A DNA stretch of 64,000 nt from Marinobacterium zhoushanense (lineage in GTDB: Bacteria; Pseudomonadota; Gammaproteobacteria; Pseudomonadales; Balneatricaceae). The stretch covers positions 222,718 to 286,717 of the forward strand of contig NZ_BMIJ01000005.1 in NCBI RefSeq assembly GCF_014641945.1, given 5' to 3'. Of this stretch, positions 1-64,000 are shown one piece after another (the stretch's first letter is position 1; the number at the start of each line of letters is the position of its first letter). The notes beneath the pieces were generated by a model. It was given only the letters and a program-made list of their open reading frames with translations, did no database searches and was not told the origin of the DNA. The translations under genes were made by a program, and so were the position numbers.

Positions 1-591
1 AGCCTGAAGGTGCTGCCCAAACCCTCGGACAGCCGCACCCTGGTATTTGAGGCCGGGGCCGACGAGGCGCTGTCGATCATGAATCGCCGGGCCGCCGAGC
101 CCAAGCCGCTGAGCGGTGCCTGCTGGCTCGACGGCAAACTCTATCTGCGCCTGAGCGGCGCCCACTCGGCGGTGGCGTCGACGGCCGGTTACTGGGGCGG
201 CAAGCCGCTGGAGTACGCCGAAGATTTCTGGCAGCAACTGCGCGATCAGCAACTGCCGTTCTTTAACGCCGCCAGCGAGCAGCCGCTCTGGCGTTTCTCG
301 GTCAATCCTACAGCACGTATACCCAGGCTCGATGGCCGCTGGCTGATCGACTGGGGGGGCGCGCAGCGCTGGTACCTGGGTCAGGAAGGGCAGGGTCCGG
401 CGGATAAGGCTGAGATGGAACGCCTGGCCGCCGCGGCCGGTGGTCAGGTCAGTCTGTTCCGCGGCGGTGACCGTAGCGCCGAGGTGATGCATAGTCAGCC
501 CGAGGCGATGCAGCGGTTGCAACAGCGGCTGAAGCAGGCGTTCGATCCGGACGGCCTGTTCAACCGCGGACGTTTATATAGCTGGATGTAG
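1..591 (+). CDS. glcE: Glycolate oxidase FAD-binding subunit GlcE, C-terminal part (5' end outside window)
   Basis: In-frame ORF from window edge with no start codon; immediately upstream of glcF with a 13-nt gap; C-terminal region reads like GlcE. Confidence 0.65.
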   Translation, partial: SLKVLPKPSDSRTLVFEAGADEALSIMNRRAAEPKPLSGACWLDGKLYLRLSGAHSAVASTAGYWGGKPLEYAEDFWQQLRDQQLPFFNAASEQPLWRFSVNPTARIPRLDGRWLIDWGGAQRWYLGQEGQGPADKAEMERLAAAAGGQVSLFRGGDRSAEVMHSQPEAMQRLQQRLKQAFDPDGLFNRGRLYSWM

Positions 592-604
592 TGGGTGGCC
601 CGAG

Positions 605-1813
605 ATGAAAACTGAAATACTGCAACACTATCAGGCGACACCCGAGGGTCAGGAGGCGGAGGCGATACTGCGTACCTGCGTGCACTGCGGGTTCTGCACC
701 GCCACCTGCCCCACTTATCAGGAACTTAACGATGAGCGTGACGGACCCCGCGGGCGTATCTACCTGATCAAGCAGCTGCTGGAGACCGACCAGGTCAGCG
801 ACAAAACCCGGACCCATCTGGACCGCTGCCTGACCTGCCGCAGCTGTGAGACCACCTGCCCATCGGGGGTGGAGTACGGTCGGCTGGTCGACATCGGCCG
901 CGGCTTGATCGAACAGAAACTGCAGCGGCCGCCGTCGGAACGGCTGATGCGCTGGGGATTGCGCAAGATCCTGCCCTATCCTGCAAGGTTTGGCGCCCTG
1001 CTCAGGGCAGGGCAGACCTTCCGCCCGCTGCTGCCTGACGCGCTGAAGCGAAAGCTGCCGCCCAAGCGACAGGCGTCGCCCTGGCCCCAGCAGCGCCATG
1101 ACCGGGTGATGCTGGCGCTGGCCGGCTGTGCGCAATCCTCGGCGGCGCCCAATACCAATGCTGCTACGGCACGGGTACTCGACCGCCTGGGCATCACCCT
1201 GGTGGAGGCGCCTGAGGCAGGCTGTTGCGGTGCGGTCAGTTACCACCTGTCGGCACATGAGGAGGGGTTGGATTTCATGCGCAGCAATATCGACGCCTGG
1301 TGGCCCGCGGTCGAAGCGGGTTGTGAAGCGATCGTCATGACCGCGTCCGGCTGCGGTGCCATGGTGCAGGAGTATGGCCACCTGCTGTGCCACGATCCCG
1401 CCTATGCTGACAAGGCGGCACGGATCAGCGCGTTGACCAAGGATATCGGCGAGATCCTGCTGGCGGAGGACCTGAGTCGGTTAAAGACCAAGGCCGAGGG
1501 CAAGATTGCCGTACACTGCCCCTGCACCCTGCAACATGCCATGAAACAGGGCGGGGTAGTGGAGCAGGTGCTGAAAAAGGCCGGTTTCGAACTGGCGCAG
1601 ACACGGGATAACCACCTTTGCTGTGGCTCTGCCGGCACCTACTCGATCCTGCAGCCGCAGATGAGCCAGCGTCTGCTGGAGAACAAGCTGAACGCCCTGA
1701 CCGGCGACCATCCGGACCGCATCGTCACCTCCAATATCGGCTGCCAGCTGCATCTGGAGACCCGGGCGGAAGTGCCGGTGCAGCACTGGATCGAGCTGCT
1801 CGATGCACCCTAG
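605..1813 (+). CDS. glcF: Glycolate oxidase iron-sulfur subunit GlcF
   Basis: Two ferredoxin-like Cys clusters (CxxCxxCxxxCP at N-terminus) plus C-terminal CCG-type Cys motifs; 402 aa. Confidence 0.85.
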   Translation: MKTEILQHYQATPEGQEAEAILRTCVHCGFCTATCPTYQELNDERDGPRGRIYLIKQLLETDQVSDKTRTHLDRCLTCRSCETTCPSGVEYGRLVDIGRGLIEQKLQRPPSERLMRWGLRKILPYPARFGALLRAGQTFRPLLPDALKRKLPPKRQASPWPQQRHDRVMLALAGCAQSSAAPNTNAATARVLDRLGITLVEAPEAGCCGAVSYHLSAHEEGLDFMRSNIDAWWPAVEAGCEAIVMTASGCGAMVQEYGHLLCHDPAYADKAARISALTKDIGEILLAEDLSRLKTKAEGKIAVHCPCTLQHAMKQGGVVEQVLKKAGFELAQTRDNHLCCGSAGTYSILQPQMSQRLLENKLNALTGDHPDRIVTSNIGCQLHLETRAEVPVQHWIELLDAP

Positions 1814-1822
1814 TTCAATGGC

Positions 1823-2626
1823 TCAATGGCTATGGGTCGACTCGAAGATCTTGTCGGCGTTACCCTCGATAAAGCCCTGAAACAGCTTGCCGGGTGACTC
1901 CTCGTAGCGCAGTGCGAACTCGTAGAAGCAGCTCGGTACGCGGTGGGTCTCGCCCTCGGCAAAGGTCACCGCGATACGGTCGGCCAGCGTCGACGATTGC
2001 TCCAGCAGCAGCTTGGGCGAGCCCTTGATCTCACCGCCCACGTCGTTGAGCGCGTAGCCCTTCTCCTTCAGCAGGTGGTTGACCGCTTTCAGGTTGGGCA
2101 GCGTCTCCAGGTGATTGACGCTGACCGTGAAATGGTTGGCCCGCAAGCCCAGTACCGACAGCCAGGCCGCGTATTCGCTCTCGTCGCGCAGGGCGCGGTA
2201 GGCTTCGTGGGTGGGCATGGCCCAGAGTCGGCCACGCCAGAAGATATCAGGGCTGGATGCGGCATCACGGGGGATCTGTGCGATATAGGTGTGCAGTATC
2301 GCCTGTACCTTGTCGGAGAGCTTGTCGATCTCCAGTTCGCTGAGGAAAATTTTCGGAGCCGTCTCATCCTGCTCATGCATGTAGGCGCGTGCATGTAACT
2401 TCTTGCTTTCGAAGCGATACTGACCGTAAGCGCGGTAACCGAGCTGTTCCAGCAGCGGTTGTAACCGCTTCAACTCGACCGGGCTGTCGGCCAGGGTGCG
2501 AAACGCCACGTGGTCGTTGATCAGCTGCTCGCCCCGTTCGACGAACAGCTGCTGGATCGCCTCCGCCTGTGGTGTGATATCCACATAGTCGTGCCAGAGC
2601 CGGTCGAAAAACTGGTGATGGTTCAT
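1823..2626 (-). CDS. DUF1338/YdcJ-family protein (HglS-like 2-oxoadipate dioxygenase/decarboxylase family)
   Basis: 267-aa ORF whose sequence resembles the YdcJ/DUF1338 fold family. Confidence 0.5.
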   Translation of the reverse strand: MNHHQFFDRLWHDYVDITPQAEAIQQLFVERGEQLINDHVAFRTLADSPVELKRLQPLLEQLGYRAYGQYRFESKKLHARAYMHEQDETAPKIFLSELEIDKLSDKVQAILHTYIAQIPRDAASSPDIFWRGRLWAMPTHEAYRALRDESEYAAWLSVLGLRANHFTVSVNHLETLPNLKAVNHLLKEKGYALNDVGGEIKGSPKLLLEQSSTLADRIAVTFAEGETHRVPSCFYEFALRYEESPGKLFQGFIEGNADKIFESTHSH

Positions 2627-2940
2627 GCCTCACCTCCTCCCATTGCTACAACACATGCGTACTGTCATGGGAAATTCATCTTTGCCTCTGTGTATGAGCG
2701 TAGAGCGAGTGGGGGAATCTGTCGAAACTGAGGTGCCATTAGGGGGCTACGCACTCTCCGCACAGCATTGCCGTATTTTGCCGGCCGGGGACATTTCTAA
2801 TGTACAGATGCGCTGCCTATTACCATACTGACCCGGATACTGTACGTAATCACCCATCCATGGGGCTGCTCGATCCGGGCGTGCAGGCACCATCGCAGTA
2901 GACAGTACGGGTTCGGCGTCAAGGCCGGGAACCCACACCG

Positions 2941-4617
2941 GTGAGTAGCCTCAAGGAACGGGGTGAACCCTGCATGGACCTTTTTGTGACCTTCTTCGCA
3001 GGCCTTGGCCTGTTTTTCATCGGACTGCGTGGCTTCGCTAACGCATTCAATAACAACAACAGCCGTTTTTTTCACTCGTTGGTCAAGCTCGCGTGTCGTC
3101 GCAAGGAGCTGTCTGCTCTGATCGGTACCGTCGCCGGTGCCATTACCCAAAGCGGTGTTGCTGTCGCCTTTGTTATCGTTTCCATGGCGTCTACCGGGAC
3201 GATTCAGGTGCGTCGTGCTGTGCCATTGATCGGTTGGGCTAACGTGGGGACGACCGGGTTGGTGCTGGTTGCCGCATTCGATATCCATCTATTGATCTAC
3301 CTGATGCTTGGTGTTGTCGGCCTGGGCTACTACCTGAAACTCTACGACAAGGAGCGGTTCCGCTTTCCGCTTGGCGTATTGCTTGGACTGGGCCTGTTGC
3401 TGCTGGGCCTGGCGATCCTGAAAGGGGGCGCGGGTAGGCTCAATGAAGTGGCGTTGGTGAGCGATTTTCTGTCTGACGCGGACACGTCGTTACTGCTGCT
3501 GTTTCTGGCGGCAACCCTATTCGGCACTGTTGCTCAGTCGTCGGCAACTGCGGCTGCCATTGCCGTGACCTGTATCGCGTCCGGTCTGTTTACCATGGAT
3601 CAGGCGCTGGTTGTGGTATTTGGCGCCAATCTGGGAAGCGCATTCTGCGTTTACTTTCTTGGGCGTGGCTTGACCGGTTCCGCCATGCAGATGGTGTTGA
3701 TGCAGGTGTGGTCCAAAGCGTTGTCGGTACTGATTCTTTTGCCGGTACTGGTGTTCGAGTTATACACCGATTATCCGGGAATCAAGGCGTTCACCGCCCT
3801 GTTAGTCGAGGATCCAGGCCTGCAACTGACCTGGGCCTCGCTGTTGATCCAGGTTGTTGGTGCATTGACGCTGAGTTACATGGGTGGGCTCCTGATGGAT
3901 CTCGCCGAGATCGTTGCGCCTCAAGATAGAACCCAGACGATGTCCCGACCCAAGTACCTTTTTGATCAGGCGCTGAACGATCCGGAATCGGCGCTTGGCC
4001 TTGTCGGTAAAGAGCAATCGCGCCTGGTTGGGCGGTTGCCACTCTACTTCGACGGACTACGCGCAGACGCGACTGGTGATGTGCTGGAGGTTAAGCTGCT
4101 GCATCCCGCCAGTATCAGCCTGGCGGCACACTGCCGACGCTTTATCTCTGAGCTGACAGGGCGAACACAATCGGCACCCTTGCTTGAGCGTGTGGCCGCT
4201 ATGCAGTCACGCAACGAGTTGCTGGTGCATATGCTCGAGGGGTGTCGTGAACTGCAAGTGATTCTGGGCTTTGCGTTCAGGGAGACGGCCGCCAAACGGA
4301 TGCGCGATAGCATGACTGAAGGGCTGCATGCGTTACTGCTGACGCTGGAGGACAGTTTGAGCGATTCGGCCGATGACTGTGAGATCCTGCTGTTGATGAG
4401 CAGCGATCGTTCGGGGCTTATGGAGAGGCTTCGCGGTGAGTTGTTGGAGTCAGAGACGTCGTTGAGCATCGAAAGTCGTCGGCAGTTGTTCGCCGCCACG
4501 ACACTGTTTGAACGACTGGTTTGGCAGATTCATAACTTTGCACAGTTACTGGCACGCAGCAGTTTACAAGGGGAGCTGGAGTCAGAGGCGTTGCCGTCAC
4601 TAAACTCCCCAGCCTGA
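2941..4617 (+). CDS. Na/Pi-cotransporter family protein with C-terminal PhoU-like domain (YjbB-like)
   Basis: N-terminal polytopic membrane region with a duplicated Na/Pi-cotransporter motif; hydrophilic C-terminal helical domain; GTG start at 2941, alternative ATG at 2974. Confidence 0.7.
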   Translation: MSSLKERGEPCMDLFVTFFAGLGLFFIGLRGFANAFNNNNSRFFHSLVKLACRRKELSALIGTVAGAITQSGVAVAFVIVSMASTGTIQVRRAVPLIGWANVGTTGLVLVAAFDIHLLIYLMLGVVGLGYYLKLYDKERFRFPLGVLLGLGLLLLGLAILKGGAGRLNEVALVSDFLSDADTSLLLLFLAATLFGTVAQSSATAAAIAVTCIASGLFTMDQALVVVFGANLGSAFCVYFLGRGLTGSAMQMVLMQVWSKALSVLILLPVLVFELYTDYPGIKAFTALLVEDPGLQLTWASLLIQVVGALTLSYMGGLLMDLAEIVAPQDRTQTMSRPKYLFDQALNDPESALGLVGKEQSRLVGRLPLYFDGLRADATGDVLEVKLLHPASISLAAHCRRFISELTGRTQSAPLLERVAAMQSRNELLVHMLEGCRELQVILGFAFRETAAKRMRDSMTEGLHALLLTLEDSLSDSADDCEILLLMSSDRSGLMERLRGELLESETSLSIESRRQLFAATTLFERLVWQIHNFAQLLARSSLQGELESEALPSLNSPA

Positions 4618-4702
4618 CGAAAAACGCCGGTACCGCTAGCATGCTAGTAATTCGGTACCGGCGGGAAGTGCTCGCCCAGCTAAAAGTACGCGGGTGCCCG
4701 AA

Positions 4703-5287
4703 TTACTTCGGCGTAGCTTCCACGTCGATCTGCAGGTTGATCTCGTCACTGATCGCCGGCAGGCCGTAGTTCATGCCGAACTCGCTACGCTTGACCGTAC
4801 CGGTAGCGGTAAAGCCAGCCAGCGGCTGCTTGTTGAACGGATGCGGACCTACCTTGTTGACCACCAGGTCCAGGGTAACCGGCTTGGTCACGCCGAGCAG
4901 GGTCAGGTCGCCCTCGAGCTTGGCAGTGTTGTCACCGGTCTTGGTGATCTTGGTGCTCTCGAAGGTCATCTCCGGAAACTCGGCCGCGTTGAAGAAATCG
5001 GGCGAGGCCAGGTGTTCGTTACGCTTGCCGTGAAAGGTGTTCACAGATTCGGTATCGATACTGATATTCACGCTGGAGTTTTCGATGTTGTCGGCATCGA
5101 ATGACAGGTCGCCTTCGAACTTGTCGAAACGGCCGAACATGTTGGAGAAGCCCAGGTGGTTAACGTTGAATACCACCGCGGAGTGAGCCATGTCCAGTGC
5201 GTAGGGTTCCGGAGCTGCCTGAGCGATTCCGGTGGTAGACAGGCTTGCAGCCAGCAGGCCAGCGCCAAACAGTGCTTTTACATTCAT
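4703..5287 (-). CDS. YceI-family periplasmic polyisoprenoid-binding protein
   Basis: Signal peptide (MNVKALFGAGLLAASLSTTGIAQA) followed by a YceI-like beta-barrel sequence; 194 aa. Confidence 0.8.
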   Translation of the reverse strand: MNVKALFGAGLLAASLSTTGIAQAAPEPYALDMAHSAVVFNVNHLGFSNMFGRFDKFEGDLSFDADNIENSSVNISIDTESVNTFHGKRNEHLASPDFFNAAEFPEMTFESTKITKTGDNTAKLEGDLTLLGVTKPVTLDLVVNKVGPHPFNKQPLAGFTATGTVKRSEFGMNYGLPAISDEINLQIDVEATPK

Positions 5288-5352
5288 CTTCCTATCCTCT
5301 GATTGAGACTGGTCGAAGCCAGTTGGTTTAAAGGGTTAACAGGTTATCGGTA

Positions 5353-6189
5353 TCAGTATCCCGAACCGCTCGGTTCGAGCATCATCCAGGCGGTGCCGAC
5401 CGCTACGGCGCAAATTGCCACGGCGCTGCCGGTGACCAGCACCGCACGCAGAGGCTGGTTCTCCATCTGGCGTCCAATACGGTCCACCAGCAGCAGCGGG
5501 GTCAGCAACAGCAGTGCCCAGCCATTGGCCTTGGTGTAAAACAGCATCTGTGTGCCCAGTGCCAACAGTGCGGTCAGTGCGCTCAACTGCGCGGTGGCAT
5601 TGAGCGGGAAGCGCAGGGTCGGCCAGTTCCACAGCAGGAAGCCGCCGGTCGCCGCCATCAGCGCGAAGCAGGTCTGGGCCATGGAGGCAGAGGCGCCGAT
5701 CAATGCGATTGCACCGGTACCGGCGCTGGCCAACAGCAGCAGGATGCCGCCATCCAGGCTGTCACGTCGGGCCAGGCAGCGGTGCTGCGCCAGCAGTGTC
5801 GCGGCGAACAGCATCGGCAACAGTATCCAGCCGGCAATATCGATACGGTCGAAACGTCCGTAAAGAAGCCAGCCGATGCCGGCAAGCGCCAGCACCGCCA
5901 TGGCAGTTTGCTGCACACGGGCCTTCAGATCGAGGCTGTCGATCAGCAGACCCAGCAGCAGTGCCCCCGCTACCAGATAGGGGAGTTTCTGGGACGAGGA
6001 GCGAGGGGGAAACACCGGCGCCTGGATCAGCGCCTGACAGATCAGGAAACTTACCGCAATGGCCGCCGCGGCCAGACGAGCACCGAATACCGGACCAAGC
6101 ACGAGGCGCAGCAGGCCGGTCAGGCCCAAGCTTAATAACAGTGGCAGTACCGCGCTTTGGATTAGGGGATTATCCAGTATGGATGTCAC
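5353..6189 (-). CDS. Hypothetical polytopic inner-membrane protein
   Basis: 278 aa with about 8 hydrophobic segments; no family recognised; divergent from the ompR-like gene. Confidence 0.45.
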   Translation of the reverse strand: MTSILDNPLIQSAVLPLLLSLGLTGLLRLVLGPVFGARLAAAAIAVSFLICQALIQAPVFPPRSSSQKLPYLVAGALLLGLLIDSLDLKARVQQTAMAVLALAGIGWLLYGRFDRIDIAGWILLPMLFAATLLAQHRCLARRDSLDGGILLLLASAGTGAIALIGASASMAQTCFALMAATGGFLLWNWPTLRFPLNATAQLSALTALLALGTQMLFYTKANGWALLLLTPLLLVDRIGRQMENQPLRAVLVTGSAVAICAVAVGTAWMMLEPSGSGY

Positions 6190-6381
6190 GTTCTCTCCTC
6201 ACCTGATCTGATCCTGGACCTATTAGGCCCGATAAATGTAATAAAAGTTTTTCGAAGTCGGATCATTTTGTCGCAATCTGTATCAAGCCACGCAATGGGC
6301 ATAGATTGATACAATTGACATTCGCACTCCTGCCCGGTGATCGGATAAGCTGATGCAGTAGTACTACCGGTTAGCACGATC

Positions 6382-7095
6382 ATGAACAACACACCCCATA
6401 TTCTCGTTGTCGACGACCACCAGGAGATCCGCGATCTGGTGGCCAACTACCTCGAGCAGTTCGACTTCCGCGTCACCACCGCCCGTGACGGCCAGGAGAT
6501 GAAAAAGATCCTCGAGGTCAGCGCTATCGACCTGATCGTGCTGGACCTGATGATGCCGGGCGAGGATGGTCTGAGCCTCTGCCGTCAGCTGCGCGAATCG
6601 AGCCAGATCCCGATCATCATGGTTACCGCGATGGCGGAGCAGACCGACCGCGTGGTGGGACTGGAGATGGGCGCCGACGACTACCTGACCAAGCCGTTTT
6701 TCCCCCGTGAGCTGCTGGCGCGGATCAAGGCGGTGCTGCGCCGTGCCGAGGCCTTGCCGCGTCAGCGTGATGCGCTGGAGGTGGAAAAACTCAGTTTCGA
6801 CCGCTGGGTCCTGGATGTGGCACGGCGGGAGCTGGTCGGCGAGGATGGTGTCGCAGTGCCGCTGAGCACCGCCGAGTTCAAGCTGCTGTCCACTTTTCTG
6901 GCCCACCCGCACCGGGTGTTGAGCCGGGAACAGCTGCTCGACCTGACCAGCGGGCGGCAGGCGGATGTGTTCGATCGCAGTATCGATAACCAGGTCAGCC
7001 GGTTGCGACGCAAGATCGAACGCGACAGCACCAATCCGGAGTTGATCAAAACCGTGTGGGGCGGCGGCTATATGCTCACCGTGGATGTCCAGTGA
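6382..7095 (+). CDS. OmpR-family response regulator (REC + winged-helix), close to OmpR
   Basis: Receiver motifs (VVDDH, LDLMMPGEDG, KP) and an OmpR/PhoB-type C-terminal domain; aligns with E. coli OmpR along its full length. Confidence 0.85.
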   Translation: MNNTPHILVVDDHQEIRDLVANYLEQFDFRVTTARDGQEMKKILEVSAIDLIVLDLMMPGEDGLSLCRQLRESSQIPIIMVTAMAEQTDRVVGLEMGADDYLTKPFFPRELLARIKAVLRRAEALPRQRDALEVEKLSFDRWVLDVARRELVGEDGVAVPLSTAEFKLLSTFLAHPHRVLSREQLLDLTSGRQADVFDRSIDNQVSRLRRKIERDSTNPELIKTVWGGGYMLTVDVQ

Positions 7096-8468
7096 TGCTG
7101 CGCTATCTGCGCCAGAGCCTGCCGGGACGGGTCATCGGCCTGCTGATCCTGATCCTGGGCATCGTCAACGCCACCACCGTGTATGTCTTTTTCGAGGAGC
7201 GCAGCCGGGCGGTGCGCCTCAGTCAGTTGGAGGATCTGATCTCGCGCAGCGCGGGGATGGACCGCCTGCTCGACGAAACACCGCCGGAGTTGCGTACCGA
7301 GGCGCTTGGGGCGGTCACCAGCGAGCGGTTCCGGTTCGATATCGGTGCAACCGCCACCGCCGACCCCTACAACCGCACCGGTGCCGAGCACCCGCTCTAT
7401 CAGCGTCTGGTAGCGCTGTCCGGTAACGATGCCGCGCATGTGCAGCTGTCGATCAGCCCACGCTACTACTGGTGCTACAGCTGGGTGCAGAATCTGCTCA
7501 AGCCCAACCTGCTGTTCGATCCGGGCGATGCCGCACTGCCGATCGCCAGCCTGTCGATTCAGCGTCCGGACGGCCAGTGGCTGAACGCGACGTTGCGCTC
7601 GCCTAGCAGCCTGCCGACCTGGATCGTGCCATTGCTGGTGGCGTTGGGGCTGTTTGCATTGACCGTTTGTGTCGTGGTGGTGATCGTGCGTCAGGTGTCG
7701 GCGCCACTGGGTTGTCTCAGCCGGGCTGCCGACCGTATCGGCCGCGGTGAGCTGAGCGAGGCAATTCCGGAGCAGGGCTCCGAGGATGTGGTGCGTACCA
7801 CCCGCGCCTTCAACCGCATGCAGGACCGGCTCGAACGCTTTGTTACCGACCGCACGCGGATGATGGCGGCGATCTCCCACGACCTGCGCACACCGTTGAC
7901 CATGCTGCGGTTGCACGCCGAGTTCATTCAGCCCGAGAAAAGCCGCGACAAGATTCTGTGCATTCTCAACCAGATGCAGGAGATGCTTGAGGCGACGCTG
8001 GCCTTTACCCGCGAGGAATCGGTGCAGGAGGAGCGGCGTGCCGTGGATCTGGCAGCGCTGATCGGCAGTATCTGTGAAGACCTGCGTGATCTGGGTCATC
8101 CGATCGACTATGACGAGTCCCAGCGCGTGCCCTACCTGTGCCGCTCCGGCTCCATCCGCCGCGCGCTGACCAACCTGATCGAGAACGCGTGCAAATATGG
8201 CCAGCAGGCGGAGGTCGAGCTCAGCGTCCGCGACGATCGGTTGCTGATCGCGGTGCGCGACCGTGGACCTGGCATCCCGGAGGCGGACCAGCTGCGGGTG
8301 TTCGATCCCTTTGTGCGCCTCGAGACCTCACGCAGCCGGGAGACCGGCGGTATCGGCCTGGGCCTCTCCATCGCCCGCACCATCGCCCACTCCCACGGCG
8401 GAGAGATCCGCCTGGCCAACCGCCCCGAGGGCGGCCTGGAGGTGGTACTGGAGCTGCCCACCCACTGA
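7095..8468 (+). CDS. EnvZ-like sensor histidine kinase
   Basis: ATG overlaps the regulator stop (TGATG); two TM segments, HAMP domain, H-box (AISHDLRTPLT) and N, G1, G2 boxes. Confidence 0.8.
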   Translation: MLRYLRQSLPGRVIGLLILILGIVNATTVYVFFEERSRAVRLSQLEDLISRSAGMDRLLDETPPELRTEALGAVTSERFRFDIGATATADPYNRTGAEHPLYQRLVALSGNDAAHVQLSISPRYYWCYSWVQNLLKPNLLFDPGDAALPIASLSIQRPDGQWLNATLRSPSSLPTWIVPLLVALGLFALTVCVVVVIVRQVSAPLGCLSRAADRIGRGELSEAIPEQGSEDVVRTTRAFNRMQDRLERFVTDRTRMMAAISHDLRTPLTMLRLHAEFIQPEKSRDKILCILNQMQEMLEATLAFTREESVQEERRAVDLAALIGSICEDLRDLGHPIDYDESQRVPYLCRSGSIRRALTNLIENACKYGQQAEVELSVRDDRLLIAVRDRGPGIPEADQLRVFDPFVRLETSRSRETGGIGLGLSIARTIAHSHGGEIRLANRPEGGLEVVLELPTH

Positions 8469-8511
8469 CCCTGCATTCAACGGGAACAGTGGATGGGACC
8501 TGCTGTAGCGC

Positions 8512-8958
8512 TCAGTAACTCTTGTAGGGCAGGAACTTGCCCGACATTACCATATTGACCCGGTCGCCCTTGGGATCGGGCTCGCGCTGGATATCCAGCG
8601 AGAAGTCGATGGCGCTCATGATGCCGTCACCGAACTCCTCGTGGATCAGCTCCTTGATCGAGCCGCCGTAGACGCTGACGATCTCGTACAGGCGGTAGAG
8701 CAGGGGGTCGGTGGGGATGCCGCCGGTGCCTTTGGAGGGTACGATCTGCAGCCAGGCCACCGCTTCGTCGGTGAGCTCGAACATCCGACCGACGATCTCC
8801 GCCTGCTCCTTGTTCAGGGTCATCTGGCCGAGACAGGCGGCGGTGGTCCACTCCTTGGAGAGGCCAACTTCCGTGGCCACATCCTTCCATTTGATCCCCT
8901 TGCTGACCTTGGCGGAGAGGATCATCTGAGTCACTTCATCGCGATTGCTGATCATCAT
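8512..8958 (-). CDS. cynS: Cyanase (cyanate hydratase)
   Basis: 148 aa aligning with E. coli CynS over the whole length, including the C-terminal catalytic region (…IHEEFGDGIMSAIDF…); RBS AAGAAGGA 6 nt upstream; lies 31 nt downstream of the kinase gene. Confidence 0.9.
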   Translation of the reverse strand: MMISNRDEVTQMILSAKVSKGIKWKDVATEVGLSKEWTTAACLGQMTLNKEQAEIVGRMFELTDEAVAWLQIVPSKGTGGIPTDPLLYRLYEIVSVYGGSIKELIHEEFGDGIMSAIDFSLDIQREPDPKGDRVNMVMSGKFLPYKSY

Positions 8959-8989
8959 GTAGTCCTTCTTGGTTCGTTTAGGGTTTGGT

Positions 8990-10720
8990 TCACATTAGCG
9001 GGTTGGCGAGCAGGTAGATCAGCGCGCAGGCCAGCAGGGCTGACACCCCCTGCCAGAACAACACCGGGTTGCGTTCGATCAGCGGCGGCCGGGTCTTGTT
9101 CAGGTACTCCCGGTTGGGATGGCGCAGATCGTAGATAAACTCCGATAGGTCGTCATAGCGCTTCTCCGGGCTTGGATGGGTCGCCCGTTTCAGTGCTTCG
9201 TCCACCCAGGCCGGTATCTCGCGCTCGTCATCCAGTATCGAGTCATACCTGAGTTTCTGCTGCGCCTTGGCGGTACGGCACTTGGCCACCTGGGTGCCAT
9301 AGGGGAAACGGCCGCTGAGCATCTGGTAACAGATCACGCCGAGCGAGAACTGGTCCGAGCGCTCGCTGCCGGGAAAGCCGAGAAAGTACTCCGGTGCCGT
9401 GAACAGTGCGGTACCGAGTACCTGTTCCTGGCGGCTGACCACTGTCGCTTCGGCGATGCCGGCGACCCGGGTGGCACCGAAATCGATGATCTTCACCGTG
9501 CCGTTGCGGTCGATCATGATGTTGTCCGGACGCAGGTCCTGATGCAGCATCTCCATGCGGTGGAAAGCGCGCAGACCGCGGGCGATCTGTTCGACGATCG
9601 ACCGCACGGTCTCGATATCGGGGCGCGGGTTGTCGATCAACCATTGGCGCAGGGTCTGGCCCTCAATGTACTCCATCGCCGTGTACAGGTAGTGGCGATT
9701 GCGGCCGGGCGACTCCGCCTTCAGCACGTGGGCGCTGTTGATGCGCCGCGCTATCCACTCCTCCAGCAGGAAACGCTCCAGGTAGTCCGGGTCGTCGGCC
9801 AGGTCGATGGCCGGGGTTTTCAGCGCCACCGGGTCGCCACTGGCCATATCCACAGCCAGGAACACATGGCTGCGGCTGGTGGCGTGCAGTTCGCGGACGA
9901 TCTCGTAACCATCGAACTGCATGCGCGGTTCCAGCATCGGCGGCAGCGGCAGCTGCTCGATCTGCAACTGCAGCTCGGCGTGTTCCGTCCCGGGCACCTG
10001 GTCGACACGGACGATCTGCAGGGTCAGGTTGTCACCGCTGCCCCGTTCCAGCGCGTGCTTGGCGATCTGTCGGGCGGCGTTGTCGAGGGATGTCGGGTGC
10101 TCACGCAGGGTGTTGAGCAGAAACTGGGTGTCGCTGTGTTCGTAGATGCCGTCGGTGGCGAGGATAAAGGTATCCCCGGGCTTGACCGACAGGGCCTGGT
10201 AGTCGATCTCGAGCTGATCGTCGATACCGAGCGCCCGGCTCAGGTAGCTCTCCTGCTGGGAGACCCAGAGCCGATGATCCTTGGTCAGCTGTTCCAGCGC
10301 ATGCTCGTGTACACGGTAGATGCGCGAGTCGCCGACATGAAAAATGTGCGCGGTGGCGGCTTTGATCACCATTGCGCTGAGAGTACAGACGTAGCCTTTA
10401 TCCTTATCGTAACGGTAGTCGCTGCGCCGGGTCTGGGAGTGCAGCCAGGAGTTGGTGGCCGCTATCACCCGCTCGGCGGCAGTGCGCACGGTCCAGGCTT
10501 CCGAGGTACAGAAGTAATCGTCGAGAAAGGATTTGACCGCGGCGGCGCTGGCGATCTGGCTGACGCTGCTCGAGCTGATGCCATCCGCTATCGCCAGGGC
10601 TGCGCCCTTGAGACTCAGTTGCGGCTCTTTTGGGATCAGCGCACCGTGAAAATCCTGATTCAGCTCTTTTCGGCCCTTGTCCGAATACTGGCCAACGCTG
10701 AGCTTGAGGTGACTGGTCAT
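8990..10720 (-). CDS. PP2C-type phosphatase / Ser-Thr protein kinase fusion with C-terminal TM anchor
   Basis: N-terminal PP2C motifs (ADGISS, ATDG, SGDN); kinase VALK, HQDLRPDN and DFG motifs; C-terminal hydrophobic helix; co-directional between the FNT gene and cynS. Confidence 0.8.
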   Translation of the reverse strand: MTSHLKLSVGQYSDKGRKELNQDFHGALIPKEPQLSLKGAALAIADGISSSSVSQIASAAAVKSFLDDYFCTSEAWTVRTAAERVIAATNSWLHSQTRRSDYRYDKDKGYVCTLSAMVIKAATAHIFHVGDSRIYRVHEHALEQLTKDHRLWVSQQESYLSRALGIDDQLEIDYQALSVKPGDTFILATDGIYEHSDTQFLLNTLREHPTSLDNAARQIAKHALERGSGDNLTLQIVRVDQVPGTEHAELQLQIEQLPLPPMLEPRMQFDGYEIVRELHATSRSHVFLAVDMASGDPVALKTPAIDLADDPDYLERFLLEEWIARRINSAHVLKAESPGRNRHYLYTAMEYIEGQTLRQWLIDNPRPDIETVRSIVEQIARGLRAFHRMEMLHQDLRPDNIMIDRNGTVKIIDFGATRVAGIAEATVVSRQEQVLGTALFTAPEYFLGFPGSERSDQFSLGVICYQMLSGRFPYGTQVAKCRTAKAQQKLRYDSILDDEREIPAWVDEALKRATHPSPEKRYDDLSEFIYDLRHPNREYLNKTRPPLIERNPVLFWQGVSALLACALIYLLANPLM

Positions 10721-10780
10721 ATACTCAGATGCCGAAAAAAGCCCCAGCCACCCGCAGGTGACCAGGGTTTGGAAGGAAGG

Positions 10781-11623
10781 TTATACGGTTGCCGGCTTGG
10801 ACGGAGCGGAGGTCGGAATCTCGCGCTTGGAACCGGTACGCACGTGAGTGGTGTACAGGGTCAGGCCGGTGAACGCCAGGCCGCCGACCAGGTTGCCCAG
10901 AGCGGTCGGGATCTCGTTCCAGATGAAGTAGTCGGCGATGGAGAAGTTACCGCCCATGATCATGCTGAACGGGAACAGGAACATGTTGACCACGGAGTGC
11001 TCGAAGCCCATGAAGAAGAACAGCATGATCGGCATCCACATGGCGATCACCTTGCCGCTGACATGGGTGGAGATCATCGCACCGACTACGCCGAGGGAGA
11101 CCATCCAGTTACACAGCATGCCGCGGATGAAGATGGTGAACCAACCCTCTACGCCATAAGCAGCGTAACCAACCGTACGGGATTCGCCGATCTTGGCGAC
11201 TTTCTCGGCGATGGCGCCGCCGTCGGTGTTGTAACCCATGGTGAAGATGAACGACATCATCACCGCCACGGTGAAGGCTCCGGCGAAGTTACCGACGAAT
11301 ACCAGCCCCCAGTTGCGCAGAATCTGACCCGGGGTGACACCGGGGCGCTTGTCGAGCCAGGCCAGCGGGGTGAGCATAAACACACCGGTCAGCAGGTCGA
11401 AGCCCATCAGGTAAAGCATGCAGAAACCGACCGGGAACAGGATCGCGCCGATCAGGAACACGCCGGTTTGTACTGCGACAGTGACGGCAAACACTGCTGC
11501 CAGAGCCAGGATGGCACCGGCCATATAGCCACGGATCAGGGTGTCGCGGGTGGACATGTAGATCTTGGATTCACCGGCATCCACCATCTTGGTTACAAAT
11601 TCTGCGGGAATTAAGTAAGCCAT
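10781..11623 (-). CDS. Formate/nitrite transporter (FNT) family channel, NirC/FocA-like
   Basis: 280 aa, 6 TM segments, FNT signature regions; RBS GAGG upstream. Confidence 0.85.
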   Translation of the reverse strand: MAYLIPAEFVTKMVDAGESKIYMSTRDTLIRGYMAGAILALAAVFAVTVAVQTGVFLIGAILFPVGFCMLYLMGFDLLTGVFMLTPLAWLDKRPGVTPGQILRNWGLVFVGNFAGAFTVAVMMSFIFTMGYNTDGGAIAEKVAKIGESRTVGYAAYGVEGWFTIFIRGMLCNWMVSLGVVGAMISTHVSGKVIAMWMPIMLFFFMGFEHSVVNMFLFPFSMIMGGNFSIADYFIWNEIPTALGNLVGGLAFTGLTLYTTHVRTGSKREIPTSAPSKPATV

Positions 11624-11691
11624 ATTTTTGCCTCGTTCGACGTTAAGGGATCACACACAAAGGGTTCTAACCGACTGAGAGCAACAAAAAA

Positions 11692-11741
11692 ATGGCGTCC
11701 ACACATGCCCCGCCTTTTGCAGGTGCAGTGATGGACGCCAT
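11692..11741 (-). terminator. Leader hairpin with T-tract (candidate attenuator/terminator) upstream of the FNT operon
   Basis: Perfect 10-bp inverted repeat ATGGCGTCCA…TGGACGCCAT with a ~30-nt loop; on the minus strand it is followed by TTTTTTT. It lies ~60 nt upstream of the FNT start codon and ~230 nt downstream of the preceding gene. Confidence 0.45.
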
Positions 11742-11969
11742 TATCCAAAATTCTCAGCTTGTCAGATTTGAGCCAGCTTCAGCTCAAATACTGAATCGGA
11801 TATAGCAGTCAGCGTGCCAAAACCTGTTTTTTGTGAAAATCCCAAATAAAGTCAAAGTGTTACATTATCATTCTGGTTTTGTTGTCAGTCTGTGCCTAGA
11901 TCAAAAATGGTGCGCAGCCGGTCAGGGCTGCGCAGTTAAGGTTCATTTTATATGGTTATTAAGCGGGCG

Positions 11970-14537
11970 TTACGGCTGGGGCAGGGCGGTTTTGAGGTCA
12001 ACGCCAGGGCCGTGCGCCAGGCGGATAGGTGCTGACATCAATCGCCGCTGCAGCGCAGCCGCCAGCAACCCCAGCGCGATGCCACCGCCGATCGCCAGGC
12101 CGTCGATCAGCGGCGAGTGCCCCTCCAGCCCCAGCATCGGCATCAGCACCTCGGGTACCAGGCGGTGCAACAGATAGATCGCGAAGGCCGCCTGCGCCAG
12201 CCGCATCAGCGGTCGCAGGCTCCAGTCGGGCAGCGGAATGCTCGGTACCAGACAGAGCAGCGCGAGTATGCCGAGCAGGCTCATGTACTTGATCCAGCCG
12301 CCATACCAGTTGCCGCCCAGATATGCGGCCAGCGGCATGATTGCGCAGCCGAGGACGATCACCAGCCAACGCTGGCGGCGCGTCTGCGCCGCACTAATGC
12401 ACCAGCCGAGGGCGAACAGGTAGAGTACCCAGGGCACGGTGAACAGCGCCCGTCCGTTCATCGGCCAGAGCTGCGGAATAGTGATCCGCAGTAGTAGTGC
12501 CAGTGCCAGCAGTCCGAGGCCGAAGGTGAAGGGGGACAGCTTGGCCAGTTGTCGGCGCAGCGGCGGTATCAGGAAGGGCAGGACCACCAGCAGCGTGATC
12601 TGCACATAGGCTTCCACGAACCAGTACAGGAACGGCAGCATCTCATGGGTCGAGGGCTTGGTCAGCGCGAAGTTTCCCATCAGTAGCGCCGATACCCAGG
12701 GGACCTCGCCCCAGGCCAGGCTATAGCCTGCCAGCACGATGTAATAGGGAATGAGTACACCGAGCAGCGGGGCAAAATAGGTCCCCCAGTTGCCGGCGCA
12801 GAGCGCCTTCCAGCGGAACGATGAGACGCTCATCCCCATCAGCATCACCATCGCCGCCGCGCCGCCATATACCGGCCAGTGGGTCTGGTGTGTGACGACC
12901 ACCGCCAGGATTGCCAGTACTCGCGTCACCAGATCGGTAGGCAAGCGGTTGCGCTGACCGGGGCGGGCGTTCTCCAGTTCGGCGATCGGCATCCGTTCCC
13001 AGCCCGTCGGTACGCCGCCGAGCCGTTCCTCCAGGGCCAGAGTCAGCTCCACATGGCACAGGGAGTCTCCGCCGAGGCTGGAAAAGCTGTCGTCGGGACG
13101 CACGGCACGCGGTGCAAAGCTGGCGCGAAAGGCGGTCAGTACACCGCCGCTGGCTGTTTTCTGTCCCTGTTGTGCGCGCAGTGCCGGATAATCGATCTTG
13201 CCGTTGGCGCGCCGGGGCAGTGCGCGGAGCGGATGAACACGCACATGTTGGGCGCCGATTCCGGCCAGTTGCGCTGCCTTAGCTTGGACCTCCTCCGCTG
13301 CCGGGGCCGCACCCGCCATGCCGATATGGATCTGCCGGTCGTCCCCCCAGACCGCGACCTCCGGGGCGAAGTGGGCCAGGGCGCGCTCCAACGCGTCATG
13401 ACCGATGCGCAGGCCCGCGATCTTGGACATGCGCGACAGGCGGCCGGTGATACGGTAGATCCCGGCGCGATCGCGCCGGGCCAGGTCGCCGGTAGCCAGT
13501 TCATCGAGTTCAGCGCCATGGGCCAACTCCCGGTATCCCTCGGCATAGCCCATCATCACATTGGGCCCGCGGTAGATCAGTTCGCCCTCTGCTTCCGCGG
13601 TTTTAATCTCGGTTCCCTGTGCGTCACGCAGAGCCAGCGCGCCACCGGGGATGGCGATGCCGATCGCGTCGGGCTTATCCAATGCCATTTCCGGGGGCAG
13701 CCAGGCGATACGCGCGGTGGCCTCGGTCTGACCATACATGACCACGAAGCGCCCCTCATGACGCGCCATCAGCTTGGCCCAGTGCACCACCTTGGCCGGC
13801 TCCATGGCACCGCCGGCCACGGTCATGAAACGCAGGCTGGCAGGCAGATGATCGGCCAGGCCTGCGCTTTCCAGCAGGGTGAAGTGGTGTGGTACGCCCG
13901 CCAGATTGGTGACGCCACTGCGCGCCAGGGCCTGGTTGAATCCGGCGCTGAGCACCGACTCCCCGTGCAGCCAGAGCGATGCGCCCTGGAGCAGATGAGA
14001 GTGCAGCACCGACAGGCCATAGGAGTAGTGCAGCGGCAGTATCAGCGCGGCGCGGTCATCCGCCTGGATATCGAGGTACTCGGCGATAGATCCGGCATTG
14101 GCCTCCAGCGCCTGACGCGAGAGTCGTACGCCACGCCCCTGGCCGGTACTGCCGGAGGTCTGCAGCAGTAGCGCCAGCTCAGGGTGAGGCTCGGCGGCTT
14201 GCCAGTCGTGCCGCTCCGGCTCCCAGCGACCGTTGCGACGGTAGAAGCTCAGGGCTGGACGAAAGCGTTGGCTGAGCGAGCGCATCGTATCCGGGGTATC
14301 GACCGGCACCGGCATCACGGCATGGCCTGCGGCCAGGGTGCCGACATAGGCGGCAATTGCCTGAGGGTCGGAGGCCGCCTCGATCGCGATCAACTGCGGG
14401 GTATCGTATTGGTCGAGGGAAGCCGCAAAGCGGGCAGCTTGTTCGGCCAGCTCGGCATAGCTGAGCAGGATACCGCTGGCATCCAGTAAACAGGGTTGAG
14501 CCCCGAGAGCTCGGAAACGATCCAGGTCGAACAGCAT
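11970..14537 (-). CDS. Tri-domain protein: AMP-dependent adenylation domain + carrier-protein (phosphopantetheine) domain + C-terminal integral-membrane acyltransferase (Acyltransferase_3/OafA-like)
   Basis: Adenylation motifs (TSGSTG, YGQTE, GELIYRGPNVMMGY, RITGRLSRMSKIAG, NGKIDY), a carrier-protein serine motif (LGGDSL), then ~330 aa with ~10 TM helices opening with an AT3-like R-x-D-x-x-R…H signature. Confidence 0.7.
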   Translation of the reverse strand: MLFDLDRFRALGAQPCLLDASGILLSYAELAEQAARFAASLDQYDTPQLIAIEAASDPQAIAAYVGTLAAGHAVMPVPVDTPDTMRSLSQRFRPALSFYRRNGRWEPERHDWQAAEPHPELALLLQTSGSTGQGRGVRLSRQALEANAGSIAEYLDIQADDRAALILPLHYSYGLSVLHSHLLQGASLWLHGESVLSAGFNQALARSGVTNLAGVPHHFTLLESAGLADHLPASLRFMTVAGGAMEPAKVVHWAKLMARHEGRFVVMYGQTEATARIAWLPPEMALDKPDAIGIAIPGGALALRDAQGTEIKTAEAEGELIYRGPNVMMGYAEGYRELAHGAELDELATGDLARRDRAGIYRITGRLSRMSKIAGLRIGHDALERALAHFAPEVAVWGDDRQIHIGMAGAAPAAEEVQAKAAQLAGIGAQHVRVHPLRALPRRANGKIDYPALRAQQGQKTASGGVLTAFRASFAPRAVRPDDSFSSLGGDSLCHVELTLALEERLGGVPTGWERMPIAELENARPGQRNRLPTDLVTRVLAILAVVVTHQTHWPVYGGAAAMVMLMGMSVSSFRWKALCAGNWGTYFAPLLGVLIPYYIVLAGYSLAWGEVPWVSALLMGNFALTKPSTHEMLPFLYWFVEAYVQITLLVVLPFLIPPLRRQLAKLSPFTFGLGLLALALLLRITIPQLWPMNGRALFTVPWVLYLFALGWCISAAQTRRQRWLVIVLGCAIMPLAAYLGGNWYGGWIKYMSLLGILALLCLVPSIPLPDWSLRPLMRLAQAAFAIYLLHRLVPEVLMPMLGLEGHSPLIDGLAIGGGIALGLLAAALQRRLMSAPIRLAHGPGVDLKTALPQP

Positions 14538-14711
14538 GGTGGATGTACTACAAAAAATGGGTGATTAGAGGTAGATGACAATATTAAGACAAATGAGAAT
14601 TAATCGTGAATAGAAATTTTCAACTTACCCACCGTGCAAGTTGAAAACACTTGGTGTGCACCAAGATGGCGCGCGGTCCTTGTCGATGGCCGGAAATGAA
14701 GCGCAGCTCGA

Positions 14712-16028
14712 CTAGTGCGGCAAGCCGTTGCTCTTGCCCTTCAGCTGCTCGATGTCGGCGATCAGCTTCTGCGCGACCGCTGCCAGCGAGCGGTTTTGCG
14801 CCATTGAGGTTTGCTGCAGCAGCCGGTAGGCCTGCTCTTCGGTCAGCCCGCGGAACTGCATCAGCAGCCCCTTGGCACGTTCCAGCGTCTTGCGATCCGA
14901 CAGCGCCTGTCGGGCGGCCGTGAGTTCGTCGTGCATCTGTTTCAGCCCCTCAGCCTGTTGCCTGACCAGGCCGTAGAGCGAGTGCACCCAGTCGCTGCTG
15001 GTGGCGCCCGAGCTGCCAGCTTCCGTCGGCGCCGGGGCCTGTTCCGGCGCGAGCAGCATGGTCAGCGGCGAGGCACCGGGCTCATGCAGGGAGGCGATCA
15101 GCTCCAGGCTGTCGTGATGTTTTTTCAGCTCCTTGTTCGCCTCGCGCACGCGCTGCTGACTCAATTGCAGCAGGGCATCGGCCAGTTGCCGCTCCAGTTG
15201 TTGCATCCTGTCGATCCGCCGGGTGGCCGCGTCATACCAGACCTCGCTGATCTCGGACGGCAGTCCGGTACCGGGTTGGACACGGGCGATCAGCAGACGC
15301 AAGCGTAGAAACTCCAAGGTCTCTTCGTGGTTTTCCAGTTCACGCCAACCGTCTATTGGAGCGGCTTGCGCAAACTCCTCGAAGGTGTGGAAGCTTTGCT
15401 GCTGGCTGTCGACCAGGTCAGACAACCGGTGCAGCAGCGCTTGATCGAACTCACCCGCGGCGAAGCCGATCACCGCCCAGGCCCGCTCCTGTCCTGCGTA
15501 CTCCTTGCCCTGCATGAAATTGAACATGGCCACCAGCGCGCGGGTGATCTCGGGATCGTCGGAGATGTCGGCGGCTTCGAAGATCACCGACAGCAGGGCG
15601 GTTATCAGGCGATTGAAGGCTTGGGTACTCTCGGTGGCAGTCAGCGCCCGTTGGCCGATCTGCTCACGCAGGGCTTGAAGGCCGTCCAATCCATGCAGCG
15701 CATAGGCGATATTGTTGAACAGGCGTGCACTGCCGACCCGGGTCCAGCTTTCGATATCCAGTTGCTCAAGTCGGCACCTGAAGCCTTGTTCGGCGTGCAG
15801 AGCCGTTGGGATCTGCTGCAGGCGCTGGCGAGCGAAACGCACGCCTTTAGAGGCAAGAAACACGTTGGATAACCCGCGCTCGCGCTGCAGCTCATGGATC
15901 AGGTTGCTGACCTGGGTCACCAGTTCGCAACTGGCCATCAACTGGCGCAGCAGGGCGATCTCCGAGCGCTTGGAGGCGAGGAAGAAGGTTTCGGTTGCCA
16001 GGGCGTTGCCGGTCATCGACTGATCCAT
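14712..16028 (-). CDS. NasR-like nitrate/nitrite-sensing antitermination regulator (NIT domain + C-terminal ANTAR domain)
   Basis: 438 aa; C-terminal ANTAR-like helix region (…LERAKGLLMQFRGLTEEQAYRLLQQTSMAQNRSLAAVAQKLI); N-terminal region matches the NIT sensor domain of NasR. Confidence 0.75.
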   Translation of the reverse strand: MDQSMTGNALATETFFLASKRSEIALLRQLMASCELVTQVSNLIHELQRERGLSNVFLASKGVRFARQRLQQIPTALHAEQGFRCRLEQLDIESWTRVGSARLFNNIAYALHGLDGLQALREQIGQRALTATESTQAFNRLITALLSVIFEAADISDDPEITRALVAMFNFMQGKEYAGQERAWAVIGFAAGEFDQALLHRLSDLVDSQQQSFHTFEEFAQAAPIDGWRELENHEETLEFLRLRLLIARVQPGTGLPSEISEVWYDAATRRIDRMQQLERQLADALLQLSQQRVREANKELKKHHDSLELIASLHEPGASPLTMLLAPEQAPAPTEAGSSGATSSDWVHSLYGLVRQQAEGLKQMHDELTAARQALSDRKTLERAKGLLMQFRGLTEEQAYRLLQQTSMAQNRSLAAVAQKLIADIEQLKGKSNGLPH

Positions 16029-16145
16029 ATAGAGTCACAAGTCCGTTGAGTGCAGCAAATCCTATACCAGTGTTGGTATGGCGCTGGCGAGGCTGCGGCG
16101 GTGGATGTTACTGTGTGGCCCCACCGAGCCTACGGAGAGAGTGCG

Positions 16146-16391
16146 ATGAAAGAGTTTATGTACGCCTTGGCCTTGTGTTTGTTGATGGCGTCGGGTTGGA
16201 GCATCTCCAAAGCACCGAGTGAGCGCGCGATAAAAGCCGCGCCCGATGCGGCCACCGCCGCTCAACTCGAGCAGGAGCGCGGACAGATCCGCGCCATCGC
16301 CGGCGGTGCCCTGGTCTTGGCACTGGTGTGTGGGGTGGTGGGCTGGCGCTCCAAAAGCCGTGAGGATGCAGATAGGAAAAAGCTCGATTGA
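16146..16391 (+). CDS. Small hypothetical protein with signal peptide and C-terminal TM helix
   Basis: ATG at 16146 within ORF 16050..16391; hydrophobic N- and C-terminal segments; no homology recognised. Confidence 0.3.
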   Translation: MKEFMYALALCLLMASGWSISKAPSERAIKAAPDAATAAQLEQERGQIRAIAGGALVLALVCGVVGWRSKSREDADRKKLD

Positions 16392-16461
16392 TCAAATCGG
16401 GCCGCGCTACCTGCAGTAATAGGTACAGGCTTTCTGGCCCGCTTGGTAAAGCATCTGCTCC

Positions 16462-16475
16462 TTGATAAACATCAT
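16462..16475. promoter_or_regulatory. Candidate FNR box upstream of ubiU (TTGAT-N4-ATCAT)
   Basis: One mismatch to TTGAT-N4-ATCAA; ~60 nt upstream of the ubiU start. Confidence 0.4.
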
Positions 16476-16534
16476 GTCGCTGTACTTCCCGAACCGCTAG
16501 GCTGGGCGCACTCGTTTTCGCTCAGGAGGTTGCA

Positions 16535-17527
16535 GTGGAACTGGTGTGTCCCGCCGGGAGTTTTCCCGCCCTGAAGGCGGCCGTGGATAACGGTGCCGAC
16601 GCCGTCTACTTCGGCTTTCGCGATAAAACCAACGCGCGTCAGTTTGCCGGTCTCAACTTCGACCGCCGCAAAGCGGAGAAGGGGATCGACTACGCCCGCA
16701 GCCGAGGCGTCAAGGTGCTCTGTGCTATCAACACCTATCCCCAGCCCGAGGGCTGGTCCAGCTGGCAGGCGGCAGTGGATATGGCCGCCGACCTGGGTGT
16801 CGATGCGCTGATCGCTGCCGATATGGGAGTATTGGGCTATGCCGCCGAACGCCATTCCGCGCTGCGTCTGCACTTGTCGGTACAGGGGTCGGCCACCAAT
16901 TACGAGGCGCTGAACTACTACCGTGACCAGTTCGGCATCCAGCGTGCTGTGCTGCCCCGGGTGCTGTCACTGGCGCAGGTGGAACATCTGGCCGCGCACA
17001 CCCCGGTGGAGCTGGAGGTATTCGCCTTCGGCAGCCTTTGTATCATGGTCGAGGGGCGCTGTTATCTATCCTCCTACCTGACCGACGAATCCCCCAACAC
17101 CTGCGGCGCCTGCTCGCCGGCCAAGGCCGTGCGCTGGCAGGAGACCGCGCGCGGGCTGGAGTCACGCCTGAACGAGGTGCTGATTGACCGCTATGCCGAT
17201 GGCGAAAAGGCCGGTTATCCCACCCTGTGCAAGGGGCGTTTCGAGGTGGAGGGCAACGTCTACCACGCCATGGAAGAACCGACCAGCCTCAACACTCTGG
17301 ACCTGATCCCGGAGCTGAAACGGATCGGTATCCAGGCGGTCAAGATCGAGGGTCGGCAGCGCAGCCCCGCCTACGTGTCCCAGGTCACCCGGATCTGGCG
17401 CGAGGCGCTCGACAACGCCGCAACGCAGGGTGCCTTCAAGGTACAACCGCAGTGGGACCGCGGGCTGGAGGCGCTGTCCGAGGGCAGCACCACCACTATC
17501 GGTGCCTATCATCGCAGCTGGCAGTAG
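16535..17527 (+). CDS. ubiU: UbiU, U32-peptidase-family O2-independent ubiquinone hydroxylase subunit
   Basis: 330 aa; near-collinear match to E. coli UbiU/YhbU including the conserved Cys residues (FGSLCIMVEGRCYLSSY…PNTCGACSP…TLCKGR). Confidence 0.85.
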   Translation: MELVCPAGSFPALKAAVDNGADAVYFGFRDKTNARQFAGLNFDRRKAEKGIDYARSRGVKVLCAINTYPQPEGWSSWQAAVDMAADLGVDALIAADMGVLGYAAERHSALRLHLSVQGSATNYEALNYYRDQFGIQRAVLPRVLSLAQVEHLAAHTPVELEVFAFGSLCIMVEGRCYLSSYLTDESPNTCGACSPAKAVRWQETARGLESRLNEVLIDRYADGEKAGYPTLCKGRFEVEGNVYHAMEEPTSLNTLDLIPELKRIGIQAVKIEGRQRSPAYVSQVTRIWREALDNAATQGAFKVQPQWDRGLEALSEGSTTTIGAYHRSWQ

Positions 17528-17535
17528 GGGGATAG

Positions 17536-18432
17536 ATGGACAAGGCATTGAAACTGACCCTGGGGCCGCTGCTCTACTTCTGGCCCAAGCAGGATGTGTA
17601 TAACTTCTACGCCGAGATGGCGGAGCAACCGCTGGATACCGTCTACCTGGGCGAGACGGTTTGTTCCAAGCGGCGTCAGCTCAAGCTCGACGACTGGATC
17701 GAGATCGGCCGTGACCTGCGCGCCTGCGGCAAGCAGGTGGTGCTCTCCAGCCTGGCGCTGCTGGAGGCAGAGTCGGAACTGAAGATGCTGCGCCGCATCT
17801 GCGCCAACGGCGAATTCCAGGTCGAGGCCAACGATATGGCCGCGGTGCAGTTGCTGAGCAGCCAAGGGGTGGAGTTCGTCACCGGCCCGTCGATCAATAT
17901 CTACAACCTGGGTACGCTCAAGCGACTCTACAACAGCGGCATGCGCCGCTGGGTGATGCCGGTGGAGCTGTCGGCGCAGACGCTGGAGCAGCTGCTGCAG
18001 CAGGTCGCGCAGGATGGCTCTCTGCCCGAGTTGGAGACCGAGGTGTTCGCTTACGGCTGCCTGCCGCTGGCCTATGCCGCCCGCTGCTTCACCGCCCGCT
18101 ACCGCAACCTGCCCAAGGACAACTGCAACTTCTGTTGTATCGAGTACCCGGACGGCATCCCGGTGCGCTCGCAGGAGGGGCGCGAGTTGTTCACGATGAA
18201 CGGCATTCAGACCCTGTCCGGGGAGCACTACAATCTGGAGCACGAGCTGGATGCCATGCAGGTCATGGGCGTGGACAGGGTGCGGTTGAGCCCGCAGCGG
18301 CAGCGGATGGCAGCTGTAATCAAGCGTTTCAGTCAGCGCCTGAAGGGTGAACAGAAAGATACCATCCCACTGCTCAGCGCCGGTCAATGCAACGGCTACT
18401 GGTACGGGTTACCGGGCATGGACAGGGTGTAG
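17536..18432 (+). CDS. ubiV: UbiV, U32-peptidase-family partner of UbiU
   Basis: 298 aa U32 protein directly downstream of ubiU; conserved Cys cluster (CSKRRQ…[13 protein letters not shown]…CNFCC). Confidence 0.85.
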
Positions 18433-18546
18433 CGATCCGACAGGCGACAGGTTTTCCGGCAGTAGATGAAGCCTGCTCCCGATACTGATAAGCTGGCGAC
18501 TTCGCTGGTTTAAACGATCGTTTACCTCTGTTCTGAACGGGAAGAA

Positions 18547-19326
18547 GTGCGCATGACGGTGCGGTGGTCGCTGTTGTATCCCTCGGTAAAGAAGATGCAG
18601 GTACGTGTCATTGGCACGGCTTTTCTGCTGGGTTGCCTGTTTGTCCCCGAGGTGCACAGCGCCCCCCAGGTGGCGGCTGATTCGACAGCGCAGCAGTACC
18701 GGCTTCTGGCCCGTATCGACCGGTTGGAGGCGGAAGAGAAGGGCGATTCGGTGATCGCGTTCCGCTCCGAACTATTGGAGGCGGCATCATCGGATCCGGC
18801 TATCGCGGCGATGCTGGAGGAGACGCGGCATCAATTCGAGACGCGTCGGCAAGCGTTGCAGCAGGTGCAGCAGCAGTTGCGCGACCGGATACAGCAGGCG
18901 GCAGCGGCCATCGACGAGCAGCAGCAACAGCTGAGTAGCAACCGAAATCGGATAGCGCTGATCAGCGACAAGTTAAAAAGTCTGCACGCGGCGATAGAAA
19001 AGGGGCTGATCGGGCAAAACTATGTCGACGCCCTGCGCAGTGAGGTTGAGCAACTGGAAGCGCTCTGCGGTGAAATGGAGGACGGTATCGCGCAGGCCAA
19101 GTGGAGCGTTGCCGAATACCAGCTCGAGCAATCGCGCCTGGAGTTGGACCGGCGCCGAGTGGCGCAGGCCGAATTGGAGGCGCTGACGGCGAAGTTACTG
19201 AAGTCAGCACCGAATCAGATGGCGTCTCCAGACTCCCGAGCAGCGGCTCAGGCAGATGAGACACCAGATTCGAGCGGAAGCTCATCCCTGCAGACGTCGC
19301 AGAGCGTGCAAACCACGCTGGAATAG
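18547..19326 (+). CDS. Secreted coiled-coil protein (hypothetical); likely true start near 18595
   Basis: Signal peptide (…FLLGCLFVPEVHSAP) followed by a Q/E/R/L-rich heptad-like sequence. Confidence 0.45.
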   Translation: MRMTVRWSLLYPSVKKMQVRVIGTAFLLGCLFVPEVHSAPQVAADSTAQQYRLLARIDRLEAEEKGDSVIAFRSELLEAASSDPAIAAMLEETRHQFETRRQALQQVQQQLRDRIQQAAAAIDEQQQQLSSNRNRIALISDKLKSLHAAIEKGLIGQNYVDALRSEVEQLEALCGEMEDGIAQAKWSVAEYQLEQSRLELDRRRVAQAELEALTAKLLKSAPNQMASPDSRAAAQADETPDSSGSSSLQTSQSVQTTLE

Positions 19327-19788
19327 CGGCGGCATCTCGCTCCAGTCCACACTATCCAGAAGATTCTTTACCGCCAGTCCCAGCTCGGTATCGCCCTCGA
19401 TCAGCAGGCGGCGCTGGAAGAACAGAGTGTCCGGATCCTCCTCCAGCGTCGCCAGGCGGAGAAACTCGCCTGAGTCGCCGCGGATCCAGGCATCTGGACT
19501 CTTTTTAGAACCGCTGGCCGGCTCCACCTTTAACTGGCCATCGCGATAGCCAAACGCCAGACGCAGCCCCAGATCCCTAACCTCCAGCCCCAGTTGGCGC
19601 TGCTCCATAAAGTCGAACTCCTCATCCTCCAGCTGCTGCCGGAATAACCGGTTCAATAACCTTTCCAACAGCTGTCGTTTGAGCCGAAACGGGATATGTG
19701 GCTCGGTCCTGCTGAACAGGCTACGCAGATTGGGAGACAGGCTGGGCAACAGGCGAAAGGGAAGCGGGGGGCGGGGGAGAAAGATCAT
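19282..19788 (-). CDS. ubiT: UbiT, SCP2-domain accessory factor for anaerobic ubiquinone biosynthesis
   Basis: Aligns with E. coli UbiT/YhbT (…FRLKRQLLERLLNRLFRQ…DPDTLFFQRRLLIEGDTELGL…). Confidence 0.8.
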   Translation of the reverse strand: MIFLPRPPLPFRLLPSLSPNLRSLFSRTEPHIPFRLKRQLLERLLNRLFRQQLEDEEFDFMEQRQLGLEVRDLGLRLAFGYRDGQLKVEPASGSKKSPDAWIRGDSGEFLRLATLEEDPDTLFFQRRLLIEGDTELGLAVKNLLDSVDWSEMPPLFQRGLHALRRLQG

Positions 19789-19842
19789 ACGGAAGCTCCT
19801 GATACTGTTGCCTGATACTAGGCGAAAATTTTTTTCCGGCCC

Positions 19843-19856
19843 TTGATGTCAGTCAA
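19843..19856. promoter_or_regulatory. Candidate FNR box upstream of nrdD (TTGAT-N4-GTCAA)
   Basis: Near-consensus FNR half-sites ~100 nt upstream of the nrdD ATG (19955). Confidence 0.4.
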
Positions 19857-19933
19857 GGTGTGGGCGCGGCACTGCTGCCGATAATGATCTATATGTTGTG
19901 GTGTAAGAATTAAATAGGCACTACATGTAGTGA

Positions 19934-21682
19934 TTGGCGGATAGCGAGGCGGCAATGGATAGATACGCGAACGTGGAGGTGAGAAGCACAGTCGACGAGT
20001 ACCTGGAGCGCAGCGACTGGCGGGTCAACGCCAACGCCAACCAGGGCTATTCGCTGGGCGGGCTGATCCTGAATGTGTCTGGTAAGGTGATCGCCAACTA
20101 CTGGCTGAACGAGGTCTACACCCCGTTGATCGGCATGGCGCATCGCGAAGGGGACCTGCATATCCACGATCTGGACATGCTATCCGGATACTGCGCCGGC
20201 TGGTCGCTGCGCACCCTGCTGTTCGAGGGACTCAACGGCATTCCGGGGCGGCTGGAGAGCGGTGCGCCCAAGCATCTATCCAGCGCCGTGGGGCAGATCG
20301 TCAACTTCCTCGGCACGCTGCAGAATGAGTGGGCCGGAGCCCAGGCCTTCAGCTCCTTCGATACCTACCTGGCGCCGTTCATCCGCAAGGACAACCTGGC
20401 CTACGAGCAGGTACTGCAGTGCATGCAGGAGCTGATCTACAACCTCAACGTACCCTCGCGTTGGGGCACCCAGACCCCGTTTACCAACCTGACCTTCGAC
20501 TGGCACTGCCCGGACGATCTGAAGCAGCAGATACCGGTCATTGCCGGCGAGGAGATGCCGTTCAGCTACGGCGAACTGCAGGCCGAGATGGACATGATCA
20601 ACCGCGCCTATCTGGAGGTGATGGACGCGGGTGATGCCAAGGGGCGGGTGTTCACCTTCCCGATCCCGACCTACAACATCACCAAGGATTTTGACTGGGA
20701 CAGCGCCAACGCCGAGCTGCTGTTTCGGCTCACGGCCAAGTACGGACTGCCCTATTTCCAGAACTTCATCTGCTCCGACCTGGAGCCGAACATGGTGCGC
20801 TCCATGTGTTGCCGCCTGCAGTTGGACCTGCGCGAGTTGCTCAAACGCGGCAACGGCCTGTTTGGCTCCGCCGAACAGACCGGCTCCATAGGCGTGGTTA
20901 CGATCAACTGCGCGCGGCTGGGCTACCTTTACAACGGCGACTGGCAGGGGCTTTACGAGCACCTGGACCACCTGCTGATACTGGCCAAGGAGTCACTGGA
21001 ACTGAAACGGCGCCGTATCCAGCAGTTGATGGACGAGGGGTTGTTCCCCTACACCAAGCGCTACCTGGGCACCCTGCGCAATCACTTCTCCACCATCGGC
21101 GTGAACGGCATCAACGAGATGCTGCGCAACTTCAGCGATGACCACATCGATATCTCGTGTGACGAGGGGCAGGCGCAAGCGTTGAGGCTGCTGAACCATA
21201 TCAACGAACGCCTGACCCAGTTCCAGGAGCAGACCGGCCACCTGTACAACCTGGAGGCGACACCGGCGGAGGGCACCACCTACCGTTTCGCCCGCGAGGA
21301 TCGCAAGCGCTGGCCCGATATCCTCCAGGCCGGCACCCGCGAGCACCCCTACTACACCAACTCCAGCCAACTGCCGGTGGGGTATACCGACGATCCCTTC
21401 CTGGCGCTGGAGAAGCAGGATGCGCTGCAGACCCGCTATACCGGCGGCACTGTGCTGCACCTGTACATGCGTGAGCGGATCTCCAGCGTGCGCGCCTGCA
21501 AGCAGATGGTGAAGCAGGCATTGAGCAACTTCGCGCTGCCCTATATCACCATCACCCCGACCTTCTCCATCTGTCCACACCACGGCTACCTGGCCGGGGA
21601 GCATGAATACTGTCCGCGCTGCGACGAAGAGCGACTGCAGCAGAAACTCACACAGAATCAACAAGCACCCGCCTGCACCTGA
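19934..21682 (+). CDS. nrdD: Anaerobic ribonucleoside-triphosphate reductase NrdD, catalytic body lacking the C-terminal glycyl-radical domain
   Basis: Class III RNR core sequence; C-terminal metal-site residues (CPHH…CPRC); ORF stops before any RxxGY glycyl-radical motif; probable start ATG 19955. Confidence 0.85.
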   Translation: MADSEAAMDRYANVEVRSTVDEYLERSDWRVNANANQGYSLGGLILNVSGKVIANYWLNEVYTPLIGMAHREGDLHIHDLDMLSGYCAGWSLRTLLFEGLNGIPGRLESGAPKHLSSAVGQIVNFLGTLQNEWAGAQAFSSFDTYLAPFIRKDNLAYEQVLQCMQELIYNLNVPSRWGTQTPFTNLTFDWHCPDDLKQQIPVIAGEEMPFSYGELQAEMDMINRAYLEVMDAGDAKGRVFTFPIPTYNITKDFDWDSANAELLFRLTAKYGLPYFQNFICSDLEPNMVRSMCCRLQLDLRELLKRGNGLFGSAEQTGSIGVVTINCARLGYLYNGDWQGLYEHLDHLLILAKESLELKRRRIQQLMDEGLFPYTKRYLGTLRNHFSTIGVNGINEMLRNFSDDHIDISCDEGQAQALRLLNHINERLTQFQEQTGHLYNLEATPAEGTTYRFAREDRKRWPDILQAGTREHPYYTNSSQLPVGYTDDPFLALEKQDALQTRYTGGTVLHLYMRERISSVRACKQMVKQALSNFALPYITITPTFSICPHHGYLAGEHEYCPRCDEERLQQKLTQNQQAPACT

Positions 21683-21723
21683 CGGGGCGGCACTAAAACC
21701 AAAGCAAAACCAGGTTAAAGCAA

Positions 21724-21787
21724 GGCCAAACCACACTAGGGCCAAACGAAACTAAGGCCAAACCAAATTAAGGCCAAACCAAATTAA
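21724..21787. repeat. 4 x 16-nt tandem direct repeat (GGCCAAACCAAATTAA-like) in the nrdD / mini-ORF spacer
   Basis: Units at 21724-39, 21740-55, 21756-71, 21772-87; the last two identical; A-rich against a GC-rich background; ends at the SD GGAGAG. Confidence 0.8.
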
Positions 21788-21798
21788 GGAGAGTCATC

Positions 21799-21948
21799 AT
21801 GAACGCAGCCAAACTACTGAAACCGGAAGAGCGTCAGCGTTGCGAAGTCTGGACCCGGGTGATGGGTTACCACCGGCCGGTATCCCAGTTCAACGCCGGC
21901 AAACGCTCGGAACACCGGGAGCGTCGCCACTTCGTCGAGAAAGGCTGA
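21799..21948 (+). CDS. Stand-alone 49-aa glycyl-radical domain of class III RNR (NrdD C-terminal module encoded separately)
   Basis: MNAAKLLKPEERQRCEVWTRVMGYHRPVSQFNAGKRSEHRERRHFVEKG carries the NrdD glycyl-radical signature R-V-x-G-Y…FNxGK…R..HF. Own SD (AAGGAGAG, 7 nt spacing); stop overlaps the nrdG start (ATGA). Not in the supplied ORF track because it is under 60 aa. Confidence 0.7.
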   Translation: MNAAKLLKPEERQRCEVWTRVMGYHRPVSQFNAGKRSEHRERRHFVEKG

Positions 21949-22670
21949 TGGCAATGCGGCTGCGCACACCGAAGGAGCTGCGGGTCAGCGGCATGACACC
22001 GCTGACCACAATTGACTTCCCGGACCACCTGGCCTGCGTACTCTATACCCAGGGCTGTCCGCTGCGCTGCCGCTACTGTCACAACCCCCAGCTGATCCCC
22101 TTTGGCGATCAGCTGGCGTCCCTATCCTGGCTGGAAATTGAAGAGTTCCTGCACAGGCGACAGGGTCTGCTCGAAGCCGTCGTGTTCAGCGGTGGAGAGC
22201 CAACCCTGCAGCCCGCCCTGGCCGCGGCGATGGCCGTGGTCAGGGAGCTGGGTTTCAAGGTCGGGCTGCACACTGCCGGGGTCAGCCCCGAGCGCTTGGC
22301 GCAGCTGCTGCCGCTGGCCGACTGGGTCGGCCTCGATGTCAAAGCCCCATTCCACCGTTATCCACAGGTCACCGGTCGCAACCACCAGGCGCAGCAGAAC
22401 CGCAACAGCCTGGCACTGTTGCTGGCGTCGGATGTCCGCTTCGAATGCCGCACCACCGTGGACTGGCGCCTGTTTACGCCGGACGAACTGCACGACCTGG
22501 CCCGCCAGTTGGCCGAGCTTGGCGTACAACGTTACGCGGTGCAGATCAACCAGGCCCGCAACTGCCTCGATCCCGAGCTGGAGCAGACGGTCACTCTATC
22601 GACCGAACAGCTGAGGGTTCTGAAACAGAAGTTGGCTGCGCTGTTCCCGGTATTTGATTGGCGGGAGTAG
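21948..22670 (+). CDS. nrdG: Anaerobic RNR activating enzyme NrdG (radical SAM)
   Basis: CPLRCRYCHNP radical-SAM motif; ~240 aa from ATG 21948. Confidence 0.85.
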   Translation: MAMRLRTPKELRVSGMTPLTTIDFPDHLACVLYTQGCPLRCRYCHNPQLIPFGDQLASLSWLEIEEFLHRRQGLLEAVVFSGGEPTLQPALAAAMAVVRELGFKVGLHTAGVSPERLAQLLPLADWVGLDVKAPFHRYPQVTGRNHQAQQNRNSLALLLASDVRFECRTTVDWRLFTPDELHDLARQLAELGVQRYAVQINQARNCLDPELEQTVTLSTEQLRVLKQKLAALFPVFDWRE

Positions 22671-22812
22671 GGTCGCGCCCTGCGAACTCATTTGGCTGGC
22701 GTGAGCCACCCCAATATCAATCCTGCTCTCCACTACTGACAGAGTCTGACAGTGGCTCCCTCTAGACTTCGTACCTGTGCATATCGCACGGAACATTCGT
22801 AGAGGAACCACT

Positions 22813-23121
22813 ATGAGCAAGTGTATCGAAACCGTAACTTTTAAACTAAATGCAGGGAGTGACCTGTCCGCTTTTATCGACGCAAACGGGAAAGTGAACG
22901 CCTGGGCGCGCGAGCAGCCGGGATTTTTGACCCGTGACCTGTCCCAACTGGAGGATGATACCTGGCTGGATGTTGTCTACTGGGCCACGATGAGCGACGC
23001 TAAGCGGGCCGGTGAGACCTTTATGAGCGCGCTGGGCGATAGCGCATTCATGTCGATGATCGATCCGGCCTCGGTCAAGATGTCCCACGGCGAACTGCGC
23101 GTCGCCATTCAATCGGAATGA
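22813..23121 (+). CDS. Small ABM/Dabb-like (antibiotic-biosynthesis-monooxygenase fold) protein, hypothetical
   Basis: ~100-aa ORF (ATG 22813) with the alternating pattern typical of the ferredoxin-like ABM fold; weak assignment. Confidence 0.4.
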   Translation: MSKCIETVTFKLNAGSDLSAFIDANGKVNAWAREQPGFLTRDLSQLEDDTWLDVVYWATMSDAKRAGETFMSALGDSAFMSMIDPASVKMSHGELRVAIQSE

Positions 23122-23122
23122 T

Positions 23123-23818
23123 ATGAGTAAAGCGGAGCGTCTGTTCAATCTCTATACCCTGCTGCGTGCCCGGCGGACCGCAATAACGGCAGACGCCATT
23201 GCGTCCGCGCTGGAGGTCAGCGTACGCACCGTGTACCGGGATGTGCAGGCGCTCACGCTGTCCGGCGTACCGATCGAGGGCGAGCCGGGCGTCGGCTATC
23301 TTCTGCGCCCAGGCTATGAGCTGCCGCCGTTGATGTTCAACGCCGAGGAGGTGCTTTCGCTGATGGTGGGTATCCGCATGGTGCGCGCGTTTACCGATCC
23401 CGATCTTGCCAGGGCGGCGCAACAGGCGGAACAGAAGATAACCTCAGTGCTGACGGAGCCGCTCAAGGCGCGTGCCGAAAACCAGCCCTACCGTATACCG
23501 GTGCTTGCCCAGGACGATGCGCTCAGAGAGGTGCATCGCACTCTGCGCGTTGCCTGCGAAGCGCAGCGAAAGGTGCATGCGATCTATGTTGATGAGCAGC
23601 AGAAAAGGACGGAACGGATGTTATGGCCGCTGGGGATAATCGGTTGGACAGGTCGCTGGACCCTGCTTGCCTGGTGTGAAACAAGGCGAGATTATCGCAA
23701 CTTCCGTTTCGACCGCTTTGAGGCACTGACGTGTCTGGACGCGCGATTCACACCTACTCCGGATATCAGCATTCGCCATTTCTTCGAGACGGTGATCGGT
23801 GTTCCCGACAAGGGTTGA
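23123..23818 (+). CDS. YafY-family transcriptional regulator (HTH + WYL domain)
   Basis: N-terminal DeoR-like HTH (…LEVSVRTVYRDVQAL…) and a C-terminal WYL-type domain. Confidence 0.75.
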   Translation: MSKAERLFNLYTLLRARRTAITADAIASALEVSVRTVYRDVQALTLSGVPIEGEPGVGYLLRPGYELPPLMFNAEEVLSLMVGIRMVRAFTDPDLARAAQQAEQKITSVLTEPLKARAENQPYRIPVLAQDDALREVHRTLRVACEAQRKVHAIYVDEQQKRTERMLWPLGIIGWTGRWTLLAWCETRRDYRNFRFDRFEALTCLDARFTPTPDISIRHFFETVIGVPDKG

Positions 23819-23905
23819 CGACAGAGTCTCTAACCAAGGCGATCCGGGGAAAAACGGCGGCCTTCGTTGTTACTGATAACCAATGAAGGCCGCTCAATCC
23901 GGAGT

Positions 23906-24601
23906 CTATAAGGCGGCATGTTCAGGCTGAAGCAAGCGGGCAAGCCAGCTGTTCCGGGCCTGCACGAAAGCGATCAGCGCCTGTGGATAATCGGGATCGA
24001 CCGCCTGCCTGACTGACTCTCTCTGCCGCAGCGACTGCCGCCAGTGTTGGACGTTGGGCAGGCCGTCGAAGATCCCGAGATCGGTCCTTGACTCGAACAC
24101 ATCGAAGTAGCGGAAGATCGGCCCATACACCGCATCAACCAGACCGAACGCCGTGCCGGTGAAATAGGGTGCGGCGATGACCGGCTCAAGCCGCAGAAAA
24201 CGCTCCCTCAATGCCTGCCGTGCTGCGTCGAAGTCCACTTCATAACCCGCGTTGTAGAGCCGGGCGATCAGATTCAGGACGGCGGAGCCGAACTCGATCC
24301 AGGCCCTGTGTTGCGCTCGTTGCAGCGGTTCCTCCGGCAATAGCGGCTTCTCGGTGATCTCGTCCAGGTATTCGCAGATCACGGCGGATTCGAACAGCGT
24401 GTGCCGATGGTCGATCTGCAGCAAGGGTACCTTGCCGGTGGGCGACAGCTCCCGGAACCACTCGGGTTTAGCTGCCAGGTCGATATCGGTGCGGGTATAG
24501 GGCACACCCTTCTCGATCAGGGTGATGACCGAGCGCTGCACGTAGGGGCAAAGCTTGTGGCTGACCAGGTGAAGATGGCGGGCGTTTATTTCGATACTCA
24601 T
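23906..24601 (-). CDS. Glutathione S-transferase family protein
   Basis: Thioredoxin-like N-terminal domain with CPY motif and a GST C-terminal domain. Confidence 0.8.
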   Translation of the reverse strand: MSIEINARHLHLVSHKLCPYVQRSVITLIEKGVPYTRTDIDLAAKPEWFRELSPTGKVPLLQIDHRHTLFESAVICEYLDEITEKPLLPEEPLQRAQHRAWIEFGSAVLNLIARLYNAGYEVDFDAARQALRERFLRLEPVIAAPYFTGTAFGLVDAVYGPIFRYFDVFESRTDLGIFDGLPNVQHWRQSLRQRESVRQAVDPDYPQALIAFVQARNSWLARLLQPEHAAL

Positions 24602-24691
24602 GACGATACCTCCTGCTGTTCTGACAGGGGCAGTATTGGTCTTGCGTTAATCATCGTAAATTGCGAATTTATTCAAAGTAAATTTGCATAA

Positions 24692-25585
24692 ATGCAAATT
24701 AAGGACTGGGGGTTGACGGTGGACTGGAATGGGTTGAAGAGTTTTCTGGCGATTGCCGAGTCGGGCTCGCTATCCGGCGCGGCGCGGGATCTGGGGGTTA
24801 ACCACTCCACCATGTTCCGGCGGTTGCAGTCCTACGAGGCCGAGCTGGGTGGGCGTCTGTTCGACAAGATCGATAACCGTTATGTGTTGACGCAGCTGGG
24901 CGAGGAGCTGCTCGACCGTGGCCGGCAGATCGCCTCCCAATTCGAGGAGATCGAGCGTCGTATTGTCGGCAAGGATGTGCTGCCAAGGGGGCGGGTCAGA
25001 ATCACCGCCCCCTACAACATCGCCAACCGTTTTTTGCCACGCGCACTGGCAGCCTTGCGCGCTACCTATCCCCAGATCCTGATCGAGGTGCTGTCCAGTA
25101 ATCTGGAAGTGAACATGAACAGCCGGATCGCCGATATCGCGATACGGGTCACCGCCAACCCGCCGGAGCATCTGATCGGGCGCAAACTGGTCTCCATCCC
25201 CTGGGGCATATTCGCGTCGCCTTCCTATCTGGAGGGTCGGGAAACGCCCTTCTCTCTGGATGCTCTTGCCGAGCATCGGCTGATTGGCGGTACGGGACAG
25301 ATGTTGAATCTGCCTGCATTCAGCTGGCTTGAGCAGCACTACCCGGTGCAGATCGCCACCCGCTGCGATGAGCTGACGGCGATGTCCCATTTTGCCGAGC
25401 AGGGGCAGGGACTGGCGTTTCTGCCGATGGATCAGGCGCGGGAGGGGATCGTCTGTCTGGGCGAATTCCTGCCCGGCAAGAGCAGTGATCTCTGGCTTTT
25501 GACCCATCCGGATCTGCGGCGCACCGAGCGTATCCGCTTGGTCATGGAGCATCTGACCGGTTACTTCCGCCAGATCGCATATTGA
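24692..25585 (+). CDS. LysR-family transcriptional regulator (probable GTG start at 24719)
   Basis: LysR HTH (LKSFLAIAESGSLSGAARDLGVNHSTMFRRL) plus a substrate-binding domain; divergent from the GST gene. Confidence 0.8.
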   Translation: MQIKDWGLTVDWNGLKSFLAIAESGSLSGAARDLGVNHSTMFRRLQSYEAELGGRLFDKIDNRYVLTQLGEELLDRGRQIASQFEEIERRIVGKDVLPRGRVRITAPYNIANRFLPRALAALRATYPQILIEVLSSNLEVNMNSRIADIAIRVTANPPEHLIGRKLVSIPWGIFASPSYLEGRETPFSLDALAEHRLIGGTGQMLNLPAFSWLEQHYPVQIATRCDELTAMSHFAEQGQGLAFLPMDQAREGIVCLGEFLPGKSSDLWLLTHPDLRRTERIRLVMEHLTGYFRQIAY

Positions 25586-25647
25586 GCGGGTTCGGTCGAT
25601 CTCATGCCTTTAAGTCGACTATTGGCTTGGTAGAGGTCGGCAAGGAT

Positions 25648-27399
25648 CTATTTCAACCAGAACGCGATCAGCGTGAACAGCGCGATCATGAACCAGACCA
25701 GCGACATCAACTGCCAGAACAGCAGCGCGTTGGGGTGCTTCTGCTCCGCCTCGCGCGGAACCAGGAACTCCGGGTTGGGCTGGGTCAGGTCCTGCATCAT
25801 CCGGTCGATGCAGTCATAGCGCTGGCTGGGGTCGATGGCCAGCGCCTTCTCCAGCGCGCGGTCGAACCAGACCGGGATGATCGGGTTGTGGCGGTCGGCC
25901 GGGATATAGGCGAGCTTCTGCAGCTGCTGCGGCTTGTCGCAGTTCTCCAGCCCGTTGCCGTAGGGCAGGTGGTGGGTGAACAGCTCGTAGGTGATCGCGG
26001 CCAGTGAGAACATATCGCCGCGGATACCGGTATTCTGGCCCAGACGGAACACCGGGTCGGAGTAGTTCAGCGTGCCCAGCACCCGGTCGCGCTTGAGCGG
26101 GACGAAGATCTCGTTGATCCCGGCCACGAACACCGAGCCGAAATCGACGATTACCGCGCTGTTGTCGGGGCGGACCATGATATTGCTCGGCTTCAGGTCC
26201 TGGTGCAGCGTCTCACGCTGGTGGAACGCCTTCAGGCCATCGGCGATCTGCTTGATCAGCTCGATCGCCAGCGCCGGTTTCGGTATCGGGTTCTGTTTCA
26301 TCCAGCGGTCCAGTGATACCCCCTCCACCGGTTCCATCAGGTAGTAGAGGAAGGTCTTCGGGCGGTGGGCGATATGGATACGCACCACGTGATCGTTGCT
26401 GATGCGGCTACCGACCCACTCCTCCATGATGAAGCGTTCGATATAGGCGGCGTCATCCTCGAAGTTGCGCGACGGCGTCTTCATCACCCAGCGCTCGCCG
26501 CTCTCGATCTCCTGTACCTGGTACAGCTGGCTGCGGCTGCTGGCGTACAGCTCCTCTTCGATCAGGTAGCCGTCGATCTTCATCCCCGGTTCCAGCTCCG
26601 GCGGGAAGGGCAGCGCGGTGAGCTGTTCGGTGAGCTGGTCCAGTGAGGCGTCGTGCAGTTGATCGACGCGGACCAACTGACAGCTCAGGTTATCCCGGCT
26701 ACCGGCCCGGTAGGCGGCGTTGACCAGTGCCTCGCAACAGCTCTTCAGCTCGCCGCTGCTGCTGGCCAGGCGCAGCAGCGTTTCCGGATCCAGCGAGTCA
26801 TGCACGCCATCGGTGGTGAGCAGAAACAGGTCGCCCGGTTCGATCTCCAGCGGCCGGTAGTCGATCTCCAGGTGGGTATCCATGCCCATGGCGCGGGACA
26901 GGCAGCCCTCACGCTTGTTGAGCTGGGTGACATGATCCTCGGTCAGCTGGTCGAGACGACCGTCCCGAATCAGGTAGATACGGCTATCGCCGATATGGAA
27001 CAGGTGCGCGGTGCGCGACTTGATCACCAGCAGCGACAGCGTACAGACGTAGCCGCGGGTGCTGGAGAGGTACTCATGGCTGCGTGAGTAGAGGGTGCGG
27101 TTGATCGAGGTGAGCACCTTCTGCGCGGACTTGCCCACGGTCCAGATATCGGGGGTGTCGAAATAGTCGCTGAGAAACTCGCGCACACAGATTTCCGCCG
27201 CCTCGCCACCCGCTTCGGCGGTGCTGACGCCATCGGCGATCACCGCCACCGCGCCCTTGGTGGTCAGCAGGTTGCCCTCGGGCTGAACGAAGCCGAGGCA
27301 GTCCTCGTTTCGCTCCTTGCGCCCCTTGTCGCTGCACTGTCCGACGGACAGCTGGATCTCATCCCGTAGATACATCGCCTGCAGGTTCAGGTTGCTCAT
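25648..27399 (-). CDS. Second PP2C-phosphatase / Ser-Thr kinase fusion with C-terminal TM anchor (paralog of 8990..10720)
   Basis: PP2C motifs (ADGVS, TTDG, SRDN); kinase VVMK, HQDLKPSN, DFG; C-terminal hydrophobic helix; 80 nt downstream of narK on the same strand. Confidence 0.8.
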   Translation of the reverse strand: MSNLNLQAMYLRDEIQLSVGQCSDKGRKERNEDCLGFVQPEGNLLTTKGAVAVIADGVSTAEAGGEAAEICVREFLSDYFDTPDIWTVGKSAQKVLTSINRTLYSRSHEYLSSTRGYVCTLSLLVIKSRTAHLFHIGDSRIYLIRDGRLDQLTEDHVTQLNKREGCLSRAMGMDTHLEIDYRPLEIEPGDLFLLTTDGVHDSLDPETLLRLASSSGELKSCCEALVNAAYRAGSRDNLSCQLVRVDQLHDASLDQLTEQLTALPFPPELEPGMKIDGYLIEEELYASSRSQLYQVQEIESGERWVMKTPSRNFEDDAAYIERFIMEEWVGSRISNDHVVRIHIAHRPKTFLYYLMEPVEGVSLDRWMKQNPIPKPALAIELIKQIADGLKAFHQRETLHQDLKPSNIMVRPDNSAVIVDFGSVFVAGINEIFVPLKRDRVLGTLNYSDPVFRLGQNTGIRGDMFSLAAITYELFTHHLPYGNGLENCDKPQQLQKLAYIPADRHNPIIPVWFDRALEKALAIDPSQRYDCIDRMMQDLTQPNPEFLVPREAEQKHPNALLFWQLMSLVWFMIALFTLIAFWLK

Positions 27400-27479
27400 C
27401 CGGCCATCCTCCTATTCTCCCCAAACACGACCGGGTGACACCGTTACCGATGCCACCCGGACCCTGCCTGTGTTGAGAC

Positions 27480-28952
27480 CTATTCCACGCTGATCAGCTC
27501 GACCGTACCGTCCGGCAGCACCTCGGCCATCTGGCCGCTGGGCTCGTCCATGAACTGCACCAGCAGGAACACCAGGCCCGCGGAAGCACCGATCACCATG
27601 AAGAAGGTGGAGTAGTCGACGAAGCTCAACACGGTCAGGTAGCACACCGCACCGACATTGCCGTAAGCCCCGGCCATACCGGCAATCTGCCCGGTCATGC
27701 GGCGCTTGATCAGCGGCACCACGGCGAATACCGCACCCTCACCGGCTTGGACGAAGAAGGAGCAGGCCATGGTGGCGACTACTGCCGCGGGGATCCACCA
27801 GCCGCCGTCGATCCGGCTCAGCACGAAGTAGCCTACAGCCAGACCCAGGATCAGTACGCTGAGGGTCTTGCGACGACCGATACGGTCGCTCAGGTGACCG
27901 CCGGTGGGACGGGCGACCAGGTTCATGAAGGCGAAGCCGGAGGCGAGCAGACCCGCCTTGACCGGATCCAGACCCTCGAAGGTCTCCAGGAAGAACAGCG
28001 GCAGCATGGAAACCACCGCCAGCTCGGAGCCGAAGGTAACGAAGTAGGCCACGTCGAGTACCGCCACCTGCTTGAACTTGTAGCGCTGGATCTCCGGCAC
28101 ACCCTCTTTCAGGTGCTCCTCGTTGACGTGGTAGATCGCCCGCAGCTGGAACAGGAACAGCCCGACCAACACGGCATAGATTGCCTTGGTGCCGAACTCA
28201 TCGAGCAGGCCCAGGTTGGTCGGCGACAGTTTCCAGGTCAGCACCGCCAGCGCGGCGTACATCGGCAGGTTCATCAGGATGTAGAAGACGAAGTCGCCCT
28301 TGCTGGTCACCTCCAGGCCGCCATGTTTCTTCGGCTTGAAGTAGGTGGAGCCCTTCGGGGTGTTGCGTGCCACGCGGTAGAACACGAAGCCGTACAGGAT
28401 CGCCATTACACCGGCAGTGGCCAGTGCGTAACGCCAGCCGTTGTCACCGCCGTAGAGCAGCGCGAGGGTGGGCAGGGTCATGGCGCCGGCGGCGGAACCG
28501 AAGTTACCCCAGCCGCCGTATACCCCCTCGGCCACACCGACCTGCTTGGCCGGGAACCACTCGCCGACCAAGCGGATACCGATCACGAACCCGGCGCCGA
28601 TGAAGCCGCTCAGGAAACGCATGATCGCCAGCTGCTCATAGGTCTGCGCCGCCGCAAAACCGAGGCAGATAAAGCCGCCGATCACCAGCAGCATGCTGTA
28701 CACCACCCGCGGGCCGTACTTATCCACCAGCGTACCGATGACGATACGCGCCGGGATCGTTAGCGCCACGTTAAGAATCAACAGCGCCTTGATCTCGGGG
28801 CCGCTCAGATCGAACGCCTCCTTGATATACGCCATCATCGGCGCATGGCTGAACCACACCACAAAGGTGAGGAAAAACGCGAACCAGGTAACGTGGAGGG
28901 TCTTGATCTTGGGATCGCCAAAATCGAGCAACCTCAGATTGTTGGTAGACAT
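27480..28952 (-). CDS. narK: NarK-type MFS nitrate/nitrite transporter
   Basis: 490 aa, 12 TM segments, nitrate/nitrite-porter signature regions; RBS AGGAG. Confidence 0.85.
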
Positions 28953-29116
28953 TTGACTGCTCCTGAACTGTTGGCAGCTTTAAAAAACGGGTCGAGTCAT
29001 GAGTGACACAGCGCCGATGCAAAGACTCCGTCGCCACGGCAGGATCCAGTCAGGTGTGTTCCGGGCTCATGGAGTATGCGTTGAGGCCAAAATAGGCCCT
29101 TCGGGGTAGGCGAATG

Positions 29117-29130
29117 TTGATGCAGGTCAA
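29117..29130. promoter_or_regulatory. Candidate FNR box (TTGAT-N4-GTCAA) upstream of narK
   Basis: ~170 nt upstream of the narK start codon; a degenerate copy of the GGTA-cac-TTAGTGGTA motif lies ~40 nt further upstream (29166-29188). Confidence 0.35.
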
Positions 29131-29292
29131 CTGGGATTTAGGGTGTTTGCGGAGTGAAATGGGCGTCTACCACTTATGAGGTATGGGGTTGGTGTGTGTT
29201 TAATTATTTGATTTTAAATTGGTAATAGGTTGATTGGTGATAAGGGGAACGTGGATAAGTTAGAGGTTGAGGAATAGGGGGTATCTGGTGGG

Positions 29293-29763
29293 GTGAGCGC
29301 GACGGTGGGCCAATTGAGTGCCAGAGTTGCATGCTTAAGTAGACTGGAGAAAGCGGAGGTGCTGTACCAGACTGTTGTAGATCACGCGCAAACGCGCAGT
29401 AGACGTGGTTGGATAGATAAATTCGGCGTTATGACCATGAAACCATCCTGTCCAATTTGCCATAAAAACTTCGGTTTATTCACCGGCCCGCAGTTAGAGT
29501 CTTGGTATCGCAGTCCGCTGACGCACTGCCGATGCCCTTTCTGCCAGGCTCCTCTGCAAATTGAGCGGAGCCAGCGTTTTACCTTCTTTGTCTGGCGACT
29601 GATAGCGTTTCTAAGCCTTGGAGTCATAGGTGCTAAATGGATGCTTTGGAAATACTTTTCATACGAGACTGCATTAGCCTTATTCGGACTGGTGACCGTA
29701 CTGATACTTGGATTCTTCGCTATACGCTTTTCACAGGGGATTAGGTACGTTCCACGGCTTTAG
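29293..29763 (+). CDS. Hypothetical zinc-ribbon membrane protein in a low-GC islet (true start possibly ATG 29425)
   Basis: CPICH…CRCPFC Cys pairs followed by two hydrophobic helices; AT-rich codon usage unlike its neighbours. Confidence 0.35.
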   Translation: MSATVGQLSARVACLSRLEKAEVLYQTVVDHAQTRSRRGWIDKFGVMTMKPSCPICHKNFGLFTGPQLESWYRSPLTHCRCPFCQAPLQIERSQRFTFFVWRLIAFLSLGVIGAKWMLWKYFSYETALALFGLVTVLILGFFAIRFSQGIRYVPRL

Positions 29764-30228
29764 CACCTTGATTAATGCAGTCCGCATGCATAAAGGACAG
29801 CTTGATCAAACCGGATGATATGCAGTCCAAAATCCTCCAGACCCCCGACTTAAATCCTGTATCTCATTCAGCATCTACTTGAGGCTCCCTCAAAGAAGGT
29901 TCCTAACCAATTCGTAGCCGCATCGAAAGTGGCGAAAGCATCAGACCTGTACCAGACTGTATTCTATTCCGTGCCGTAGGGATATGGGTGTGCATATATC
30001 GACAGGGATTCGGGAGTTGGTTGATGTCGCGAAGCTTTCTATCTTCTTCTGCATTTATCTATCTGCTTGTGTGTTTATGCACAGGCATCTATACCCCTAT
30101 GCTGTTGAGTCGATAGGTTTGCTAGGAGTAGGTAGCGTAAATGGGCTTGCAGTATATAAAAGTGTTATACGGCATGTAGCCTAGTAAGTACCTATAAAGC
30201 ATAAGGTATATAAAACTGTTAGGTGTAA

Positions 30229-30516
30229 ATGAGCATGGATGAAATATTCGGAATATTGACTGAATACACGCTGGCATTAAAAGCAGGGCTTGATAGCACG
30301 AGTCAAGCTAATGAGCGGCCATTAATCACGCGCCATCTAGTTGCGGCTGCTGAAATTTATGCATTGCTTCATAGCACGGGGAACTTAGAATCAGTGCAAG
30401 AGCTAGTTAAATCAGAGGTTCGCGCACATGGCTGGTCTTTTATATCGGGTCAGACCGGCGACACAATAGCCAAAAAATGGGTAGAGTTCACAAATGCAGT
30501 CGGTGTGCGGCAATAA
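30229..30516 (+). CDS. Hypothetical 95-aa helical protein (low-GC islet)
   Basis: ORF with a plausible start; no recognisable family. Confidence 0.3.
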   Translation: MSMDEIFGILTEYTLALKAGLDSTSQANERPLITRHLVAAAEIYALLHSTGNLESVQELVKSEVRAHGWSFISGQTGDTIAKKWVEFTNAVGVRQ

Positions 30517-30585
30517 AACACGTAACAAACCTCAGCAATCGCTCCCGTTGGTCGCAGGGACAGCTAAAACGCTTCGCTTATTTGT

Positions 30586-31230
30586 TTGCCCTTGTGCCGG
30601 CGCTATACGGAAATCCGAATGAAGCCACGTGATCTGCTGTTATTGAACGTAGTCGAATATGTTGAGCCTCAACTCGAAACCATTGGATTCAGGTTCTCGT
30701 CTAGGGGTATCGCATTCAAGCGTGCCTCCAGCATAGGTAATCAAGAGATTAGTTTTTCTTTGAGTAAGTGGGACAGTGAAGATGACTGTGATTTCTGGAC
30801 TATGTGGAGTGCCACTTCTTTAAAGTACAAAAAATGGTATCAAAAGGAATGGGGCCGTACCCCGGCTAATATTGCTCTCGGTGGTGATTGCGATTGGAAT
30901 TTGCCTGGGTGGCCACGAGCAGTTGCAGATCATTTTCACTTGTCAAATCACTCTAATGATGAATCAGAAATGGCGATGTTGATGGATGCGATAATTAATA
31001 TTGGGATTCCTTATCTCGATAGTATATCTGATTGGGAAGGAGCCGCTCACCACCTTGTTCAACAGTCATTACTCTTCAGTAAAGCCGCCGACTTTCTTAT
31101 GATTTCAGGAAAAATGGCTGCGGCGGAAGAAGTATTGCTGAGTGGTCTGTCGGTGTATCAGAGCGAGGGAAAAGTAGATCAACTCGGTGAGCTTGCAGAG
31201 ATTCAGATTCGGCTTAAAAGGTATTTTTGA
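30586..31230 (+). CDS. Hypothetical protein (low-GC islet), possibly immunity-protein-like
   Basis: ORF of ~200 aa (probable start 30619) with atypical composition; no confident family call. Confidence 0.35.
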   Translation: MPLCRRYTEIRMKPRDLLLLNVVEYVEPQLETIGFRFSSRGIAFKRASSIGNQEISFSLSKWDSEDDCDFWTMWSATSLKYKKWYQKEWGRTPANIALGGDCDWNLPGWPRAVADHFHLSNHSNDESEMAMLMDAIINIGIPYLDSISDWEGAAHHLVQQSLLFSKAADFLMISGKMAAAEEVLLSGLSVYQSEGKVDQLGELAEIQIRLKRYF

Positions 31231-31421
31231 GTAAAAATACGAATAGCAAGGTGCTCAAAATTGTTCGCTTAATAAATGGAGTCAGAGGGATAAATGGGGT
31301 CAGAGTATATTTTCTAACGGCCCGTCATATCGCGAGTTTTTAGGCGAAGCATTTTAGTTTTGGCATAGCGCGCCAACATTGTTCCTATAGAAATTCACCC
31401 GCCCCCGAAAGGGCAGGTGAA

Positions 31422-32579
31422 CTACTGAGCAGCCTTTACAGGTCCCAGTCTGACCAGATCATTCAGTACCGCATCAAGACCGCCATATACCGAGATCCTG
31501 TCGATACGTGAGGTGACCCGTTCCAGCGCCTCCAGCTCTTTCAGGCGCAGCAGGGTGGGGTTGTTTTCCATCATCTTGGCGGTGTTATGCAGTGATCGCA
31601 TCGCCTGAGTCTCCTCACGGCGTTTGATCAGGTTCGCTTCCGACTCTTTTTGAGCCTCCACGACCTGGTTCAGGATCTGCTTCATATCACCGGGCAGGAT
31701 GATATCTTTCACGCCAATGCTGATCATCTCGATGCCGTATTCGGTCAGCTTGCTGCGAATATCGTCGGAAAGCGCCGCGTTCAGGCTGTCCTTGTCCTCA
31801 AGCAGGGCGTCCAGCGTCTTCGTACCTACCGCTTCTCGCAGACGAAGCTGGAGTTCGCGATAGATGAAGTTGGCGTAGTCGTTCAACTTCAGTGCAACGG
31901 TTTCAGGGTCGGTCACCCTGTAGCTGCCGCTCAGGTTGATGCGCAGACTTACCCTGTCTTTGGTCAGGATCTCCTGGCCGCTCACTTCGATCGCCTGCAG
32001 GCGCAGGTCCAGTAGTTTGACGACAACGGAACGGTTGTACTTCCAGAAGCCGTAGTTGCCGGGCTGGAGCAGCTTTTCCAGCTTGCCGTTTACCGACAGT
32101 AGACCGGTGTGTTCATCCGGTACCTCGACATAGTGCATGGCCGCAACGGCACTGCGGCTTTTGCCCACTTTCATGTTCTGAGCGAGCATGCCGACAAGCT
32201 TGGTGTCTATGGCGAACGCTTCACTGATATCGACGATATCCACCCGCACCTTCTCGACCCCTTTCCAGACCGCCAGGAAAGCGCCGGGCGCCAGAGTATC
32301 GGTCAGATGACCGTCCCGGTAGAACAGGCCCACCTGAGTGTCGCTCAGCTCGAAGTGGTCGACATGGGGCTCCAGTAACTGCGCATGAGTATGGAGCAGG
32401 AATTTGGCTTTGGTGCTCTCGAACACCACATTACTGATGTCATGCGTTTCAACACGCACCTTGCCGGCCATACGCGTCATACGGTGGCGGCCCGGTTCCA
32501 GAACTTTGACCAGTCGGTTGCGGCGAAAAAGCAATGCGCGCTCGTTATCGGCAATATCAACTGTCTTCCATAGGATCAT
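31422..32579 (-). CDS. SPFH/band-7 (stomatin-like) domain protein with an extended, internally repeated N-terminal region
   Basis: C-terminal half carries the SPFH signature (…IEMISIGVKDIILPGDMKQILNQVVEAQKESEANLIKRRE…). Two similar N-terminal segments (ERALLFRRNRLVKVLEPG / HTGLLSVNGKLEKLLQPG). Confidence 0.65.
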   Translation of the reverse strand: MILWKTVDIADNERALLFRRNRLVKVLEPGRHRMTRMAGKVRVETHDISNVVFESTKAKFLLHTHAQLLEPHVDHFELSDTQVGLFYRDGHLTDTLAPGAFLAVWKGVEKVRVDIVDISEAFAIDTKLVGMLAQNMKVGKSRSAVAAMHYVEVPDEHTGLLSVNGKLEKLLQPGNYGFWKYNRSVVVKLLDLRLQAIEVSGQEILTKDRVSLRINLSGSYRVTDPETVALKLNDYANFIYRELQLRLREAVGTKTLDALLEDKDSLNAALSDDIRSKLTEYGIEMISIGVKDIILPGDMKQILNQVVEAQKESEANLIKRREETQAMRSLHNTAKMMENNPTLLRLKELEALERVTSRIDRISVYGGLDAVLNDLVRLGPVKAAQ

Positions 32580-32984
32580 TTCTCATCTCCTTTTTTGTTG
32601 TTTCACCTGTATCCGTCTTCACCTCGAACCCGAGGAAAAGTGGGCGAGGCCCACCCGAAAGGGCAGGGGCTGTCGGCTTGAACAGGGCAGGTTATACAGC
32701 CAGTGGTCCTTCGGCCTTTACCTCGACAAGGTGCGTTACCGCGTCGCTTGTTCCAGGTGTCTGCGTCCGGGCTTGGATGCACAGCATGCGATGTTGCCCA
32801 CTGGCAGCGACTGCACATTCAGCGCTCGGGTCTGCAGCGAAGCTGAGCCTCCATACCGGCAGGCGAGGACTCCGACAGCAAGCCCAAGCCATGGGCCTCT
32901 GATAGATTTCGTACAAGGTTCTTAGCCTTGCGGGGACTCGAACCCCAGGCTCTCGCCTTTCCCAATGAGTCGTTTACACGACGA

Positions 32985-33060
32985 GGTTACTTTGGCAGGA
33001 ATCGAACCTGCGCCCGGCCGATGTTTGATCGGCTGCTCTACCCGACTGAGCTACAAAGCA
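32985..33060 (-). ncRNA. tRNA-like element (tRNA-Phe-like pseudo-tRNA / tRNA mimic) downstream of rtcA
   Basis: On the minus strand: 7-bp acceptor stem, canonical D-arm (TAGCTCAGTCGGGTAGAGCA), T-arm (GCAGGTTCGATTCCTGC) and a 3' ACC tail. The anticodon loop is TCAAACA (C at position 33, AAA at 34-36), so it is not a canonical tRNA. A second isolated T-arm-like hairpin (GGGGTTCGAGTCCCC) lies at ~32925-32950. Confidence 0.5.
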
Positions 33061-33230
33061 GGTGTTCAGGACCTTCACAGATCGGTACACAAGGCGCCAA
33101 CGGCGGTTGTGCCAGGCGGGTGTACGGAACCCGCTCCGCTAATCTGAAAAAAGCACCCCCAAACGCTTTTACGATCGCCCGTACCTGACGGGTGATCTGT
33201 ATCTTTAATTGGTTTGGCATGAGTAGGTTC

Positions 33231-34241
33231 TTAAACACTTATACGCCAAACCCGTTTGCTCTCCTGTTGAGCCGTTACTTTTACGCCCGCCAGCTGTTTG
33301 ATCACCTCGATATTGGTCAGCAGGTGCTGACTGGGCGTCAGGGTTCTGAACTGACCGCCGTTGCCGCAGACCATCGGCAGCAGTAACTGATCCGCCAGAT
33401 ACTCACCGACCGGTACGCCGCTATCCAGGTAGCTTTTCAACCTCTGAATCGCACGGCCCGCGACGCGCTCCGCCGTTACCTGCTTCTCACCCACCACCTC
33501 GACCACTTCGGTCACCTGTTCGCTGGCGACCTGCAGCGACAGGATGTTGCCCGGCCCGGCCGAGTCCACCAGTCGCTGTTGCAGCTCATGGCTCGCCCAG
33601 TAGCACCTCTTCTGCACCTGTCCCAACTCGCGCTCCGTCACGTGTTTTGGGATGTGGGCCGAGGTGGCGACCGCCTGCCGGCTTAGTACCTCGCCACGTT
33701 CGGTCAGCGCCAGTGCTTGCAGCTCCTGTACAGGCTCGACGAGTATCCTCCAGGCGCCGCCGCCCGAGGGGTAAAAGCCGAACCGCTCCAGCGCCACCTC
33801 GGCCTGGTATCCCATCCGTCTGATGGCGGGCAGGAAGCAGCGCTCGATAAAGTCGTAGCTGGGGGCGAAGCCGTTATGGGTACCACCCTCCAGGTACAGC
33901 TCGCTGCTGCGCTCGGCGAAGAACAGCGGCAGCAAAACGGTCTGCAGTACCAGCGTGGTGCTACCCGCCGAGCCGATGGCAAAGCGGTACTCCCCGGCCT
34001 CAACCTTCCCTGGTTTAAATATCACCTCCGTTGAACCCGGTTTAGCGCCTGATACCTCGGCACCACATACTGTCTGTGCGGCTCGCAGGCAGGTCAGGTG
34101 CTGCCTGAGCAGCCCCGGTTTTGCCCGGCCGACGCGGATATTCTTTATCTGCACCGGCTGGCCCAGCTGCATCGCCAGCGTCAGTGAAGTGCGGAAGATC
34201 TGTCCTCCGCCTTCGCCCTGTGATCCATCGACAACAACCAT
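33231..34241 (-). CDS. rtcA: RNA 3'-terminal phosphate cyclase RtcA
   Basis: 336 aa; RtcA sequence throughout; 4-nt gap after rtcB. Confidence 0.9.
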   Translation of the reverse strand: MVVVDGSQGEGGGQIFRTSLTLAMQLGQPVQIKNIRVGRAKPGLLRQHLTCLRAAQTVCGAEVSGAKPGSTEVIFKPGKVEAGEYRFAIGSAGSTTLVLQTVLLPLFFAERSSELYLEGGTHNGFAPSYDFIERCFLPAIRRMGYQAEVALERFGFYPSGGGAWRILVEPVQELQALALTERGEVLSRQAVATSAHIPKHVTERELGQVQKRCYWASHELQQRLVDSAGPGNILSLQVASEQVTEVVEVVGEKQVTAERVAGRAIQRLKSYLDSGVPVGEYLADQLLLPMVCGNGGQFRTLTPSQHLLTNIEVIKQLAGVKVTAQQESKRVWRISV

Positions 34242-34245
34242 TGTT

Positions 34246-35472
34246 CTATCCTTTTACACACACCACCTGTTTCAGGGTGTAGACCACTTCCACCAGGTCC
34301 TTCTGTGCTTCCATCACCTTTTCGATCGGCTTGTAAGCAGAGGGTGTTTCATCGATAACACCTTCATCCTTTCGGCACTCCACGTCGGCGGTTGCCTGGC
34401 GGTGCTCTTCCAGCGATACCAGCTTCTTGGCCTGGGTTCGGGACATCACTCGCCCGGCGCCGTGGCTGCAGCTGCAGAAGCTCTCTTCGTTACCCAGGCC
34501 GCGGACGATGAACGACTTCGCGCCCATGCTTCCCGGGATTATCCCCAGCTCGCCCTCGCGTGCCCGCACCGCGCCCTTACGGGTTACCAGTACATCCTTC
34601 CCGTAGTGGTGCTCTCGGGAGATGTAGTTATGGTGGCAGTTGACCGCTTCCAGCCGTGCTTCGAACTCAAAACCCAGCGCATCCCTTACCGCCTGGATCA
34701 CGCGGGCCATCATCACTTCGCGGTTTACGCGGGCGAAGTGCTGTGCCCACTCCACCGCTTCGACATACTGGTCGAAGTGGTCGGTACCCTCCGGCAGGTA
34801 GGCCAGATCGGTATCCGGCAGATGGATATGCCAGCGTTCCATATCCTTTTTCGCCATCTCGATGAAATGGGTACCGATACGGTTACCCACACCGCGCGAT
34901 CCGCTATGCAGCATCAACCAGACACTTCCATGCTCATCCAGGCACATTTCGATAAAGTGGTTGCCTGTACCAAGCGTACCCAGGTGGTTGATGTTGTTGG
35001 TGTTCTTCAATACCGGGTGCTTATCCTTCAGCAGGTCGAACTGTGCGGACAGCGGCGCCCAGGCGCGCATCACATCATCCGGCAGATCGTACCAGGCGCC
35101 CTTATCGCGACCGCCGCGAGCACGGGCGGAGCGTCCATGCGGCACCGCACGCTCGATAGCCGAGCGCACCGCCGCCAGGTTATCCGGCAGCTGAGCGGCC
35201 GTGATGCTGGTACGCACTGCCATCATTCCGCAGCCGATATCGACACCCACCGCCGCCGGAATCACCGCGCCAAGGGTGGGGACCACACTACCGATGGTTG
35301 CGCCCTTACCGAGGTGGACATCCGGCATCGCTGCCACCCAGCGGTGGATAAACGGCATGCGCGAGATGTTTTTCAGTTGCTCCCTGGCCTCAGCTTCGAA
35401 TGGGACACCGACGGTCCAGGATTTGATCGGAACACCGCCGTCCTGCATCACTTCATATGCTTGCCGAGTCAT
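34246..35472 (-). CDS. rtcB: RNA-splicing ligase RtcB
   Basis: 408 aa RtcB/HSPC117 family; conserved metal-binding His/Cys residues. Confidence 0.9.
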   Translation of the reverse strand: MTRQAYEVMQDGGVPIKSWTVGVPFEAEAREQLKNISRMPFIHRWVAAMPDVHLGKGATIGSVVPTLGAVIPAAVGVDIGCGMMAVRTSITAAQLPDNLAAVRSAIERAVPHGRSARARGGRDKGAWYDLPDDVMRAWAPLSAQFDLLKDKHPVLKNTNNINHLGTLGTGNHFIEMCLDEHGSVWLMLHSGSRGVGNRIGTHFIEMAKKDMERWHIHLPDTDLAYLPEGTDHFDQYVEAVEWAQHFARVNREVMMARVIQAVRDALGFEFEARLEAVNCHHNYISREHHYGKDVLVTRKGAVRAREGELGIIPGSMGAKSFIVRGLGNEESFCSCSHGAGRVMSRTQAKKLVSLEEHRQATADVECRKDEGVIDETPSAYKPIEKVMEAQKDLVEVVYTLKQVVCVKG

Positions 35473-35520
35473 TGTGCTATTCCCTTATTCATTTCGTTGT
35501 TCGTTTGTCGACTTGACTAT

Positions 35521-35536
35521 AGCGAGGAAGGTGCCA
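35521..35536 (-). promoter_or_regulatory. Candidate sigma54 (-24/-12) promoter for rtcBA
   Basis: Minus-strand TGGCAC-cttcc-TCGCT with GG…GC spacing matching TGGCAC-N5-TTGCW; ~50 nt upstream of the rtcB ATG, in the rtcR-rtcB divergent region. Confidence 0.45.
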
Positions 35537-35684
35537 ACTTTTATAAAAGGGCTTGAAATGATTTTCATGTATCGGATTTATAAGGATTTATATATTTGTG
35601 TATCTCTTTTTGGATAGGCTGGGTATTTACTGGGCTGCAAAAAAATCTATCAAAAAAGATAGGTAGATATTATAGTCGATAGCC

Positions 35685-37274
35685 ATGAAGACAGTGGCGA
35701 TCAGCATTCTGGGCACGACCATGGACCGGCGCGGCAAGGGCGACAAGCGCTGGGACAAGTGGCGTCCGACCGTTTCCATGTTCCAGCACGACGATTTGCT
35801 GATCGATCGCCTAGAGCTGCTGTTCGACAACCACTCCCAGGGGCTGGCGAACCAGGTGACCGAGGATATCGCGCGGGTCTCGCCGGAGACTGAGGTGGTC
35901 CACCACCGGGTCAATTTCCAGGATCCCTGGGACTTCGAAACGGTGTATGGCGAGCTGCTCGACTTTGCCCGCGGCTATCCGTTCAAGCGCAGCCGCGAGC
36001 AGTACCTCATCCACATCACCACCGGCACCCACGTTGCCCAGATCTGCCTTTATTTACTGACCGAAGCCGGCTATCTGCCTGGCCGACTGCTACAGACCTC
36101 GCCGGCCCGCAGCGATAGCAACCTGCCGGGCGAATACCAGATCATCGATCTCGACCTATCCAAGTACGACCAGATCGCCTCGCGCTTCCAGAAGGAGCAT
36201 CAGGAGGGCACCACCTATCTGAAGGGCGGCATCGAGACCAACAATCCGGCGTTCAACCGCATGATCGAGCAGCTGGAGAAGGTCTCGATCCGTTCCAGCG
36301 AACCGATCCTGATCACCGGTCCCACCGGTGCCGGCAAGTCGCAGCTGGCGCAGCGGGTGTACGAGCTGCGCAGGCAGCGTGGCAAGCTGGAGGGGCGTCT
36401 GGTCGCCGTGAACTGCGCCACGTTGAGAGGTGAAAATGCCATGTCGGCGCTGTTCGGGCATAAGAAGGGCGCCTTTACCGGCGCCACCTCCGACCGTCCG
36501 GGCCTGTTGATGGAGGCCAACAAAGGACTGCTGTTCCTTGATGAGATCGGCGAGTTGGGTCTGGATGAGCAGGCGATGCTGCTCAGGGCGATCGAGGACA
36601 AGTGCTTTATGCCCTTCGGTTCCGACAAGGAGGTCAGCAGCGACTTCCAGCTGATTGCCGGCACCAACCGCGACCTCGCCCAGCTCGCCCGCGAAGGCGG
36701 CTTTCGTGCCGACCTGATGGCGCGCATCGACCTTTGGACCTATCAGTTGCCCTCGCTGAAGGATCGGATCGAAGACCTGGAGCCCAATATCGACTACGAG
36801 CTGGAGGTGTTCTCCGGCCGTTCCGGATATCTGGTGAACTTCAACAAGGCCGCCCGCGAGCGCTACCTGGCCTTCAGCCGCTCCGCCGACGCCACCTGGT
36901 CGGCCAACTTTCGTGATCTCAATGCCAGCATCACCCGCATGGGTACCCTCGCTGATGGCGGGCGTATCACTGTCGAGGTGGTAGATGAGGAGGTCGGACG
37001 CCTAAAGCGTAAATGGAATGCAACGTCGTCCACCGAGCAGAACGCGGGCGAACTGATCGAGCAGGTGTTGGGGCAGGGCAGTGCGGACAGTATCGATTAC
37101 TATGACCAACTCAAGCTTGCGGCACTGATAGAGGTGTGTCGCCACTCCAGCTCCATGGCGGAGGCAGGTAGGAAACTGTTCAACGTGAGCCGGGAAAGCA
37201 AGAGATCCAGCAACGACTCGCACCGGGTCAAGCAACTGCTGGCGAAGTATGGGATACGGTTCGAGGAGCTTTAG
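35685..37274 (+). CDS. rtcR: RtcR, sigma54-dependent transcriptional activator of rtcBA (N-terminal CARF-like domain, AAA+ domain, C-terminal HTH)
   Basis: AAA+ motifs (GPTGAGKS Walker A, GAFTGA sigma54-contact motif, FLDEIGEL Walker B); divergent to rtcB. Confidence 0.9.
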   Translation: MKTVAISILGTTMDRRGKGDKRWDKWRPTVSMFQHDDLLIDRLELLFDNHSQGLANQVTEDIARVSPETEVVHHRVNFQDPWDFETVYGELLDFARGYPFKRSREQYLIHITTGTHVAQICLYLLTEAGYLPGRLLQTSPARSDSNLPGEYQIIDLDLSKYDQIASRFQKEHQEGTTYLKGGIETNNPAFNRMIEQLEKVSIRSSEPILITGPTGAGKSQLAQRVYELRRQRGKLEGRLVAVNCATLRGENAMSALFGHKKGAFTGATSDRPGLLMEANKGLLFLDEIGELGLDEQAMLLRAIEDKCFMPFGSDKEVSSDFQLIAGTNRDLAQLAREGGFRADLMARIDLWTYQLPSLKDRIEDLEPNIDYELEVFSGRSGYLVNFNKAARERYLAFSRSADATWSANFRDLNASITRMGTLADGGRITVEVVDEEVGRLKRKWNATSSTEQNAGELIEQVLGQGSADSIDYYDQLKLAALIEVCRHSSSMAEAGRKLFNVSRESKRSSNDSHRVKQLLAKYGIRFEEL

Positions 37275-37505
37275 AACTCCTAGGATACTGGCAAAGGCGA
37301 TGGGGCTGTACCAGACTGTTCCCCATTATACGCGGTAGTTTTGCCGCTGCGGCAGCAGTGATCGAGATCAGGGACTGATAGGTGGAAGCTCTCTTTCGGC
37401 GTTATTCAGCCTCTCTGATTCACTTCGTCGTATGGGTTCCGCTGGCACTTGCGGTCGGATGGGTGCGGTTTTTCCACGGATATTGATTTCAAAGGAACTG
37501 AATGT

Positions 37506-38345
37506 ATGCATGCAAAATTAGGTGTGTGGGCACTACTGCTAACGCTTACCCTGACCGGCTGTGCCAATCTGAAAGAGGTCAGAGAGTACGCCGGCGAATC
37601 CGCCAAGTTCTCCGCCTATACCGAGTTGACCGAACGTTTCCGCGATACCTACTACCGCGAACAGCCCTACCTGACCGGTGAAGCAGAGCGGCTGGCGCAG
37701 GTAAACGATATCAAGCGCAAGGCGGCCTATGACGACCTGCTGACGATCCACCAACGGGTGGCGCTGTACATGCAGACCCTCGCCAGGCTGTCGGGTGAAG
37801 ATACCTTCGACCTCTCGGGAAACCTCGATTCTCTCGCCGGTGGTATCAAGGAGCACCCTGATCTGGGGATCGACAAGCAGCAGGTCGATGCCATCGCCGA
37901 TCTTGCCAATGTGGTGACGAGATGGGCGACCGCCTCGCAACAGCAGCGCGCGGTGCGCGAGATGATCAAAGCGGGCGATGCGCCGTTGCAGACAACCTTG
38001 CAGGGTATGAAGAGGCTTGTGCGTTATTACCGGGCAAGCCATGAAAACGAGAAGAGAACGGTGTTGGGTTTCTTTGAGGTAGAACTGCCCTACGTCGAAG
38101 ACCCGGAACACCGGCTCCTGGCCACCCTGGCGCGTGCGCACCTGCAGGCGAAAGAGGCCGAGTACCAGGCCGTTCAGCCCCAGTACGAGGCGGCGGCACA
38201 GGGTATCGAACGCATCGCCGAGGGGCACCGGAAACTGCTGGAGAATATCGACGATCTGACGAGTCAGGCGGTGAGAGACAGCATCAAGCGGTTCGCCAAG
38301 GATATCAAAGCGATCAGAAAGGATATCCAATCCATTGAAGGCTGA
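37506..38345 (+). CDS. Hypothetical lipoprotein
   Basis: Lipobox LTLTGC after a signal peptide (ATG 37506); helical, charged mature protein; unknown family. Confidence 0.5.
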   Translation: MHAKLGVWALLLTLTLTGCANLKEVREYAGESAKFSAYTELTERFRDTYYREQPYLTGEAERLAQVNDIKRKAAYDDLLTIHQRVALYMQTLARLSGEDTFDLSGNLDSLAGGIKEHPDLGIDKQQVDAIADLANVVTRWATASQQQRAVREMIKAGDAPLQTTLQGMKRLVRYYRASHENEKRTVLGFFEVELPYVEDPEHRLLATLARAHLQAKEAEYQAVQPQYEAAAQGIERIAEGHRKLLENIDDLTSQAVRDSIKRFAKDIKAIRKDIQSIEG

Positions 38346-38371
38346 GACTGGTAACGAAAGGAGGCAACAGG

Positions 38372-38788
38372 ATGGCGCTGGCAAATGAAATGGAAGTTGA
38401 GGCTTTTGCCCAATGTCTGACCGAATGTGCCGATGCAATTCATGAGCGTATCAAGGCGGCGATAAAAAACCGCGAGATTGAACGGGATCAAGCGCAGTCG
38501 ATGTTTCAGGAGGAGAGCCTGCTGCGTCAGCGCGCCAACGGGTTATACATCGACGCCGCCAATTCTGTCGTGGCGGGGCTGACAGAGCCGCAAGACGCTC
38601 TGCTCGCTGCAATCGATAACGCCAACGACCGGATTCAGCAGATAAAAGAGATCGCCGGTTTTATCGACCTGGTGACCGATCTTGCGGTATTGGCAGCAGC
38701 GGTCAGCGCGGCAAAACCCGCGCCGATACTGGCGGCACTGAAGGAAGTGAAAGAAGACGTCGACGCCGTGAACAGTCAGCATTCCTGA
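38372..38788 (+). CDS. Hypothetical 138-aa helical protein co-transcribed with the lipoprotein
   Basis: 26-nt gap from the lipoprotein gene; no family recognised. Confidence 0.4.
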   Translation: MALANEMEVEAFAQCLTECADAIHERIKAAIKNREIERDQAQSMFQEESLLRQRANGLYIDAANSVVAGLTEPQDALLAAIDNANDRIQQIKEIAGFIDLVTDLAVLAAAVSAAKPAPILAALKEVKEDVDAVNSQHS

Positions 38789-38845
38789 TCCTCCGCTGTG
38801 GTGTTTCACCAGAAGCCCAGCGCTGGGCAATAGGAGGTAACCGGT

Positions 38846-39427
38846 ATGAATGCCAAGGTTGAAGCGTTTTTGAGTAAAGCCGACAAATGGCAGCAGGAGC
38901 TCGAGAGGCTCAGAGCCATTGTGCTCGATTGCCGGCTGGATGAAGGACTCAAATGGGGTAAACCCTGCTATTCGGTTGAGGACAGGAACGTCGTCTTGAT
39001 CCATGGGTTCAAGGATTACTGTGCGTTGCTGTTTATGAAAGGCGCCTTGCTGAAGGATGCCGAGGGGCTGCTGGTGGCGCAGACAGAGAATGTGCAGTCG
39101 GCACGTCAGATCCGCTTCACCAGCGTTGCAGAAATAGAGGCGATGGCACCCACCTTGAAGCGCTATATCGATGAAGCGATTGAGGTGGAAAGGTCCGGAC
39201 GGAAGGTGGCGTTCAAGCAGACTGACGAGTTCGATGTTCCGGAGGAGTTGCAGGAGAGGTTTGACCGAGACCCCGCCTTCAAGTCGGCGTTTGAAGCCTT
39301 AACACCGGGACGGCAGAGGGGCTATCTGCTCTATTTTTCCACCGCCAAGCAGTCGAAAACACGCGAGATGCGGATCGAGAGGTCCAGGCAGAAGATTATC
39401 GAGGGCAAGGGCCCGAGCGATCGCTGA
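38846..39427 (+). CDS. DUF1801 / YdeI-like (bacteriocin-protection, OmpD-associated family) protein
   Basis: 193 aa with the DUF1801 N-terminal region and a YdeI-like C-terminal region (…GRQRGYLLYFSTAKQSKTR…). Confidence 0.55.
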   Translation: MNAKVEAFLSKADKWQQELERLRAIVLDCRLDEGLKWGKPCYSVEDRNVVLIHGFKDYCALLFMKGALLKDAEGLLVAQTENVQSARQIRFTSVAEIEAMAPTLKRYIDEAIEVERSGRKVAFKQTDEFDVPEELQERFDRDPAFKSAFEALTPGRQRGYLLYFSTAKQSKTREMRIERSRQKIIEGKGPSDR

Positions 39428-39471
39428 TCAAGCCGCATTCTGGACGGCACGGGTGTGGTGTGACTGAGGTG

Positions 39472-40131
39472 TTATCCCAGCCCCTCCTGCACCGCCCAGA
39501 CCGCCACCTCGACTCGCGACTTCAACCCCAGCTTCTTCAGCAGGTGTTTCACGTGCACCTTCACCGTACCCTCGGTGATGCTCAGTTTGCGGGCGATGAT
39601 CTTGTTCGACATGCCGCCGGCGATCAGCTTGATGATCTGCTTCTCGCGCGGGGTCAGGGTGTCGATATCCGGGCCCTTGCGGCTACGGTTGTTCTGCAGT
39701 GCCTGGGCCAGCAGGGTGGTGAGACGGTCGCTGATCACCATTTTGCCGAGCGCGGCCTGGTTCAGGTTGGCGAGCAGATCTTCCGGCTCCATATCCTTGA
39801 GCAGGTAGCCGTCGGCACCGGCCTTCAGCGCGGCGACCACATCCTCTTCGTTGTCGGACACGGTGAACACCACCACCCGCGATCCGACACCGGCTTCACG
39901 CAGCATCTTCAGGCACTCGATGCCGTTGATCTCCGGCATGTTCAGGTCCAGCAGGATCAGGTCCGGCTCCAGAGCGTCGGCCTTGGCGACCCCCTCCTCG
40001 GCGCTACTGGCCTCACCGACCACCTCCAGTTCGTCGTCAAGGGCGATCAGCTGCTTGACCCCGGTGCGCAGCAGGGGATGGTCGTCGATCAGCAGGATGG
40101 AGGCGGGGGCGGTGTTGCTCATCTCGGTCAT
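39472..40131 (-). CDS. narL: Nitrate/nitrite response regulator NarL
   Basis: Near-collinear match to E. coli NarL ([18 protein letters not shown]…[16 protein letters not shown]…SRVEVAVW). Confidence 0.9.
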
Positions 40132-40162
40132 GGGGCTGCTCGCTTCTTGGTTTGCAACAAAG

Positions 40163-41983
40163 TTAAGACTGCTTGGGTTTAAATGTCATCAAAACACAGG
40201 TACCGCTGGGCTCACGGTTATCCACACTCAGATCGCCGCTCAGGGTATGGGTACGGTCGCGCATAATCAGCAGGCCGTAGTGACCCTGGTTCTCCAGCGA
40301 GGGCGGCAGACCGACGCCGTTATCCTCCACCCGCACCTCTACCCGTTCGCCGGACTGAGTAACCTGAACCGTTACCTCGCTGGCCTGGCTGTGCTTGACC
40401 ACGTTGGCCAGGGCCTCGCGCACCAGTTGCAGCACGTGGATCTCCTCGTTGGCGGTCAGGCTCTGATGGTGCAGGCTGTATTTCAGCGGGATGTCGAAAC
40501 CGAGGCGGTCGGAGAACTCCTTGACCGTGGACTCCAGCGCCGGTTGCAGGCCGGGTTGGTCCAGGGTCAGGCGGAAGGTGGTGAGCAGCTCGCGCAACTG
40601 GCGGTAGGCGTTGTTCAGCCCCTCCTTGAGCTCGGCGACCACATCGTCAATCTGCTCTTCGTCACGTTTCTGTTTGCGCAGGATCTGCAGGCGACCCACC
40701 TGCATCTTCAGGTAGGAGAGCGACTGTGCCAGGGAGTCGTGCAGTTCGCGGGCGATCACAGCGCGTTCCTCCATCAGCGACATGTGCTGCTCCTGGCTGG
40801 CCTTCAACTCCAGCGACAGCACGATGGCCAGGTTTTCCACCAGTGTGCGGAGCAACGCTGTCTGCTCCTGACCCAAGGGTTGCGTGGGCAGGAAGTTGAC
40901 TTTGAACTCGCCGAAATAGGCTTCCCGGGTTTGGATCGGCAGTGTGATCGAGTCGTGTAGACGGTTATCCGGCTCCGGCACTATGCAGTCGTTGCAGTCG
41001 GAGTTTTTGCAGTCGGCCGGCCGCTCCAGCAGTTGGGTAGTCAACTGACGATAGCTCAGGCGGTGGTGCGGATCGCACAGCGTGACCTCGATCGGCCCGA
41101 CGGCCAGAACATCCTCCAGCTCCTTCATGATCGGCATCAGGCGGCGGCAGATATCCTCGTTGCGGTTGAAACGTCGGGTGGCGTTGTAGAGCAGTTGCAG
41201 ACTCTTGTTGGATTCGCGCAGCTCGGCGGTTTTTCTCTGCACCCGGTTTTCCAGGTCGGCGTAGATCTTCGACAACTCCTCGGCCATATGGTTGAAGGTG
41301 GTGCCCAGCAGGCCCAGTTCGTCGTCGCTACGGTAGTGCACACGGGTGTCGAGCTTACCCTGGCCGGCATCGCGGGCCACGTTGAGCAGCTGGGCCAGGG
41401 GCTCGACCACGTTGGACTTGATGTCGTACATGGCGATGAAGATGATCATCACGGTCATGAACAGGCTGATCCCCTGGATCAGGCTGAGCAGCTTGATCTT
41501 CGATTCGGTGCTCTCCTCAAGCAGATGCACCATCTGGTCGATGCGGGGGACGAAATTCTCCAGTTGGCGCAGATAGGCCGAGTGGTCGGGGCTGTCGGTG
41601 AGGATCGCCGCCTTCAGCGCGGGCTGGAAGTTGTCGCGCCATTCGTCGACCAGCGTGGTGTAGGCCAGTCGCAACTGTTGCTGGTCATCCTTGGGCAGCA
41701 CATTGGTCAGGATCGGGTCGTTGATACGGCGGTCGAACTCGCCAATAGAGGTGAGCACCTTGTCGCGGCTGGTCTCGCTGCCCTCGCTGGCGTGCTGCTG
41801 GGTCTCGGCGATGATGCGGTAGGACATCATGCGCAGCGAGCCGGCCAGGTTGATTCCGGCGGCATCGCCCTGAGTGCTTTCCGCCACGATGACCGAGCTG
41901 ATCATACTGATCAGCGCCATCAGGCTGATGGCGAACATCGCCGTGCCCAGTCGGGTAATGATCGATTGCCTGAGGATCTTCAT
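40163..41983 (-). CDS. narX: Nitrate/nitrite sensor histidine kinase NarX
   Basis: Two TM segments flanking a periplasmic P-box-like region; HAMP; H-box ([11 protein letters not shown]) and HATPase domain; directly upstream of narL. Confidence 0.9.
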
Positions 41984-42107
41984 CGTTGCACTCCGTCGAG
42001 CCGCGCGGGGTTACTCACAAAGAATCGCGTAACGGCTAGCGTTTTTTCCACACCTTGCGTCAGACGTGGAAAATATAAGTTAAAACAGTCTGTTACAAAG
42101 AAAAGAA

Positions 42108-42130
42108 GTGGTACCACCTTAGTGGTATGG
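42108..42130. promoter_or_regulatory. Conserved promoter motif GTGGTACCACCTTAGTGGTATGG (candidate NarL site), ~35 nt upstream of an FNR box
   Basis: 18/20 identical to the motif upstream of narG (46748-46767); contains the palindrome GTGGTACCAC and TACCAC-type heptamers. Confidence 0.45.
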
Positions 42131-42164
42131 GCTGAAATGGTTAACTTTTTCAGCCAGTTATACG

Positions 42165-42178
42165 TTGATGCGCGTCAA
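42165..42178. promoter_or_regulatory. Candidate FNR box (TTGAT-N4-GTCAA) upstream of narK1
   Basis: ~62 nt upstream of the narK1 start. Confidence 0.45.
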
Positions 42179-42239
42179 TATCCGGGGATCGGTCCGGGTT
42201 TAGGTTTGGCTCAAATCGTCAGACCCGAATCGTATCACG

Positions 42240-43526
42240 ATGACCCAGACTACTCAGAAACAGATCTCCGCATTGGTCATGAGCACCCTGGTGTTCGCGG
42301 CCTGCTTTGCGACCTGGACGCTGATCTCGGTTATCGGTCTGCAAATAAAACATGAATTGCAGCTCAGTGAAACCGAGTTTGGTGTACTGGTGGCGACGCC
42401 GATCCTCAGCGGTGCCTTGGCGCGCCTTCCACTGGGTTTGCTGGCCGAGCGGCTGGGCGGTCATGCGTTGCTGGCCGTGCTAGTGCTGCTGGTCAGCGTG
42501 CCGCTCTACCTGTTTTCCCAGGCGCACAGCTACTGGCAGTATCTGGCACTGGGGTTATGCATCGGTCTGGTGGGTGGCAGTTTCGCCATCGGTATCCACT
42601 ATGTTTCCTCCTGGGCCTCGCGCGACAACCAGGGGCTGGCGATGGGGATCTTCGGTGCCGGCAACCTGGGCGCGGCGCTGACCAACCTGATCGCGCCGCT
42701 GATCATCATCGCCTACGGCTGGCGCATGGCCCCAATCGCCTACGCTTTCGTGCTGGTGCTGCTGGCGCTGCTGTTCTGGCTGCTGACCCAGGATGATCCG
42801 ATGCATCAGTCCCGCAGTCGCCGCGCGGAGCCCTCACTGACCGAGATGCTGATGCCGTTACTGGACCCACGGGTGTGGCGCTTCGGTCTGTACTACTTCT
42901 TCGTGTTCGGCGGCTACGTGGCGCTGGCGCTCTGGCTGCCTGACTACTACGTCCACCATTACGGTCTGGACCTGAAAAACGCCTCTTTCCTGACCCTGCT
43001 GTTTACCGTACCCGGCGCCCTGACCCGGGTGATCGGCGGCTGGTGCGCCGACCGCCTTGGTGCGCGGCGGGTCAACTGGAGCGTGTTCTGGGTCTGCCTG
43101 GTCTGTCTTTTCTTCCTCTCCTACCCACCCACCACCATGACCATTCATGGCATCGACGGCGACATCACGTTCCTGCTCGAGATGCCGGTCTGGCTGTTTA
43201 CTGTGCTGATCATGGTGATGGGTGTGGCGATGGGGTTCGGAAAAGCCGGGGTGTTCCGCACCGTCTACGACTACTACCCGGATCGCATGGGTACGGTCGG
43301 CGGCGCTGTGGGGTTGCTCGGTGCGATCGGCGGATTCGTACTGCCGATCAGTTTTGGTCTGGTAACGGACCTGTTCGGCGTACGCAGCTCCTGTTTCATG
43401 CTGCTCTACGGCCTGTTGGCGCTGTGCATGATCACCATGTACTACGGCATCTCGGTCCAGGAGAAGCAGAACCGGTTGCAGGAGGCGATACGCACCAACT
43501 TTTTGAAGGAGAACCTGGATGCCTGA
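42240..43526 (+). CDS. narK: NarK1-type MFS nitrate/nitrite transporter
   Basis: 428 aa, 12 TM MFS with NarK signature. Confidence 0.85.
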   Translation: MTQTTQKQISALVMSTLVFAACFATWTLISVIGLQIKHELQLSETEFGVLVATPILSGALARLPLGLLAERLGGHALLAVLVLLVSVPLYLFSQAHSYWQYLALGLCIGLVGGSFAIGIHYVSSWASRDNQGLAMGIFGAGNLGAALTNLIAPLIIIAYGWRMAPIAYAFVLVLLALLFWLLTQDDPMHQSRSRRAEPSLTEMLMPLLDPRVWRFGLYYFFVFGGYVALALWLPDYYVHHYGLDLKNASFLTLLFTVPGALTRVIGGWCADRLGARRVNWSVFWVCLVCLFFLSYPPTTMTIHGIDGDITFLLEMPVWLFTVLIMVMGVAMGFGKAGVFRTVYDYYPDRMGTVGGAVGLLGAIGGFVLPISFGLVTDLFGVRSSCFMLLYGLLALCMITMYYGISVQEKQNRLQEAIRTNFLKENLDA

Positions 43527-43640
43527 CCAGAGCGGCAACCGTCCGCTTCCCCGACCGGCCGATACGCGGCTTCGGGGCGGGTTCGACGTCAAGATCAGTC
43601 GGGCGTCAGGCGCCCGCTGCTTCAGCCTGGAGTGTGAGTC

Positions 43641-45245
43641 ATGTCCGATATAGTGAATTGGGATGTCGAGAACACCAAGTTCTGGGAGGACGAAGGCAAA
43701 AAAGTGGCGAACCGCAACCTGTGGATCTCGATCCCCAGCCTGTTGTGCGGCTTCGCTGTCTGGTTGTACTGGGGCATCATCACCGTGCAGATGTTGAACC
43801 TGGGCTTCCCCTTCGCCAAAGCAGAACTCTTTACCCTGGCCGGCATCGCCGGTTTGACGGGGGCAACGCTGCGTATTCCGAGCAGCTTTTTTATCCGCAT
43901 TGCCGGCGGACGCAATACCATCTTCTTCACCACGGCGCTGCTGATGGTGCCCGCCATCGGCACCGGTATGGCGCTGCAGGACAAGGACACGCCGTTGTGG
44001 ATCTTCCAGCTGCTGGCGTTCCTGTCCGGTATCGGCGGCGGTAACTTCGCCTCCTCCATGTCCAACATCAGCTTCTTCTTCCCGAAACGCCAGCAGGGGC
44101 TGGCGCTGGGTCTGAACGCGGGGCTGGGCAACGCCGGGGTGACCACCATGCAGATCCTGGTGCCGCTGGTGATGACCTTCGGTATCTTCGGCGGCACGCC
44201 GATGATCCTGGAGAACACCTCCGGCACGCTGATCGGCAAGATTCCGGCAGGCTCCGAAACCTATATCCACAACGCCGGTTACGTCTGGCTGCTGATCCTG
44301 GTGCCGCTGGCGGTGATGAGCTGGTTCGGCATGAACAACATCAAGACCGACGCCGTGTCGCCCGATGTGGGCAGTGCCACCGGCGCCATGGGCAAGGTGG
44401 CGGGGCTGCTGCTGATCGGCTTCTGCACCGCCGCCGCCGGTCTCTACATCATCCTGCCGGCGCCGACCGGCCTGGGCGCGCCGGACTGGGCCAAGTGGCC
44501 GGTGATCGCCGGTATCCTGTTCATGACCGTGGTGCTGATGAAGATGGTGCCGGGCGATATCAAGCCCAACCTGCAGCGCCAGTTCAAGATCTTCAGCAAC
44601 AAACACACCTGGATCATGAGCGTGATCTACACCATGACCTTCGGTAGCTTCATCGGCTACTCCGCCGGTTTCGCACTGGCGATCAAGGTGGTGTTCGGCT
44701 ATCAGCACCTGATGGTCGATGGCGTGCTGACCCACAACACGGTTAACGCCGCCGGTCCGTCGGCACTGATGTACGCCTGGATGGGGCCGTTCATCGGCGC
44801 CCTGATTCGCCCGGTAGGTGGTTGGATCGCCGATAAGGTGGGCGGTGCCAAGGTGACCCAGATCGTCGCCGTCATCATGATCGCGAGCGCCCTGGGGGTG
44901 GCCTACTTCCTCAAGCAGGCCTATCAGTCCGCCACGCCGGAGGAGTTCTTCCTGCCCTTCCTGATCCTGTTCCTGGTGCTGTTCGCCGCCACCGGTATCG
45001 GTAACGGCTCCACCTTCCGCACCATCGCCATGGTGTTCGACAAGGAGCAGGCCGGTCCTGCTCTGGGCTGGACCTCGGCGGTGGCCGCCTACGGCGCCTT
45101 CGTCATCCCACAGGTGTTCGGCGAGCAGATCAAGCTGGCGACACCAGAGAACGCCCTGTACGGCTTTGCCGTCTTCTATCTGGTCTGCCTGGTGCTGAAC
45201 TGGTGGTACTACCTGGGGCCGAAGGCGGAGTACAAGAATCCGTAA
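43641..45245 (+). CDS. narK: NarK2-type MFS nitrate/nitrite transporter (long form)
   Basis: 534 aa MFS, second NarK paralog in a narK1-narK2 tandem as in Pseudomonas. Confidence 0.85.
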   Translation: MSDIVNWDVENTKFWEDEGKKVANRNLWISIPSLLCGFAVWLYWGIITVQMLNLGFPFAKAELFTLAGIAGLTGATLRIPSSFFIRIAGGRNTIFFTTALLMVPAIGTGMALQDKDTPLWIFQLLAFLSGIGGGNFASSMSNISFFFPKRQQGLALGLNAGLGNAGVTTMQILVPLVMTFGIFGGTPMILENTSGTLIGKIPAGSETYIHNAGYVWLLILVPLAVMSWFGMNNIKTDAVSPDVGSATGAMGKVAGLLLIGFCTAAAGLYIILPAPTGLGAPDWAKWPVIAGILFMTVVLMKMVPGDIKPNLQRQFKIFSNKHTWIMSVIYTMTFGSFIGYSAGFALAIKVVFGYQHLMVDGVLTHNTVNAAGPSALMYAWMGPFIGALIRPVGGWIADKVGGAKVTQIVAVIMIASALGVAYFLKQAYQSATPEEFFLPFLILFLVLFAATGIGNGSTFRTIAMVFDKEQAGPALGWTSAVAAYGAFVIPQVFGEQIKLATPENALYGFAVFYLVCLVLNWWYYLGPKAEYKNP

Positions 45246-45274
45246 TCGATGTGACTCGAGTTACTGAGCAGATT

Positions 45275-45299
45275 GCGGGGCCAGACGCCCCGCTTTTTT
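45275..45299 (+). terminator. Rho-independent terminator after narK2
   Basis: GCGGGGC-cagac-GCCCCGC hairpin followed by TTTTTT. Confidence 0.6.
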
Positions 45300-45371
45300 G
45301 TACAGGGATGTACTTATCCCGCGAGCGCATGGATGCGCAAGAGCGGGATTTGCAGGATGCGTAAGATGTAG

Positions 45372-46514
45372 TTATCTAACGGGCTGATACCGGCAACCGT
45401 TAAACGCCGCGAACTCGCTGATCGCCTCATCCAGCCGCGGGGCGAAGTCCACCTTATCCACAGTCGGGTCCTCGATATGCAGGCTCAGCACCTCAAACCG
45501 CTGCTCGGCGCGGTGCGCCTTGCAGTCGATACGGCCGACAAAGCGGTCTCCCATCAGGATCGGCAGGCAGAAATAGCCGTATACCCGCTTGGCCGCCGGC
45601 AGGTAGCACTCCAGTCGGTAGTCGAAGCCGAACAGTCCGCTCAGGCGTTCACGATGGATCAGCGCATTGTCGAACGGCGACAGCAGCTTTACACGGTCGG
45701 TCTTCGGGGCCGCGGAGGTGGTGTCCAGAGCTCCGGCGTCGACATAGCAGTCGGGTAGCGCGGGATCTTCAACCTTGACGAGTGTGCCGCTTTCGATGCG
45801 CTCGGTCAGTACGTCACGCATTGCGGCCTTCAAAGGCTTGCCGGTCTTCAGGTGCAGCAGCTGTTTCCAGGTAACCAGACCGTGGGCGCGCACTGTGCTC
45901 TCCAGCAGATAGGACGCGTACTCATGCGGTGTGGGCTCACGCAGATCCAGGTCGGCAGGCAGGATACGTTCGGCCAGGTCATAGATCTTCTCCATGCCGT
46001 TGCGCTCGCGCACCATCAAATCGCCCTGCATGAACAGCTTGTCCAGTGCCCGCCGCCCCGGCCCCCAGTTCCACCAACTGCCCTGCTTGCTGCGGCCGGT
46101 GTCGACAGAGCGTACGCTCAGTGGACCTTCCTCACGCACTCGGTCGAGGATCTCCCGCATCATCCGGGTATCGATATTCGTGAAATAGGGGTGCTCGCCG
46201 GTGCGGATCGCATTCATCCGCGGCAGCGCAAAACGGTAGTCACGCATCGGCAGGTAGGAGGCGGCGTGAAACCAGTATTCGAAGATCTGCCGCTCGGCGA
46301 GCAGTCGGTTCAAGTGACTCGGCTGGTAATCCGGTACCCGGGCCCAGAGGGTGTGGTGATGCGCGCGCTCCACCACCGACAGGGCATCGATCTGCACATA
46401 GCCCAGGTGTTCGATCGCCTGGCGGGTCCCATGCAGGCCGCTACCAAAGGGTTGTGCCTGGGTGAGTCCTTGTCTGGTCAGCGCTAATTGTCGCCAATGC
46501 AGATGAGCCATCAT
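45372..46514 (-). CDS. Winged-helix DNA-binding domain protein, YcaQ/AlkZ-like (crosslink-repair DNA glycosylase family)
   Basis: 380-aa ORF resembling the YcaQ family along its length. Confidence 0.6.
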   Translation of the reverse strand: MMAHLHWRQLALTRQGLTQAQPFGSGLHGTRQAIEHLGYVQIDALSVVERAHHHTLWARVPDYQPSHLNRLLAERQIFEYWFHAASYLPMRDYRFALPRMNAIRTGEHPYFTNIDTRMMREILDRVREEGPLSVRSVDTGRSKQGSWWNWGPGRRALDKLFMQGDLMVRERNGMEKIYDLAERILPADLDLREPTPHEYASYLLESTVRAHGLVTWKQLLHLKTGKPLKAAMRDVLTERIESGTLVKVEDPALPDCYVDAGALDTTSAAPKTDRVKLLSPFDNALIHRERLSGLFGFDYRLECYLPAAKRVYGYFCLPILMGDRFVGRIDCKAHRAEQRFEVLSLHIEDPTVDKVDFAPRLDEAISEFAAFNGCRYQPVR

Positions 46515-46747
46515 CTTGGTCCTTAACCTGAGCGGTTCATGGTAGAAGATCGGGCTGTTCCCGAACAGCTTCGTGACTGATAGTCCTCATGCCTGAGCAG
46601 CCCAAGCAGGGGGAGTGGAGGGCATTCAGAAGTGTGTATTGATCGGGATACCTATAAAGACCTGCAGGGTAAAAATCGAATCCCTCTTCACCTTATCTGT
46701 CACATATAAACACTTTAAAAAACATATCATTAGATGTGATTCGGGTT

Positions 46748-46767
46748 GGTATCACTTTAGTGGTATA
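46748..46767. promoter_or_regulatory. Conserved promoter motif TGGTATCACTTTAGTGGTAT (candidate NarL site) upstream of narG
   Basis: Shares GGTA(T/C)CAC(T/C)TTAGTGGTAT with the narK1 promoter; 36 nt upstream of an FNR box; a TACCTAT heptamer also at 46649-46655. Confidence 0.45.
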
Positions 46768-46802
46768 TGCCATTTTGCACGCCTAGCGCCCCTTTTCCAG
46801 CG

Positions 46803-46816
46803 TTGACCCAGATCAA
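46803..46816. promoter_or_regulatory. Candidate FNR box (TTGAC-N4-ATCAA) upstream of narG
   Basis: One mismatch to consensus; ~200 nt upstream of the narG ATG. Confidence 0.5.
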
Positions 46817-47013
46817 CATCGGTTGGCCGCCGCTGCCGTACTTTCACTCCCACACAGTAAACCGCAGGACGCACTGCAACGAGGTAGTGCGCCCCCGCGA
46901 GCAGACCAGCAAAGGCCGGTTAGCGCCGGGGTTACCCGACAGGCCGGAAAATCCAGAGGGATACATCGCCGTGATGAATCCTGTCCTGAGCAAGAGGTTT
47001 CAGGAGACCTAAT

Positions 47014-50000
47014 ATGAGCCATTTGCTTGATCGACTCAGATATCTGAAGAAGAAGCCGCAGAGCTTCGCCGGCAACCACGGCCAGACCACGGACGAGAAC
47101 CGTGACTGGGAGGATGGTTACCGCCAGCGCTGGCAGCACGACAAGATCGTGCGTTCCACCCACGGTGTGAACTGCACCGGTTCCTGCAGCTGGAAGATCT
47201 ACGTCAAGAACGGTCTGATCACCTGGGAGACCCAGCAGACCGACTACCCGCGTACCCGGCCCGACCTGCCCAACCACGAGCCGCGCGGCTGCCCCCGTGG
47301 TGCCAGCTACTCCTGGTATATCTACAGCGCCAACCGGCTGAAGTACCCGACCATCCGCAAGCGCCTGCTGCAGCTGTGGCGCGAAGCGCGGCTGACACAC
47401 CAGGACCCGGTGGAAGCCTGGGCCTGCATCGTTGAGAATCCGGACAAGGCCAGATCCTACAAGTCGGTACGCGGCCAGGGCGGTTTCGTGCGTTCGAACT
47501 GGGACGAGGTCAACGAGATCATCGCCGCGTCCAACACTTACACCATCAAGCAGTACGGCCCCGACCGTGTGATCGGCTTCTCGCCGATCCCGGCCATGTC
47601 GATGGTCTCCTATGCCGCCGGCGCCCGTTACCTGTCGCTGATCGGCGGTGCCTGCCTGAGCTTCTACGACTGGTACTGCGACCTGCCGCCGGCGTCGCCG
47701 ATGACCTGGGGCGAGCAGACCGACGTGCCGGAATCGGCCGACTGGTACAACTCCAACTACATCATCGCCTGGGGCTCCAACGTACCCCAGACCCGTACCC
47801 CGGATGCCCACTTCTTCACCGAGGTGCGCTACAAGGGCACCAAGACTGTGGCGGTAACGCCGGACTACTCCGAGGTCGCCAAGCTGTGCGACCAGTGGCT
47901 GAATCCGAAGCAGGGCACCGACGCGGCGATGGCGATGGCGATGGGCCACGTGATCCTGAAGGAGTTCTACGTCGACAAGCCCAGCGCCTACTTCAACGAC
48001 TACGCGCGCAAGTACAGCGACATGCCGTTCCTGGTGCAGCTGGACAAGCGTGACGACGGCTCCTATGCCGCCGGTCGCTTTATCCGCGCCGCCGACTTCG
48101 ATGCCAACCTGGGCCAGGACAACAACCCGGACTGGAAAACCGTCGCCTTCGACACCAGCAGCAATCAGTTTGTGGTGCCCAACGGCTCCATCGGCTTCCG
48201 CTGGGGCGAGCAGGGCAAGTGGAACATCGAGGAGAAGGAGGGCGGCGAGGGTCGTGGCACCCAGCTGGCGCTGAGCCTGATCGACAACCACGACGAGGTG
48301 GTATCGGTGGGCTTCCCTTACTTCGGTGGGGTGGAGAACGAGTACTTCACCAACAACGTGTTCAGCGATGTGATTCATCACAACCTGCCGGCCAAGCGGG
48401 TCAAACTGGCCGATGGCAGCGAGTCGCTGCTGGTCACCGTGGGTGACCTGATGCTGGCCAACTACGGTGTCGACCGCGGCCTGGGCGGCGATTTCGTGGC
48501 CAAGAGCTTCGATGACAACGCGCCTTACACCCCGGCCTGGCAGGAGCAGATCACCGGTGTCGACCGCAACGTGGTGATCAACATCGCCCGCGAGTTCGCC
48601 GATACCGCGGACAAGACCAAGGGTCGCTCTATGATCATCGTCGGTGCCGGTATGAACCACTGGTACCACATGGACATGAACTATCGTGGCCTGATCAACC
48701 TGCTGGTGATGTGCGGCTGCATCGGCCAGACCGGTGGCGGCTGGGCGCACTATGTGGGGCAGGAGAAGCTGCGTCCGCAGTGCGGCTGGTTGCCGCTGGC
48801 GTTCGGTCTCGACTGGCAGCGTCCACCGCGGCACATGAACGGCACCTCCTTCTTCTATAACCACTCCAACCAGTGGCGCTACGAGAAGCTTGAGGTGAGT
48901 GAGATCCTCTCCCCGCTGGCCGACAGGTCCAAGTACAGCGGTAGCCTGATCGACTTCAACGTGCGCTCCGAGCGCATGGGCTGGCTGCCGTCGGCACCGC
49001 AACTGAACACCAACCCGCTGCATCTGACCAAGGCGGCGCAGGCCGCCGGCAAGACGCCGCAGGAGTATGCGGTCGAGCAGCTTAAGAGCGGCAAGCTTGG
49101 CTTCGCGGCCGAGGATCCGGACAACCCGCAGAACTTCCCGCGCAACATGTTCATCTGGCGCTCCAACCTGCTCGGCTCCTCCGGCAAGGGCCATGAGTAC
49201 ATGCTCAAGTACCTGCTCGGCACCAACCACTCGGTGCTGGGCAAGGACCTGGGTGAAGAGGGCGGTCACAAGCCGGAAGAGGTGAAGTGGCACGATCAGG
49301 GCGCCGAAGGCAAGGTCGACCTGCTGGTGACACTGGACTTCCGCATGTCCACCACCTGCCTCTACTCCGACATCGTGTTGCCCACCGCCACCTGGTACGA
49401 GAAGGACGACCTCAACACCTCGGATATGCACCCGTTCATCCACCCGCTCTCCGCGGCCACCGACCCGGCCTGGGAAGCGCGTTCCGACTGGGATATCTAC
49501 AAGGGGATCGCACAGAAGTTCTCCGAGGTCTGCGTCGGTCACCTGGGCGTGGAGCAGGATCTGGTCACCGTGCCGCTGCTGCACGACACCGCCGGCGAGC
49601 TGGCCCAGCCCTATGATGTGAAAGACTGGAAAAAAGGCGAGTGCGACCCGGTACCGGGCAAGACCATGCCGAACCTGGCCCTGGTCGAGCGTGACTACCC
49701 CAACACCTATGCCCGCTTCACCTCGGTCGGTCCGCTGCTGGAATCCGCCGGTAACGGCGGCAAGGGGATCAACTGGGACACCAAGAAAGAGGTTGAGCTG
49801 CTCAAGCAACTGAACTGGACCCACACCCAACCGGGTGCCAGCGAGGGCCGCGCCAAGCTGGAGACCGCCATCGATGCTGCCGAGATGATCCTGGCGCTGG
49901 CGCCGGAGACCAACGGTCAGGTGGCGGTGAAGGCCTGGGAAGCGCTGGGCAAGGCCACCGGCCTCGACCACACCCACCTGGCGCTGCCGAAGGAGGAGGA

Positions 50001-50778
50001 GAAGATCCGCTTCCGCGACGTGCAGGCGCAGCCGCGCAAGATCATCTCCTCGCCGACCTGGTCTGGCCTGGAAGATGAGCACGTCTCCTACAATGCCGGC
50101 TACACCAACGTGCATGAGCTGATCCCCTGGCGCACCCTGACCGGTCGTCAGCAGTACTACCAGGATCACCAGTGGATGCGTGACTTCGGCGAGAGCCTAC
50201 TGGTGTACCGGCCGCCGATCAACACCAAGTCGGTCAAACCGATGCTGAACCACAAGTCCAACGGCAACCCGGAGATCGCGCTGAACTGGATCACCCCGCA
50301 CCAGAAGTGGGGCATCCACTCCACCTACAGCGACAACCTGATCATGCTGACGCTGTCGCGCGGCGGTCCGATCATCTGGATGTCCGAGGTGGATGCGGCC
50401 AAGGTCGGCATCGAGGACAACGACTGGGTTGAGATCTTCAACACCAACGGCGCCATCGCTGCCCGTGTCGTGGTCTCCCAGCGGGTCAACGAGGGGATGA
50501 CGCTGATGTACCACGCCCAGGAGCGCATCGTGAACGTACCGGGCGCGGAAACCTCCGGCACCCGCGGCGGTATTCACAACTCGGTGACCCGCGCCTGCCC
50601 GAAACCGACCCACATGATCGGTGGCTACGCGCAGCAGTCCTACGGCTTTAACTACTACGGCACCGTCGGTTCCAACCGTGACGAGTTCGTCATCGTACGC
50701 AAGATGAAGAACATCGACTGGCTGGATGGCGAGAACAACGACTATGTACAGGATCCTGTTCAGGAGGCCGCACAATGA
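47014..50778 (+). CDS. narG: Respiratory nitrate reductase alpha subunit NarG
   Basis: 1254 aa; N-terminal HxxxCxxxC FeS motif and molybdopterin oxidoreductase domains. Confidence 0.95.
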   Translation: MSHLLDRLRYLKKKPQSFAGNHGQTTDENRDWEDGYRQRWQHDKIVRSTHGVNCTGSCSWKIYVKNGLITWETQQTDYPRTRPDLPNHEPRGCPRGASYSWYIYSANRLKYPTIRKRLLQLWREARLTHQDPVEAWACIVENPDKARSYKSVRGQGGFVRSNWDEVNEIIAASNTYTIKQYGPDRVIGFSPIPAMSMVSYAAGARYLSLIGGACLSFYDWYCDLPPASPMTWGEQTDVPESADWYNSNYIIAWGSNVPQTRTPDAHFFTEVRYKGTKTVAVTPDYSEVAKLCDQWLNPKQGTDAAMAMAMGHVILKEFYVDKPSAYFNDYARKYSDMPFLVQLDKRDDGSYAAGRFIRAADFDANLGQDNNPDWKTVAFDTSSNQFVVPNGSIGFRWGEQGKWNIEEKEGGEGRGTQLALSLIDNHDEVVSVGFPYFGGVENEYFTNNVFSDVIHHNLPAKRVKLADGSESLLVTVGDLMLANYGVDRGLGGDFVAKSFDDNAPYTPAWQEQITGVDRNVVINIAREFADTADKTKGRSMIIVGAGMNHWYHMDMNYRGLINLLVMCGCIGQTGGGWAHYVGQEKLRPQCGWLPLAFGLDWQRPPRHMNGTSFFYNHSNQWRYEKLEVSEILSPLADRSKYSGSLIDFNVRSERMGWLPSAPQLNTNPLHLTKAAQAAGKTPQEYAVEQLKSGKLGFAAEDPDNPQNFPRNMFIWRSNLLGSSGKGHEYMLKYLLGTNHSVLGKDLGEEGGHKPEEVKWHDQGAEGKVDLLVTLDFRMSTTCLYSDIVLPTATWYEKDDLNTSDMHPFIHPLSAATDPAWEARSDWDIYKGIAQKFSEVCVGHLGVEQDLVTVPLLHDTAGELAQPYDVKDWKKGECDPVPGKTMPNLALVERDYPNTYARFTSVGPLLESAGNGGKGINWDTKKEVELLKQLNWTHTQPGASEGRAKLETAIDAAEMILALAPETNGQVAVKAWEALGKATGLDHTHLALPKEEEKIRFRDVQAQPRKIISSPTWSGLEDEHVSYNAGYTNVHELIPWRTLTGRQQYYQDHQWMRDFGESLLVYRPPINTKSVKPMLNHKSNGNPEIALNWITPHQKWGIHSTYSDNLIMLTLSRGGPIIWMSEVDAAKVGIEDNDWVEIFNTNGAIAARVVVSQRVNEGMTLMYHAQERIVNVPGAETSGTRGGIHNSVTRACPKPTHMIGGYAQQSYGFNYYGTVGSNRDEFVIVRKMKNIDWLDGENNDYVQDPVQEAAQ

Positions 50779-52352
50779 AAATCCGTTCTCAAGTCGGCAT
50801 GGTGTTGAACCTCGACAAGTGTATCGGCTGCCACACCTGCTCGATCACCTGCAAGAACGTCTGGACCTCCCGCGAGGGGATGGAGTACGCCTGGTTCAAC
50901 AACGTCGAGACCAAGCCCGGTATCGGCTACCCGAAAGAGTGGGAGAACCAGGACAAGTGGAACGGCGGCTGGCGTCGCAAGGCCGACGGCAGCATCGAAC
51001 CGCGCATCGGCGGCAAGTGGCGGGTACTGGCGAACATCTTCGCCAACCCGGACCTGCCGGAGATCGACGACTACTACGAGCCGTTCGACTTTGACTACCA
51101 GCACCTGCACAACGCTCCCGAGGGCAAGCACCAGCCGGTGGCGCGGCCACGTTCGCTGATCACCGGCCAGCGCATGAAGAAGATCGAGTGGGGCCCGAAC
51201 TGGGAGGAGATCCTCGGTACCGAGTTCAAGAAACGCTCGAAAGACCGGAACTTCGACAACGTACAGAAGGATATCTACGGCCAGTTCGAGAACACCTTCA
51301 TGATGTACCTGCCGCGCCTGTGCGAGCACTGCCTGAACCCGGCCTGTGTCGCCAGTTGCCCCTCCGGCGCGATCTACAAGCGCGACGAGGATGGCATCGT
51401 GCTGATCGACCAGGACAAGTGCCGCGGCTGGCGCATGTGCGTGTCCGGCTGCCCGTACAAGAAGATCTACTACAACTGGAAGACCGGTAAATCCGAGAAG
51501 TGCATCTTCTGCTACCCGCGTATCGAGTCCGGCATGCCCACCGTCTGCTCTGAGACCTGCGTCGGCCGTATCCGCTACCTCGGCGTGATGCTCTACGATG
51601 CCGACCGCATCGCCGAAGTGGCCGCCTCCGGCAACGAGCAGGACCTGTACCAGAAGCAGTTGGAGATCTTCCTTGACCCGCATGACCCGGCGGTGATCGA
51701 GCAGGCCCGTCGCGACGGTGTTACCGACAGCGTGATCAAGGCGGCGCAGAACTCACCGGTGTACAAGCTGGCGATGGACTGGAAGCTGGCACTGCCGCTG
51801 CACCCGGAATACCGCACCCTGCCGATGGTCTGGTACGTGCCGCCGCTGAGCCCGATCCAGTCCGCCGCCGACGCCGGCAAGATCGGCATGAATGGCGCGA
51901 TTCCGGATGTGGACAGCCTGAGGATCCCGGTCAAGTACTTGGCCAACCTGCTCACCGCCGGTGACGAGAAGCCGGTGGTCGCCGCGCTGAAGAAGCTGCT
52001 GGCGATGCGCGCCTACAAGCGTGACGAACAGGTCGAAGGCAAGATCAACCTGCAGGTACTGGAAGACGCCGGTCTCACCGAGCATCAGGCCAAGGAGATG
52101 TACCGCTACTTGGCGATCGCCAACTACGAGGACCGCTTCGTCATTCCGACCAGCCACCGCGAGCTGGCCAAGGAAGCCTTCCCCGAACGCAACGGTTGCG
52201 GATTCAGTTTCGGCAACGGCTGCGCCGGTGGCGAGAGCGAGTTCAACCTGTTCGGCGCCAAGAAGCAGAACGTCACCATGGTCGAGAAGATCGGCAGCGT
52301 GCAGCAGGTGGATCCGAAGCTGCTGCGCGATACGGAGGTGGAAGATGCGTAG
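50775..52352 (+). CDS. narH: Respiratory nitrate reductase beta subunit NarH
   Basis: 525 aa with four FeS Cys clusters; start overlaps the narG stop (ATGA). Confidence 0.95.
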   Translation: MKIRSQVGMVLNLDKCIGCHTCSITCKNVWTSREGMEYAWFNNVETKPGIGYPKEWENQDKWNGGWRRKADGSIEPRIGGKWRVLANIFANPDLPEIDDYYEPFDFDYQHLHNAPEGKHQPVARPRSLITGQRMKKIEWGPNWEEILGTEFKKRSKDRNFDNVQKDIYGQFENTFMMYLPRLCEHCLNPACVASCPSGAIYKRDEDGIVLIDQDKCRGWRMCVSGCPYKKIYYNWKTGKSEKCIFCYPRIESGMPTVCSETCVGRIRYLGVMLYDADRIAEVAASGNEQDLYQKQLEIFLDPHDPAVIEQARRDGVTDSVIKAAQNSPVYKLAMDWKLALPLHPEYRTLPMVWYVPPLSPIQSAADAGKIGMNGAIPDVDSLRIPVKYLANLLTAGDEKPVVAALKKLLAMRAYKRDEQVEGKINLQVLEDAGLTEHQAKEMYRYLAIANYEDRFVIPTSHRELAKEAFPERNGCGFSFGNGCAGGESEFNLFGAKKQNVTMVEKIGSVQQVDPKLLRDTEVEDA

Positions 52353-53082
52353 CCTGAATGTGATCTCGGCCCTGCTGGGCTATCCGGAGCGCGAGCTGGT
52401 CGAGGCCCGCGTGGCGCTGATCGACGCGGTGCGTGCCGACACGCACCTGCCGCAACCGCTGTACGACAAGCTGGTGCGGTTCATCGACCGGCTGAGCAAA
52501 ACCGATCTGCTCGACGCCCAGGAGAACTATGTGGCGCTGTTCGATCGTGGCCGTTCGCTGTCGCTGCTGCTGTTCGAGCACGTGCACGGCGAGAGCCGCG
52601 ACCGCGGCCAGGCGATGGTGGACCTGATGGCGATCTACGAGCGCGAAGGGTTCCAGATCAACGTCCGTGAGCTACCGGACTACCTGCCGCTGTTCCTCGA
52701 GTTCCTGGCCCAACGGCCGGAATCCGAGGCACGCAAGTGGCTGGCCGACGTGGCGCATATTCTGGTGCTGCTGGAGGAGCGGCTGCGCCAGCGCGACAGC
52801 GACTACGCGGTGCTGTTCGAGTCCCTGTTGGGGCTGGCCGGCATCGAAATCGAACAGGAGCGTGAGGAGCTGCGCGACAAGGTGGCCGCCGAGGCACGCG
52901 ACGATACGCCCGAGGCGCTGGATCAGGTGTGGGAGGAGGAAATGGTGCGCTTCACCGAGAACAGTGCCCAGGAGTGCGGCGACGGCGTGATCGCCCAGCG
53001 CCGCCGGGAGCTGGACCAGGTGCGACCGCTGCATCTTCAGGGTGCCCAGCCGGTCTGTAGCGAAACTGCGGGTTCATTCTGA
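52345..53082 (+). CDS. narJ: Nitrate reductase assembly chaperone NarJ
   Basis: Start (MRSLNVISALLGYPERE…) overlaps the narH end; ~245 aa NarJ/TorD-like. Confidence 0.85.
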   Translation: MRSLNVISALLGYPERELVEARVALIDAVRADTHLPQPLYDKLVRFIDRLSKTDLLDAQENYVALFDRGRSLSLLLFEHVHGESRDRGQAMVDLMAIYEREGFQINVRELPDYLPLFLEFLAQRPESEARKWLADVAHILVLLEERLRQRDSDYAVLFESLLGLAGIEIEQEREELRDKVAAEARDDTPEALDQVWEEEMVRFTENSAQECGDGVIAQRRRELDQVRPLHLQGAQPVCSETAGSF

Positions 53083-53100
53083 GTCCGGGGAGAAGAGAAA

Positions 53101-53775
53101 ATGTCTTATCTGAACGATCTGTTATTTGGCGTTTACCCTTACATCGCCGGCGCGATCTTCCTGATCGCCAGCTGGATCCGCTACGACCGCGAGCAGTACA
53201 CCTGGCGCGCAAGCTCCAGCCAGATGCTGAACTCGAAAGGGTTCCGCCGCGCCAGCAACCTGTTCCATGTCGGCGTGCTGGTGATCTTCTTCGGTCATCT
53301 GGTCGGCCTGCTGACGCCGCATGCCCTGTATGCGCCGTTCATCTCCGCCGGCAACAAGCAGCTGATGGCGATCATCGTCGGCGGTTTGGCGGGGATCTCC
53401 TGCTGGATCGGTGCCCTGTTGCTGCTCAAGCGTCGTCTGACCGATCCGCGTGTGCGTGCCACCGGCACCAAGGCGGACCTGTTCATCATTGCGCTGCTGT
53501 TCGTCCAGGTCAGTCTCGGCCTGCTGACCATCCCGTTCGCGATGCAGCATCTGGATGGCGGCGTGATGATCGATCTGGCGCACTGGGCTCAGGGGCTGGT
53601 TACCTTCCAGGCCGATGCCGCGAGCCATCTGGCCGAGGTGGGGCTGGTGTACAAACTGCACATCTTTATCGGCCTGACCATGTTCGTGGTGTTCCCCTTC
53701 ACCCGCATGGTGCATATCTGGAGCGTACCGGTGAAGTACTTCGCCCGTAACTATCAGATTGTGCGCCAGCGCTAA
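53101..53775 (+). CDS. narI: Respiratory nitrate reductase gamma subunit NarI
   Basis: 224 aa, 5 TM segments, haem-ligand His residues. Confidence 0.9.
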   Translation: MSYLNDLLFGVYPYIAGAIFLIASWIRYDREQYTWRASSSQMLNSKGFRRASNLFHVGVLVIFFGHLVGLLTPHALYAPFISAGNKQLMAIIVGGLAGISCWIGALLLLKRRLTDPRVRATGTKADLFIIALLFVQVSLGLLTIPFAMQHLDGGVMIDLAHWAQGLVTFQADAASHLAEVGLVYKLHIFIGLTMFVVFPFTRMVHIWSVPVKYFARNYQIVRQR

Positions 53776-53871
53776 GCCGGTTTACCCGAACGTTGGACCC
53801 TTCCCGAGACGTTTGGGTAAGGGGGGCGTAAGCCCCCCGATCTAACCCCAGCAGAATATGAGGTACCCGCT

Positions 53872-54696
53872 ATGCAGATGATCGAGCTGACCATGGTGAA
53901 CGAGGATCGGCCCGAGTTCGATGCGGTGATCGTCAACGGCAAAAGCCTGGACGAGCAGCGTATCGCGCAGGAGATTCAGTACTACCCGGCGGAGTCGCTG
54001 CAAGCCTCCCGGGCCCAGGCGGTGCAGGCGCTGGTGATCCGCGAGCTGCTGATGCAGCGGGCGGAGGCGCTGGGGCTGGAGGTGGCGAAGACGGAAGATG
54101 GCGACCTTGATGAAGAGGCGTTGATCCTGCAGTTGATCGAGCGGGAGGTCGATCTGCCTCAGGCCACCGACGAGGTGTGTTACCACTACTTTGAAGCTAA
54201 TCGCGACAAATTCTGTACCCAGCCGCTGGTGGCGGTATCCCATATCCTGCTGGCGGCGGCGCCGGACGATCTGGAGCAACGCGCCAAGCGCAAGGTGCAG
54301 GCGGAGGTGCTGATCGAAGCGTTGCAGCGCGATCCCGAGCTGTTTGCCGAGATCGCCCGCCAGCACTCCGACTGCCCGTCGAAGGAGCTCGGTGGCGAAC
54401 TGGGCCAGATCGACAAGGGCCAGACCGTGGACGAGTTCGAGCGCCAGATCTTTACCCTGCCGGAGGGGCTGGCGGCGAGGCCGCTGGAGAGCCGTTACGG
54501 ATTTCATGTCACCCGCATCGACAAGCGTGTCGAGGGTGAGCCGTTGCCCTACGAGGCGGTGGAACGCCGCATCCGTGCCTACCTGATCGAGCGCAACTAC
54601 CGCCGGGCCGTAAACCAGTATATCCAGCTGCTGGTTGCCGATGCCGAGATCGAGGGGATAGCCGTGCAGGGGGCCGACTCCCTGCTGGTGCAGTAG
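53872..54696 (+). CDS. Parvulin/PpiC-type peptidyl-prolyl cis-trans isomerase, nar-associated
   Basis: C-terminal PpiC domain (…HILLAAAPDD…HSDCPSKELGGELGQIDKGQTVDEFE…); same position as the PPIase gene after narI in Pseudomonas nar loci. Confidence 0.7.
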   Translation: MQMIELTMVNEDRPEFDAVIVNGKSLDEQRIAQEIQYYPAESLQASRAQAVQALVIRELLMQRAEALGLEVAKTEDGDLDEEALILQLIEREVDLPQATDEVCYHYFEANRDKFCTQPLVAVSHILLAAAPDDLEQRAKRKVQAEVLIEALQRDPELFAEIARQHSDCPSKELGGELGQIDKGQTVDEFERQIFTLPEGLAARPLESRYGFHVTRIDKRVEGEPLPYEAVERRIRAYLIERNYRRAVNQYIQLLVADAEIEGIAVQGADSLLVQ

Positions 54697-54717
54697 AACA
54701 AAGCGGAGGAGGTCGCG

Positions 54718-55359
54718 ATGTTGACCGACCTGTTAGGCAACAATCGGGACTGGGCTGCACGCATCGAGCGGGAGCAGCCCGGTTTCTTCAAGCAGTTGGC
54801 GGCGCAGCAGAGTCCGGAGTACCTGTGGATCGGTTGCTCCGACAGCCGGGTGCCGGCCAATGAGATCGTCGGCATGCTGCCGGGCGAGCTGTTCGTGCAC
54901 CGCAATGTCGCCAACCTGGTGCTGCATACCGATCTGAACTGCCTGTCGGTGATCCAGTTCGCCGTACAGATACTGAAGGTGAAGCACATCATTGTCTGCG
55001 GTCATTACGGCTGCGGCGGCGTGCGCGCCGCGCTGAGCAACCAGGATTACGGCCTGATCGGCAACTGGCTGCGCCATATTAAAGATATAGGGTTTCACTG
55101 CCGCGAGATACTCGATGCCGAACCGGACGAGGAGCGCCGGATCAACCGACTGTGCGAGCTGAACGTGCTGCAGCAGGTGGAGAACGTCTGCCACACCAGC
55201 ATCGTGCAGAAGGCCTGGCGTCGCGGTCAGCCGCTGGCGGTACACGGCTGGATCTACAGCATCGAAGACGGCCTGATCAAGGACCTGAAAGTGGATATCG
55301 ACTGTGTCGCCAATATGCCGGCGATCTACTCGCTGCAACGGGAAGCATTGAGCATCTGA
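54718..55359 (+). CDS. Beta-class carbonic anhydrase
   Basis: CSDSR…HxxCGG zinc-ligand motifs of beta-CA; 213 aa. Confidence 0.85.
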   Translation: MLTDLLGNNRDWAARIEREQPGFFKQLAAQQSPEYLWIGCSDSRVPANEIVGMLPGELFVHRNVANLVLHTDLNCLSVIQFAVQILKVKHIIVCGHYGCGGVRAALSNQDYGLIGNWLRHIKDIGFHCREILDAEPDEERRINRLCELNVLQQVENVCHTSIVQKAWRRGQPLAVHGWIYSIEDGLIKDLKVDIDCVANMPAIYSLQREALSI

Positions 55360-55489
55360 CGCACACCGCCCTCTTCTTGCGCCAGATCAATTAATCACTC
55401 CATAGCGGCCCGAACTACCTCCATAGAGGAATAGGTGGGCCTGAGCCGGGTAGCAATAATTTTCCTACCTGTAGCGGAGGAACAGAGCG

Positions 55490-56491
55490 ATGACTGAAGC
55501 AGACAGCGGCCTGATCGATGGCCTGGGTAGAAAGATCGACTACATCCGCCTGTCGGTAACCGACCGCTGCGACTTCCGCTGTGTCTACTGCATGGCCGAG
55601 GATGTGCAGTTTCTACCCCGTGCCCGCATCCTGTCGCTGGAAGAGCTGGAGACCCTGGCCCGCTCCTTCGTCGAGATGGGGGTCAGGCGGATCCGCCTGA
55701 CCGGCGGTGAGCCGCTGATGCGCCGGGGGATTGTCGACCTGGTGGCGCGCCTGGCATCGCTGCCGGGACTGGACGAGGTGGTGATGACCACCAACGGCTC
55801 GCAACTCTATCGCCTGGCCAGGCCACTGAAGGAAGCGGGCCTGAAGCGACTCAATATCAGCCTGGACAGCCTGAAACCGGAGCGCTTCGCGGCGATGACC
55901 CGGCGCAGCAAACTGTGCCAGGTGCTCGCCGGTATCGACGCGGCCGTGGCCGCCGGTTTCGAGCGCATCAAGTTGAACAGCGTCATCATGCAGGGCCACA
56001 ACGATGACGAGATCCATCCGCTGTTGGCCTTTGCCCAGTCACGCGGCATCGATATCAGTTATATCGAAGAGATGCCGCTGGGCCGGGTCTACAGCCACGA
56101 CCGCCGTCAGGCCTACTGCTCCAGCGATGATGTGAAACGGGAGATTGAAACCCGCTATCAACTGATGCCCTGCACCGACCGCACCGGTGGTCCCTCCCGC
56201 TATTACCGTATTGCCGGGTTGCCGGGCAGGGTCGGCTTCATCTCTCCACACAGCCATAACTTCTGCGACAGCTGCAACCGCCTGCGGGTGACTGCCGAGG
56301 GACGCCTGCTGCTCTGCCTGGGACAGGAACACTCGGTGGACCTGCGCGACATTCTGCGCCGTTATCCCGGCGAGAAAAATCGGATCGAGAAGAGGGTGCG
56401 AGAGGCGATACGCCACAAACCATCAGGACACAGCTTTGCCGATCGCGATGCGCCCCAGGTATTGCGTTTCATGAACATGACAGGTGGATAG
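55490..56491 (+). CDS. moaA: GTP 3',8-cyclase MoaA
   Basis: Radical-SAM CxxxCxxC (CDFRCVYC) plus a C-terminal Cys cluster; 333 aa. Confidence 0.9.
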
Positions 56492-56495
56492 AGCC

Positions 56496-57203
56496 ATGGG
56501 ATGGAGAGCGACTCATGTTGAGCTTCAAACGCACTGGACCAAGCAGGTGCGACAGCACCTACTGCTGTCGGCGCTGGACGAGCGCCAGTTCAGCGAGCTG
56601 ATGGCATCAGCCCGGCTGATCGACCTGCAACCACGGGAGAGCCTGTTTCAGCAGGGCGATGCCGCCGAGCGGGTGTTCATCGTACTGACGGGACGTATCA
56701 AGTTCTTCCGTATCTCCGCCAGCGGACGGGAGATCGTGATCAGTGTACTGGGGCGAAACGATCCGGTGGCCGAAGCGGCCATGTTCATGTCTGAGCAGCA
56801 CTACCCGGCCAATGCCAGTGCCATTGAGGCGAGCTGCCTGCTGGCCCTTAATGCTCATGTCTATCAGCACCTGCTGCGGCAGTCGGTGGACAGCTGTTTC
56901 GGCGTCATGGCCGCGATGGCCGCACGCCTGCAGCGCAGCATGGCGGAGATCGAAACGCTGACCCAGCAGGACGCGGCGCACCGCGTGGCCCGCTTTATCC
57001 TCGACCTGGTGGATAAGGGGGAGAGCGGACGGGTGGTGGTTGAGCTGCCGGTCTCCAAGCAACTGATCGCGGCACGGCTGGCGATGCAGCCGGAAACCTT
57101 CTCGCGGGTGATCGCGGCACTGAAACACAAGGGCCTGCTGCAGGTGAATGGCGGCATGCTGACCATACCCAGCGTGGCTGGCTTAAGGCAGTGGGCGGTA
57201 TGA
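56496..57203 (+). CDS. dnr: Dnr/NNR-type Crp-Fnr family transcriptional regulator (no N-terminal Cys cluster)
   Basis: cNMP-binding-like domain plus a C-terminal HTH; strong similarity to P. aeruginosa Dnr (…ETLTQQDAAHRVARFILDL…VELPVSKQLIAARLAMQPETFSRV…). Confidence 0.75.
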   Translation: MGWRATHVELQTHWTKQVRQHLLLSALDERQFSELMASARLIDLQPRESLFQQGDAAERVFIVLTGRIKFFRISASGREIVISVLGRNDPVAEAAMFMSEQHYPANASAIEASCLLALNAHVYQHLLRQSVDSCFGVMAAMAARLQRSMAEIETLTQQDAAHRVARFILDLVDKGESGRVVVELPVSKQLIAARLAMQPETFSRVIAALKHKGLLQVNGGMLTIPSVAGLRQWAV

Positions 57204-57583
57204 CGAAGCGTCGGGATCTGCCGCTGGTCTACGCCTGCTCCGGCTGCTCCGATGTGGCGCAGTTGGCCAACGATGTGGCCGTACGGCTGGATCATCAGGG
57301 TAAGGCGGAGATGTCCTGCATCTCCGGCGTCGGCGGCGGGGTGCAGGCGCTGGTCCGGGTCGCCCGCTCGGGTCGGCCGATCATCGCCATCGACGGATGC
57401 CCGCTGCATTGTACGGCTGCCTGTCTGGCCAACTGTGAGATCGAGCCGGATGAGCATGTGCGCTTGTACGAGCAGGGCTACAAGAAACGTATTGGGCGTA
57501 AAGCCGACGCCGACGAGGTAGCGAAGGTCGCTGCCCATGTTGAAGCTCTGATCGAGATCCTGAATCTGGATCAGTACTGCTGA
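57200..57583 (+). CDS. DGC-domain (putative metal-binding) protein
   Basis: 128 aa with conserved Cys residues (YACSGCS…DGCPLHC); family assignment tentative. Confidence 0.4.
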   Translation: MTKRRDLPLVYACSGCSDVAQLANDVAVRLDHQGKAEMSCISGVGGGVQALVRVARSGRPIIAIDGCPLHCTAACLANCEIEPDEHVRLYEQGYKKRIGRKADADEVAKVAAHVEALIEILNLDQYC

Positions 57584-57606
57584 ATAGATTTTTGAGGATA
57601 GCAGTG

Positions 57607-58155
57607 ATGGGACATGCAAAAGAGAACGCGGTGTTCGTGCCGCTCAATATCGCGGTACTGACGGTGTCGGACACCCGCACCCGGGACACCGACAGCTCGG
57701 GTGATACCCTGCACGCGGCGCTGGAGGAGACCGGACATCGCCTGGCCGATCGCCAGATCCGGCCCGACGATATCTACCAGCTGCGGGCGCAGGTGTCGCA
57801 GTGGATCGCCGATGCCGCTGTCCAGGTGATCCTGGTTACCGGCGGCACCGGCTTCACGCCGCGTGACAATACACCGGAAGCGCTGTTGCCGCTGTTCGAT
57901 AAACAGATCGAGGGCTACGGAGAGCTGTTCCGTCAGCTCTCCTACGAGGAGATCGGCACCTCCACCATCCAGTCCCGCGCCGTAGCCGGGGTGGCCAATC
58001 GCACGGTGATCTTCGCCATGCCCGGCTCGCCCAAGGCCTGCCGTACCGCCTGGGAGCGGGTGATCCGCGAACAGCTCGATGCGCGTCACCGTCCCTGCAA
58101 CTTCGTCGAGATGGTGCTGCCCGATGCGGTTAGCGCCTGCGGGCCGCGATCATGA
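57607..58155 (+). CDS. moaB: Molybdenum cofactor biosynthesis protein MoaB
   Basis: Collinear with E. coli MoaB (…ILVTGGTGFTPRDNTPEALLPLFDKQIEGYGELFR…GSPKACRTAWE…). Confidence 0.85.
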   Translation: MGHAKENAVFVPLNIAVLTVSDTRTRDTDSSGDTLHAALEETGHRLADRQIRPDDIYQLRAQVSQWIADAAVQVILVTGGTGFTPRDNTPEALLPLFDKQIEGYGELFRQLSYEEIGTSTIQSRAVAGVANRTVIFAMPGSPKACRTAWERVIREQLDARHRPCNFVEMVLPDAVSACGPRS

Positions 58156-59381
58156 GCGGTTGCGGCTGCGATAGCGGCGAGCTGATGCCGCTGAGCCAGG
58201 CGCTCGAACGCCTGCTGGCCGATGTCCGGCCGCTGGTCGAGACCGAGTCGGTTGGCGTTGAACAGGCGCGGTGCCGGGTACTGGCGCAGGATCTGCTGTC
58301 CTCCATTGCCGTGCCACCGGCGGACAACAGCGCCATGGACGGATATGCCGTCAACACCGCGGGCCTGCCGGAGGATCTGCGGCTGCCAGTCAGCCAGCGT
58401 ATACCCGCCGGTGCCCAGGGGCAGCCGCTGCAGCCCGGTACGGCGGCGCGCATCTTCACCGGCTCGGAGATTCCGCCCGGTGCCGATGCGGTGATCATGC
58501 AGGAGCAGTGCGAACAGCAGGGTGAATATGTGCAGCTCAACCGCCGGCCTCAGACCGGCGATCATATCCGCCCTGCCGGCCAGGATATCCGTCCCGGCCA
58601 GTGTGCGGTGCCGGCCGGGACGCGGCTCGATGCCCGTCATCTGGGGGTAATCGCGTCGGTGGGTATCGATCGTGTGCCGGTATACCGTCGCCTCAGGGTG
58701 GCGGTGCTGAACACAGGTGACGAACTGCTGATGCCGGGGCAGCCGAACCAGCCGGGTAAGATCTACAACTCCAATTACTTCACCCTCAAGGGCCTGCTGG
58801 AGCCGCTCGGCGTCGACGTGATCTTCTCCGGTGTGGTCGAAGACAGCTTGGCGACCACCCGCGATGCGCTGGCGCTGGCGGCACAGCAGAGCGACCTGAT
58901 CCTGAGCAGTGGCGGCGTCTCGGTGGGCGAGGAGGACCACGTCAAGGCGGCGGTGCAGAGTTTGGGCGAGCTTGGCCTTTGGCGCATGGCAATCAAACCC
59001 GGCAAGCCGCTGGCCTATGGTCGCGTCGGTACGACGCCGTTCATCGGTCTGCCCGGTAATCCGGCGGCGGTGCTGGTCACCTTCCTGATGCTGGCCCGGC
59101 CCTATTTGCTGAAAATGCAGGGCTGCACGGCACTGCAACCGAGCTGCTTCCAGCTGCCGGCCGGATTTGGCCGCGAACGGGCCATTCCACGCGACGAGTT
59201 TATCCGCGCCCGGCTGGTGCAGGGCGAGGCGGGGCTGCAGGCGGCACCGCTGGATAACCAGAGCTCCGGCGTACTCAGCTCGGCGATTCGGGCCGGGGGG
59301 CTGCTGCTGATCCCCGCCGGCGAGCGTGTGGCGCCGGGGCAGCTGTTGAACTTCTATCCCTTCCACGGCGTACTGGACTGA
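58152..59381 (+). CDS. moeA: Molybdopterin molybdotransferase MoeA
   Basis: 409 aa MoeA family (…SSGGVSVGEEDHVK…); start overlaps the moaB stop. Confidence 0.9.
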   Translation: MSGCGCDSGELMPLSQALERLLADVRPLVETESVGVEQARCRVLAQDLLSSIAVPPADNSAMDGYAVNTAGLPEDLRLPVSQRIPAGAQGQPLQPGTAARIFTGSEIPPGADAVIMQEQCEQQGEYVQLNRRPQTGDHIRPAGQDIRPGQCAVPAGTRLDARHLGVIASVGIDRVPVYRRLRVAVLNTGDELLMPGQPNQPGKIYNSNYFTLKGLLEPLGVDVIFSGVVEDSLATTRDALALAAQQSDLILSSGGVSVGEEDHVKAAVQSLGELGLWRMAIKPGKPLAYGRVGTTPFIGLPGNPAAVLVTFLMLARPYLLKMQGCTALQPSCFQLPAGFGRERAIPRDEFIRARLVQGEAGLQAAPLDNQSSGVLSSAIRAGGLLLIPAGERVAPGQLLNFYPFHGVLD

Positions 59382-59385
59382 CAGG

Positions 59386-59988
59386 ATGAGCGGAGTAAGT
59401 GAAACCGGTATGACGGCGCTTGCCGCGGTGATCCTGGCCGGCGGGCAGGGGCGGCGCATGGGCGGATGTGACAAGGGGCTGGTGCCGTTTCGCCAGGTGC
59501 CGATGGTGAGCTGGAGCCTGGTGGCGGCACAGGCGGAGGTGACGCAGGTGCTGATCAGCTGCAACCGCAACCCGCTGGAGTACGCCCGCCTCGGGGTGCC
59601 GCTGGTACAGGATCGCCAGGCCGGCTTCAATGGACCGCTAAGCGGTATTCAGGCGGCGATGGCGGCTCTGGAACCGGAGATCGGTCATCTGCTGGTGCTG
59701 CCCTGCGATACGCCGCTGATCAGCGGCGATCTGGTGCGTAGCCTGATCGACGTCGCCCGACGCAACCCCGCGCATATCGTGCATCTGCGGAGCGAGGGGC
59801 AACCGCACTACCTGCACGCGGTGATCCCCTGCCGCTATCGCGACAGCCTGGATCTCTGGCTCGAATCAGGGCAACAGGCGGTGGGGCGCTGGTATGCCCA
59901 GCACCCGGTCATGCGGCTGGCGGTGGATGAGCAGGCCCATCGCCTGCTCAATCTGAACAGCCCGGAGCAGCTCCGGGCCAGTGCTTAA
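59386..59988 (+). CDS. mobA: Molybdenum cofactor guanylyltransferase MobA
   Basis: LAGGQGRRMGG…DKGL motif; ~200 aa. Confidence 0.85.
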   Translation: MSGVSETGMTALAAVILAGGQGRRMGGCDKGLVPFRQVPMVSWSLVAAQAEVTQVLISCNRNPLEYARLGVPLVQDRQAGFNGPLSGIQAAMAALEPEIGHLLVLPCDTPLISGDLVRSLIDVARRNPAHIVHLRSEGQPHYLHAVIPCRYRDSLDLWLESGQQAVGRWYAQHPVMRLAVDEQAHRLLNLNSPEQLRASA

Positions 59989-60008
59989 GATAGGCGAGGG
60001 ACCGGGTT

Positions 60009-60431
60009 TTACCCCTGACGCTCGATAAACATCGCGGTGACGCTGTCCATGGTGTTGATATGGTTGATAAACCAGGGTACGACGCTGTCGGCCAGGTAAT
60101 TCTGCAAGGACGCTGCCGGCATACCCTCTCGCCACTCTTCGATCACCGCGTTGAACTCCTCCAGTACACGCTCATGCTCGCCCTTGTGCACCGGGTAGGC
60201 GGGAAATCCGGTACGCTCCATCTCCGCCTGCTCATGCGCGAAATGGTCGCGGTTATGCTCATAGAACTGATCCAGTAGCGCAGTGACTGCTGTACGGTCC
60301 TGGCTGGCACCGCTGGCCAGTTGATCGAGCGCTGCATTGAGAAGGTTGATCAGTGCGCCGGCCTCGGCATGATCCTCGTTCATAAAATCGAGTTCGACCT
60401 GGGGCAGGGTATCGGTGGAGAGAAGCGTCAT
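60009..60431 (-). CDS. Hemerythrin-like (bacteriohemerythrin) domain protein
   Basis: H…HF…E…H…H metal-ligand pattern (…DHAEAGAL…HFAHEQAEME…HKGEHERVL…); convergent with mobA. Confidence 0.65.
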   Translation of the reverse strand: MTLLSTDTLPQVELDFMNEDHAEAGALINLLNAALDQLASGASQDRTAVTALLDQFYEHNRDHFAHEQAEMERTGFPAYPVHKGEHERVLEEFNAVIEEWREGMPAASLQNYLADSVVPWFINHINTMDSVTAMFIERQG

Positions 60432-60698
60432 TCGGGTACCTGCAGATTGGCTTGGGTGAGTGTACCCGAACTCTAGCCGATCGTTTCGCCACGCTGATTG
60501 ACCGATATCAAGTGCCATCCTGTTCCGCGACCGGTGCGCGCCGCGGCGCCTCTGCGCGCGAAAACTTAACCTGGATCAATAATTGGATCGGTCGGGCCTA
60601 GCTGTACCACTTCCGAGATATGGTCGCCCTGTAGGTGCTGTGGGAATGTGAACTCAGCCCTATGGGGCCGACCTTTCCACAACAAGAGGATCGATACC

Positions 60699-61205
60699 AT
60701 GGCTATACCCAAGTCTCTCGTTGCAGCCGATATCATGTCCCGCGATCTGCTTACCGCAAAGGCTCACTGGTCGTTGCAGACGCTGATCGAGTTCTTTATC
60801 AAACATAAGATCACCGGCGCTCCGGTACTGTCCGATAAACAGGAGCTGATCGGTGTGGTCAGCTTGTCCGATCTGCTCAAGTTCGATGCCATCACCGCAC
60901 ACACACCCAGCGAAAATCCGATGGCGCAGTACTACTACTCGTCTCTGGACGGGGCCAGCATCGATGAACTCGGTATCAAGGAGTCGAACCCGCACCTGAG
61001 CCATCTGGTCAGTGAGATCATGACACCTGCGATCATCTCGACGCCCTCCTCGACGCCAGTCACCGAACTGGCCGCGATCCTGTGCGATAAGGCGATCCAC
61101 CGCATCTTCATCACCGACGGCAAGAGGCTGTGCGGTGTGGTGTCCACGCTGGATATTCTCAAGCATTTGAGCGAGCTGACGCAGCCAGAGTGTGAGCTGT
61201 GCTGA
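60699..61205 (+). CDS. CBS-pair domain protein (paralog 1)
   Basis: Two CBS motifs; ~70% identical to the ORF at 61583..62119. Confidence 0.7.
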   Translation: MAIPKSLVAADIMSRDLLTAKAHWSLQTLIEFFIKHKITGAPVLSDKQELIGVVSLSDLLKFDAITAHTPSENPMAQYYYSSLDGASIDELGIKESNPHLSHLVSEIMTPAIISTPSSTPVTELAAILCDKAIHRIFITDGKRLCGVVSTLDILKHLSELTQPECELC

Positions 61206-61453
61206 TACTGAAGTACTTTGCCAGCCTGCGCGAGCAGCTGGCCCGGGATGAGGAGCATATTGCGCTGCCGGCCCAAGTCACCACGCTGGCCGAGCTGATC
61301 GAGCATCTGGGCACAGAGCGCGATGAGTGCTGGTTGAGGGCTCTAACCGCGACGCCGGTAGTCACTGCGGTCAATCAGGAGGTGTGTGGCCCTGAGCAGA
61401 GGATCTGCGACGGTGATGAGATCGCATTCTTTCCGCCGGTAACCGGGGGGTAG
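61199..61453 (+). CDS. moaD: Molybdopterin synthase sulfur-carrier subunit MoaD
   Basis: 84 aa ThiS/MoaD fold ending in Gly-Gly; GTG start overlaps the CBS gene stop. Confidence 0.8.
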   Translation: MLILKYFASLREQLARDEEHIALPAQVTTLAELIEHLGTERDECWLRALTATPVVTAVNQEVCGPEQRICDGDEIAFFPPVTGG

Positions 61454-61582
61454 CGGAAAAGTCAGCGCAAAACAGCTGGAGCCGCAGTTTTGTGCCAGAC
61501 TGACTAGCGAAGTGCTAACCCCCTGGCCGGGATCACGCTATCGGGAGGTCGCCCGGTCTGAAACAGTATGAGGAGCCAGATC

Positions 61583-62119
61583 ATGAGTTCCCATTCACAG
61601 CTAGTCGCTACCGATATCATGTCCCGCGACCTGCTCACGGCGGAGGAGCATTGGTCGTTGCAGACGCTGATCGATTTCTTTATCCGTTACCGTATTACCG
61701 GTGCCCCGGTGCTGTGCGACAACAAGGAGCTGGTCGGCGTGGTCAGCCTGACCGATATCCTGACCTTCGATGGCAAGTCTGAACACAGTCCCGGTGAGAA
61801 TCCGATGTCGGATTACTACTACAGTGCGCTGGAGGGAACCAGTGTCGATGACCTGGGGCTCAAGGAGGGCAACCCGCATCTGAGCCATAGGGTCAGCGAG
61901 ATCATGACCCCGTCGATTATCTCCGCACCGACGTCGACACCGGTGATGAAACTGGCGGAAATCCTGTGTGAAAAGGGGATTCACCGTATCTTCATTACCG
62001 AGGGTAAAAGCCTGTGCGGTGTCGTGACCACGCTCGATATCCTCAGGTACCTGACCGAGCTGGCGGCCCAGGTGCAACCGGCGCCGATGCTGTCCGGGAG
62101 CCGCTCTGACGCCTCCTGA
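61583..62119 (+). CDS. CBS-pair domain protein (paralog 2)
   Basis: As paralog 1. Confidence 0.7.
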   Translation: MSSHSQLVATDIMSRDLLTAEEHWSLQTLIDFFIRYRITGAPVLCDNKELVGVVSLTDILTFDGKSEHSPGENPMSDYYYSALEGTSVDDLGLKEGNPHLSHRVSEIMTPSIISAPTSTPVMKLAEILCEKGIHRIFITEGKSLCGVVTTLDILRYLTELAAQVQPAPMLSGSRSDAS

Positions 62120-62207
62120 GAAAATTGTCGGGGTGTAACAACTTTTTTCTGATTGCGGGCTAAAGTTGTTGTATTGGTCGTCAAACCAAGGGAACAGGGA
62201 GCACAGG

Positions 62208-63761
62208 ATGCGCATCAATAAGCCGGTTACCGCACAGGAACGACGTTTTGAACCCGAACAGAAACTGATCTCGACCACCGATGCCAAGGGCGTGATCGTG
62301 CACTGCAATCAGGCGTTTATCGAGGTCAGCGGCTTTTCCAGGGAGGAGCTGATCGGTAAGCCGCATAATCTGGTGCGCCACCCGGATATGCCGCCGCAGG
62401 CGTTCAGCATCATGTGGGAACATCTGAAGGCGGGCAAGCCCTGGATGGGGCTGGTGAAAAACCGCTGCAAGAACGGTGACTACTACTGGGTGAACGCCTA
62501 TGTCACGCCGATCACCGAGCGTGGCAAGATCGTTGGCTACGAATCGGTGCGGGTGTGTCCGCAGCGGGCCGACGTAGAGCGGGCACAGCGAGTCTACGAC
62601 CGCCTGAACCGGGGTAAGGCCGCGCTGTCGTTCAGGCTGCCCATGCCACATTGGTTGATTCTGGGCGCAGCGCTGCTGGCGGCAATGATTCTTGCGCTCA
62701 ATACACTCTATCTTCCCGCGCTTGTCCTGATGGCGCTCGGTGCAGTCGCAGCGCTGGGGCTTCAGCAGCTGTCGATTACACGCGCACTGGCCGGCACCCT
62801 GGCGCTGGTTGCGAAATCCTTCCGCCACCCGGTTGCGGTGGCGACCTATACCGACAACCAGGGGGGAATAGGCGAGCTCCAGGTGGCGATACTCAGTGAG
62901 CTGGCCCACCTGGAAACGGCGCTGACCAGAATCGAGGACGCCGCCAAAAGCGTGGCGCAGGAGGCACGGTCCGCCCAGGCGCTGTCGCAGTCTTCGTATG
63001 AAGCGCTTGGCCGCCAGCAGGACGACACCGAGCAGGTCGCCGCCGCGGTGCATCAGATGACCGCCACGATCAATGAGGTGTCCGGTCATGTGCAGGAGAC
63101 CGCACACCAGGCAGAGAGTGCCAACCAGGTGGCGCGCTCGGGCAACGACTTTGCACTGACGGCGAGGGCGTCGATCGACCAGCTGCGCCGCACCGTGGAT
63201 GATATCGCCCAAGCGATTGGTGACCTGGTTCAGCAGACGCACCTGATCGCCAATGCGGCCGGCATCATCGAACAGATTGCCGAGCAGACCAATCTGCTGG
63301 CGCTGAATGCGGCGATCGAAGCCGCCCGCGCCGGGGAGCATGGCCGGGGGTTCGCCGTAGTTGCCGACGAAGTGCGGCAGTTGGCGCAGCGTACCCAGAA
63401 CTCCACCTCCGAGATCCACCAGATCCTGTCGACGCTGCGCAGAAGCGTCGACAGCTCCGTAGCGGTGGCCAGCGAAGGGCAGAGCCGGGCCCAGGAGGGG
63501 CTGAGTAATGTCGAGGAGACGACGCAGATCCTCACCCAGATCTCGGGGATGATGGCCAATATCGCCAATATGTCGCTGCAGATGGCGACGGCGGTAGAGG
63601 AGCAGGCCCATGTGTCCGAAGAGATCGGCCGGCAGATCACCAGCATCGCCGATATCTCGGCGCACAGCCTGCAGGAGACCTCGGAGTCATCCAGCATGAT
63701 GAAGAAACTGCGCGGTGTAGCGGGTCAGATGAATGAGCTGGTGGTCGGCTTCAGACATTAA
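62208..63761 (+). CDS. aer: Aer-like aerotaxis receptor (N-terminal PAS-FAD domain, membrane hairpin, MCP signalling domain)
   Basis: Collinear with E. coli Aer (…[13 protein letters not shown]…[24 protein letters not shown]… and the highly conserved MCP region …[34 protein letters not shown]…). Confidence 0.85.
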
Positions 63762-63788
63762 CGCGAGGCTGAAACCAAGTAACACAAA

Positions 63789-63820
63789 CCCCGTTATGGA
63801 CGGCCATAACGGGGTTTTTT
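63789..63820 (+). terminator. Rho-independent terminator after aer
   Basis: CCCCGTTATGG-acgg-CCATAACGGGG hairpin followed by TTTTTT. Confidence 0.7.
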
Positions 63821-63835
63821 AGCGGTGTAGGCTTA

Positions 63836-64000
63836 GCTGTTTGTCCATCCATCCAGGTTGTAGTCGCTCATGCACCGGATCGACAGCTTGCGCATTTTCG
63901 CCATCTCGCCGGTGGCGCGGGCGGCGCCCAGGCACTGAACGCGGATCGCGTCGGCGGCGCCGGCATAGTTCAACTCGTACAGGTGGTGACGGCCACCGAA
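63836..64000 (-). CDS. 3' end of an unidentified minus-strand CDS running off the window
   Basis: Open frame (…MAKMRKLSIRCMSDYNLDGWTNS*) with GC3-rich codon usage; too short to identify. Confidence 0.25.

Follow-up and report, generated by a model that had tools for sequence, protein, structure and literature searches.

Transmembrane acyltransferases of the AT3/TmAT type are the main path of acyl groups across membranes in bacteria, and in humans via HGSNAT. In the current model of AT3 enzymes, a soluble acyl-CoA threads the pore of the protein; acetyl-CoA is modelled to enter this pore from the cytoplasmic side, and the catalytic His sits closer to the outer face. OafA, Oac and OafB have an essential RXXR motif at the point where TMH3 ends on the cytoplasmic side, and this motif is modelled to bind the 3′-phosphate of CoA. 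An R/K-X10-H motif in the first transmembrane helix (TMH1) is essential in OafA (PMC7448272). In the 64-kb stretch of Marinobacterium zhoushanense DNA that was analysed here (the window), a single gene encodes an adenylation (A) domain, a peptidyl-carrier-type domain (PCP) and an AT3 domain in one chain. Literature searches on this domain combination, on AT3 reviews and on the DmdR1/IdeR regulons gave no description of the fusion, and the family is large and uncharacterised.

Architecture of the fusion protein and surroundings of its gene

The fusion gene is encoded on the minus strand, a point left unstated in the preliminary description, and its reported location between the FNT operon and a gene for a NasR-like regulator is correct (Table 1). 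The ORF starts with ATG, encodes 855 aa and ends with a stop codon at 11970-11972, as seen in the ORF list and the translation. Its product is 100% identical to the NCBI entry 'AMP-dependent synthetase [Marinobacterium zhoushanense]' (P0001). The gene looks monocistronic, and a terminator-like hairpin lies 36 nt past its stop codon. The upstream intergenic region has an AT-rich promoter-like stretch and a Pho-box-like direct repeat at 14564-14592, which, at 14/18, is the top-scoring site of this kind in the window. The promoter scan gave no sigma-70 consensus promoter at the gene, and an Rfam search over positions 8000-17000 gave zero matches at E ≤ 1. Two long ORFs on the opposite strand, 12879-14171 (+) and 9176-11614 (+), were rejected as shadow ORFs, the latter being without a Pfam match; antisense ORFs within the fusion gene recur between loci only because the fusion gene is conserved.

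Table 1. Coordinates of the fusion gene, its encoded domains and adjacent features in the window
Feature	Position	Strand	Basis
Adenylation-PCP-AT3 fusion gene, whole	11970..14537	-	ORF list, translation
ANL adenylation domain, residues 1-456	13170..14537	-	Pfam, NCBIfam, PDB, Foldseek, invariance, model
Peptidyl-carrier-type domain, residues 464-507	13017..13148	-	
Cytoplasmic linker, PCP to TMH1, residues 508-533	12939..13016	-	Model secondary structure, invariant columns
AT3/TmAT membrane acyltransferase domain, residues 534-836, ~10 TM helices	12030..12938	-	
Terminator-like hairpin (9 pairs, 7 G-C), then T-run	11911..11934	-	Terminator scan, sequence
Upstream intergenic region of fusion gene, 174 bp	14538..14711	-	Sequence
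FNT transporter	10781-11623	-	Neighbour of fusion gene
NIT+ANTAR (NasR-like) regulator	14712-16028	-	Neighbour of fusion gene

The adenylation domain is of the ANL type and is complete, as had been claimed. It scores 138.4 bits with Pfam AMP-binding (cut-off 29.9; E 3.6e-40), and the top NCBIfam matches of the window protein are TIGR03098 (9e-47) and AA-adenyl-dom (1.2e-38). The sequence carries A3 TSGSTG (residues 127-132, nt 14142-14159), A5 YGQTE (268-272, nt 13722-13736), GELIYRGPN (318-326), A7 TGD (349-351), A8 GR..R.SK (365-372, with G365-R366 and K372) and the A10 lysine, Lys447, within NGKIDY (445-450). Among 80 cross-phylum sequences, the ANL core motifs are invariant or nearly so. 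In the full-length model (mean pLDDT 90.6), this domain is mostly above 90.

The other two domains score just under their Pfam cut-offs in the window protein. PP-binding reaches 19.7 bits against 20.8, and Acyl_transf_3 reaches 25.4 bits against 31 over profile positions 7-321 of 326. Two relatives, P0140 and P0278, exceed both cut-offs, with 35.8 and 39.8 bits for PP-binding and 40.6 and 61.2 bits for Acyl_transf_3. The four-helix carrier fold and the ten-transmembrane-helix TmAT fold are both present. The carrier motif LGGDSL occupies residues 488-493, and its Ser492 (nt 13062-13064), the predicted phosphopantetheine attachment site, is invariant in 118/118 close homologues and 80/80 cross-phylum homologues. 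In TMH1, Arg539 (nt 12921-12923) and His550 (nt 12888-12890) form an exact R-X10-H and are likewise invariant in the 118 close and 80 cross-phylum homologues; W639-F-x-E642 and an IYLxH791 motif are also conserved in the AT3 domain. The scores of the relatives, together with the invariance of Ser492 for the carrier and of Arg539/His550 for AT3, settle both sub-cut-off calls. Ser492 is presumably phosphopantetheinylated. The linker between carrier and TMH1 holds a conserved W513-E514.

The three-domain architecture and its boundaries proposed in the preliminary description are upheld, and all the motifs quoted there (TSGSTG, YGQTE, GELIYRGPN, NGKIDY, LGGDSL) were confirmed at the codon level. 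The carrier serine and the adenylation catalytic residues, whose loss would have spoken against that proposal, are all present. The C-terminal region is an AT3 domain and neither an MBOAT nor a generic transporter, as judged from the fold, the R-X10-H motif, the profile coverage and the scores of the relatives. Given this architecture, the intact catalytic residues and the AT3 identity of the membrane domain, the functional analogy that had been drawn with the Dlt relay seems reasonable.

Substrate class and acyl donor

The closest A-domain relatives of known structure are VinN and PltF in a sequence search of the PDB, and HitB, PltF and IdnL1 by Foldseek. In such enzymes, the Asp at the position of GrsA Asp235 and VinN Asp230 binds the amino group of the substrate. 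The pocket of the window protein is formed by Ser172, Tyr173, Ser176, Thr239, Ala241, Met267, Ala275 and Arg276, and it is Ser172 that aligns with this Asp of VinN and GrsA and with the corresponding Asp of PltF. Thus the analysis of the specificity code, which had been proposed as a check, shows that the acidic residue is missing. In the 80 cross-phylum homologues, this column is Cys in 50, Ser in 29 and Ala in one, and never Asp. Arg276, on the other hand, is invariant; its aligned counterpart in VinN, Arg331, binds a distal carboxylate of the substrate, the alpha-carboxylate. Since the Asp235-equivalent is never Asp and the invariant Arg276 falls on the carboxylate-binding position of VinN, the substrate is most likely an acid and not an amino acid. 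Of the acyl or aminoacyl substrate originally suggested, the aminoacyl option is thus unlikely. When positions are mapped by residue numbers, Arg276 would also adjoin the position of His319 of AtAAE3, which contacts oxalate.

The AT3 domain gives a hint about the donor. RXXR is not conserved in the window protein, which has A589, P590 and G593 in the region 589-597, placed by the OpgC 'RVERVGIP' context. In the family, by the same motif-context mapping, R/K589 is found in ~60% and R593 in ~55% of the sequences. An AT3-subfamily profile aligned with E. coli OpgC in the C-terminal YLxH region only (E 0.16), so that the RXXR mapping rests on local motif context. Because the arginines for the CoA phosphate are kept in only ~55-60% of the family, the donor is probably not a soluble acyl-CoA but a tethered acyl-PCP.

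Distribution of the family and its association with iron uptake

The search for orthologous fusions and their conserved neighbours, which had been recommended, found the fusion in at least 595 species of Alphaproteobacteria, Gammaproteobacteria and Actinomycetota, with Fe(III) importers as recurrent neighbours. Family members include those of Streptomyces, Micromonospora, Rhodococcus, rhizobia and plasmids of the marine Roseobacter group. LPS, one of the acceptors that had been considered, cannot be the general acceptor of the family, since Actinomycetota make up over half of the 80 top species hits. The AT3 subfamily is divergent in sequence, with 644 relatives at E ≤ 1e-3 in 1.84 billion representatives, and among its top 150 representatives, 79 are complete fusions with 750 aa or more. 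A protein search with the C-terminal half gave mostly fragments. There is also a split form, in which a 405-aa A protein is followed after 23 bp by a T-AT3 protein and then by an Fe(III) substrate-binding protein (SBP). The full fusions and this tandem arrangement of the split form indicate that the three modules form a unit.

An Fe(III) ABC importer, consisting of an SBP, a double permease and an ATPase, adjoins the gene in 31 of the 80 species loci, in three arrangements. Five SBPs from importers adjoining the gene were tested, three of them from among these 31 loci, and all match ferric-binding proteins, of several subclasses (E-values 4e-120, 9e-78, 1e-132, 5e-82 and 8e-142). The importer genes are the sole recurrent neighbours; no other conserved neighbours were found across the 80 loci. 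FAD_binding_3 and DUF2783 (L003, L092) were rejected as partners because they occur in one or two loci only, and so were PlsC and CdsA (L092), which occur in one.

Predicted operators point in the same direction. At a threshold of at least 14 of 19 matching positions, IdeR boxes are predicted between -300 and +30 relative to the gene in 28 of the 46 actinobacterial loci, and in about 36 when operon promoters are included; examples are the boxes at positions 9773 and 9910 of locus L053. Most matches outside this interval fall at the promoter from which the linked operon is read. Near the gene, the boxes have a density of 2.56 per kb vs 0.015 per kb elsewhere, and permuted palindromes, used as a control, hit 0.18 loci on average and 6 at the maximum. 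In 13 of 19 Rhizobiales loci, a RirA box (TGA-N9-TCA) is predicted at -39..-86, with a density of 4.9 per kb vs 0.30 per kb, an enrichment that is partly inflated by the close relationship of several of the Rhizobiales loci and by the overlap of the box with a -35-like TTGAC. From these comparisons at the family level, the relay described below appears to be part of the iron-limitation response, together with FbpABC-type Fe(III) ABC importers.

The window copy differs from this picture. The earlier statement that the gene has no obvious partner genes is right for the window, where neither Fbp genes nor an adjacent Fe(III) importer were found in the 64 kb, but not for the family, in which FbpABC-type importers and IdeR/RirA operator motifs recur. 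In the 260 nt scanned upstream of the window gene, the best Fur-box match is 10/19, which is the background level, and the same holds for the three closest Marinobacterium/Oceanospirillaceae orthologues (10-11 of 19). The closest Marinobacterium orthologues have gene contexts unrelated to iron, the other proteobacterial loci have no consistent Fur-type site, and upstream of the alphaproteobacterial copies no Irr ICE boxes were found. Four gammaproteobacterial upstream regions gave no convincing alignment; a block is shared by the three regions other than that of the window gene, where it is missing. An iron role would therefore be assigned to the window gene by orthology alone.

The candidate acyl relay, alternative readings and known systems

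Taken together, it is somewhat probable that the fusion protein is a self-contained transmembrane acyl relay, Dlt-like in one chain, which uses a tethered phosphopantetheine as the AT3 donor and serves iron acquisition. Judging from its intact motifs, the cytoplasmic A domain would first activate a carboxylic acid with ATP, most likely one that is not an amino acid and probably with a distal anionic or polar group held by Arg276. The acyl group would then be loaded in cis as a thioester onto the phosphopantetheine arm of Ser492. The arm would enter the AT3 pore where acyl-CoA would otherwise insert its pantetheine, bringing the thioester to His550; this insertion is proposed because the carrier directly precedes TMH1, on the side of modelled acetyl-CoA entry, according to the fold, the topology and published AT3 models. 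Finally, the acyl group would be passed to an acceptor or to water at the outer face of the cytoplasmic membrane. The most plausible role of the relay would be to supply the cell surface with a carboxylate that binds Fe(III), either attached there or set free, from which the ferric-binding protein would collect iron.

A further proposal, tentative and rather doubtful, is that the family provides the partner still missing from siderophore-independent Fe(III) uptake of the FbpABC/SfuABC type and is the first TmAT/AT3 fed by a tethered acyl-phosphopantetheine. When iron is limiting, it would take a small chelating (di)carboxylate across the membrane and release the acid, or esterify it to the surface, for the ferric-binding protein. 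Oxalate and malonate are candidates for this acid, as are other oxo- or hydroxy-dicarboxylates and aryl acids.

Alternatively, the protein may esterify a cell-wall or surface glycan, such as peptidoglycan, an exopolysaccharide or a teichoic-acid-like polymer, in a Dlt-like manner apart from iron. Such a modification, of the Dlt-like kind that the preliminary description had proposed, would alter the charge or how well the cell withstands lysozyme, phage or antimicrobial peptides. Extracytoplasmic carbohydrates are what nearly all characterised bacterial AT3 proteins acylate, and the window copy lacks neighbours or operators linked to iron. In Leisingera, the gene comes after those of a DegP-like protease and a two-component system, which resembles an envelope-stress context. 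However, the pocket residues are invariant from diderm Proteobacteria through monoderm and mycolate Actinomycetota, which demands a shared acceptor and excludes LPS and most lineage-specific polymers. Glycan-synthesis genes are not conserved nearby, and the IdeR/RirA boxes and the adjacency to Fe(III) importers would be left unaccounted for, so that such a modification is considered unlikely. The reading would survive if the polymer so decorated had a part in iron capture.

Quite improbable is an Aas-like re-acylation of lipids, in which a fatty acid is activated, loaded onto the carrier and transferred to a lysophospholipid or another membrane lipid. The A domain does match models of the Aas acyl-ACP synthetase (NF006386, 9e-28; NF005291, 2e-24) and of several long-chain fatty-acid-CoA ligases, but all these matches are far under the curated cut-offs, and that to NF006386 (96.5 bits vs 1221) covers the A domain only. 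Some homologues are annotated as 'long-chain-fatty-acid--CoA ligase' or '2-acyl-glycerophospho-ethanolamine acyltransferase', whereas the acyltransferase is an AT3, with its catalytic His toward the outer face, and a Pfam PlsC domain was not found. The polar/aromatic pocket with its invariant Arg276 also appears unlike a hydrophobic long-chain tunnel. On a Paracoccus plasmid, genes for PlsC and CdsA are found at a distance of 4 kb, but in this one locus only. That the protein is a secondary-metabolite tailoring enzyme, or a stand-alone 'NRPS-like' module, acylating a secreted natural product in the manner of the macrolide and aureolic-acid AT3 enzymes is very unlikely. It is true that the A domain and PCP resemble those of NRPS systems (LGGDSL; PDB relatives VinN, PltF, HitB and IdnL1), that antibiotics are acylated by AT3 enzymes such as CmmA, MdmB and Asm19 and that the family is frequent in Streptomyces and Micromonospora, but biosynthetic genes are not conserved around the gene in the 80 loci, the pocket is invariant across phyla, unlike that of pathway-specific tailoring enzymes, and the window gene stands alone with its own terminator.

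If the relay reading is true, a carrier-bound pantetheine arm can replace acyl-CoA in the AT3 pore, and AT3 chemistry is extended to acids without a CoA pool. The candidate gene, predicted to be iron-repressed, travels with Fe(III) importers in at least two phyla and with several subclasses of ferric-binding proteins. This offers a testable candidate for the supply of 'free' Fe(III) to FbpA-type transporters, especially in Gram-positive bacteria.

Among known systems, Dlt (DltA, DltC, DltB) follows a common logic with the proposed relay, in which adenylation, a carrier thioester and a polytopic membrane acyltransferase deliver the acyl group to the outside. Dlt uses an MBOAT (DltB) with DltD/DltX, whereas the fusion protein has an AT3 and is one chain. 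Aas likewise combines an ANL domain with a membrane-associated acyltransferase in one polypeptide, with a carrier-thioester intermediate, but its acyltransferase is N-terminal and of the PlsC type, and it works with free ACP and fatty acids at the cytoplasmic leaflet. VinN, PltF, HitB and IdnL1, which among proteins of solved structure are closest to the A domain, share MYGQTE and the Arg at VinN position 331; these enzymes activate amino acids via the conserved Asp, which the fusion does not have, and feed polyketide/NRPS lines, while the acceptor of the carrier in the fusion is predicted to be the membrane acyltransferase. VanT is also an AT3 with a fused cytoplasmic enzyme domain, but that domain is C-terminal and gives no activated acyl donor. 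With the AT3/TmAT proteins (OafA, OafB, Oac, OatA and OpgC, and the solved HGSNAT and GWT1), the family shares the 10-helix fold, R-X10-H in TMH1, YLxH near TMH9 and an N-terminus that lies in the cytoplasm where the pore opens. It differs from them in its divergent sequence (Pfam 25 bits), its dispensable RXXR arginines and the absence of an SGNH domain, and, whereas known members use acyl-CoA from solution, it would bring its own activating enzyme and a tethered donor.

Modules and distribution of the fusion

The fusion gene comprises 855 codons from an ATG start, as read from the ORF list and the translation, and the motifs quoted for it in the preliminary description were all recovered at verified codons (see the table). 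An NCBI entry with 100% identity to its product is named only 'AMP-dependent synthetase [Marinobacterium zhoushanense]', and homologues bear generic source names ('AMP-binding protein', 'long-chain-fatty-acid--CoA ligase'). In Pfam searches, AMP-binding was found at 3.6e-40, while PP-binding (19.7 bits, cut-off 20.8) and Acyl_transf_3 (25.4 bits, cut-off 31; profile positions 7-321 of 326 aligned) stayed below thresholds that relatives of the protein surpass. An R/K-X10-H motif in TMH1 is described as common to all characterised AT3 acetyltransferases studied, and OafA requires both residues, Arg and His (PMC7448272). R539...H550 reproduces this motif exactly, and H791 lies in a YLxH motif that aligns with that of E. 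coli OpgC. Ser492, R539 and H550 are all kept in 118/118 close homologues and in 80/80 homologues across two phyla. Because of the exact R-X10-H, the invariant residues, the aligned YLxH and the relatives above cut-off, both sub-threshold domains are judged from their sequences to be genuine. Neither a non-acyltransferase C-terminus nor a loss of catalytic or carrier residues, the findings that the preliminary description had set against its own reading, came to light. By defining features the protein is an ANL, PCP and AT3/TmAT member, except for RXXR and the presumed acyl-CoA donor.

Relatives occur in at least 595 species (one genome scanned per species). The best 80 of these matches, used as the sample for loci and cross-phylum alignment, come from Marinobacterium, Oceanospirillaceae, many Alphaproteobacteria (Leisingera, Paracoccus, Rhizobium, Ensifer, Mesorhizobium, Devosia, Dongia, Kiloniella) and 46 Actinomycetota (Streptomyces, Micromonospora, Rhodococcus, Nocardia, Arthrobacter, Frankia and others). 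When the AT3 domain by itself was the query, only 644 matches at E<=1e-3 were found among 1.84 billion representatives. Among the best 150 of them, 79 are fusions that reach 750 aa or more and carry the AT3 part C-terminally; the rest are mostly fragments, T-AT3 proteins and a few stand-alone AT3s. From this composition the AT3 clade is essentially dedicated to the fusion. Variants include a split form, in which a 405-aa AMP-binding protein is followed 23 bp downstream by a PP-binding+AT3 protein, and a 1212-aa metagenomic representative (P0278) of the order A domain - AT3 - PP-binding - AT3, where the carrier and acyltransferase unit is duplicated on one adenylation domain. No description of the A-PCP-AT3 architecture was found in the literature searched, and AT3 reviews list fusions with SGNH, racemase and NRF only.

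The family is mobile. The gene is plasmid-borne in Leisingera and Paracoccus, and IS fragments adjoin it in Mesorhizobium (IS110 and Tn3 directly upstream, L091, 6559-7691). On the Leisingera plasmids L001/L002, a class I/II aminotransferase gene (8365-9573) is convergent with it, with a 4-nt overlap. Taken together, the overlap, the fragments and the plasmid locations point to horizontal spread of the single fusion gene; Marinobacterium and Leisingera proteins share 63-65% identity.

Substrate pocket and acyl donor

The closest solved relatives of the A domain, VinN, PltF, HitB and IdnL1, are stand-alone carrier-protein-loading enzymes. In VinN, Asp230 (GrsA Asp235) holds the amino group of the substrate. 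In the printed alignment Ser172 stands opposite this residue, and the column holds Cys, Ser or Ala, with Asp in 0/80 sequences. Since the amino-binding Asp is replaced throughout, an amino acid is an unlikely substrate, and the aminoacyl option raised earlier loses ground. VinN Arg331 contacts the alpha-carboxylate of 3-methylaspartate, and the aligned Arg276 is invariant in the 80 cross-phylum sequences. The pocket (Tyr171, Tyr173, Ser176, Thr239, Ala241, Met267, Ala275) is essentially invariant from Proteobacteria to Actinomycetota. In oxalyl-CoA synthetase, oxalate is contacted by His319, which, judging from residue numbers, would lie three residues past the TE of the YGQTE-type motif, adjoining the Arg276 position. 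The family may thus use one identical small, polar, probably anionic (e.g. dicarboxylic) acid, likely a common metabolite because no biosynthetic genes accompany the fusion gene.

In published simulations, acetyl-CoA occupies the AT3 pore, the N-terminus and TMH9-10 forming the edge of the cytoplasmic entrance; the thioester lies next to the TMH1 His, and the TMH1 Arg together with the RXXR Arg holds the 3'-phosphate. In the structure model, the order of the modules is compatible with this topology: the PCP is joined to the N-terminus of TMH1 through a 26-residue linker, i.e. at the pore entrance of the published model. OafA cannot do without the RXXR arginines. In the window protein the position, mapped by context (OpgC 'RVERVGIP') to residues 589-597, holds Ala, Pro and Gly, and only about 55-60% of family members retain the arginines. 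Their frequent loss and the placement of the PCP fit a carrier-borne phosphopantetheine arm, lacking the 3'-phospho-ADP moiety, as the probable donor.

Iron importers and iron-repressor operators

When all ORFs from the 80 species loci were clustered, only three neighbour families recurred: the substrate-binding protein (SBP) of an Fe(III) ABC importer (31/80 loci), a double-length permease (30/80) and an ABC ATPase. The importer genes are divergent from the fusion gene, precede it as SBP-permease-ATPase, or follow it as SBP and permease. This adjacency is mostly found in Actinomycetota, and also in Rhizobium (L015, L022), on a Paracoccus plasmid (L092) and after the split system (L005). Best PDB matches of the SBPs are YfuA/SfuA (L055, 4e-120), 7w3w/HitA (L087, 9e-78), the Bordetella 1Y9U type (L092, 1e-132; L022, 8e-142) and the 7LI0/FutA type (L005, 5e-82), so that by sequence these five are unmistakably ferric-binding proteins of differing subclasses. 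Such a spread over several subclasses favours a functional link over inheritance of one block. The earlier statement that obvious partner genes are missing is right for the window, where no Fe(III) importer lies within 64 kb, and wrong for the family. On the Paracoccus plasmid (L092, 10650-12975 and 12961-14738), PlsC-type acyltransferase, CdsA-like and unassigned genes come after the importer, and both this plasmid and Marinobacterium rhizophilum (L003, 6274-8194) have a FAD_binding_3 monooxygenase + DUF2783 pair close to the fusion gene; the other ~90 loci show no repeat of either set, and both sets were rejected as partners.

The IdeR/DmdR iron box TTAGGTTAGGCTAACCTAA was scanned over the loci at a threshold of at least 14/19 matches. 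Predicted boxes lie at -300..+30 of the fusion-gene start in 28 of the 46 actinobacterial loci, including importer-free ones (Arthrobacter, Pseudarthrobacter), at a density of 2.56 per kb vs 0.015 per kb over the other 922 kb. Of the 14 hits outside, 12 fall at the promoter of the neighbouring SBP operon, eight of them in loci that have no box at the fusion gene; this brings the loci with a box at a relevant promoter to about 36/46. As a control, 100 composition-matched permuted palindromes averaged hits in 0.18 loci and in no case exceeded 6. The published RirA box (TGA-N9-TCA) is predicted at -39..-86 in 13/19 Rhizobiales loci, overlapping a -35-like TTGAC as validated boxes overlap their -35-like element; its density is 4.9 per kb vs 0.30 per kb, an enrichment inflated by Ensifer/Sinorhizobium relatedness and promoter overlap. 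Given the importer adjacency and the boxes for IdeR and RirA, iron repressors that are unrelated and belong to two phyla, iron limitation is the best-supported physiological context of the family.

For the window copy, upstream of which no Fur box was found, the iron role is assigned by orthology only, and confidence in the reading as a whole is therefore moderate. A Pho-box-like direct repeat (TTGTCTT AATA TTGTCAT CTAC CTCTAAT) 38-55 nt upstream of its ATG scores 14/18, the best in the 64-kb window, with an overlapping site at 13/18; orthologues in three other Marinobacterium/Oceanospirillaceae genomes have no conserved counterpart of it upstream.

Setting in the window and proposed reaction

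Features of the window and motifs of the fusion protein
Feature	Position	Strand	Remark
Cyanate lyase	8512-8958	-	
PP2C + Ser/Thr kinase fusion	8990-10720	-	576 aa; phosphatase 17-239, kinase 281-522
FNT transporter	10781-11623	-	
FNT leader	11625-11830	-	346-bp leader ahead of FNT gene; core 11700-11760
Terminator-like hairpin	11911-11934	-	downstream of fusion gene
Fusion gene	11970-14537	-	
TSGSTG	residues 127-132		
YGQTE	residues 268-272		
GELIYRGPN	residues 318-326		
NGKIDY	residues 445-450		
LGGDSL	residues 488-493		
Pho-box-like repeat	14564-14592	-	
Two adjacent hairpins	14616-14665	-	T-rich tails
NIT+ANTAR (NasR-like) regulator	14712-16028	-	upstream of fusion gene
Two adjacent peptidase-U32 genes, then anaerobic ribonucleotide reductase NrdD + radical-SAM activase	16535-18432, 19934-22670	+	
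Antisense ORF	9176-11614	+	812 aa; not a gene
Antisense ORF	12879-14171	+	430 aa; not a gene

The gene order bears out the placement first proposed, between the FNT genes and the NasR-like regulator, and the fusion gene looks like a monocistronic insertion between this antiterminator and its probable target leader. A perfect 10-bp stem (AUGGCGUCCA...UGGACGCCAU) and, after it, a U7 tract close the FNT leader (folding z -5.1 vs shuffles), which is likely an attenuator and plausibly the target of the regulator. The hairpin pair directly 3' of the NasR-like stop codon, probably the terminator of that gene, separates it from the fusion-gene promoter region. The peptidase-U32, NrdD and activase genes are an anaerobiosis-related block adjoining the nitrogen-assimilation genes. 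The antisense ORFs overlap real genes in GC-rich DNA; the longer has no Pfam match, and those inside the fusion gene recur at other loci only as its shadow.

As proposed, the A domain would activate a non-amino, probably anionic acid with ATP, and the acid would be loaded as a thioester on Ser492, whose arm may enter the AT3 pore, with His550 assisting acyl transfer at the outer face. The need for an acceptor that occurs in diderm and monoderm bacteria alike leaves peptidoglycan, a common lipid, a secreted small molecule or water as candidates. The favoured role is to present an Fe(III)-binding carboxylate to the ferric-binding protein or to release it for that protein. An envelope decoration independent of iron, to be weighed against the operators and importer neighbours, is unlikely. 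Aas-like acylation of a lipid is less probable still, and natural-product tailoring is the most improbable of the three.

Two elements are new: an AT3 that brings its own proposed donor system, tethered to a carrier, and a previously unreported link of the fusion family to iron regulons. The Dlt relay, with which the fusion was first compared, remains apt as to how the protein works and not as to membership: its membrane domain has another fold, its A domain lacks the amino-binding Asp and DltD is missing, so that the fusion protein is Dlt-like in its relay without being a Dlt member.

Follow-up and report, generated by a model that had tools for sequence, protein, structure and literature searches.

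A two-gene class III ribonucleotide reductase with its glycyl-radical module encoded by a separate small gene

In the usual account a glycyl-radical enzyme is one chain, with a C-terminal domain that flips out for activation and back in for work; the only exception known to us is GrcA, the back-up protein of pyruvate formate-lyase (PFL). In Marinobacterium zhoushanense the nrdD gene, for the catalytic subunit of class III ribonucleotide reductase (RNR), ends before the glycyl-radical motif, which is found on a 49-aa ORF behind a repeat-filled spacer. Does this locus encode an enzyme of two chains, a gene recently broken, or a single chain made by some unusual device? The evidence below makes it very probable that this is a natural two-piece class III RNR, and that the split is old and conserved in a large NrdD clade.

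Layout of the locus and its gene products

The sequence studied is a 64,000-nt stretch of the M. zhoushanense genome (assembly GCF_014641945.1, contig NZ_BMIJ01000005.1, positions 222,718-286,717, forward strand), termed the window in what follows; coordinates refer to the window, and all features given coordinates lie on its + strand. The gene order is ubiT (divergent), the nrdD body, the spacer, the 49-aa ORF and nrdG, and RefSeq already carries both nrdD pieces as two genes. An earlier note on this DNA had the nrdD ORF run from 19934 to 21682 (582 aa). Its end, following the metal site, stands, while the start is most likely the ATG at 19955, which has GAGG 6 nt upstream and gives a body of 575 aa (19955-21682); the TTG at 19934 immediately adjoins a probable NrdR box. 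The 575-aa product is 100% identical to an NCBI protein of M. zhoushanense (P0001).

The body belongs to the class III NrdD family according to both profiles used: NF006126 (1027.9 bits, cut-off 548; positions 95-658 of 684) and Pfam NRDD, PF13597 (571.9 bits, cut-off 26.2; E 2e-171; positions 2-530 of 562). It has neither an ATP-cone nor a glycyl-radical domain. In alignments A1 and A5 there is little or no variation in the finger loop R282-S-M-C285-C286-R or in the pair Y79-C80, which holds the conserved barrel cysteine, and the predicted C-terminal metal knuckle, C540-P-H-H543 ... C553-P-R-C556, has C540, C553 and C556 invariant in A5. The RSMCCR motif groups the enzyme with the thioredoxin-type NrdD2/NrdDh enzymes, of which it is a mark, e.g. 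in N. bacilliformis and T. maritima (PMC4493059). Translation continues for 19 residues past the C-x2-H...C-x2-C site, to ...CPHHGYLAGEHEYCPRCDEERLQQKLTQNQQAPACT, and stops at 21682. The body contains no RVxGY motif, as the earlier note had observed; because the motif is on the separate 49-aa ORF, the enzyme fits class III NrdD only as a two-chain variant.

The small nrdD gene (21799-21948) is preceded by a Shine-Dalgarno sequence (SD), AAGGAGAG (21786-21793, read from the sequence), 5 nt from its ATG at 21799. Its identification as the NrdD glycyl-radical module is borne out by matches of its product to NRDD positions 530-562 of 562 (34.7 bits, cut-off 26.2; E 1e-8) and to the final ~38 positions of NF006126. 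When the ORF was scanned against Pfam with E values up to 1, only NRDD and one chance DUF match came back, and no Gly_radical. The protein contains RVMGY, with Gly23 as predicted radical glycine. On the 651-aa NrdD of T. maritima the body covers residues 108-615 and the small-ORF profile covers 617-646, a segment that includes Gly621; by this alignment, the comparison with a full-length NrdD that the earlier note had called for, the two products are exact complements, the mini-ORF filling the C-terminal gap of the body.

An alignment of 24 diverse small proteins has 23 invariant columns: L7, R12, C15-E16, W18-T19-R20-V21-M22-G23-Y24-H25-R26-P27-V28, then F31-N32, G34-K35, E38-H39, R42 and F45. 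The C-E-V-W segment has a conserved lead-in, L-x-D-E-E-R-x-x (Q-P or Q-R). Comparison with the sister strain (pN 0.011, pS 0.25) and a median dN/dS of ~0.11 indicate that the small ORF is under strong purifying selection.

The activase gene nrdG (21948-22670, 240 aa) encodes a radical-SAM protein that scores 201.5 bits with the NrdG2 profile TIGR02495 (cut-off 131.15) and has the cysteine motif C37-x3-C41-x2-C44. The small-ORF stop does overlap the nrdG start, although by 1 nt in the letters TGATG (21946-21950) and not in ATGA as previously read. A 276-aa TTG ORF (21840-22670), a longer version of nrdG, overlaps the small ORF in a different frame and is a possible annotation trap. No second nrdD or second small ORF was found in the 64-kb window.

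Upstream, between the divergent ubiT and nrdD, lies an FNR/ANR-like box, TTGATGTCAGTCAA (19843-19856; 1 mismatch to TTGAT-N4-ATCAA), which may function at nrdD; the window has eight FNR/ANR-like sites against 0.9 expected by chance, and in it the operon adjoins the O2-independent ubiquinone genes ubiTUV. Two probable tandem NrdR boxes follow (19886-19933, centres 32 bp apart): a weak one, GATCTATATGTTGTGG (19886-19901), read directly from the sequence, and a strong palindromic one, GCACTACATGTAGTGA (19918-19933). The latter has 2 mismatches to the NrdR consensus, a single match of a kind not above chance in the window, and is credible because of its position directly upstream of nrdD. Body, small gene and nrdG would form one operon, for which the FNR-like and NrdR boxes suggest induction in anoxia.

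Distribution of the split

The earlier note had proposed a search of related genomes for the same split, and it is found there widely. The 120 best homologues of the body, which come from gamma- and betaproteobacteria and have 78-100% identity, all lack an R-x-x-G-Y/F motif in their last 80 residues. A separate small ORF lies just downstream of the body in 83 of 85 loci (the window and 84 from other genomes) and in 79 of the 80 species loci of the genome scan. Three other Marinobacterium species have the split, with spacers of 27-44 nt. An exception is L026, a body with neither small ORF nor nrdG nearby. Homologues of the mini-protein form 3,247 sequence clusters of 49-83 aa. Small ORFs are also present in 162 plasmid records, including pHG1 of C. 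necator H16, where RefSeq has the body, a 66-aa 'nrdD' and nrdG; no stand-alone small ORF was found in the phage collection. Distant clades (46-52% identity to the body) have the same split, with RV/ITGY ORFs of 50 and 64 aa located 8-22 nt downstream.

The two parts are initiated independently. The small ORF starts with ATG in 83/84 loci, and in 78/84 there is an SD core of 4 nt or more in front of it. The gap between body and small ORF varies from -32 to +302 nt, and the small ORF is in the frame of the body in 24/83 loci, the third expected by chance, a result that rules out read-through, frameshifting and bypass. In 42/75 loci the small ORF overlaps nrdG or is no more than 10 nt away from it. 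Past the metal site, the body tail measures 12-54 aa across loci (median 15) and contains a conserved D-E-E-x-L-A-x-K, additional to the fused enzymes.

Fused forms make up 55 of the best 150 cluster representatives, and there are natural re-fusions, L069 and P0481, the latter with its linker retained. Since such re-fusions exist, the termini of body and small protein must be close together.

Carriers include Cupriavidus, Ralstonia, Bradyrhizobium, Halomonas, Thiobacillus denitrificans, Thauera and Acidovorax, genera noted for growing as facultative anaerobes or denitrifiers. The nrdDG locus of C. necator H16, which shares the two-gene layout, is reported in a passage of PMC2864759, citing earlier work, to be essential for denitrification.

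The spacer and the alternatives to a two-chain enzyme

The 116-nt spacer (21683-21798) is A/C-rich and non-coding, with 47% GC (60% in the window), 44% A and no start codon. Tandem Repeats Finder counts 4.2 copies of the 16-nt unit AAGGCCAAACCAAAYT (21722-21789, 88% matches), in place of the four copies at 21724-21787 described before; this exact copy number rests on a single assembly, and tandem repeats are error-prone in assemblies. Every copy opens with AAGG, which are also the first letters of the SD, and three have TAAGG. The earlier note had called the A-rich repeats unusual in this GC-rich genome; the spacer repeat is the only strong tandem repeat in 64 kb. Considered as a possible dispersed element, the motif had no further match in the window (0.18 expected by chance). 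Nor was there a + strand promoter or terminator in the spacer, an Rfam match (structured RNA or riboswitch), or structure in excess of shuffled sequences (fold z-score +0.65). The repeats are absent from the shorter spacers of Marinobacterium sp. D7 (44 nt), M. weihaiense (27 nt) and M. arenosum (32 nt); the 97% identical sister strain has a 44-nt spacer without repeats. By this comparison they are not the cause of the split, and the suggestion that they mark an insertion or excision scar is unsupported. They look like the product of a recent slipped-strand expansion, specific to this species, in an A/C-rich leader that the small gene already had, and it is possible that they, at most, modulate its translation.

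The earlier note had offered as its alternative a recent disruption by the repeat insertion. In a wider form of this reading a fused nrdD was broken by that insertion or some other lesion and is now a decaying pseudogene. The repeats do separate the two parts precisely and occur nowhere else in the window, and fused relatives are known; but the sister species are split with no repeats at all, the split recurs in 83 of 85 loci, the small ORF has kept its ATG and SD and is under purifying selection, and the body scores far above its family cut-off. Because the split is found in repeat-free relatives and the small ORF is selectively maintained, this reading is refuted for the repeat insertion, and we regard it as extremely improbable for a lesion of any kind. 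An assembly or sequencing artefact in the M. zhoushanense genome is less probable still: a mis-assembled repeat could change the copy number of 4.2, but the two-gene layout recurs in more than 80 independent assemblies, including complete chromosomes and plasmids.

A single-chain NrdD might also be produced from the two pieces by recoding (read-through, frameshift, or bypass of the T4 gene 60 type) or by a split intein. Unusual nrdD devices exist in T4-type phages (e.g. a group I intron), and inteins are common in this NrdD group, where many cluster representatives are of 800-1,800 aa with several matched stretches. Programmed recoding was nevertheless rejected, as the loci have neither a fixed frame relation nor conserved recoding signals: frame is random, the gap ranges from overlap to hundreds of nucleotides, and the small ORF nearly always has its own start signals. 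The body tails are too short for half an intein, and an intron- or intein-split nrdD was rejected on the unstructured spacer with no Rfam match and the 19-aa tail. A single-chain product by any of these routes is hardly to be expected. The comparative data, namely the complementarity of the two products and the start signals of the small genes, strongly favour the view that the radical module is an independent polypeptide acting in trans.

Proposed mechanism and comparison with known systems

In the two-chain enzyme that we propose, the 575-aa body would supply the alpha/beta barrel, the thiyl-radical finger loop (RSMCCR) and the C-terminal metal knuckle, while the radical-glycine beta-hairpin (RVMG23Y) would be made separately as the 49-aa protein from its own SD and ATG, its translation coupled to that of nrdG. 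NrdG with S-adenosylmethionine would abstract a hydrogen from Gly23, and the small subunit could at that point be on its own or in complex with the body. The hairpin would sit in the barrel facing the finger-loop cysteine, as does the attached domain in the NrdD of T4, T. maritima and P. copri, and at each turnover the radical would pass from Gly23 to that cysteine. The small protein is most likely, judging from sequence comparison, an obligate radical-bearing subunit that is activated by NrdG and docks into the body.

A model of a pseudo-fused chain (body 1-559 followed by small protein 12-49) has pLDDT 92 and pTM 0.92, with pLDDT 90-95 in the radical hairpin, and agrees with solved NrdD structures at TM 0.74-0.80. 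It predicts that hairpin and body are structurally compatible; as a fused construct with fused homologues in its alignment, it speaks to compatibility and not to docking in trans. AlphaFold of the natural concatenation (body and full small ORF with both tails, shallow alignment A3) gave an uninterpretable model of pLDDT 60; a larger alignment, A4, was left out because in it the radical domains of fused homologues fell wrongly within an insertion.

In glycyl-radical enzymes the radical glycine is the point at which oxygen cuts the chain. An extension of the two-chain reading, and not a competitor to it, is that the radical module is a replaceable cartridge: O2 would destroy only the ~50-aa peptide, and the 575-aa body would be re-armed with a fresh, activated one. 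A large clade of class III RNRs would then be obligate two-component enzymes with a free, NrdG-charged peptide of ~50 residues as a consumable. By analogy, GrcA/YfiD restores oxygen-cleaved PFL (PMC13450708). The facultatively anaerobic or denitrifying genera among the carriers, a strong SD that would permit an excess of small protein over body, the tight coupling of the small gene to the activase gene and the nearby ubiTUV genes of the window are all in its favour. However, the split could be neutral, fixed once and spread horizontally, and the occasional re-fusions argue that separation is not strictly required. We hold the cartridge idea tentatively, at somewhat under an even chance.

In thousands of genomes, with the model organisms Cupriavidus necator, Ralstonia solanacearum and Bradyrhizobium among the carriers, an essential anaerobic enzyme would have its radical domain made as a separate gene product. 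If true, this would be the first glycyl-radical enzyme with a radical site that is never in the catalytic chain. It offers a natural minimal substrate (49-66 aa) for work on activase recognition and charging and on radical-loop docking, and a system in which to ask whether separation aids oxygen recovery at oxic-anoxic interfaces. Length or motif filters in RNR surveys would drop the bodies as truncated forms, and it is easy to overlook the mini-gene: the C. metallidurans genome paper, where it names NrdDG, gives Rmet_5137 and Rmet_5139 and skips 5138. Our literature search on split or two-subunit NrdD turned up split NrdJ and phage genes divided by introns or inteins, and nothing else; subscription papers and RNRdb curation may differ.

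Those phage nrdD genes, interrupted by introns, inteins or endonucleases, likewise comprise more than one ORF (PMC3653736), but their interruptions are lesions or are spliced out as RNA or protein; the present locus contains neither intron nor intein, and each of its two parts has translation signals of its own. Split class II NrdJa/NrdJb (Pseudomonas aeruginosa; a Thermus phage) also forms one RNR from two consecutive ORFs, yet belongs to another class, and its detached module is a C-terminal IscU-like/zinc-finger domain that shuttles reductant, not the radical element. The closest family members are the single-chain NrdD enzymes with NrdG (E. coli, T4, T. maritima, N. bacilliformis and P. 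copri), which share the NF006126/PF13597 family, the barrel fold, the finger-loop cysteines, the C-terminal metal site, the RVxGY loop and an adjacent radical-SAM activase. In characterised NrdD the radical loop is the covalent C-terminus, 3-6 residues past the CxxC knuckle, whereas here the chain is cut at that place, and body and small protein have gained the D-E-E-x-L-A-x-K tail and the L-x-D-E-E-R lead-in, respectively.

According to a 2026 review (PMC13450708), formate lyases are the only enzymes with known spare-part proteins, and whether other glycyl-radical enzymes have them is an open question; the small protein, if the two-chain reading is true, would be the first of this type beyond PFL. 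GrcA/YfiD and T4 Y06I are likewise small stand-alone radical-glycine proteins; they are activated by the activase of the parent enzyme and complement its body in trans, as is proposed for the small protein. GrcA is homologous to the PFL domain (Pfam Gly_radical), whereas the small protein matches only NRDD, its body has no radical domain of its own and no further nrdD accompanies it in the window. GrcA is a back-up for a PFL that retains its own domain; here the small protein would be the only source of the radical loop.

The nrdD locus and its surroundings

The catalytic chain of the class III ribonucleotide reductase NrdD (hereafter the body), identical at 100% to a Marinobacterium zhoushanense entry at NCBI, ends on the + strand at 21682 with ...SICPHHGYLAGEHEYCPRCDEERLQQKLTQNQQAPACT. 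The earlier note had begun this ORF at 19934, a TTG; the ORF stands, but its start is most likely ATG 19955, for a 575-aa product. GAGG lies 6 nt upstream of that ATG, and a palindromic NrdR box (19918–19933) runs right up to the TTG. The body matches positions 2–530 of 562 in Pfam NRDD and 95–658 of 684 in NF006126, and so lacks the N-terminal ATP-cone and the last ∼30 positions, which hold the radical glycine. Farther along the same strand the SD AAGGAGAG is followed after 5 nt by ATG 21799, the start of a 49-aa small ORF (21799–21948; MNAAKLLKPEERQRCEVWTRVMGYHRPVSQFNAGKRSEHRERRHFVEKG) matching NRDD positions 530–562 (E 1e-8) and, in NF006126, the ∼38 positions at the C-terminal end. The TGA of the small ORF overlaps by one base the ATG of nrdG (TGATG, 21946–21950), a TIGR02495 activase gene (21948–22670, + strand) whose product has C37-x3-C41-x2-C44. 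A 276-aa TTG-started ORF (21840–22670) extends nrdG upstream and covers most of the small ORF in another frame; the 49-aa gene would be masked if nrdG were taken to begin there. Small details apart, the earlier note had described the locus correctly.

Against solved structures, the body aligns to Thermotoga maritima NrdD 108–615, up to CPVCGKAKVDE, and the small-protein profile to 617–646 of its 651 residues (MRIVGYLVPVSAFNKERREIEYPRRQFYDS), a stretch that includes the radical glycine, Gly621 (PMC4493059). Judged from these alignments, body and small ORF are exact complements, with the cut between the metal knuckle and the strand leading into the radical hairpin.

Directly upstream of nrdD are ubiU (16535–17527), ubiV (17536–18432) and, divergent on the minus strand, ubiT (19282–19788), all of the O2-independent ubiquinone biosynthesis pathway; this 16535–19788 segment and the nrdD operon form a compact ‘anaerobic’ gene neighbourhood. 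An FNR-like box (19843–19856) precedes the nrdD operon together with the NrdR boxes, and the ubi genes have an FNR-like box of their own (16462–16475). These putative sites and the adjoining ubiUVT genes support expression of nrdD, the small ORF and nrdG under anoxia. On the 3′ side of nrdG (22777–23818) are two genes, one for a 114-aa product that matches no family and one for a 231-aa HTH protein; the counterparts of the two in the sister strain Marinobacterium sp. D7 have HTH_11 and WYL domains.

Conservation and extent of the split

The 120 best body homologues all terminate shortly past CPxC, and R-x-x-G-Y/F is absent from the last 80 residues of every one (120/120). They are 569–593 aa long, or ∼672–748 aa with an ATP-cone, and Marinobacterium, Amphritea, Pontibacterium, Acidovorax, Thauera and Verminephrobacter are among their sources. 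Homologues of the 49-aa protein fall into 3247 clusters at 90% identity, and it is present in 162 plasmid records. Among the 120 matches listed, the small proteins are 49–83 aa and come from Halomonas and relatives, Thiobacillus denitrificans, Microbulbifer, Balneatrix, a verrucomicrobial MAG and others; source databases label them ‘anaerobic ribonucleoside-triphosphate reductase’, ‘oxidoreductase’ or hypothetical. In RefSeq, plasmid pHG1 of Cupriavidus necator H16 has a ‘ribonucleoside triphosphate reductase’ of 677 aa that is followed, after 142 nt, by an ‘nrdD’ of 66 aa and an nrdG overlapping the latter.

We examined 85 loci: the window, pHG1, 80 loci from a scan using one genome per species, and three Marinobacterium relatives. 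The small ORF lies directly 3′ of the body in 79 of the 80 scan loci, and a separate ATG-started small ORF is found at 83 of all 85; locus L069 is fused, and L026 has neither small ORF nor nrdG nearby. Of the 84 loci scored, 78 have an SD core of 4 nt or longer. Between body stop and small ORF the median distance is 31 nt, with extremes of −32 (overlap) and +302 nt, and only 24 of 83 small ORFs are in the frame of the body. Read-through, frameshifting and bypass, each of which would join the two parts, are ruled out by this random frame relation and the conserved initiation signals. At 42 of 75 loci nrdG and the small ORF overlap or are no more than 10 nt apart.

L026 (4560–5400), from a betaproteobacterial MAG, has a split-type body ending ...CPKCDEERLAAKRARLAA with a membrane-protein gene directly next, and no small ORF or nrdG was found within 3 kb. 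On the Bradyrhizobium japonicum plasmid pS11L-3 (L085, 575–5053) the annotated genes include nrdG and the small nrdD gene, with IS3 and IS66 transposases flanking them; the plasmid gene table has no body gene upstream, which may be disrupted or just missing from that table.

The small ORF is under constraint. In an alignment of 24 diverse small proteins no variation is seen at 23 columns (L7, R12, C15, E16, W18–V28, F31, N32, G34, K35, E38, H39, R42 and F45), and both ends vary freely. Its core differs from that of Marinobacterium sp. D7 by pS 0.25 and pN 0.011, and the median dN/dS is ∼0.11 over 2200 usable pairs, synonymous sites being close to saturated.

HMMER, run in full over 1.8 billion cluster representatives, yielded 4319 NrdD-like proteins. 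Scoring of the best 150 (45–78% identity to the body), a sample skewed towards odd sequences, gave 63 that end just past CxxC without the radical loop, 55 fused with it, and 32 that are truncated, frameshifted or have a different knuckle. The split type has the hallmark tail CPxC-D-[EA]-E-x-[LI]-x-x-K, where fused relatives read CPxCGxxxEVYSRVVGY. Many of these closest representatives (P0338–P0487), split and fused alike, are 800–1880 aa with 2–5 separate matched stretches, which suggests one or more intein insertions.

For two distant representatives of the split type (52% and 46% identity) the contigs were located, and motif ORFs of 64 and 50 aa (...TYTRVSGYYRNVDAFNDGKRAE... and ...VYTRITGYYRATENFNDAKLAEF...) lie 22 and 8 nt downstream. 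Their neighbourhoods (L086, 2501–4535; L087, 1084–3392) look phage-like, with many small unknown ORFs, Thg1, a DNA methyltransferase and an intein/LAGLIDADG gene; the adjacent genes include no recognisable nrdG. The close clade includes fused forms too. L069 (4510–4830; CPHCAAEGRKQPCEIWTRVMGYY; short junction CPHCAAEGRKQPCEIW) shares as much as 83% identity with split members, and a neighbour-joining tree, which is silent on the direction of change, places it in their midst. Protein P0481 (CPQCDAAWLGKQPMPRALPDEARTRCEFWTRVMGYHRP) has an apparent former body tail and small-ORF lead-in with a linker between, which suggests a secondary re-fusion that kept both extensions.

The spacer and its repeats

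After the body comes a 116-nt spacer without a start codon, at 47% GC (60% in the window) and 44% A. It holds 4.2 tandem copies of a 16-nt repeat (21722–21789), the sole strong tandem repeat in the 64 kb, and the motif occurs nowhere else in the window. The only other tandem repeat there is two copies of a 21-nt GC-rich unit (42662–42702).

The earlier note had allowed that insertion of these repeats recently disrupted an intact nrdD. Close relatives refute this, being split with spacers of 27–44 nt. In Marinobacterium sp. D7, whose NrdD is 97% identical, the spacer is 44 nt (tcgggcgtgggcaaccaaaccaagcaaaaccAAGGAGAGtcatcATG) and free of repeats, with SD and start context unchanged; the spacers of M. 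weihaiense and M. arenosum are 27 and 32 nt. By these comparisons, a leader that was A/C-rich to begin with has recently expanded in M. zhoushanense to give the repeats. Every unit opens with AAGG, as does the SD, which is consistent with duplication by strand slippage at AAGG microhomologies spaced 16 nt from each other. Folding of the spacer is no better than that of shuffled sequence (z +0.65); it matches nothing in Rfam and showed no + strand promoter or terminator. Three copies contain TAAGG, a complement of the anti-SD, with no start codon after any of them; as speculation, they might serve the small gene as ribosome standby sites. The repeats are of minor interest and peculiar to this species. 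By the comparative sequence evidence the split itself is a conserved architecture and not a lesion, and the preferred interpretation of the earlier note, an independent radical-bearing polypeptide, is right. The locus is an ordinary member of a very large, conserved, two-piece class III ribonucleotide reductase variant.

Proposed assembly, and comparison with known systems

The radical hairpin is encoded apart from the body by a conserved gene that has its own translation start and is usually coupled to that of the activase. The C-terminal domain of glycyl-radical enzymes has to exit the barrel to meet the activase, a 7-mer peptide is an accepted substrate of the PFL activase, oxygen cleaves the chain at the radical glycine, and the cleaved PFL domain can be replaced in trans by GrcA/YfiD (PMC13450708; PMC4493059). 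NrdD of P. copri has a mobile radical domain (PMC11226230). For the split enzyme, NrdG would charge Gly23 of the small protein, which would dock into the body beside its metal knuckle and its conserved tail, DEExLAxK; the assembled enzyme would then operate as any thioredoxin-type (RSMCCR) NrdD. A pseudo-fused model of body and small protein (pLDDT 92, pTM 0.92; Gly at the β-hairpin tip, pLDDT 90–95; TM 0.74–0.80 to solved NrdD structures) indicates only that the parts are compatible, as fused homologues in the alignment steer the prediction. More speculative, and somewhat doubtful, is that the split allows only the destroyed peptide to be replaced after oxygen exposure; if true, that would be of use to the facultative anaerobes and denitrifiers in which the split enzyme is found.

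Both nrdD parts are annotated as genes in RefSeq, so the arrangement is already in databases. A full-text literature search found no description of a split or two-subunit NrdD, an earlier mention being possible, and the two-piece class III variant is apparently undescribed. The Cupriavidus metallidurans genome paper gives NrdDG as Rmet_5137 and Rmet_5139, passing over 5138. In a 2026 review of glycyl-radical enzymes, spare-part proteins are known for formate lyases only and elsewhere undetermined (PMC13450708). Two large phylogenetic surveys of ribonucleotide reductase C-termini mention a split for class II only, and the literature search itself found just split class II NrdJa/NrdJb and phage genes interrupted by introns or inteins.

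Follow-up and report, generated by a model that had tools for sequence, protein, structure and literature searches.

A probable composite accessory islet between short direct repeats, with an Rtc RNA-repair module and decayed integron cassettes, in Marinobacterium zhoushanense

Genes for a Band-7 protein and a 'b7a-tRNA' are found beside RtcB (Burroughs & Aravind 2016, as cited in bioRxiv 10.1101/312249); according to that preprint, expression of the b7a-tRNA and its action with RtcB have been experimentally validated nowhere. The rtc locus of P. aeruginosa has an SPFH gene inside it, with PaFlo8 (PMC13086221), and damaged tRNAs trigger the RtcR response (PMC7790460). We analysed a 64-kb stretch of M. 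zhoushanense DNA (64,000 nucleotides, the window) where such a module lies in the nasA-p298 spacer. The region, of ~8 kb, is probably a composite accessory islet that was moved by short-site recombination and that holds two unrelated cargo parts (Table 1). Gene content was assigned with Pfam and NCBIfam, and agrees with the first-pass annotation of this DNA.

Table 1. Features of the islet and its boundaries, in window coordinates
Feature	Position	Strand	Remarks
Repeat copy 1, left boundary	29338..29376	+	Sequence to its left orthologous to M. ramblicola
TTCGGCGTTAT copy 1	29422..29432	+	GTTAT is R'-type core (G↓TT between 29428 and 29429), start of ZnR cassette
Cassette gene 1 (ZnR)	29431..29763	+	110 aa; CxxC...CxxC zinc ribbon, two hydrophobic helices
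Repeat copy 2	29923..29961	+	Exact 14-mer; in spacer after zinc-ribbon gene
R' core GTTAGGT, 5' boundary of o95 cassette	30218..30224	+	Start of homology with four other o95 cassettes
Cassette gene 2 (o95)	30229..30516	+	Conserved 92-96-aa four-helix protein; cassette contexts
Decayed o95 attC	30521..30609	+	R'' CGTAAC; homologous to L168 attC
Cassette gene 3 (o203)	30619..31230	+	203 aa, DUF4304-related; homologues, that in L161 a cassette with attC
SPFH/Band-7 gene	31422..32579	-	Pfam PF01145, 9.6e-33
Conserved non-coding RNA region between rtcA and SPFH	32885..33170	-	Contains tRNA-like gene
tRNA-like gene, 'b7a-tRNA' type	32985-33060	-	ARAGORN and Rfam tRNA, 56 bits
rtcA, RNA 3'-terminal phosphate cyclase	33231..34241	-	PF01137, 6.9e-76
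rtcB, RNA ligase	34246..35472	-	PF01139, 5.5e-133
Sigma-54 promoter-like TGGCAC-N5-TCGCT	35521..35536	-	Read from sequence; ~50 nt upstream of rtcB
rtcR, sigma-54 activator	35685..37274	+	RtcR (CARF-type) N-domain; PF06956 and PF00158
Repeat copy 3, right boundary	37282..37320	+	Loop of ATGGGG/CCCCAT hairpin
TTCGGCGTTAT copy 2	37395..37405	+	G↓TT between 37401 and 37402

The right-hand part of the islet is the already described Band-7/'b7a-tRNA'/RtcB RNA-repair module, made up of the SPFH, tRNA-like, rtcA, rtcB and rtcR genes. As in other such systems, rtcR is divergent from rtcBA, the SPFH gene adjoins the rtc genes and the tRNA-like gene adjoins the Band-7 gene. RtcR matches NF038308 at 780 bits (cut-off, 650), and NF003246 is likewise matched above its cut-off in the module. 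The linkage of SPFH and rtc genes is kept in six other loci (L084, L099, L100, L102, L174 of Photobacterium and L175 of Burkholderia), and the module is seen elsewhere without the three small genes that accompany it here. Gene order (rtcB-rtcA-tRNA-like-SPFH, with rtcR) is the same in L084, at 73-89% amino acid identity; the other five differ, with tRNA-like-SPFH-rtcB in Photobacterium, Burkholderia and others. A tRNA-like counterpart adjoins SPFH in all six; its D and T arms do not vary from locus to locus, but its anticodon does. In the window gene these two arms are canonical, and the anticodon loop, UCAAACA, is a non-decoding one. Besides gene order, two things set the islet apart from the other Band-7/b7a-tRNA systems: the tRNA-like gene sits within a longer conserved RNA (~280 nt, with stem-loops upstream and a T-arm-like minihelix downstream), and the module stands on a repeat-bounded indel. 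RtcR-controlled rtcBA linked to a tRNA-mimicking non-coding RNA recalls rsr-yrlBA-rtcBA of Salmonella (Ro60, tRNA-like Y RNAs), but the islet has a Band-7 protein in place of a Ro60/TROVE gene, and there was no Rfam match to Y-RNA or YrlA.

RtcR, in which a CARF-type sensor is joined to a sigma-54 activator, would turn on the rtcB-rtcA promoter upon RNA damage, for which the promoter-like element upstream of rtcB (one mismatch to TTGCW) is the candidate. The rtcB-rtcA transcription unit probably extends over the tRNA-like RNA to the SPFH/Band-7 gene, although a terminator-like hairpin ahead of SPFH speaks against this. RtcB rejoins broken RNA and RtcA produces 2',3'-cyclic phosphate ends; the predicted cofactors are the tRNA-like RNA and the Band-7 protein. 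What had been called a 'tRNA remnant' is an intact band-7-associated tRNA-like gene, conserved beside SPFH and rtcB in unrelated bacteria (bioRxiv 10.1101/312249); it belongs to the Band-7/rtc module and is not an integration scar.

The left-hand part differs in composition. GC content is 45.8% across 29286-31421, while 2-kb windows outside the islet average 61.1% (sd 2.2); GC3 rises from 0.42-0.52 in the small genes through 0.71-0.81 in the SPFH and rtc genes to 0.85-0.88 in nasA and narL. The AT-rich stretch described in the first-pass annotation was borne out, but the single origin that it gave the whole block was not: composition is mosaic, 46% GC in the cassettes versus 58% in the SPFH/rtc part.

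Its three small genes had been thought to belong to no recognisable family, yet all have homologues. Those of ZnR (56% and 43% identity, each in cassette context) had escaped a word-indexed search; its match to TIGR04104 is weak and its start codon may be M3. The o203 protein joins an alpha/beta N-terminal domain to a TPR-like helical C-terminal domain. Both o95 and ZnR are single promoterless ORFs behind a G↓TTRRRY core (GTTAGGT and GTTATGA, respectively), and their homology to homologues runs from GTTA(G/T)G just 5' of the ATG into the attC R'' past the stop codon. The arrays in which these homologues are found have canonical attC hairpins, and an IntI-type integrase lies beside one of them. 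Within the islet, an attC-type hairpin scan passed no intact attC; the sites are recognisable by homology only, R'' motifs remaining, and that of o95 has a mutated R' (GCGCTATACGG, GTT to GCT) and a weakened hairpin. From these homologies we take the three small genes to be promoterless, low-GC integron gene cassettes with decayed attC sites, and because of that decay they would now be fixed in place. They resemble integron cassettes and CALIN in being small, same-strand and low in GC, with homologues carried as cassettes by real arrays, GTTRRRY boundaries, R'' (..TAAC) after the stop codon and no intI nearby, and differ in the decay of attC (GTT to GCT, weak hairpins) and in having a 6-kb operon of non-cassette type right next to the array. 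No co-occurrence of the small genes with each other was found elsewhere, and fold searches on their proteins were uninformative.

The 14-mer CTGTACCAGACTGT occurs exactly three times in the 64-kb window, on the + strand each time (29362-29375, 29947-29960 and 37306-37319). The first-pass annotation had the count, the strand and the outer copies right but put the middle one at 29948-29961; it was also correct that the outer copies extend to 16 nt and that copy 3 sits in a GGGG/CCCC hairpin just after rtcR. With up to two mismatches there are four matches to CTGTACCAGACTGT, versus 0.36 expected, and none of 100 shuffles reached four. Copies 1 and 3 share the exact 16-mer GCTGTACCAGACTGTT (29361-29376 and 37305-37320) and extend imperfectly to 39 nt at 79% identity; copy 2 has 67% identity over 39 nt. 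Copy 3 begins 8 nt past the rtcR stop, between GGGG and CCCC. The identical 16-nt core and diverged arms (only ~65% identical) of copies 1 and 3 fit a pair of recombining sites rather than recent duplication. Copy 2, flanked by R''-like CCTAAC (29905-29910) and GTAGGGA (29975-29981), is not accounted for by a single recombination event. A second shared block, the 11-mer TTCGGCGTTAT, has just two copies in the window, one 45 nt downstream of copy 1 and the other 74 nt downstream of copy 3. Folding of the repeat units was not significantly better than that of shuffled sequence.

The nearest available genome, that of M. ramblicola (L001), lacks 29286-37522 as one unit. Homology covers 25652-29285 and 37523-46418, and the intervening 8,237 bp are replaced by 194 bp that hold a single repeat-like core, CTGGTCCAGACTGTT, the only copy in 21 kb of that genome. 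The repeats thus lie at both junctions with one copy at the empty site, and absence as a unit together with that one core indicates that they delimit an insertion or deletion in the manner of att sites. This supports the accessory island between copies 1 and 3 that the first-pass annotation had proposed. Copy 1 has a left flank significantly similar to L001 (0 of 500 shuffles), and that of copy 3, the rtcR end, has no orthology to it, which is the pattern expected of sites that would be attL = B-O-P' and attR = P-O-B'. To the right of copy 3, clear M. ramblicola homology restarts at ~37476-37523, and the copy 3 and L001 right flanks compare at p about 0.1; because the spacer is poorly conserved, the right junction is placed only within 37320-37476. 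In more distant relatives narL is directly beside nasA, without rtc genes and without the core.

We suggest that the islet entered or left by recombination between short sites, with the exact 16-bp core in the ~39-nt imperfect repeat as the likely crossover site and a recombinase that would be encoded away from the islet neighbourhood. Such recombination would account for direct repeats at both ends and a single copy in the islet-less relative. As previously annotated, none of the scanned window genes has an integrase or transposase domain, and a tblastn search of it with an IntI protein query gave no match. The islet resembles genomic islands and cis-mobilisable elements (att-flanked, integrase-less, with tandem accretion) in its end repeats and a third inside, its atypical composition, its missing integrase and the one repeat kept by an islet-less close relative. 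Unlike usual genomic islands it is small (8 kb), targets an intergenic hairpin instead of a tRNA or tmRNA gene, and has neither integrase remnant nor transfer genes. Insertion here, as opposed to deletion in M. ramblicola, would be the more parsimonious direction, a polarity that rests on parsimony because a single genome shows the empty site. The site may be a generic att site or one of integron-integrase type, and the crossover may have been in the second shared block, with its cassette-type G↓TT core, and not in the 16-mer.

That last point leads to a tentative alternative, somewhat unlikely in our judgement, by which the whole block is of integron-integrase origin: 29429-37401 would have been inserted by IntI-type recombination at the G↓TT of TTCGGCG↓TTAT, the repeats being attC- or attI-like, and the rtc/SPFH operon would lie inside a CALIN-like array whose integrase was lost or never present. 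The window has just two sites of TTCGGCGTTAT, 29422 and 37395; next to copy 1, ZnR cassette homology sets in exactly at the GTTAT of the 11-mer, and GGCGTTAT is the R' consensus in arrays holding the homologues. Copy 2 is in the spacer after ZnR, the expected place of its attC, and three of three small genes are cassette genes. Yet the units show no attC-type hairpin folding (z ~0, where the true attCs of L165 and L168 reach -20 to -57 kcal/mol), copies 1 and 3 have no recognisable R'' partner, the M. ramblicola copy lacks the 11-mer, and intI was not found in the window; a 6-kb block of two divergent transcription units with their own regulator is also unlike a cassette. A variant that we consider quite improbable makes the repeats weakly folding non-canonical integron-type sites and the whole RNA-repair operon a giant 'cassette' in an integrase-less array; if true, this would be an unreported route for the spread of Rtc systems. 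The block could instead be ancestral and have been deleted in M. ramblicola by slippage or illegitimate recombination between existing direct repeats, which are classic deletion end points. The core copy retained there and the GC3 of rtcR (0.81), near core-gene values, agree with this, but the origin of the repeats would still need explaining, distant relatives have narL and nasA adjacent with neither rtc genes nor core, the arms beyond the 16-mer differ as those of two distinct partner sites would, and composition is atypical and mosaic; we hold it unlikely.

Were the 14-16-mer a functional motif (an operator or promoter element) or REP-like, it would lie at the indel ends by coincidence. Every copy does precede a + strand gene (ZnR, o66/o95, p298), the core is conserved before p298 in M. 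ramblicola despite diverged flanks, and both that copy and copy 3 are in hairpin loops. This very unlikely reading leaves unexplained the homology break at copy 1 and the restart after copy 3, and no sigma-70 or sigma-54 promoter match was found at the copies. There are no further core copies elsewhere in the 64 kb or in nasA-upstream spacers of 13 relatives, and 80 related loci likewise gave no sign that the 14-mer is a common repeat; copies dispersed in both orientations, as in REP/BIME, were not seen, all three being + and within 8 kb, counts that cover the window and 21 kb of M. ramblicola and leave room for a genome-wide family. The first-pass annotation had also floated a defence cassette wired to Rtc: the small genes would form a defence or toxin-immunity unit, and Rtc next door would sense and repair the RNA damage that it causes. 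Physical adjacency within one repeat-bounded block and o203/o95 homologues among HEPN, BrnT, ParE, VapC and CcdB genes, some of them RNases, speak for it; such neighbourhoods, however, are ordinary in integron arrays. The small genes are in none of 80 rtcR loci, their homologues being independent integron cassettes; no rtc genes are among the called neighbours in any cassette context, PADLOC gave no matches, the small genes never co-occur elsewhere, and fold searches offered nothing. We give this model, which the distribution of the genes already goes most of the way to refuting, hardly any credence, and the two cargo parts of the proposed composite islet appear to have no functional link.

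The sister species, with occupied and empty site, make a clean natural example in which the Rtc/Band-7/tRNA-like module for RNA repair is accessory DNA that can move, not a housekeeping locus fixed in the genome, and stray integron cassettes seem able to lodge and decay next to it. The cargo is of known kinds, an RNA-repair operon and worn-out cassettes; the recombination site alone (a core of 16 bp within a hairpin loop, with end copies accompanied by a cassette-type G↓TT core) might teach something new. For annotation, the three 'orphan' genes can now be assigned to cassette-borne families, and the 'tRNA-Phe(AAA)' call becomes a non-decoding band-7-associated tRNA mimic.

The islet is a small composite accessory islet that unites a known Band-7/b7a-tRNA/Rtc RNA-repair module with three decayed integron cassettes, and its bounds are, judging from sequence comparison, copies of a short recombination site. 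It belongs to known kinds as another example; the locus is noteworthy mainly for a clean pair of occupied and empty sites and for the nature of the recombination site.

Positions of the features discussed (L001, M. ramblicola D7; L099, a comparison rtc locus)
Feature	Strand	Window	Other locus
Homology to L001, left of islet		25652-29285	
Homology to L001, right of islet		37523-46418	
AT-rich stretch		29286-31421	
Copy 1 (left end), 14-mer	+	29362-29375	
Copy 1, 39-nt unit		29338-29376	
Copy 2 (internal), 14-mer	+	29947-29960	
Copy 2, 39-nt unit		29923-29961	
Copy 3 (right end), 14-mer	+	37306-37319	
Copy 3, 39-nt unit		37282-37320	
66-aa ORF		29984-30184	
GTATATAAAA(G/C)TGTTA, two copies		30152-30167, 30206-30221	
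o95 attC		30521-30609	
Region conserved around tRNA-like gene	-	~32885-33170	
Four consecutive tRNA-like genes			L099 9007-9711
p298, p138, p193		37449-39427	L001 8239-9521
PP2C phosphatase-Ser/Thr kinase fusion gene	-	8990-10720	
FNT-type gene		10781-11623	
114-aa ORF		within 22777-23818	
PP2C phosphatase-Ser/Thr kinase fusion gene	-	25648-27399	
NasA-type gene		27480-28952	

Empty site. The neighbouring nitrate transporter (NasA-type MFS) was used as a query, with one genome per species, yielding 80 loci. The closest is that of M. ramblicola D7 (NasA 97% amino acid identity, DNA ~88%), with the gene order narX-narL-p138-p298-nasA-kinase. Compared by gene content, it lacks the zinc-ribbon gene, o95, o203, the SPFH gene, rtcA, rtcB and rtcR. 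BLASTN shows homology on both sides of the islet, and the 8,237 bp between the homologous flanks are replaced by 194 bp that hold a single repeat core, CTGGTCCAGACTGTT, inside the loop of a hairpin of GGGT/ACCC type. To the left of copy 1 the sequence is orthologous to M. ramblicola (score matched by 0 of 500 dinucleotide shuffles); the same kind of test found no such orthology for the left flank of copy 3, at the rtcR end. The right junction can be placed only to 37320 - ~37476. Together these features are the signature of an indel with the repeats as its ends. The first-pass annotation had proposed an island bracketed by direct repeats, and the absence of the islet genes from M. ramblicola, with one core kept at the empty site, supports it.

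The 14-mer CTGTACCAGACTGT has three copies in the window; all three had been reported in the same orientation, correctly except that copy 2 was placed one base off. With up to two mismatches there are four window matches versus 0.36 expected, a count never reached in shuffles. An exact 16-mer, GCTGTACCAGACTGTT, is common to copies 1 and 3, and a repeat search extends all three to a 39-nt family (67% for copy 2, 79% for copy 3). Copy 3 starts 8 nt past the rtcR stop and is flanked by ATGGGG and CCCCAT. A second exact block, the 11-mer TTCGGCGTTAT, has just two occurrences in the window, 45 nt downstream of copy 1 and 74 nt downstream of copy 3. Likeness of the flanks past the 39 nt, the rtcR 3′ end included, is not significant against dinucleotide shuffles, and no conserved motif was found 3′ of rtcR homologues. 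Nor is the 14-mer a common repeat, which would have spoken against island boundaries: the 64 kb hold no extra copy, and relatives have unrelated coding matches only. Sigma-54, LexA, NarL, FNR and dif-like readings of it were ruled out by inspection. A phage or satellite attP reading of the 16-mer was also rejected. About 46 of the 51 viral contig matches (L176-L226) place GCTGTACCAGACTGTT within a single, strongly conserved part of the coding sequence in one gene family of marine phages, and since the flanks there are unrelated to the window we regard these matches as coincidence.

GC content in the AT-rich stretch, claimed on first reading and borne out in 2-kb windows, is 45.8%, versus 61.1 +/- 2.2% elsewhere. 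GC3 is 0.42-0.52 in the small genes, 0.71-0.81 in the SPFH and rtc genes, and 0.85-0.88 in nasA and narL.

Small genes. The zinc-ribbon gene, o95 and o203 had been described as orphans, but all have homologues, in cassette contexts, and by these contexts they are integron cassettes. The o95 product belongs to a conserved family of 92-96 aa (58-80% identity), found in a TARA-ocean array with repeated ACATAAC...GCGTTATGT attC hairpins (L165), in a toxin-antitoxin-rich array with canonical attCs (L168-170) and at a locus adjoining an IntI-type integrase (L171). Aligned across these contexts and the window (alignment A4), o95 DNA homology begins exactly at GTTA(G/T)GTGTAAATG and does not end at the stop codon but reaches into TAAAACAC(G/A)TAACAAA, where the attC belonging to the cassette begins. 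The window o95 attC is alignable to that of L168, with R' reading GCGCTATACGG (GTT to GCT) and the hairpin weakened. The zinc-ribbon gene, missed by a word-indexed search, gave two homologues in an exhaustive one (56% and 43% identity), both in cassette context, with homology starting at GTTA(T/G)(G/A) just before the ATG. The o203 gene, whose 203-aa product shows 100% identity to a protein of Marinobacterium zhoushanense, is related to DUF4304 (PF14137 matches 5 of 10 family members). In L161 the homologous gene forms a cassette that is preceded by GTTGTAC, is followed by a GTACAAC...GTTAGTG attC and adjoins HEPN_AbiU2 and BrnT genes. AlphaFold models of o203 and o95 were confident (pLDDT 93 and 90), and fold searches with them were uninformative. 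Just upstream of o95 lie two tandem copies of GTATATAAAA(G/C)TGTTA, 54 nt apart, as two R'-like core sites, and a 66-aa ORF of doubtful reality.

A scan written for R''/R' hairpins recovered the true attCs of the control arrays L165 and L168 while finding no intact attC in the islet, so its cassettes are decayed and immobile. An nhmmer profile of five L165 attCs had no window match; a MAFFT alignment of attCs was structurally inconsistent. The three repeat units were rejected as attC sites, having no match by hairpin scan or nhmmer and single-strand fold z-scores of -1.8 to +1.8 (both strands, two lengths).

Recombination. As an explanation of the islet, site-specific recombination acting on the repeat unit is the best supported; the recombinase is presumably encoded outside the window or has since been lost, and internal copy 2 would be left over from an earlier event. 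Since the cores are identical and the arms only ~65% identical, two recombining sites (attL and attR) fit better than a fresh duplication. Read this way, the islet resembles an integrase-less, att-flanked one. An integrase or transposase is, as had been noted, absent from the 64 kb: Pfam scans of most predicted window genes found none (their content being nitrate and nitrite metabolism, regulators and cofactor synthesis), and neither did tblastn with the L171 IntI-type integrase. Plasmid origin was dismissed because the islet is unmatched in PLSDB; in that search its rtc part matched ordinary rtc loci only, at 66-70% identity.

That an integron integrase inserted 29429-37401 is a doubtful account, even though the 11-mer common to copies 1 and 3 gives it some appeal: at copy 1 its GTTAT coincides exactly with the boundary of the first cassette, so that copy 1 acts like the site preceding a first cassette, and this core recurs at copy 3, ahead of p298. 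Yet the repeat units do not fold as attCs do, the 11-mer is missing from the M. ramblicola copy, and cassettes do not resemble a regulated operon of 6 kb. The comparison relies on one empty-site genome, which could instead have lost the islet by deletion between pre-existing repeats; we think this unlikely, and the repeats would still require an integration-type origin.

RNA-repair module. The SPFH, tRNA-like and rtc genes are an already known module. RtcR searches of metagenomes gave 80 loci, one of which (L084) has the same gene order (SPFH 73%, tRNA-like gene, RtcA 66%, RtcB 89%, RtcR 80%); in L099, L100, L102, L174 and L175 the order is rtcR, tRNA-like gene(s), SPFH, rtcB, and the copies of L174 (Photobacterium) and L175 (Burkholderia) are on secondary replicons. 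A preprint citing Burroughs & Aravind 2016 (bioRxiv 10.1101/312249) places RtcB beside a Band-7 protein and what is predicted to be a 'band-7-associated tRNA', by its account so far a prediction without experimental validation; this is the gene set of the islet module. The P. aeruginosa rtc locus has an embedded SPFH gene (PMC13086221). A sigma-54-type promoter-like TGGCAC-N5-TCGCT lies ~50 nt upstream of rtcB, and by analogy with Salmonella and E. coli, where RtcR is activated upon damaged tRNA ends (PMC7790460, PMC9650030), RtcR may activate this putative promoter when such ends build up. No support was found for the suggestion that Rtc senses a defence or immunity cassette: none of the 80 rtcR loci has the three small genes, PADLOC does not match them, and their co-occurrence was not found elsewhere.

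Because its linkage to SPFH and rtc genes recurs in other loci and in the literature, the tRNA-like gene, first taken for a tRNA remnant, is a module component and not an integration scar. Across the compared loci the D and T arms are invariant, the 'anticodons' vary (AAA, AAT, TGT, CAT and others) and CCA is mostly absent; in the window gene the loop reads UCAAACA, and positions 33 and 37 are both C. Conservation with L084 spans ~280 nt, beyond this gene, and includes upstream (5′) stem-loops whose differences are compensatory (CGGGT/ACCCG versus CCGGT/GCCGG) and a downstream (3′) T-arm-like minihelix, GGGGTTCGAGTCCCC. Rfam finds only tRNA in this region, which may yield a larger transcript resembling Y RNA. 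Loci differ in the copy number of the band-7-associated tRNA mimic, with two tRNA-like genes in Photobacterium (L174) and four between rtcR and the SPFH gene in L099.

Neighbouring genes. In more distant relatives narL directly adjoins nasA and the repeat core is absent, for which reason the nasA-narL spacer is, on this comparison, an accessory-gene hotspot. The genes p298, p138 and p193, unmatched in Pfam, NCBIfam and PADLOC, are apparently an older insertion common to both sister species: protein matches to p298 and p138 are limited, across the 80 related loci, to this genome and M. ramblicola, and DNA homology suggests that p193 is likewise common to the two. With p298 and p138 confined to the sister pair and narL beside nasA in other relatives, accessory DNA has entered the spacer at least twice. 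Elsewhere in the window, an HTH-WYL regulator gene is directly preceded by a 114-aa ORF without a Pfam match, whose GC3 (0.65-0.69) is below that of neighbouring genes. Two paralogous PP2C phosphatase-Ser/Thr kinase fusion genes neighbour an FNT-type and a NasA-type gene, respectively (nitrite or nitrate transporters), and the kinase-nasA pairing is kept in 80/80 related loci.

Follow-up and report, generated by a model that had tools for sequence, protein, structure and literature searches.

The locus considered here raises the question of what a sequence with the fold of a tRNA is doing among genes for RNA repair: whether it decodes, is the remnant of an integration site, or works as an RNA of another kind. 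The window (the whole stretch of 64,000 nt analyzed, from Marinobacterium zhoushanense) contains rtcR and, divergently from it, rtcB, rtcA, the tRNA-like element and a gene for an SPFH/Band-7 protein, in that order (Table 1). The explanation that we consider quite probable is that the element belongs to a non-coding RNA of the b7a-tRNA class, placed in the rtcA-SPFH interval of an RtcR/sigma54-type repair operon, and that this RNA would have a scaffold role based on its shape.

Table 1. Genes, signals and RNA parts of the locus, with their positions in the window
Feature	Position	Strand	Remarks
rtcR, sigma54 activator with RtcR/CARF-type N-terminal domain	35685..37274	+	Divergent from rtcB; Pfam RtcR 7.3e-85, Sigma54_activat 1.2e-46
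Sigma54-type promoter, TGGCACCTTCCTCGCT	35521..35536	-	About 50 nt 5′ of the rtcB ATG; one mismatch to TGGCAC-N5-TTGCW
rtcB, RNA 3′-phosphate ligase	34246..35472	-	Pfam RtcB 5.5e-133
rtcA, RNA 3′-terminal phosphate cyclase	33231..34241	-	Pfam RTC 6.9e-76, RTC_insert
5′ domain: UUAGCGG, hairpin H1, helix P2	33081..33143	-	Model R2, 62.3 bits, E = 2.3e-13; sole match in the window
Hairpin H1, loop UUCCGUACA	33137-33114	-	Inside the 5′ domain
Helix P2, with 2-nt UA bulge on the 3′ strand and inner hairpin CGCC-GUU-GGCG	33113-33084	-	Covariation
tRNA-like cloverleaf (b7a-tRNA module)	32985..33060	-	76 nt; ARAGORN and Rfam tRNA; loop UCAAACA
Hairpin H3, GUCGU-GUAA-ACGAC	32969..32982	-	Read from sequence
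3′ domain: single-stranded UUGGGAAAGG, GNRA hairpin, T-arm 2	32928..32966	-	Model R1, 54.4 bits, E = 6e-15
GNRA hairpin GGC-GAGA-GCC	32957-32948	-	3′ domain
T-arm-like hairpin 2, GGGG-UUCGAGU-CCCC	32946-32932	-	3′ domain; about 39 nt past the cloverleaf
Hairpin CAAGG-CUAAGAA-CCUUG (32930-32914) and tail AAAUCUAUCAGAGGCCCAUGG	32889..32930	-	Window aligned with L002-L004
Weak terminator-like hairpin, function uncertain	32642..32656	-	About 60 nt 5′ of the SPFH start codon side; terminator scan; regional count not above shuffles
SPFH/Band-7 protein (stomatin-like "slipin"), 385 aa	31422..32579	-	Pfam Band_7 9.6e-33; 405 nt 3′ of the cloverleaf, same strand

RtcR activates sigma54-dependent transcription in response to tRNA fragments with 2′,3′-cyclic phosphate ends (PMC7790460). 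The sigma54 pattern alone was not more frequent than expected by chance within the window, so the call of the promoter 5′ of rtcB rests on its position. Between rtcA and the SPFH ORF there is a gap of 650 nt on the minus strand, inside which the RNA lies. In simple consensus scans of the minus strand of this interval, neither a sigma70-like promoter nor a clear terminator was called, and from the absence of these signals the RNA would be co-transcribed with RtcB and RtcA. A hairpin followed by a T-run at 33146-33170, proposed in the initial annotation as the rtcA terminator, is indeed present, but the terminator scan made no call on it. In line with the absence of a Ro/Rsr gene, also pointed out there, Pfam gave no TROVE match among the operon genes and the 10-12 long ORFs of the window submitted to it. 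No protein identical to the RtcA of the window is on record.

Concerning the cloverleaf itself, ARAGORN found a single tRNA across the 64-kb window, at 33060-32985 of the minus strand, labelled "tRNA-Phe (aaa)", and no tmRNA. The Rfam tRNA model, the gathering score of which is 29, matched it with 56.3 bits (E = 1.9e-9 across the window), and the gap from the end of rtcA (33231, stop codon included) was 170 nt, all of which is in agreement with the 76-nt tRNA fold first described at about 170 nt past the rtcA stop. The 7-bp acceptor stem (UGCUUUG/CAAAGUA) contains one G.U pair; the D arm is UAGCUCAGUCGGGUAGAGCA; the anticodon stem is GCCGA/UCGGC, closing the loop UCAAACA (C33, AAA, C37); the T arm is GCAGG-UUCGAUU-CCUGC; and the 3′ end is A-CC-U, with no encoded CCA. 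The acceptor stem with its G.U pair, the 5-bp anticodon stem, the T arm and the A-CC tail could thus be read from the sequence as originally reported. The elbow and core residues are all canonical (U8, A14, the R15-Y48 pair as G15-C48, G18G19, U54-A58 and C56), so that the aberrant part of the cloverleaf is the anticodon loop only.

The D arm had been considered identical to that of tRNA-Phe. Its sequence was given correctly, but it is not specific to tRNA-Phe: in BLAST searches the cloverleaf body matched phage tRNA-Lys and tRNA-Ile genes, that is, generic phage tRNA bodies. The intergenic DNA, compared by BLAST to E. coli genomes and plasmids, gave no match. With Rfam, the region 32300-33400 gave at E ≤ 10 the tRNA family and, besides it, one chance match (E = 0.22). 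Of the covariance models recommended at the outset as a check, the tRNA model matches the cloverleaf and those of the Y-RNA type match nothing. The early suggestion of a tRNA-mimic non-coding RNA of the sort found at rtcB loci was therefore right as to the kind of molecule, but not as to its likeness to YrlA or Y RNA, since the sole Rfam family is tRNA and the cloverleaf is unpermuted. The minimum free energy fold of the single window sequence was unexceptional (z = -1.8) and did not reproduce the cloverleaf. A search of genome contigs with the degenerate DNA pattern GAGCA-N5-TCAAACA-N13-GGTTCGANTCC gave no match, which is explained by the lack of conservation in the anticodon loop.

Related loci were collected in two ways. 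A scan of genome contigs based on RtcA gave one locus (L001, from a Kangiellaceae MAG; RtcA 52% identical), with the order rtcB-rtcA-tRNA-like-SPFH-RlaP nucleotidyltransferase, which matches the window up to the SPFH gene (SPFH 53% identical). A scan of metagenomes with an SPFH alignment gave 80 loci, the SPFH proteins of which are 41-76% identical to that of the window; 62 of them, with at least 600 nt upstream of SPFH, were taken as informative. ARAGORN placed a tRNA-like element on the same strand, 800 nt or less upstream of SPFH, in 58 of these 62, and a profile search added divergent tRNA-like elements in two more loci. In these relatives it is the same tRNA-like element, and not an unrelated sequence, that is found at this position, which is the comparison with related genomes initially proposed.

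In many members of the family the anticodon loop is perfectly canonical (e.g., CUCAUAA or CUGAUAA). Considering the first modules of 51 loci, the loop has 6 nt in 14 of them; among the 37 with seven nucleotides, U33 is present in 34 and A37 in 27. The "anticodons" of the 51 modules are scattered (CAU in 12, GAU in 7, and many others). The loop of the window and that of L002, the closest relative (CUAAUAA), differ at four of seven positions, with the stems maintained. What is universally conserved is the elbow and the 5′ domain described below, and not the anticodon loop. Since covariation holds in the stems and the anticodon loop is variable, even to a length of 6 nt in 14 of 51, it can be said on sequence grounds that the element is a tRNA mimic and not a decoder. 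Some of the members with canonical loops could still be charged or serve as targets of nucleases.

These data bear directly on the possibility that the element is a functional gene for a decoding tRNA, namely tRNA-Phe with anticodon AAA, as the ARAGORN label, the high Rfam tRNA score, the intact acceptor stem and the ACC at the 3′ end would have it. This is highly improbable, considering that C33 replaces the near-universal U33, C37 replaces a purine, CCA is not encoded, and the orthologous "anticodon" changes freely within a loop that is often of 6 nt. In addition, bacteria are not known to use an unmodified A34 for Phe. The conclusion already drawn from the non-canonical loop (C33, AAA), that this is no standard tRNA, is upheld by C33 together with C37 and by the scattered anticodons of the orthologues.

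The initial annotation offered, as another explanation, the degenerate remains of a tRNA gene that had been the integration site of an adjacent low-GC islet flanked by direct repeats. The islet exists, with a GC of 0.43-0.49 at about 29000-31400, and holds four small ORFs without Pfam match, one of them almost an ORFan, which would be in favor of this reading. It does not adjoin the element, however, because the SPFH gene, the conserved partner of the element, lies in between, and the repeats of the region are short and at chance level. The four ORFs of the islet were tested and none matched an integrase family, and a search of the window with up to 3 mismatches gave no second copy of the 3′ end of the tRNA. 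Persistence of the element beside SPFH in 58 of 62 loci and compensatory stem changes across distant relatives also speak against a relic. The integration-site reading can hardly be credited.

The tRNA mimic is the middle of something larger: the element is a conserved, multi-domain structured non-coding RNA of about 250 nt. The window and 17 other loci share an architecture that comprises, from 5′ to 3′, UUAGCGG, hairpin H1, helix P2 with a variable inner hairpin, a linker of about 20 nt, the cloverleaf, hairpin H3, single-stranded UGGNAAAGG, a GNRA hairpin of 3 bp and T-arm 2. The equivalents of H3 in other loci differ in sequence (ACAGC/GCUGU, CCAGC/GCUGG, CCAAC/GUUGG, ACAAC/GUUGU), and in L005 the place that H3 occupies in the window is taken by a second full cloverleaf. 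The GNRA hairpin also appears in different versions among the relatives (GGU-GCAA-ACC, CCC-GAAA-GGG, GAC-GAAA-GUC). T-arm 2 had been seen as an isolated hairpin about 55 nt past the cloverleaf; the hairpin exists (32946-32932), but the distance is about 39 nt and it is not isolated, as it forms part of the conserved 3′ domain recognized by model R1. The hairpin CAAGG-CUAAGAA-CCUUG and the tail that follows it are conserved only within the subclade of the closest relatives (L002-L004). By the ARAGORN count, 34 loci have a single tRNA-like module between the 5′ domain and SPFH, 15 have two and 2 have three.

The pairing was evaluated in an alignment of 18 loci (the window and 17 others) built without fitting to a structure, and in which 38 pairs were tested. 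Pairing was maintained in 95.3%, with changes on both sides in 23 of the 38 pairs, and the covariation score was 0.508, versus 0.150 after shuffling and no more than 0.14 with slid partners. The acceptor, anticodon and T stems each covary, while the D stem is invariant and thus uninformative on pairing either way. The helices of the 5′ and 3′ domains likewise have the support of covariation. Helix P2 had at one point been drawn as a contiguous helix, which was rejected because pair 44-86 is unpaired in 8 of the 18 sequences, whereas 44-88 pairs in all 18 (UA in 10, GC in 8, unpaired in none); P2 was consequently remodelled with the UA bulge. Model R2, for the 5′ domain, gave one match in each of 52 sources. 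All of these matches are on the SPFH strand and upstream of the tRNA-like element, with a distance to the first module of 20-24 nt in most cases. Model R1, for the 3′ domain, gave 33 matches at E ≤ 0.01, of which 27 were at ≤ ~4e-5. The corresponding alignments, being fitted to the models, give inflated pairing figures: 96.1% of cells paired for R2 (score 0.583 vs 0.228) and 98.2% for R1.

Three other interpretations of parts of the RNA were considered. The CTGGCAC conserved in the 5′ domain recalls a sigma54 promoter, a candidate discarded because relatives vary in its GG (CUGUGCAC and CUGCGCAC), the spacing does not fit and the segment covaries as an RNA helix. A long-range CCA/UGG helix around the cloverleaf fits several loci, but it is absent from the window and L002 and inconsistent across loci. 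Finally, RNAalifold found no conserved terminal stem joining the 5′ and 3′ ends, of the type that binds Ro.

As to the protein encoded next to the RNA, its gene (31422-32579) had been missed in the initial annotation. The SPFH protein of the window is 100% identical to M. zhoushanense GCM10011352_26650 and has 6428 relatives at E ≤ 1e-20. In the PDB, the entries nearest to it are those of stomatins, QmcA and HflK, deposited as homo- or hetero-oligomers of 16 to 26 chains. Prediction gave no membrane helix (hydropathy maximum 1.23), and the protein is accordingly predicted to be soluble, without a membrane segment. Neither a scan of IMG/VR with the SPFH protein nor tblastn against phage genomes gave any match. 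The slipin locus of E. coli lacks the cloverleaf and has no significant match to the models of the 5′ and 3′ domains.

Within 3.5 kb, RtcB was found in 34 of 82 sources (the 80 metagenome loci, the window and L001), RtcR in 14, RtcA in 9 and RlaP in 7, with variable gene order. In L025, L031, L038, L042, L043 and L069, where rtcR is divergent, a TGGCAC-N5-YTGN promoter lies directly 5′ of the RNA, and downstream of this promoter-RNA pair come SPFH and RtcB, with RtcA and RlaP in some of the six. The conserved feature thus appears to be the co-expression of the RNA with SPFH and repair enzymes. Arrays of 5-21 tRNA genes of ordinary appearance are found just 5′ of the RNA in 27 of 81 related loci, and the position of the RNA before SPFH is fixed with or without such an array.

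The location of the RNA immediately 5′ of the SPFH ORF, 230-500 nt upstream, and inside an apparent polycistronic unit, suggests also that it might be a processing or punctuation signal, at which RNase P or RNase Z would split rtcBA from the SPFH mRNA, or a cis leader for SPFH translation, and in neither case an RNA acting in trans. In bacteria, tRNAs can be co-transcribed with protein genes and then processed by RNase P, which fits with this possibility. In L031 and L042, however, the RNA is the first element after the promoter, so there is no upstream mRNA that needs to be released. Moreover, the conserved 5′ domain, the GNRA hairpin, the extra T-arm and the two or three tandem cloverleaves would be superfluous for punctuation. 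We regard such a role in cis as quite improbable.

Coming back to an RNA that acts as such, a molecule of two modules is judged the most economical reading, because the tRNA shape is kept, the decoding loop is not, and the bulged helix is specific to the family. Most likely, by analogy with Y RNA and Ro60, the RNA would be the partner of an SPFH scaffold. Cleaved tRNAs would be sensed by RtcR, and the operon would then yield RtcB, RtcA, SPFH and the RNA together. The latter would act by shape and not by decoding: its family-specific 5′ domain may anchor it to the SPFH oligomer, as the same analogy suggests, while the tRNA-like module would show a tRNA surface to RtcB or to another tRNA-binding factor. 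The SPFH-RNA particle could in this way assist tRNA repair as a scaffold or cofactor, in the manner of Y RNA for Ro60. The presence of SPFH relatives in large assemblies and the lack of a predicted membrane helix are in favor of the scaffold idea.

A different function, compatible with SPFH binding, would be that of a decoy or sensor, in which the tRNA-like module is a target or a competitive inhibitor of anticodon nucleases, either as a nuclease sponge or through cleavage products with 2′,3′-cyclic phosphate that feed back on the CARF domain of RtcR. Canonical 7-nt loops are common enough for this (U33 in 34/37, A37 in 27/37, with anticodons such as CAU and GAU), and the RNA is encoded in an RtcR-controlled unit. 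There are also precedents, as Hughes et al. suggested for YrlA that its tRNA-like domain may competitively inhibit an anticodon nuclease (PMC7790460), and a sponge role has been proposed for the tRNAs of arrays (PMC8421152). It is more difficult to accommodate the 6-nt loops of 14 of 51 members, the loop of the window (C33, AAA, C37), which is unlike that of any cellular tRNA target, and the fact that universal conservation resides in the elbow and the 5′ domain and not in the anticodon loop. The decoy or sensor function seems rather unlikely. Neither this function nor the role in cis fully excludes the scaffold reading.

A broader formulation can be advanced, although tentatively and with somewhat more doubt than conviction. 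The functional unit would not be a lone "b7a-tRNA" but an RNA family not represented in Rfam and about 250-300 nt long, with the 5′ domain (H1 and the UA-bulged helix) as its universal hallmark, followed by one, two or three tRNA-like modules and, in many cases, by a GNRA hairpin and an orphan T-arm. A cytosolic SPFH cage would have this RNA as its dedicated partner in tRNA repair under RtcR control, making up a second, independent RNP of the Ro/Y-RNA kind, joined in many genomes to long arrays of spare tRNAs.

The locus bears on the accessory parts of the RtcB operons induced by cleaved tRNA, which include Ro60 with Y RNA and Band-7 with a tRNA-like RNA. A mimic that keeps the elbow while its anticodon loop drifts, next to a helix with a conserved bulge, offers concrete handles for experiments, which could test whether SPFH proteins, usually seen as membrane scaffolds, form RNA-containing particles. 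There is also a caution for annotation: calls such as "tRNA-Phe(AAA)" or "tRNA-Ile(AAU)" beside slipin genes are not decoding tRNAs.

Concerning known systems, the use of a tRNA shape beyond decoding is shared with tmRNA, the TYMV TLS and mascRNA (10.1101/312249); the RNA of the window has no tag reading frame, unlike tmRNA, and does not lie at the 3′ end of a genome, unlike a viral TLS. With canonical tRNA genes and the long arrays of them (L-arrays), which in cyanobacteria are linked to rtcB (PMC8421152), it has in common the cloverleaf, the elbow residues and the T-loop, but it differs from them in its unconstrained anticodon loop, its family-specific structured domains at both flanks and its fixed position by SPFH.

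The likeness to YrlA is one of organization. YrlA is found with Rsr/Ro60 in rsr-yrlBA-rtcBA operons, and it has been suggested to serve as a scaffold or cofactor (10.1101/312249, PMC7790460). Both RNAs are modular and belong to RtcR/RtcB operons, and both combine an elbow-keeping tRNA-like fold with a separate, presumably protein-binding helix. YrlA differs in having an adjacent Rsr/TROVE gene, which the window operon lacks; the cloverleaf of the window is complete, unpermuted and provided with an anticodon arm, with no Rfam match except tRNA; and the partner would be an SPFH protein instead of the Ro60 ring.

The closest system is b7a-tRNA, which, according to the description in 10.1101/312249, was predicted by Burroughs and Aravind (NAR 2016) as a non-coding RNA resembling tRNA beside a Band-7 gene that neighbours RtcB. 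In that account, b7a-tRNA is proposed as a functional analogue of YrlA with Ro60, and its status as of 2018 was that of a prediction only. Further literature searched added nothing on b7a-tRNA, and no b7a-tRNA-type family matches in Rfam. Going by the description in 10.1101/312249, and not by the 2016 alignment, the window has the three features of the class, i.e., a near-canonical cloverleaf, adjacency to Band-7/SPFH and an RtcB repair neighbourhood, and no difference in defining features appears, so that the element of the window is filed under the predicted b7a-tRNA class as there described. As the class had already been predicted, the novelty is modest; relative to it, the 5′ domain and the extended architecture of the RNA may be the new detail.

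Concerning the neighbourhood in which the unit of 5′ domain, tRNA-like cloverleaf and SPFH gene occurs, 27 of the 81 related SPFH loci carried, within 3.5 kb upstream of the unit, an array of 5–21 ordinary-looking tRNA genes arranged head-to-tail (examples in the table). A connection of rtcB with long tRNA arrays has been described in cyanobacteria (PMC8421152), in a paper where a search for the terms 'band' and 'stomatin' found no mention of Band-7/SPFH proteins.

The SPFH protein of the window (31422–32579) has an N-terminal extension of about 145 residues in which the first beta-strand motif of the SPFH domain recurs, as evidenced by weak internal BLAST matches of residues 1–60 against 142–185 between this protein and its counterpart in L001, a locus from a Kangiellaceae metagenome-assembled genome. 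No membrane segment was predicted in the window protein. The nucleotidyltransferase RlaP, absent from the window, follows the SPFH gene in L001, at the position that corresponds to a low-GC islet of the window (29000–31400; GC 0.43–0.49 versus about 0.6 in the flanks). The islet contains four small ORFs on the plus strand, none of them with a significant match in Pfam or NCBIfam, and the 214-aa ORF had one distant relative only, among 5.8 billion proteins. Elsewhere in the window lie the genes of two paralogues, each encoding a protein of about 580 aa with a PP2C phosphatase domain at the N terminus and a Ser/Thr kinase domain at the C terminus.

In E. coli (L082), the interval between lysC and a DUF3811 gene contains a nucleotidyltransferase gene and the gene of a 'slipin family protein' that shares 43% identity with the window SPFH protein. 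The stretch comprising the leader and the slipin gene was present, over at least 80% of its length, in 1629 of 5426 complete genomes. The leader of this slipin gene contains a sigma54-like sequence, CTGGCACGCTTCTCGCAAT, and a single T-arm-like hairpin, GGGUUCGAUUCCC; a cloverleaf looked for there was absent, and neither the 5′ nor the 3′ domain model gave a significant match to it.

Beyond the rtcA stop, a perfect 10-bp hairpin is not followed by a U-run on the rtc strand, which makes a terminator role on that strand unlikely; it may stabilise the mRNA. The short motif A(G)AGUUU(G/A) occurs in the window and in L001–L004, the four loci most closely related to it, and might act as a site of processing or as part of a promoter.

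Locations of the features considered in the window and in related loci
Feature	Location	Strand	Remarks
PP2C–Ser/Thr kinase paralogues	25648–27399 and 8990–10720	both −	
214-aa ORF	30586–31230	+	
Hairpin GAUCACCCGU-CAGGU-ACGGGCGAUC	33173–33197		directly past rtcA stop
A(G)AGUUU(G/A)	33150–33165; equivalent positions in L001–L004		~30 nt upstream of UUAGCGG
Candidate contact segments	32958–32966 and 33061–33066		columns 105–121 and 262–275 of alignment A4
tRNA arrays	among L002–L081, e.g. L005, 945–2780; L072; L057; L024		
E. coli locus L082	CP061233.1, 605811–618932		features described at ~5689–7928 of L082

The single-stranded sequence UGG(U/A)A(A/G)AGG, which precedes the GNRA hairpin, is conserved. 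In many loci, a CCA immediately 5′ of the cloverleaf could pair with this UGG motif, the candidate pairings including CUACCA/UGGUAG (L004), CCAUG/CAUGG (L012) and UACCA/UGGUA (L024); the window and L002 offer CC/GG only. If formed, such a CCA/UGG pairing around the cloverleaf would recall the NCCA/UGGN contact of T-box leaders.
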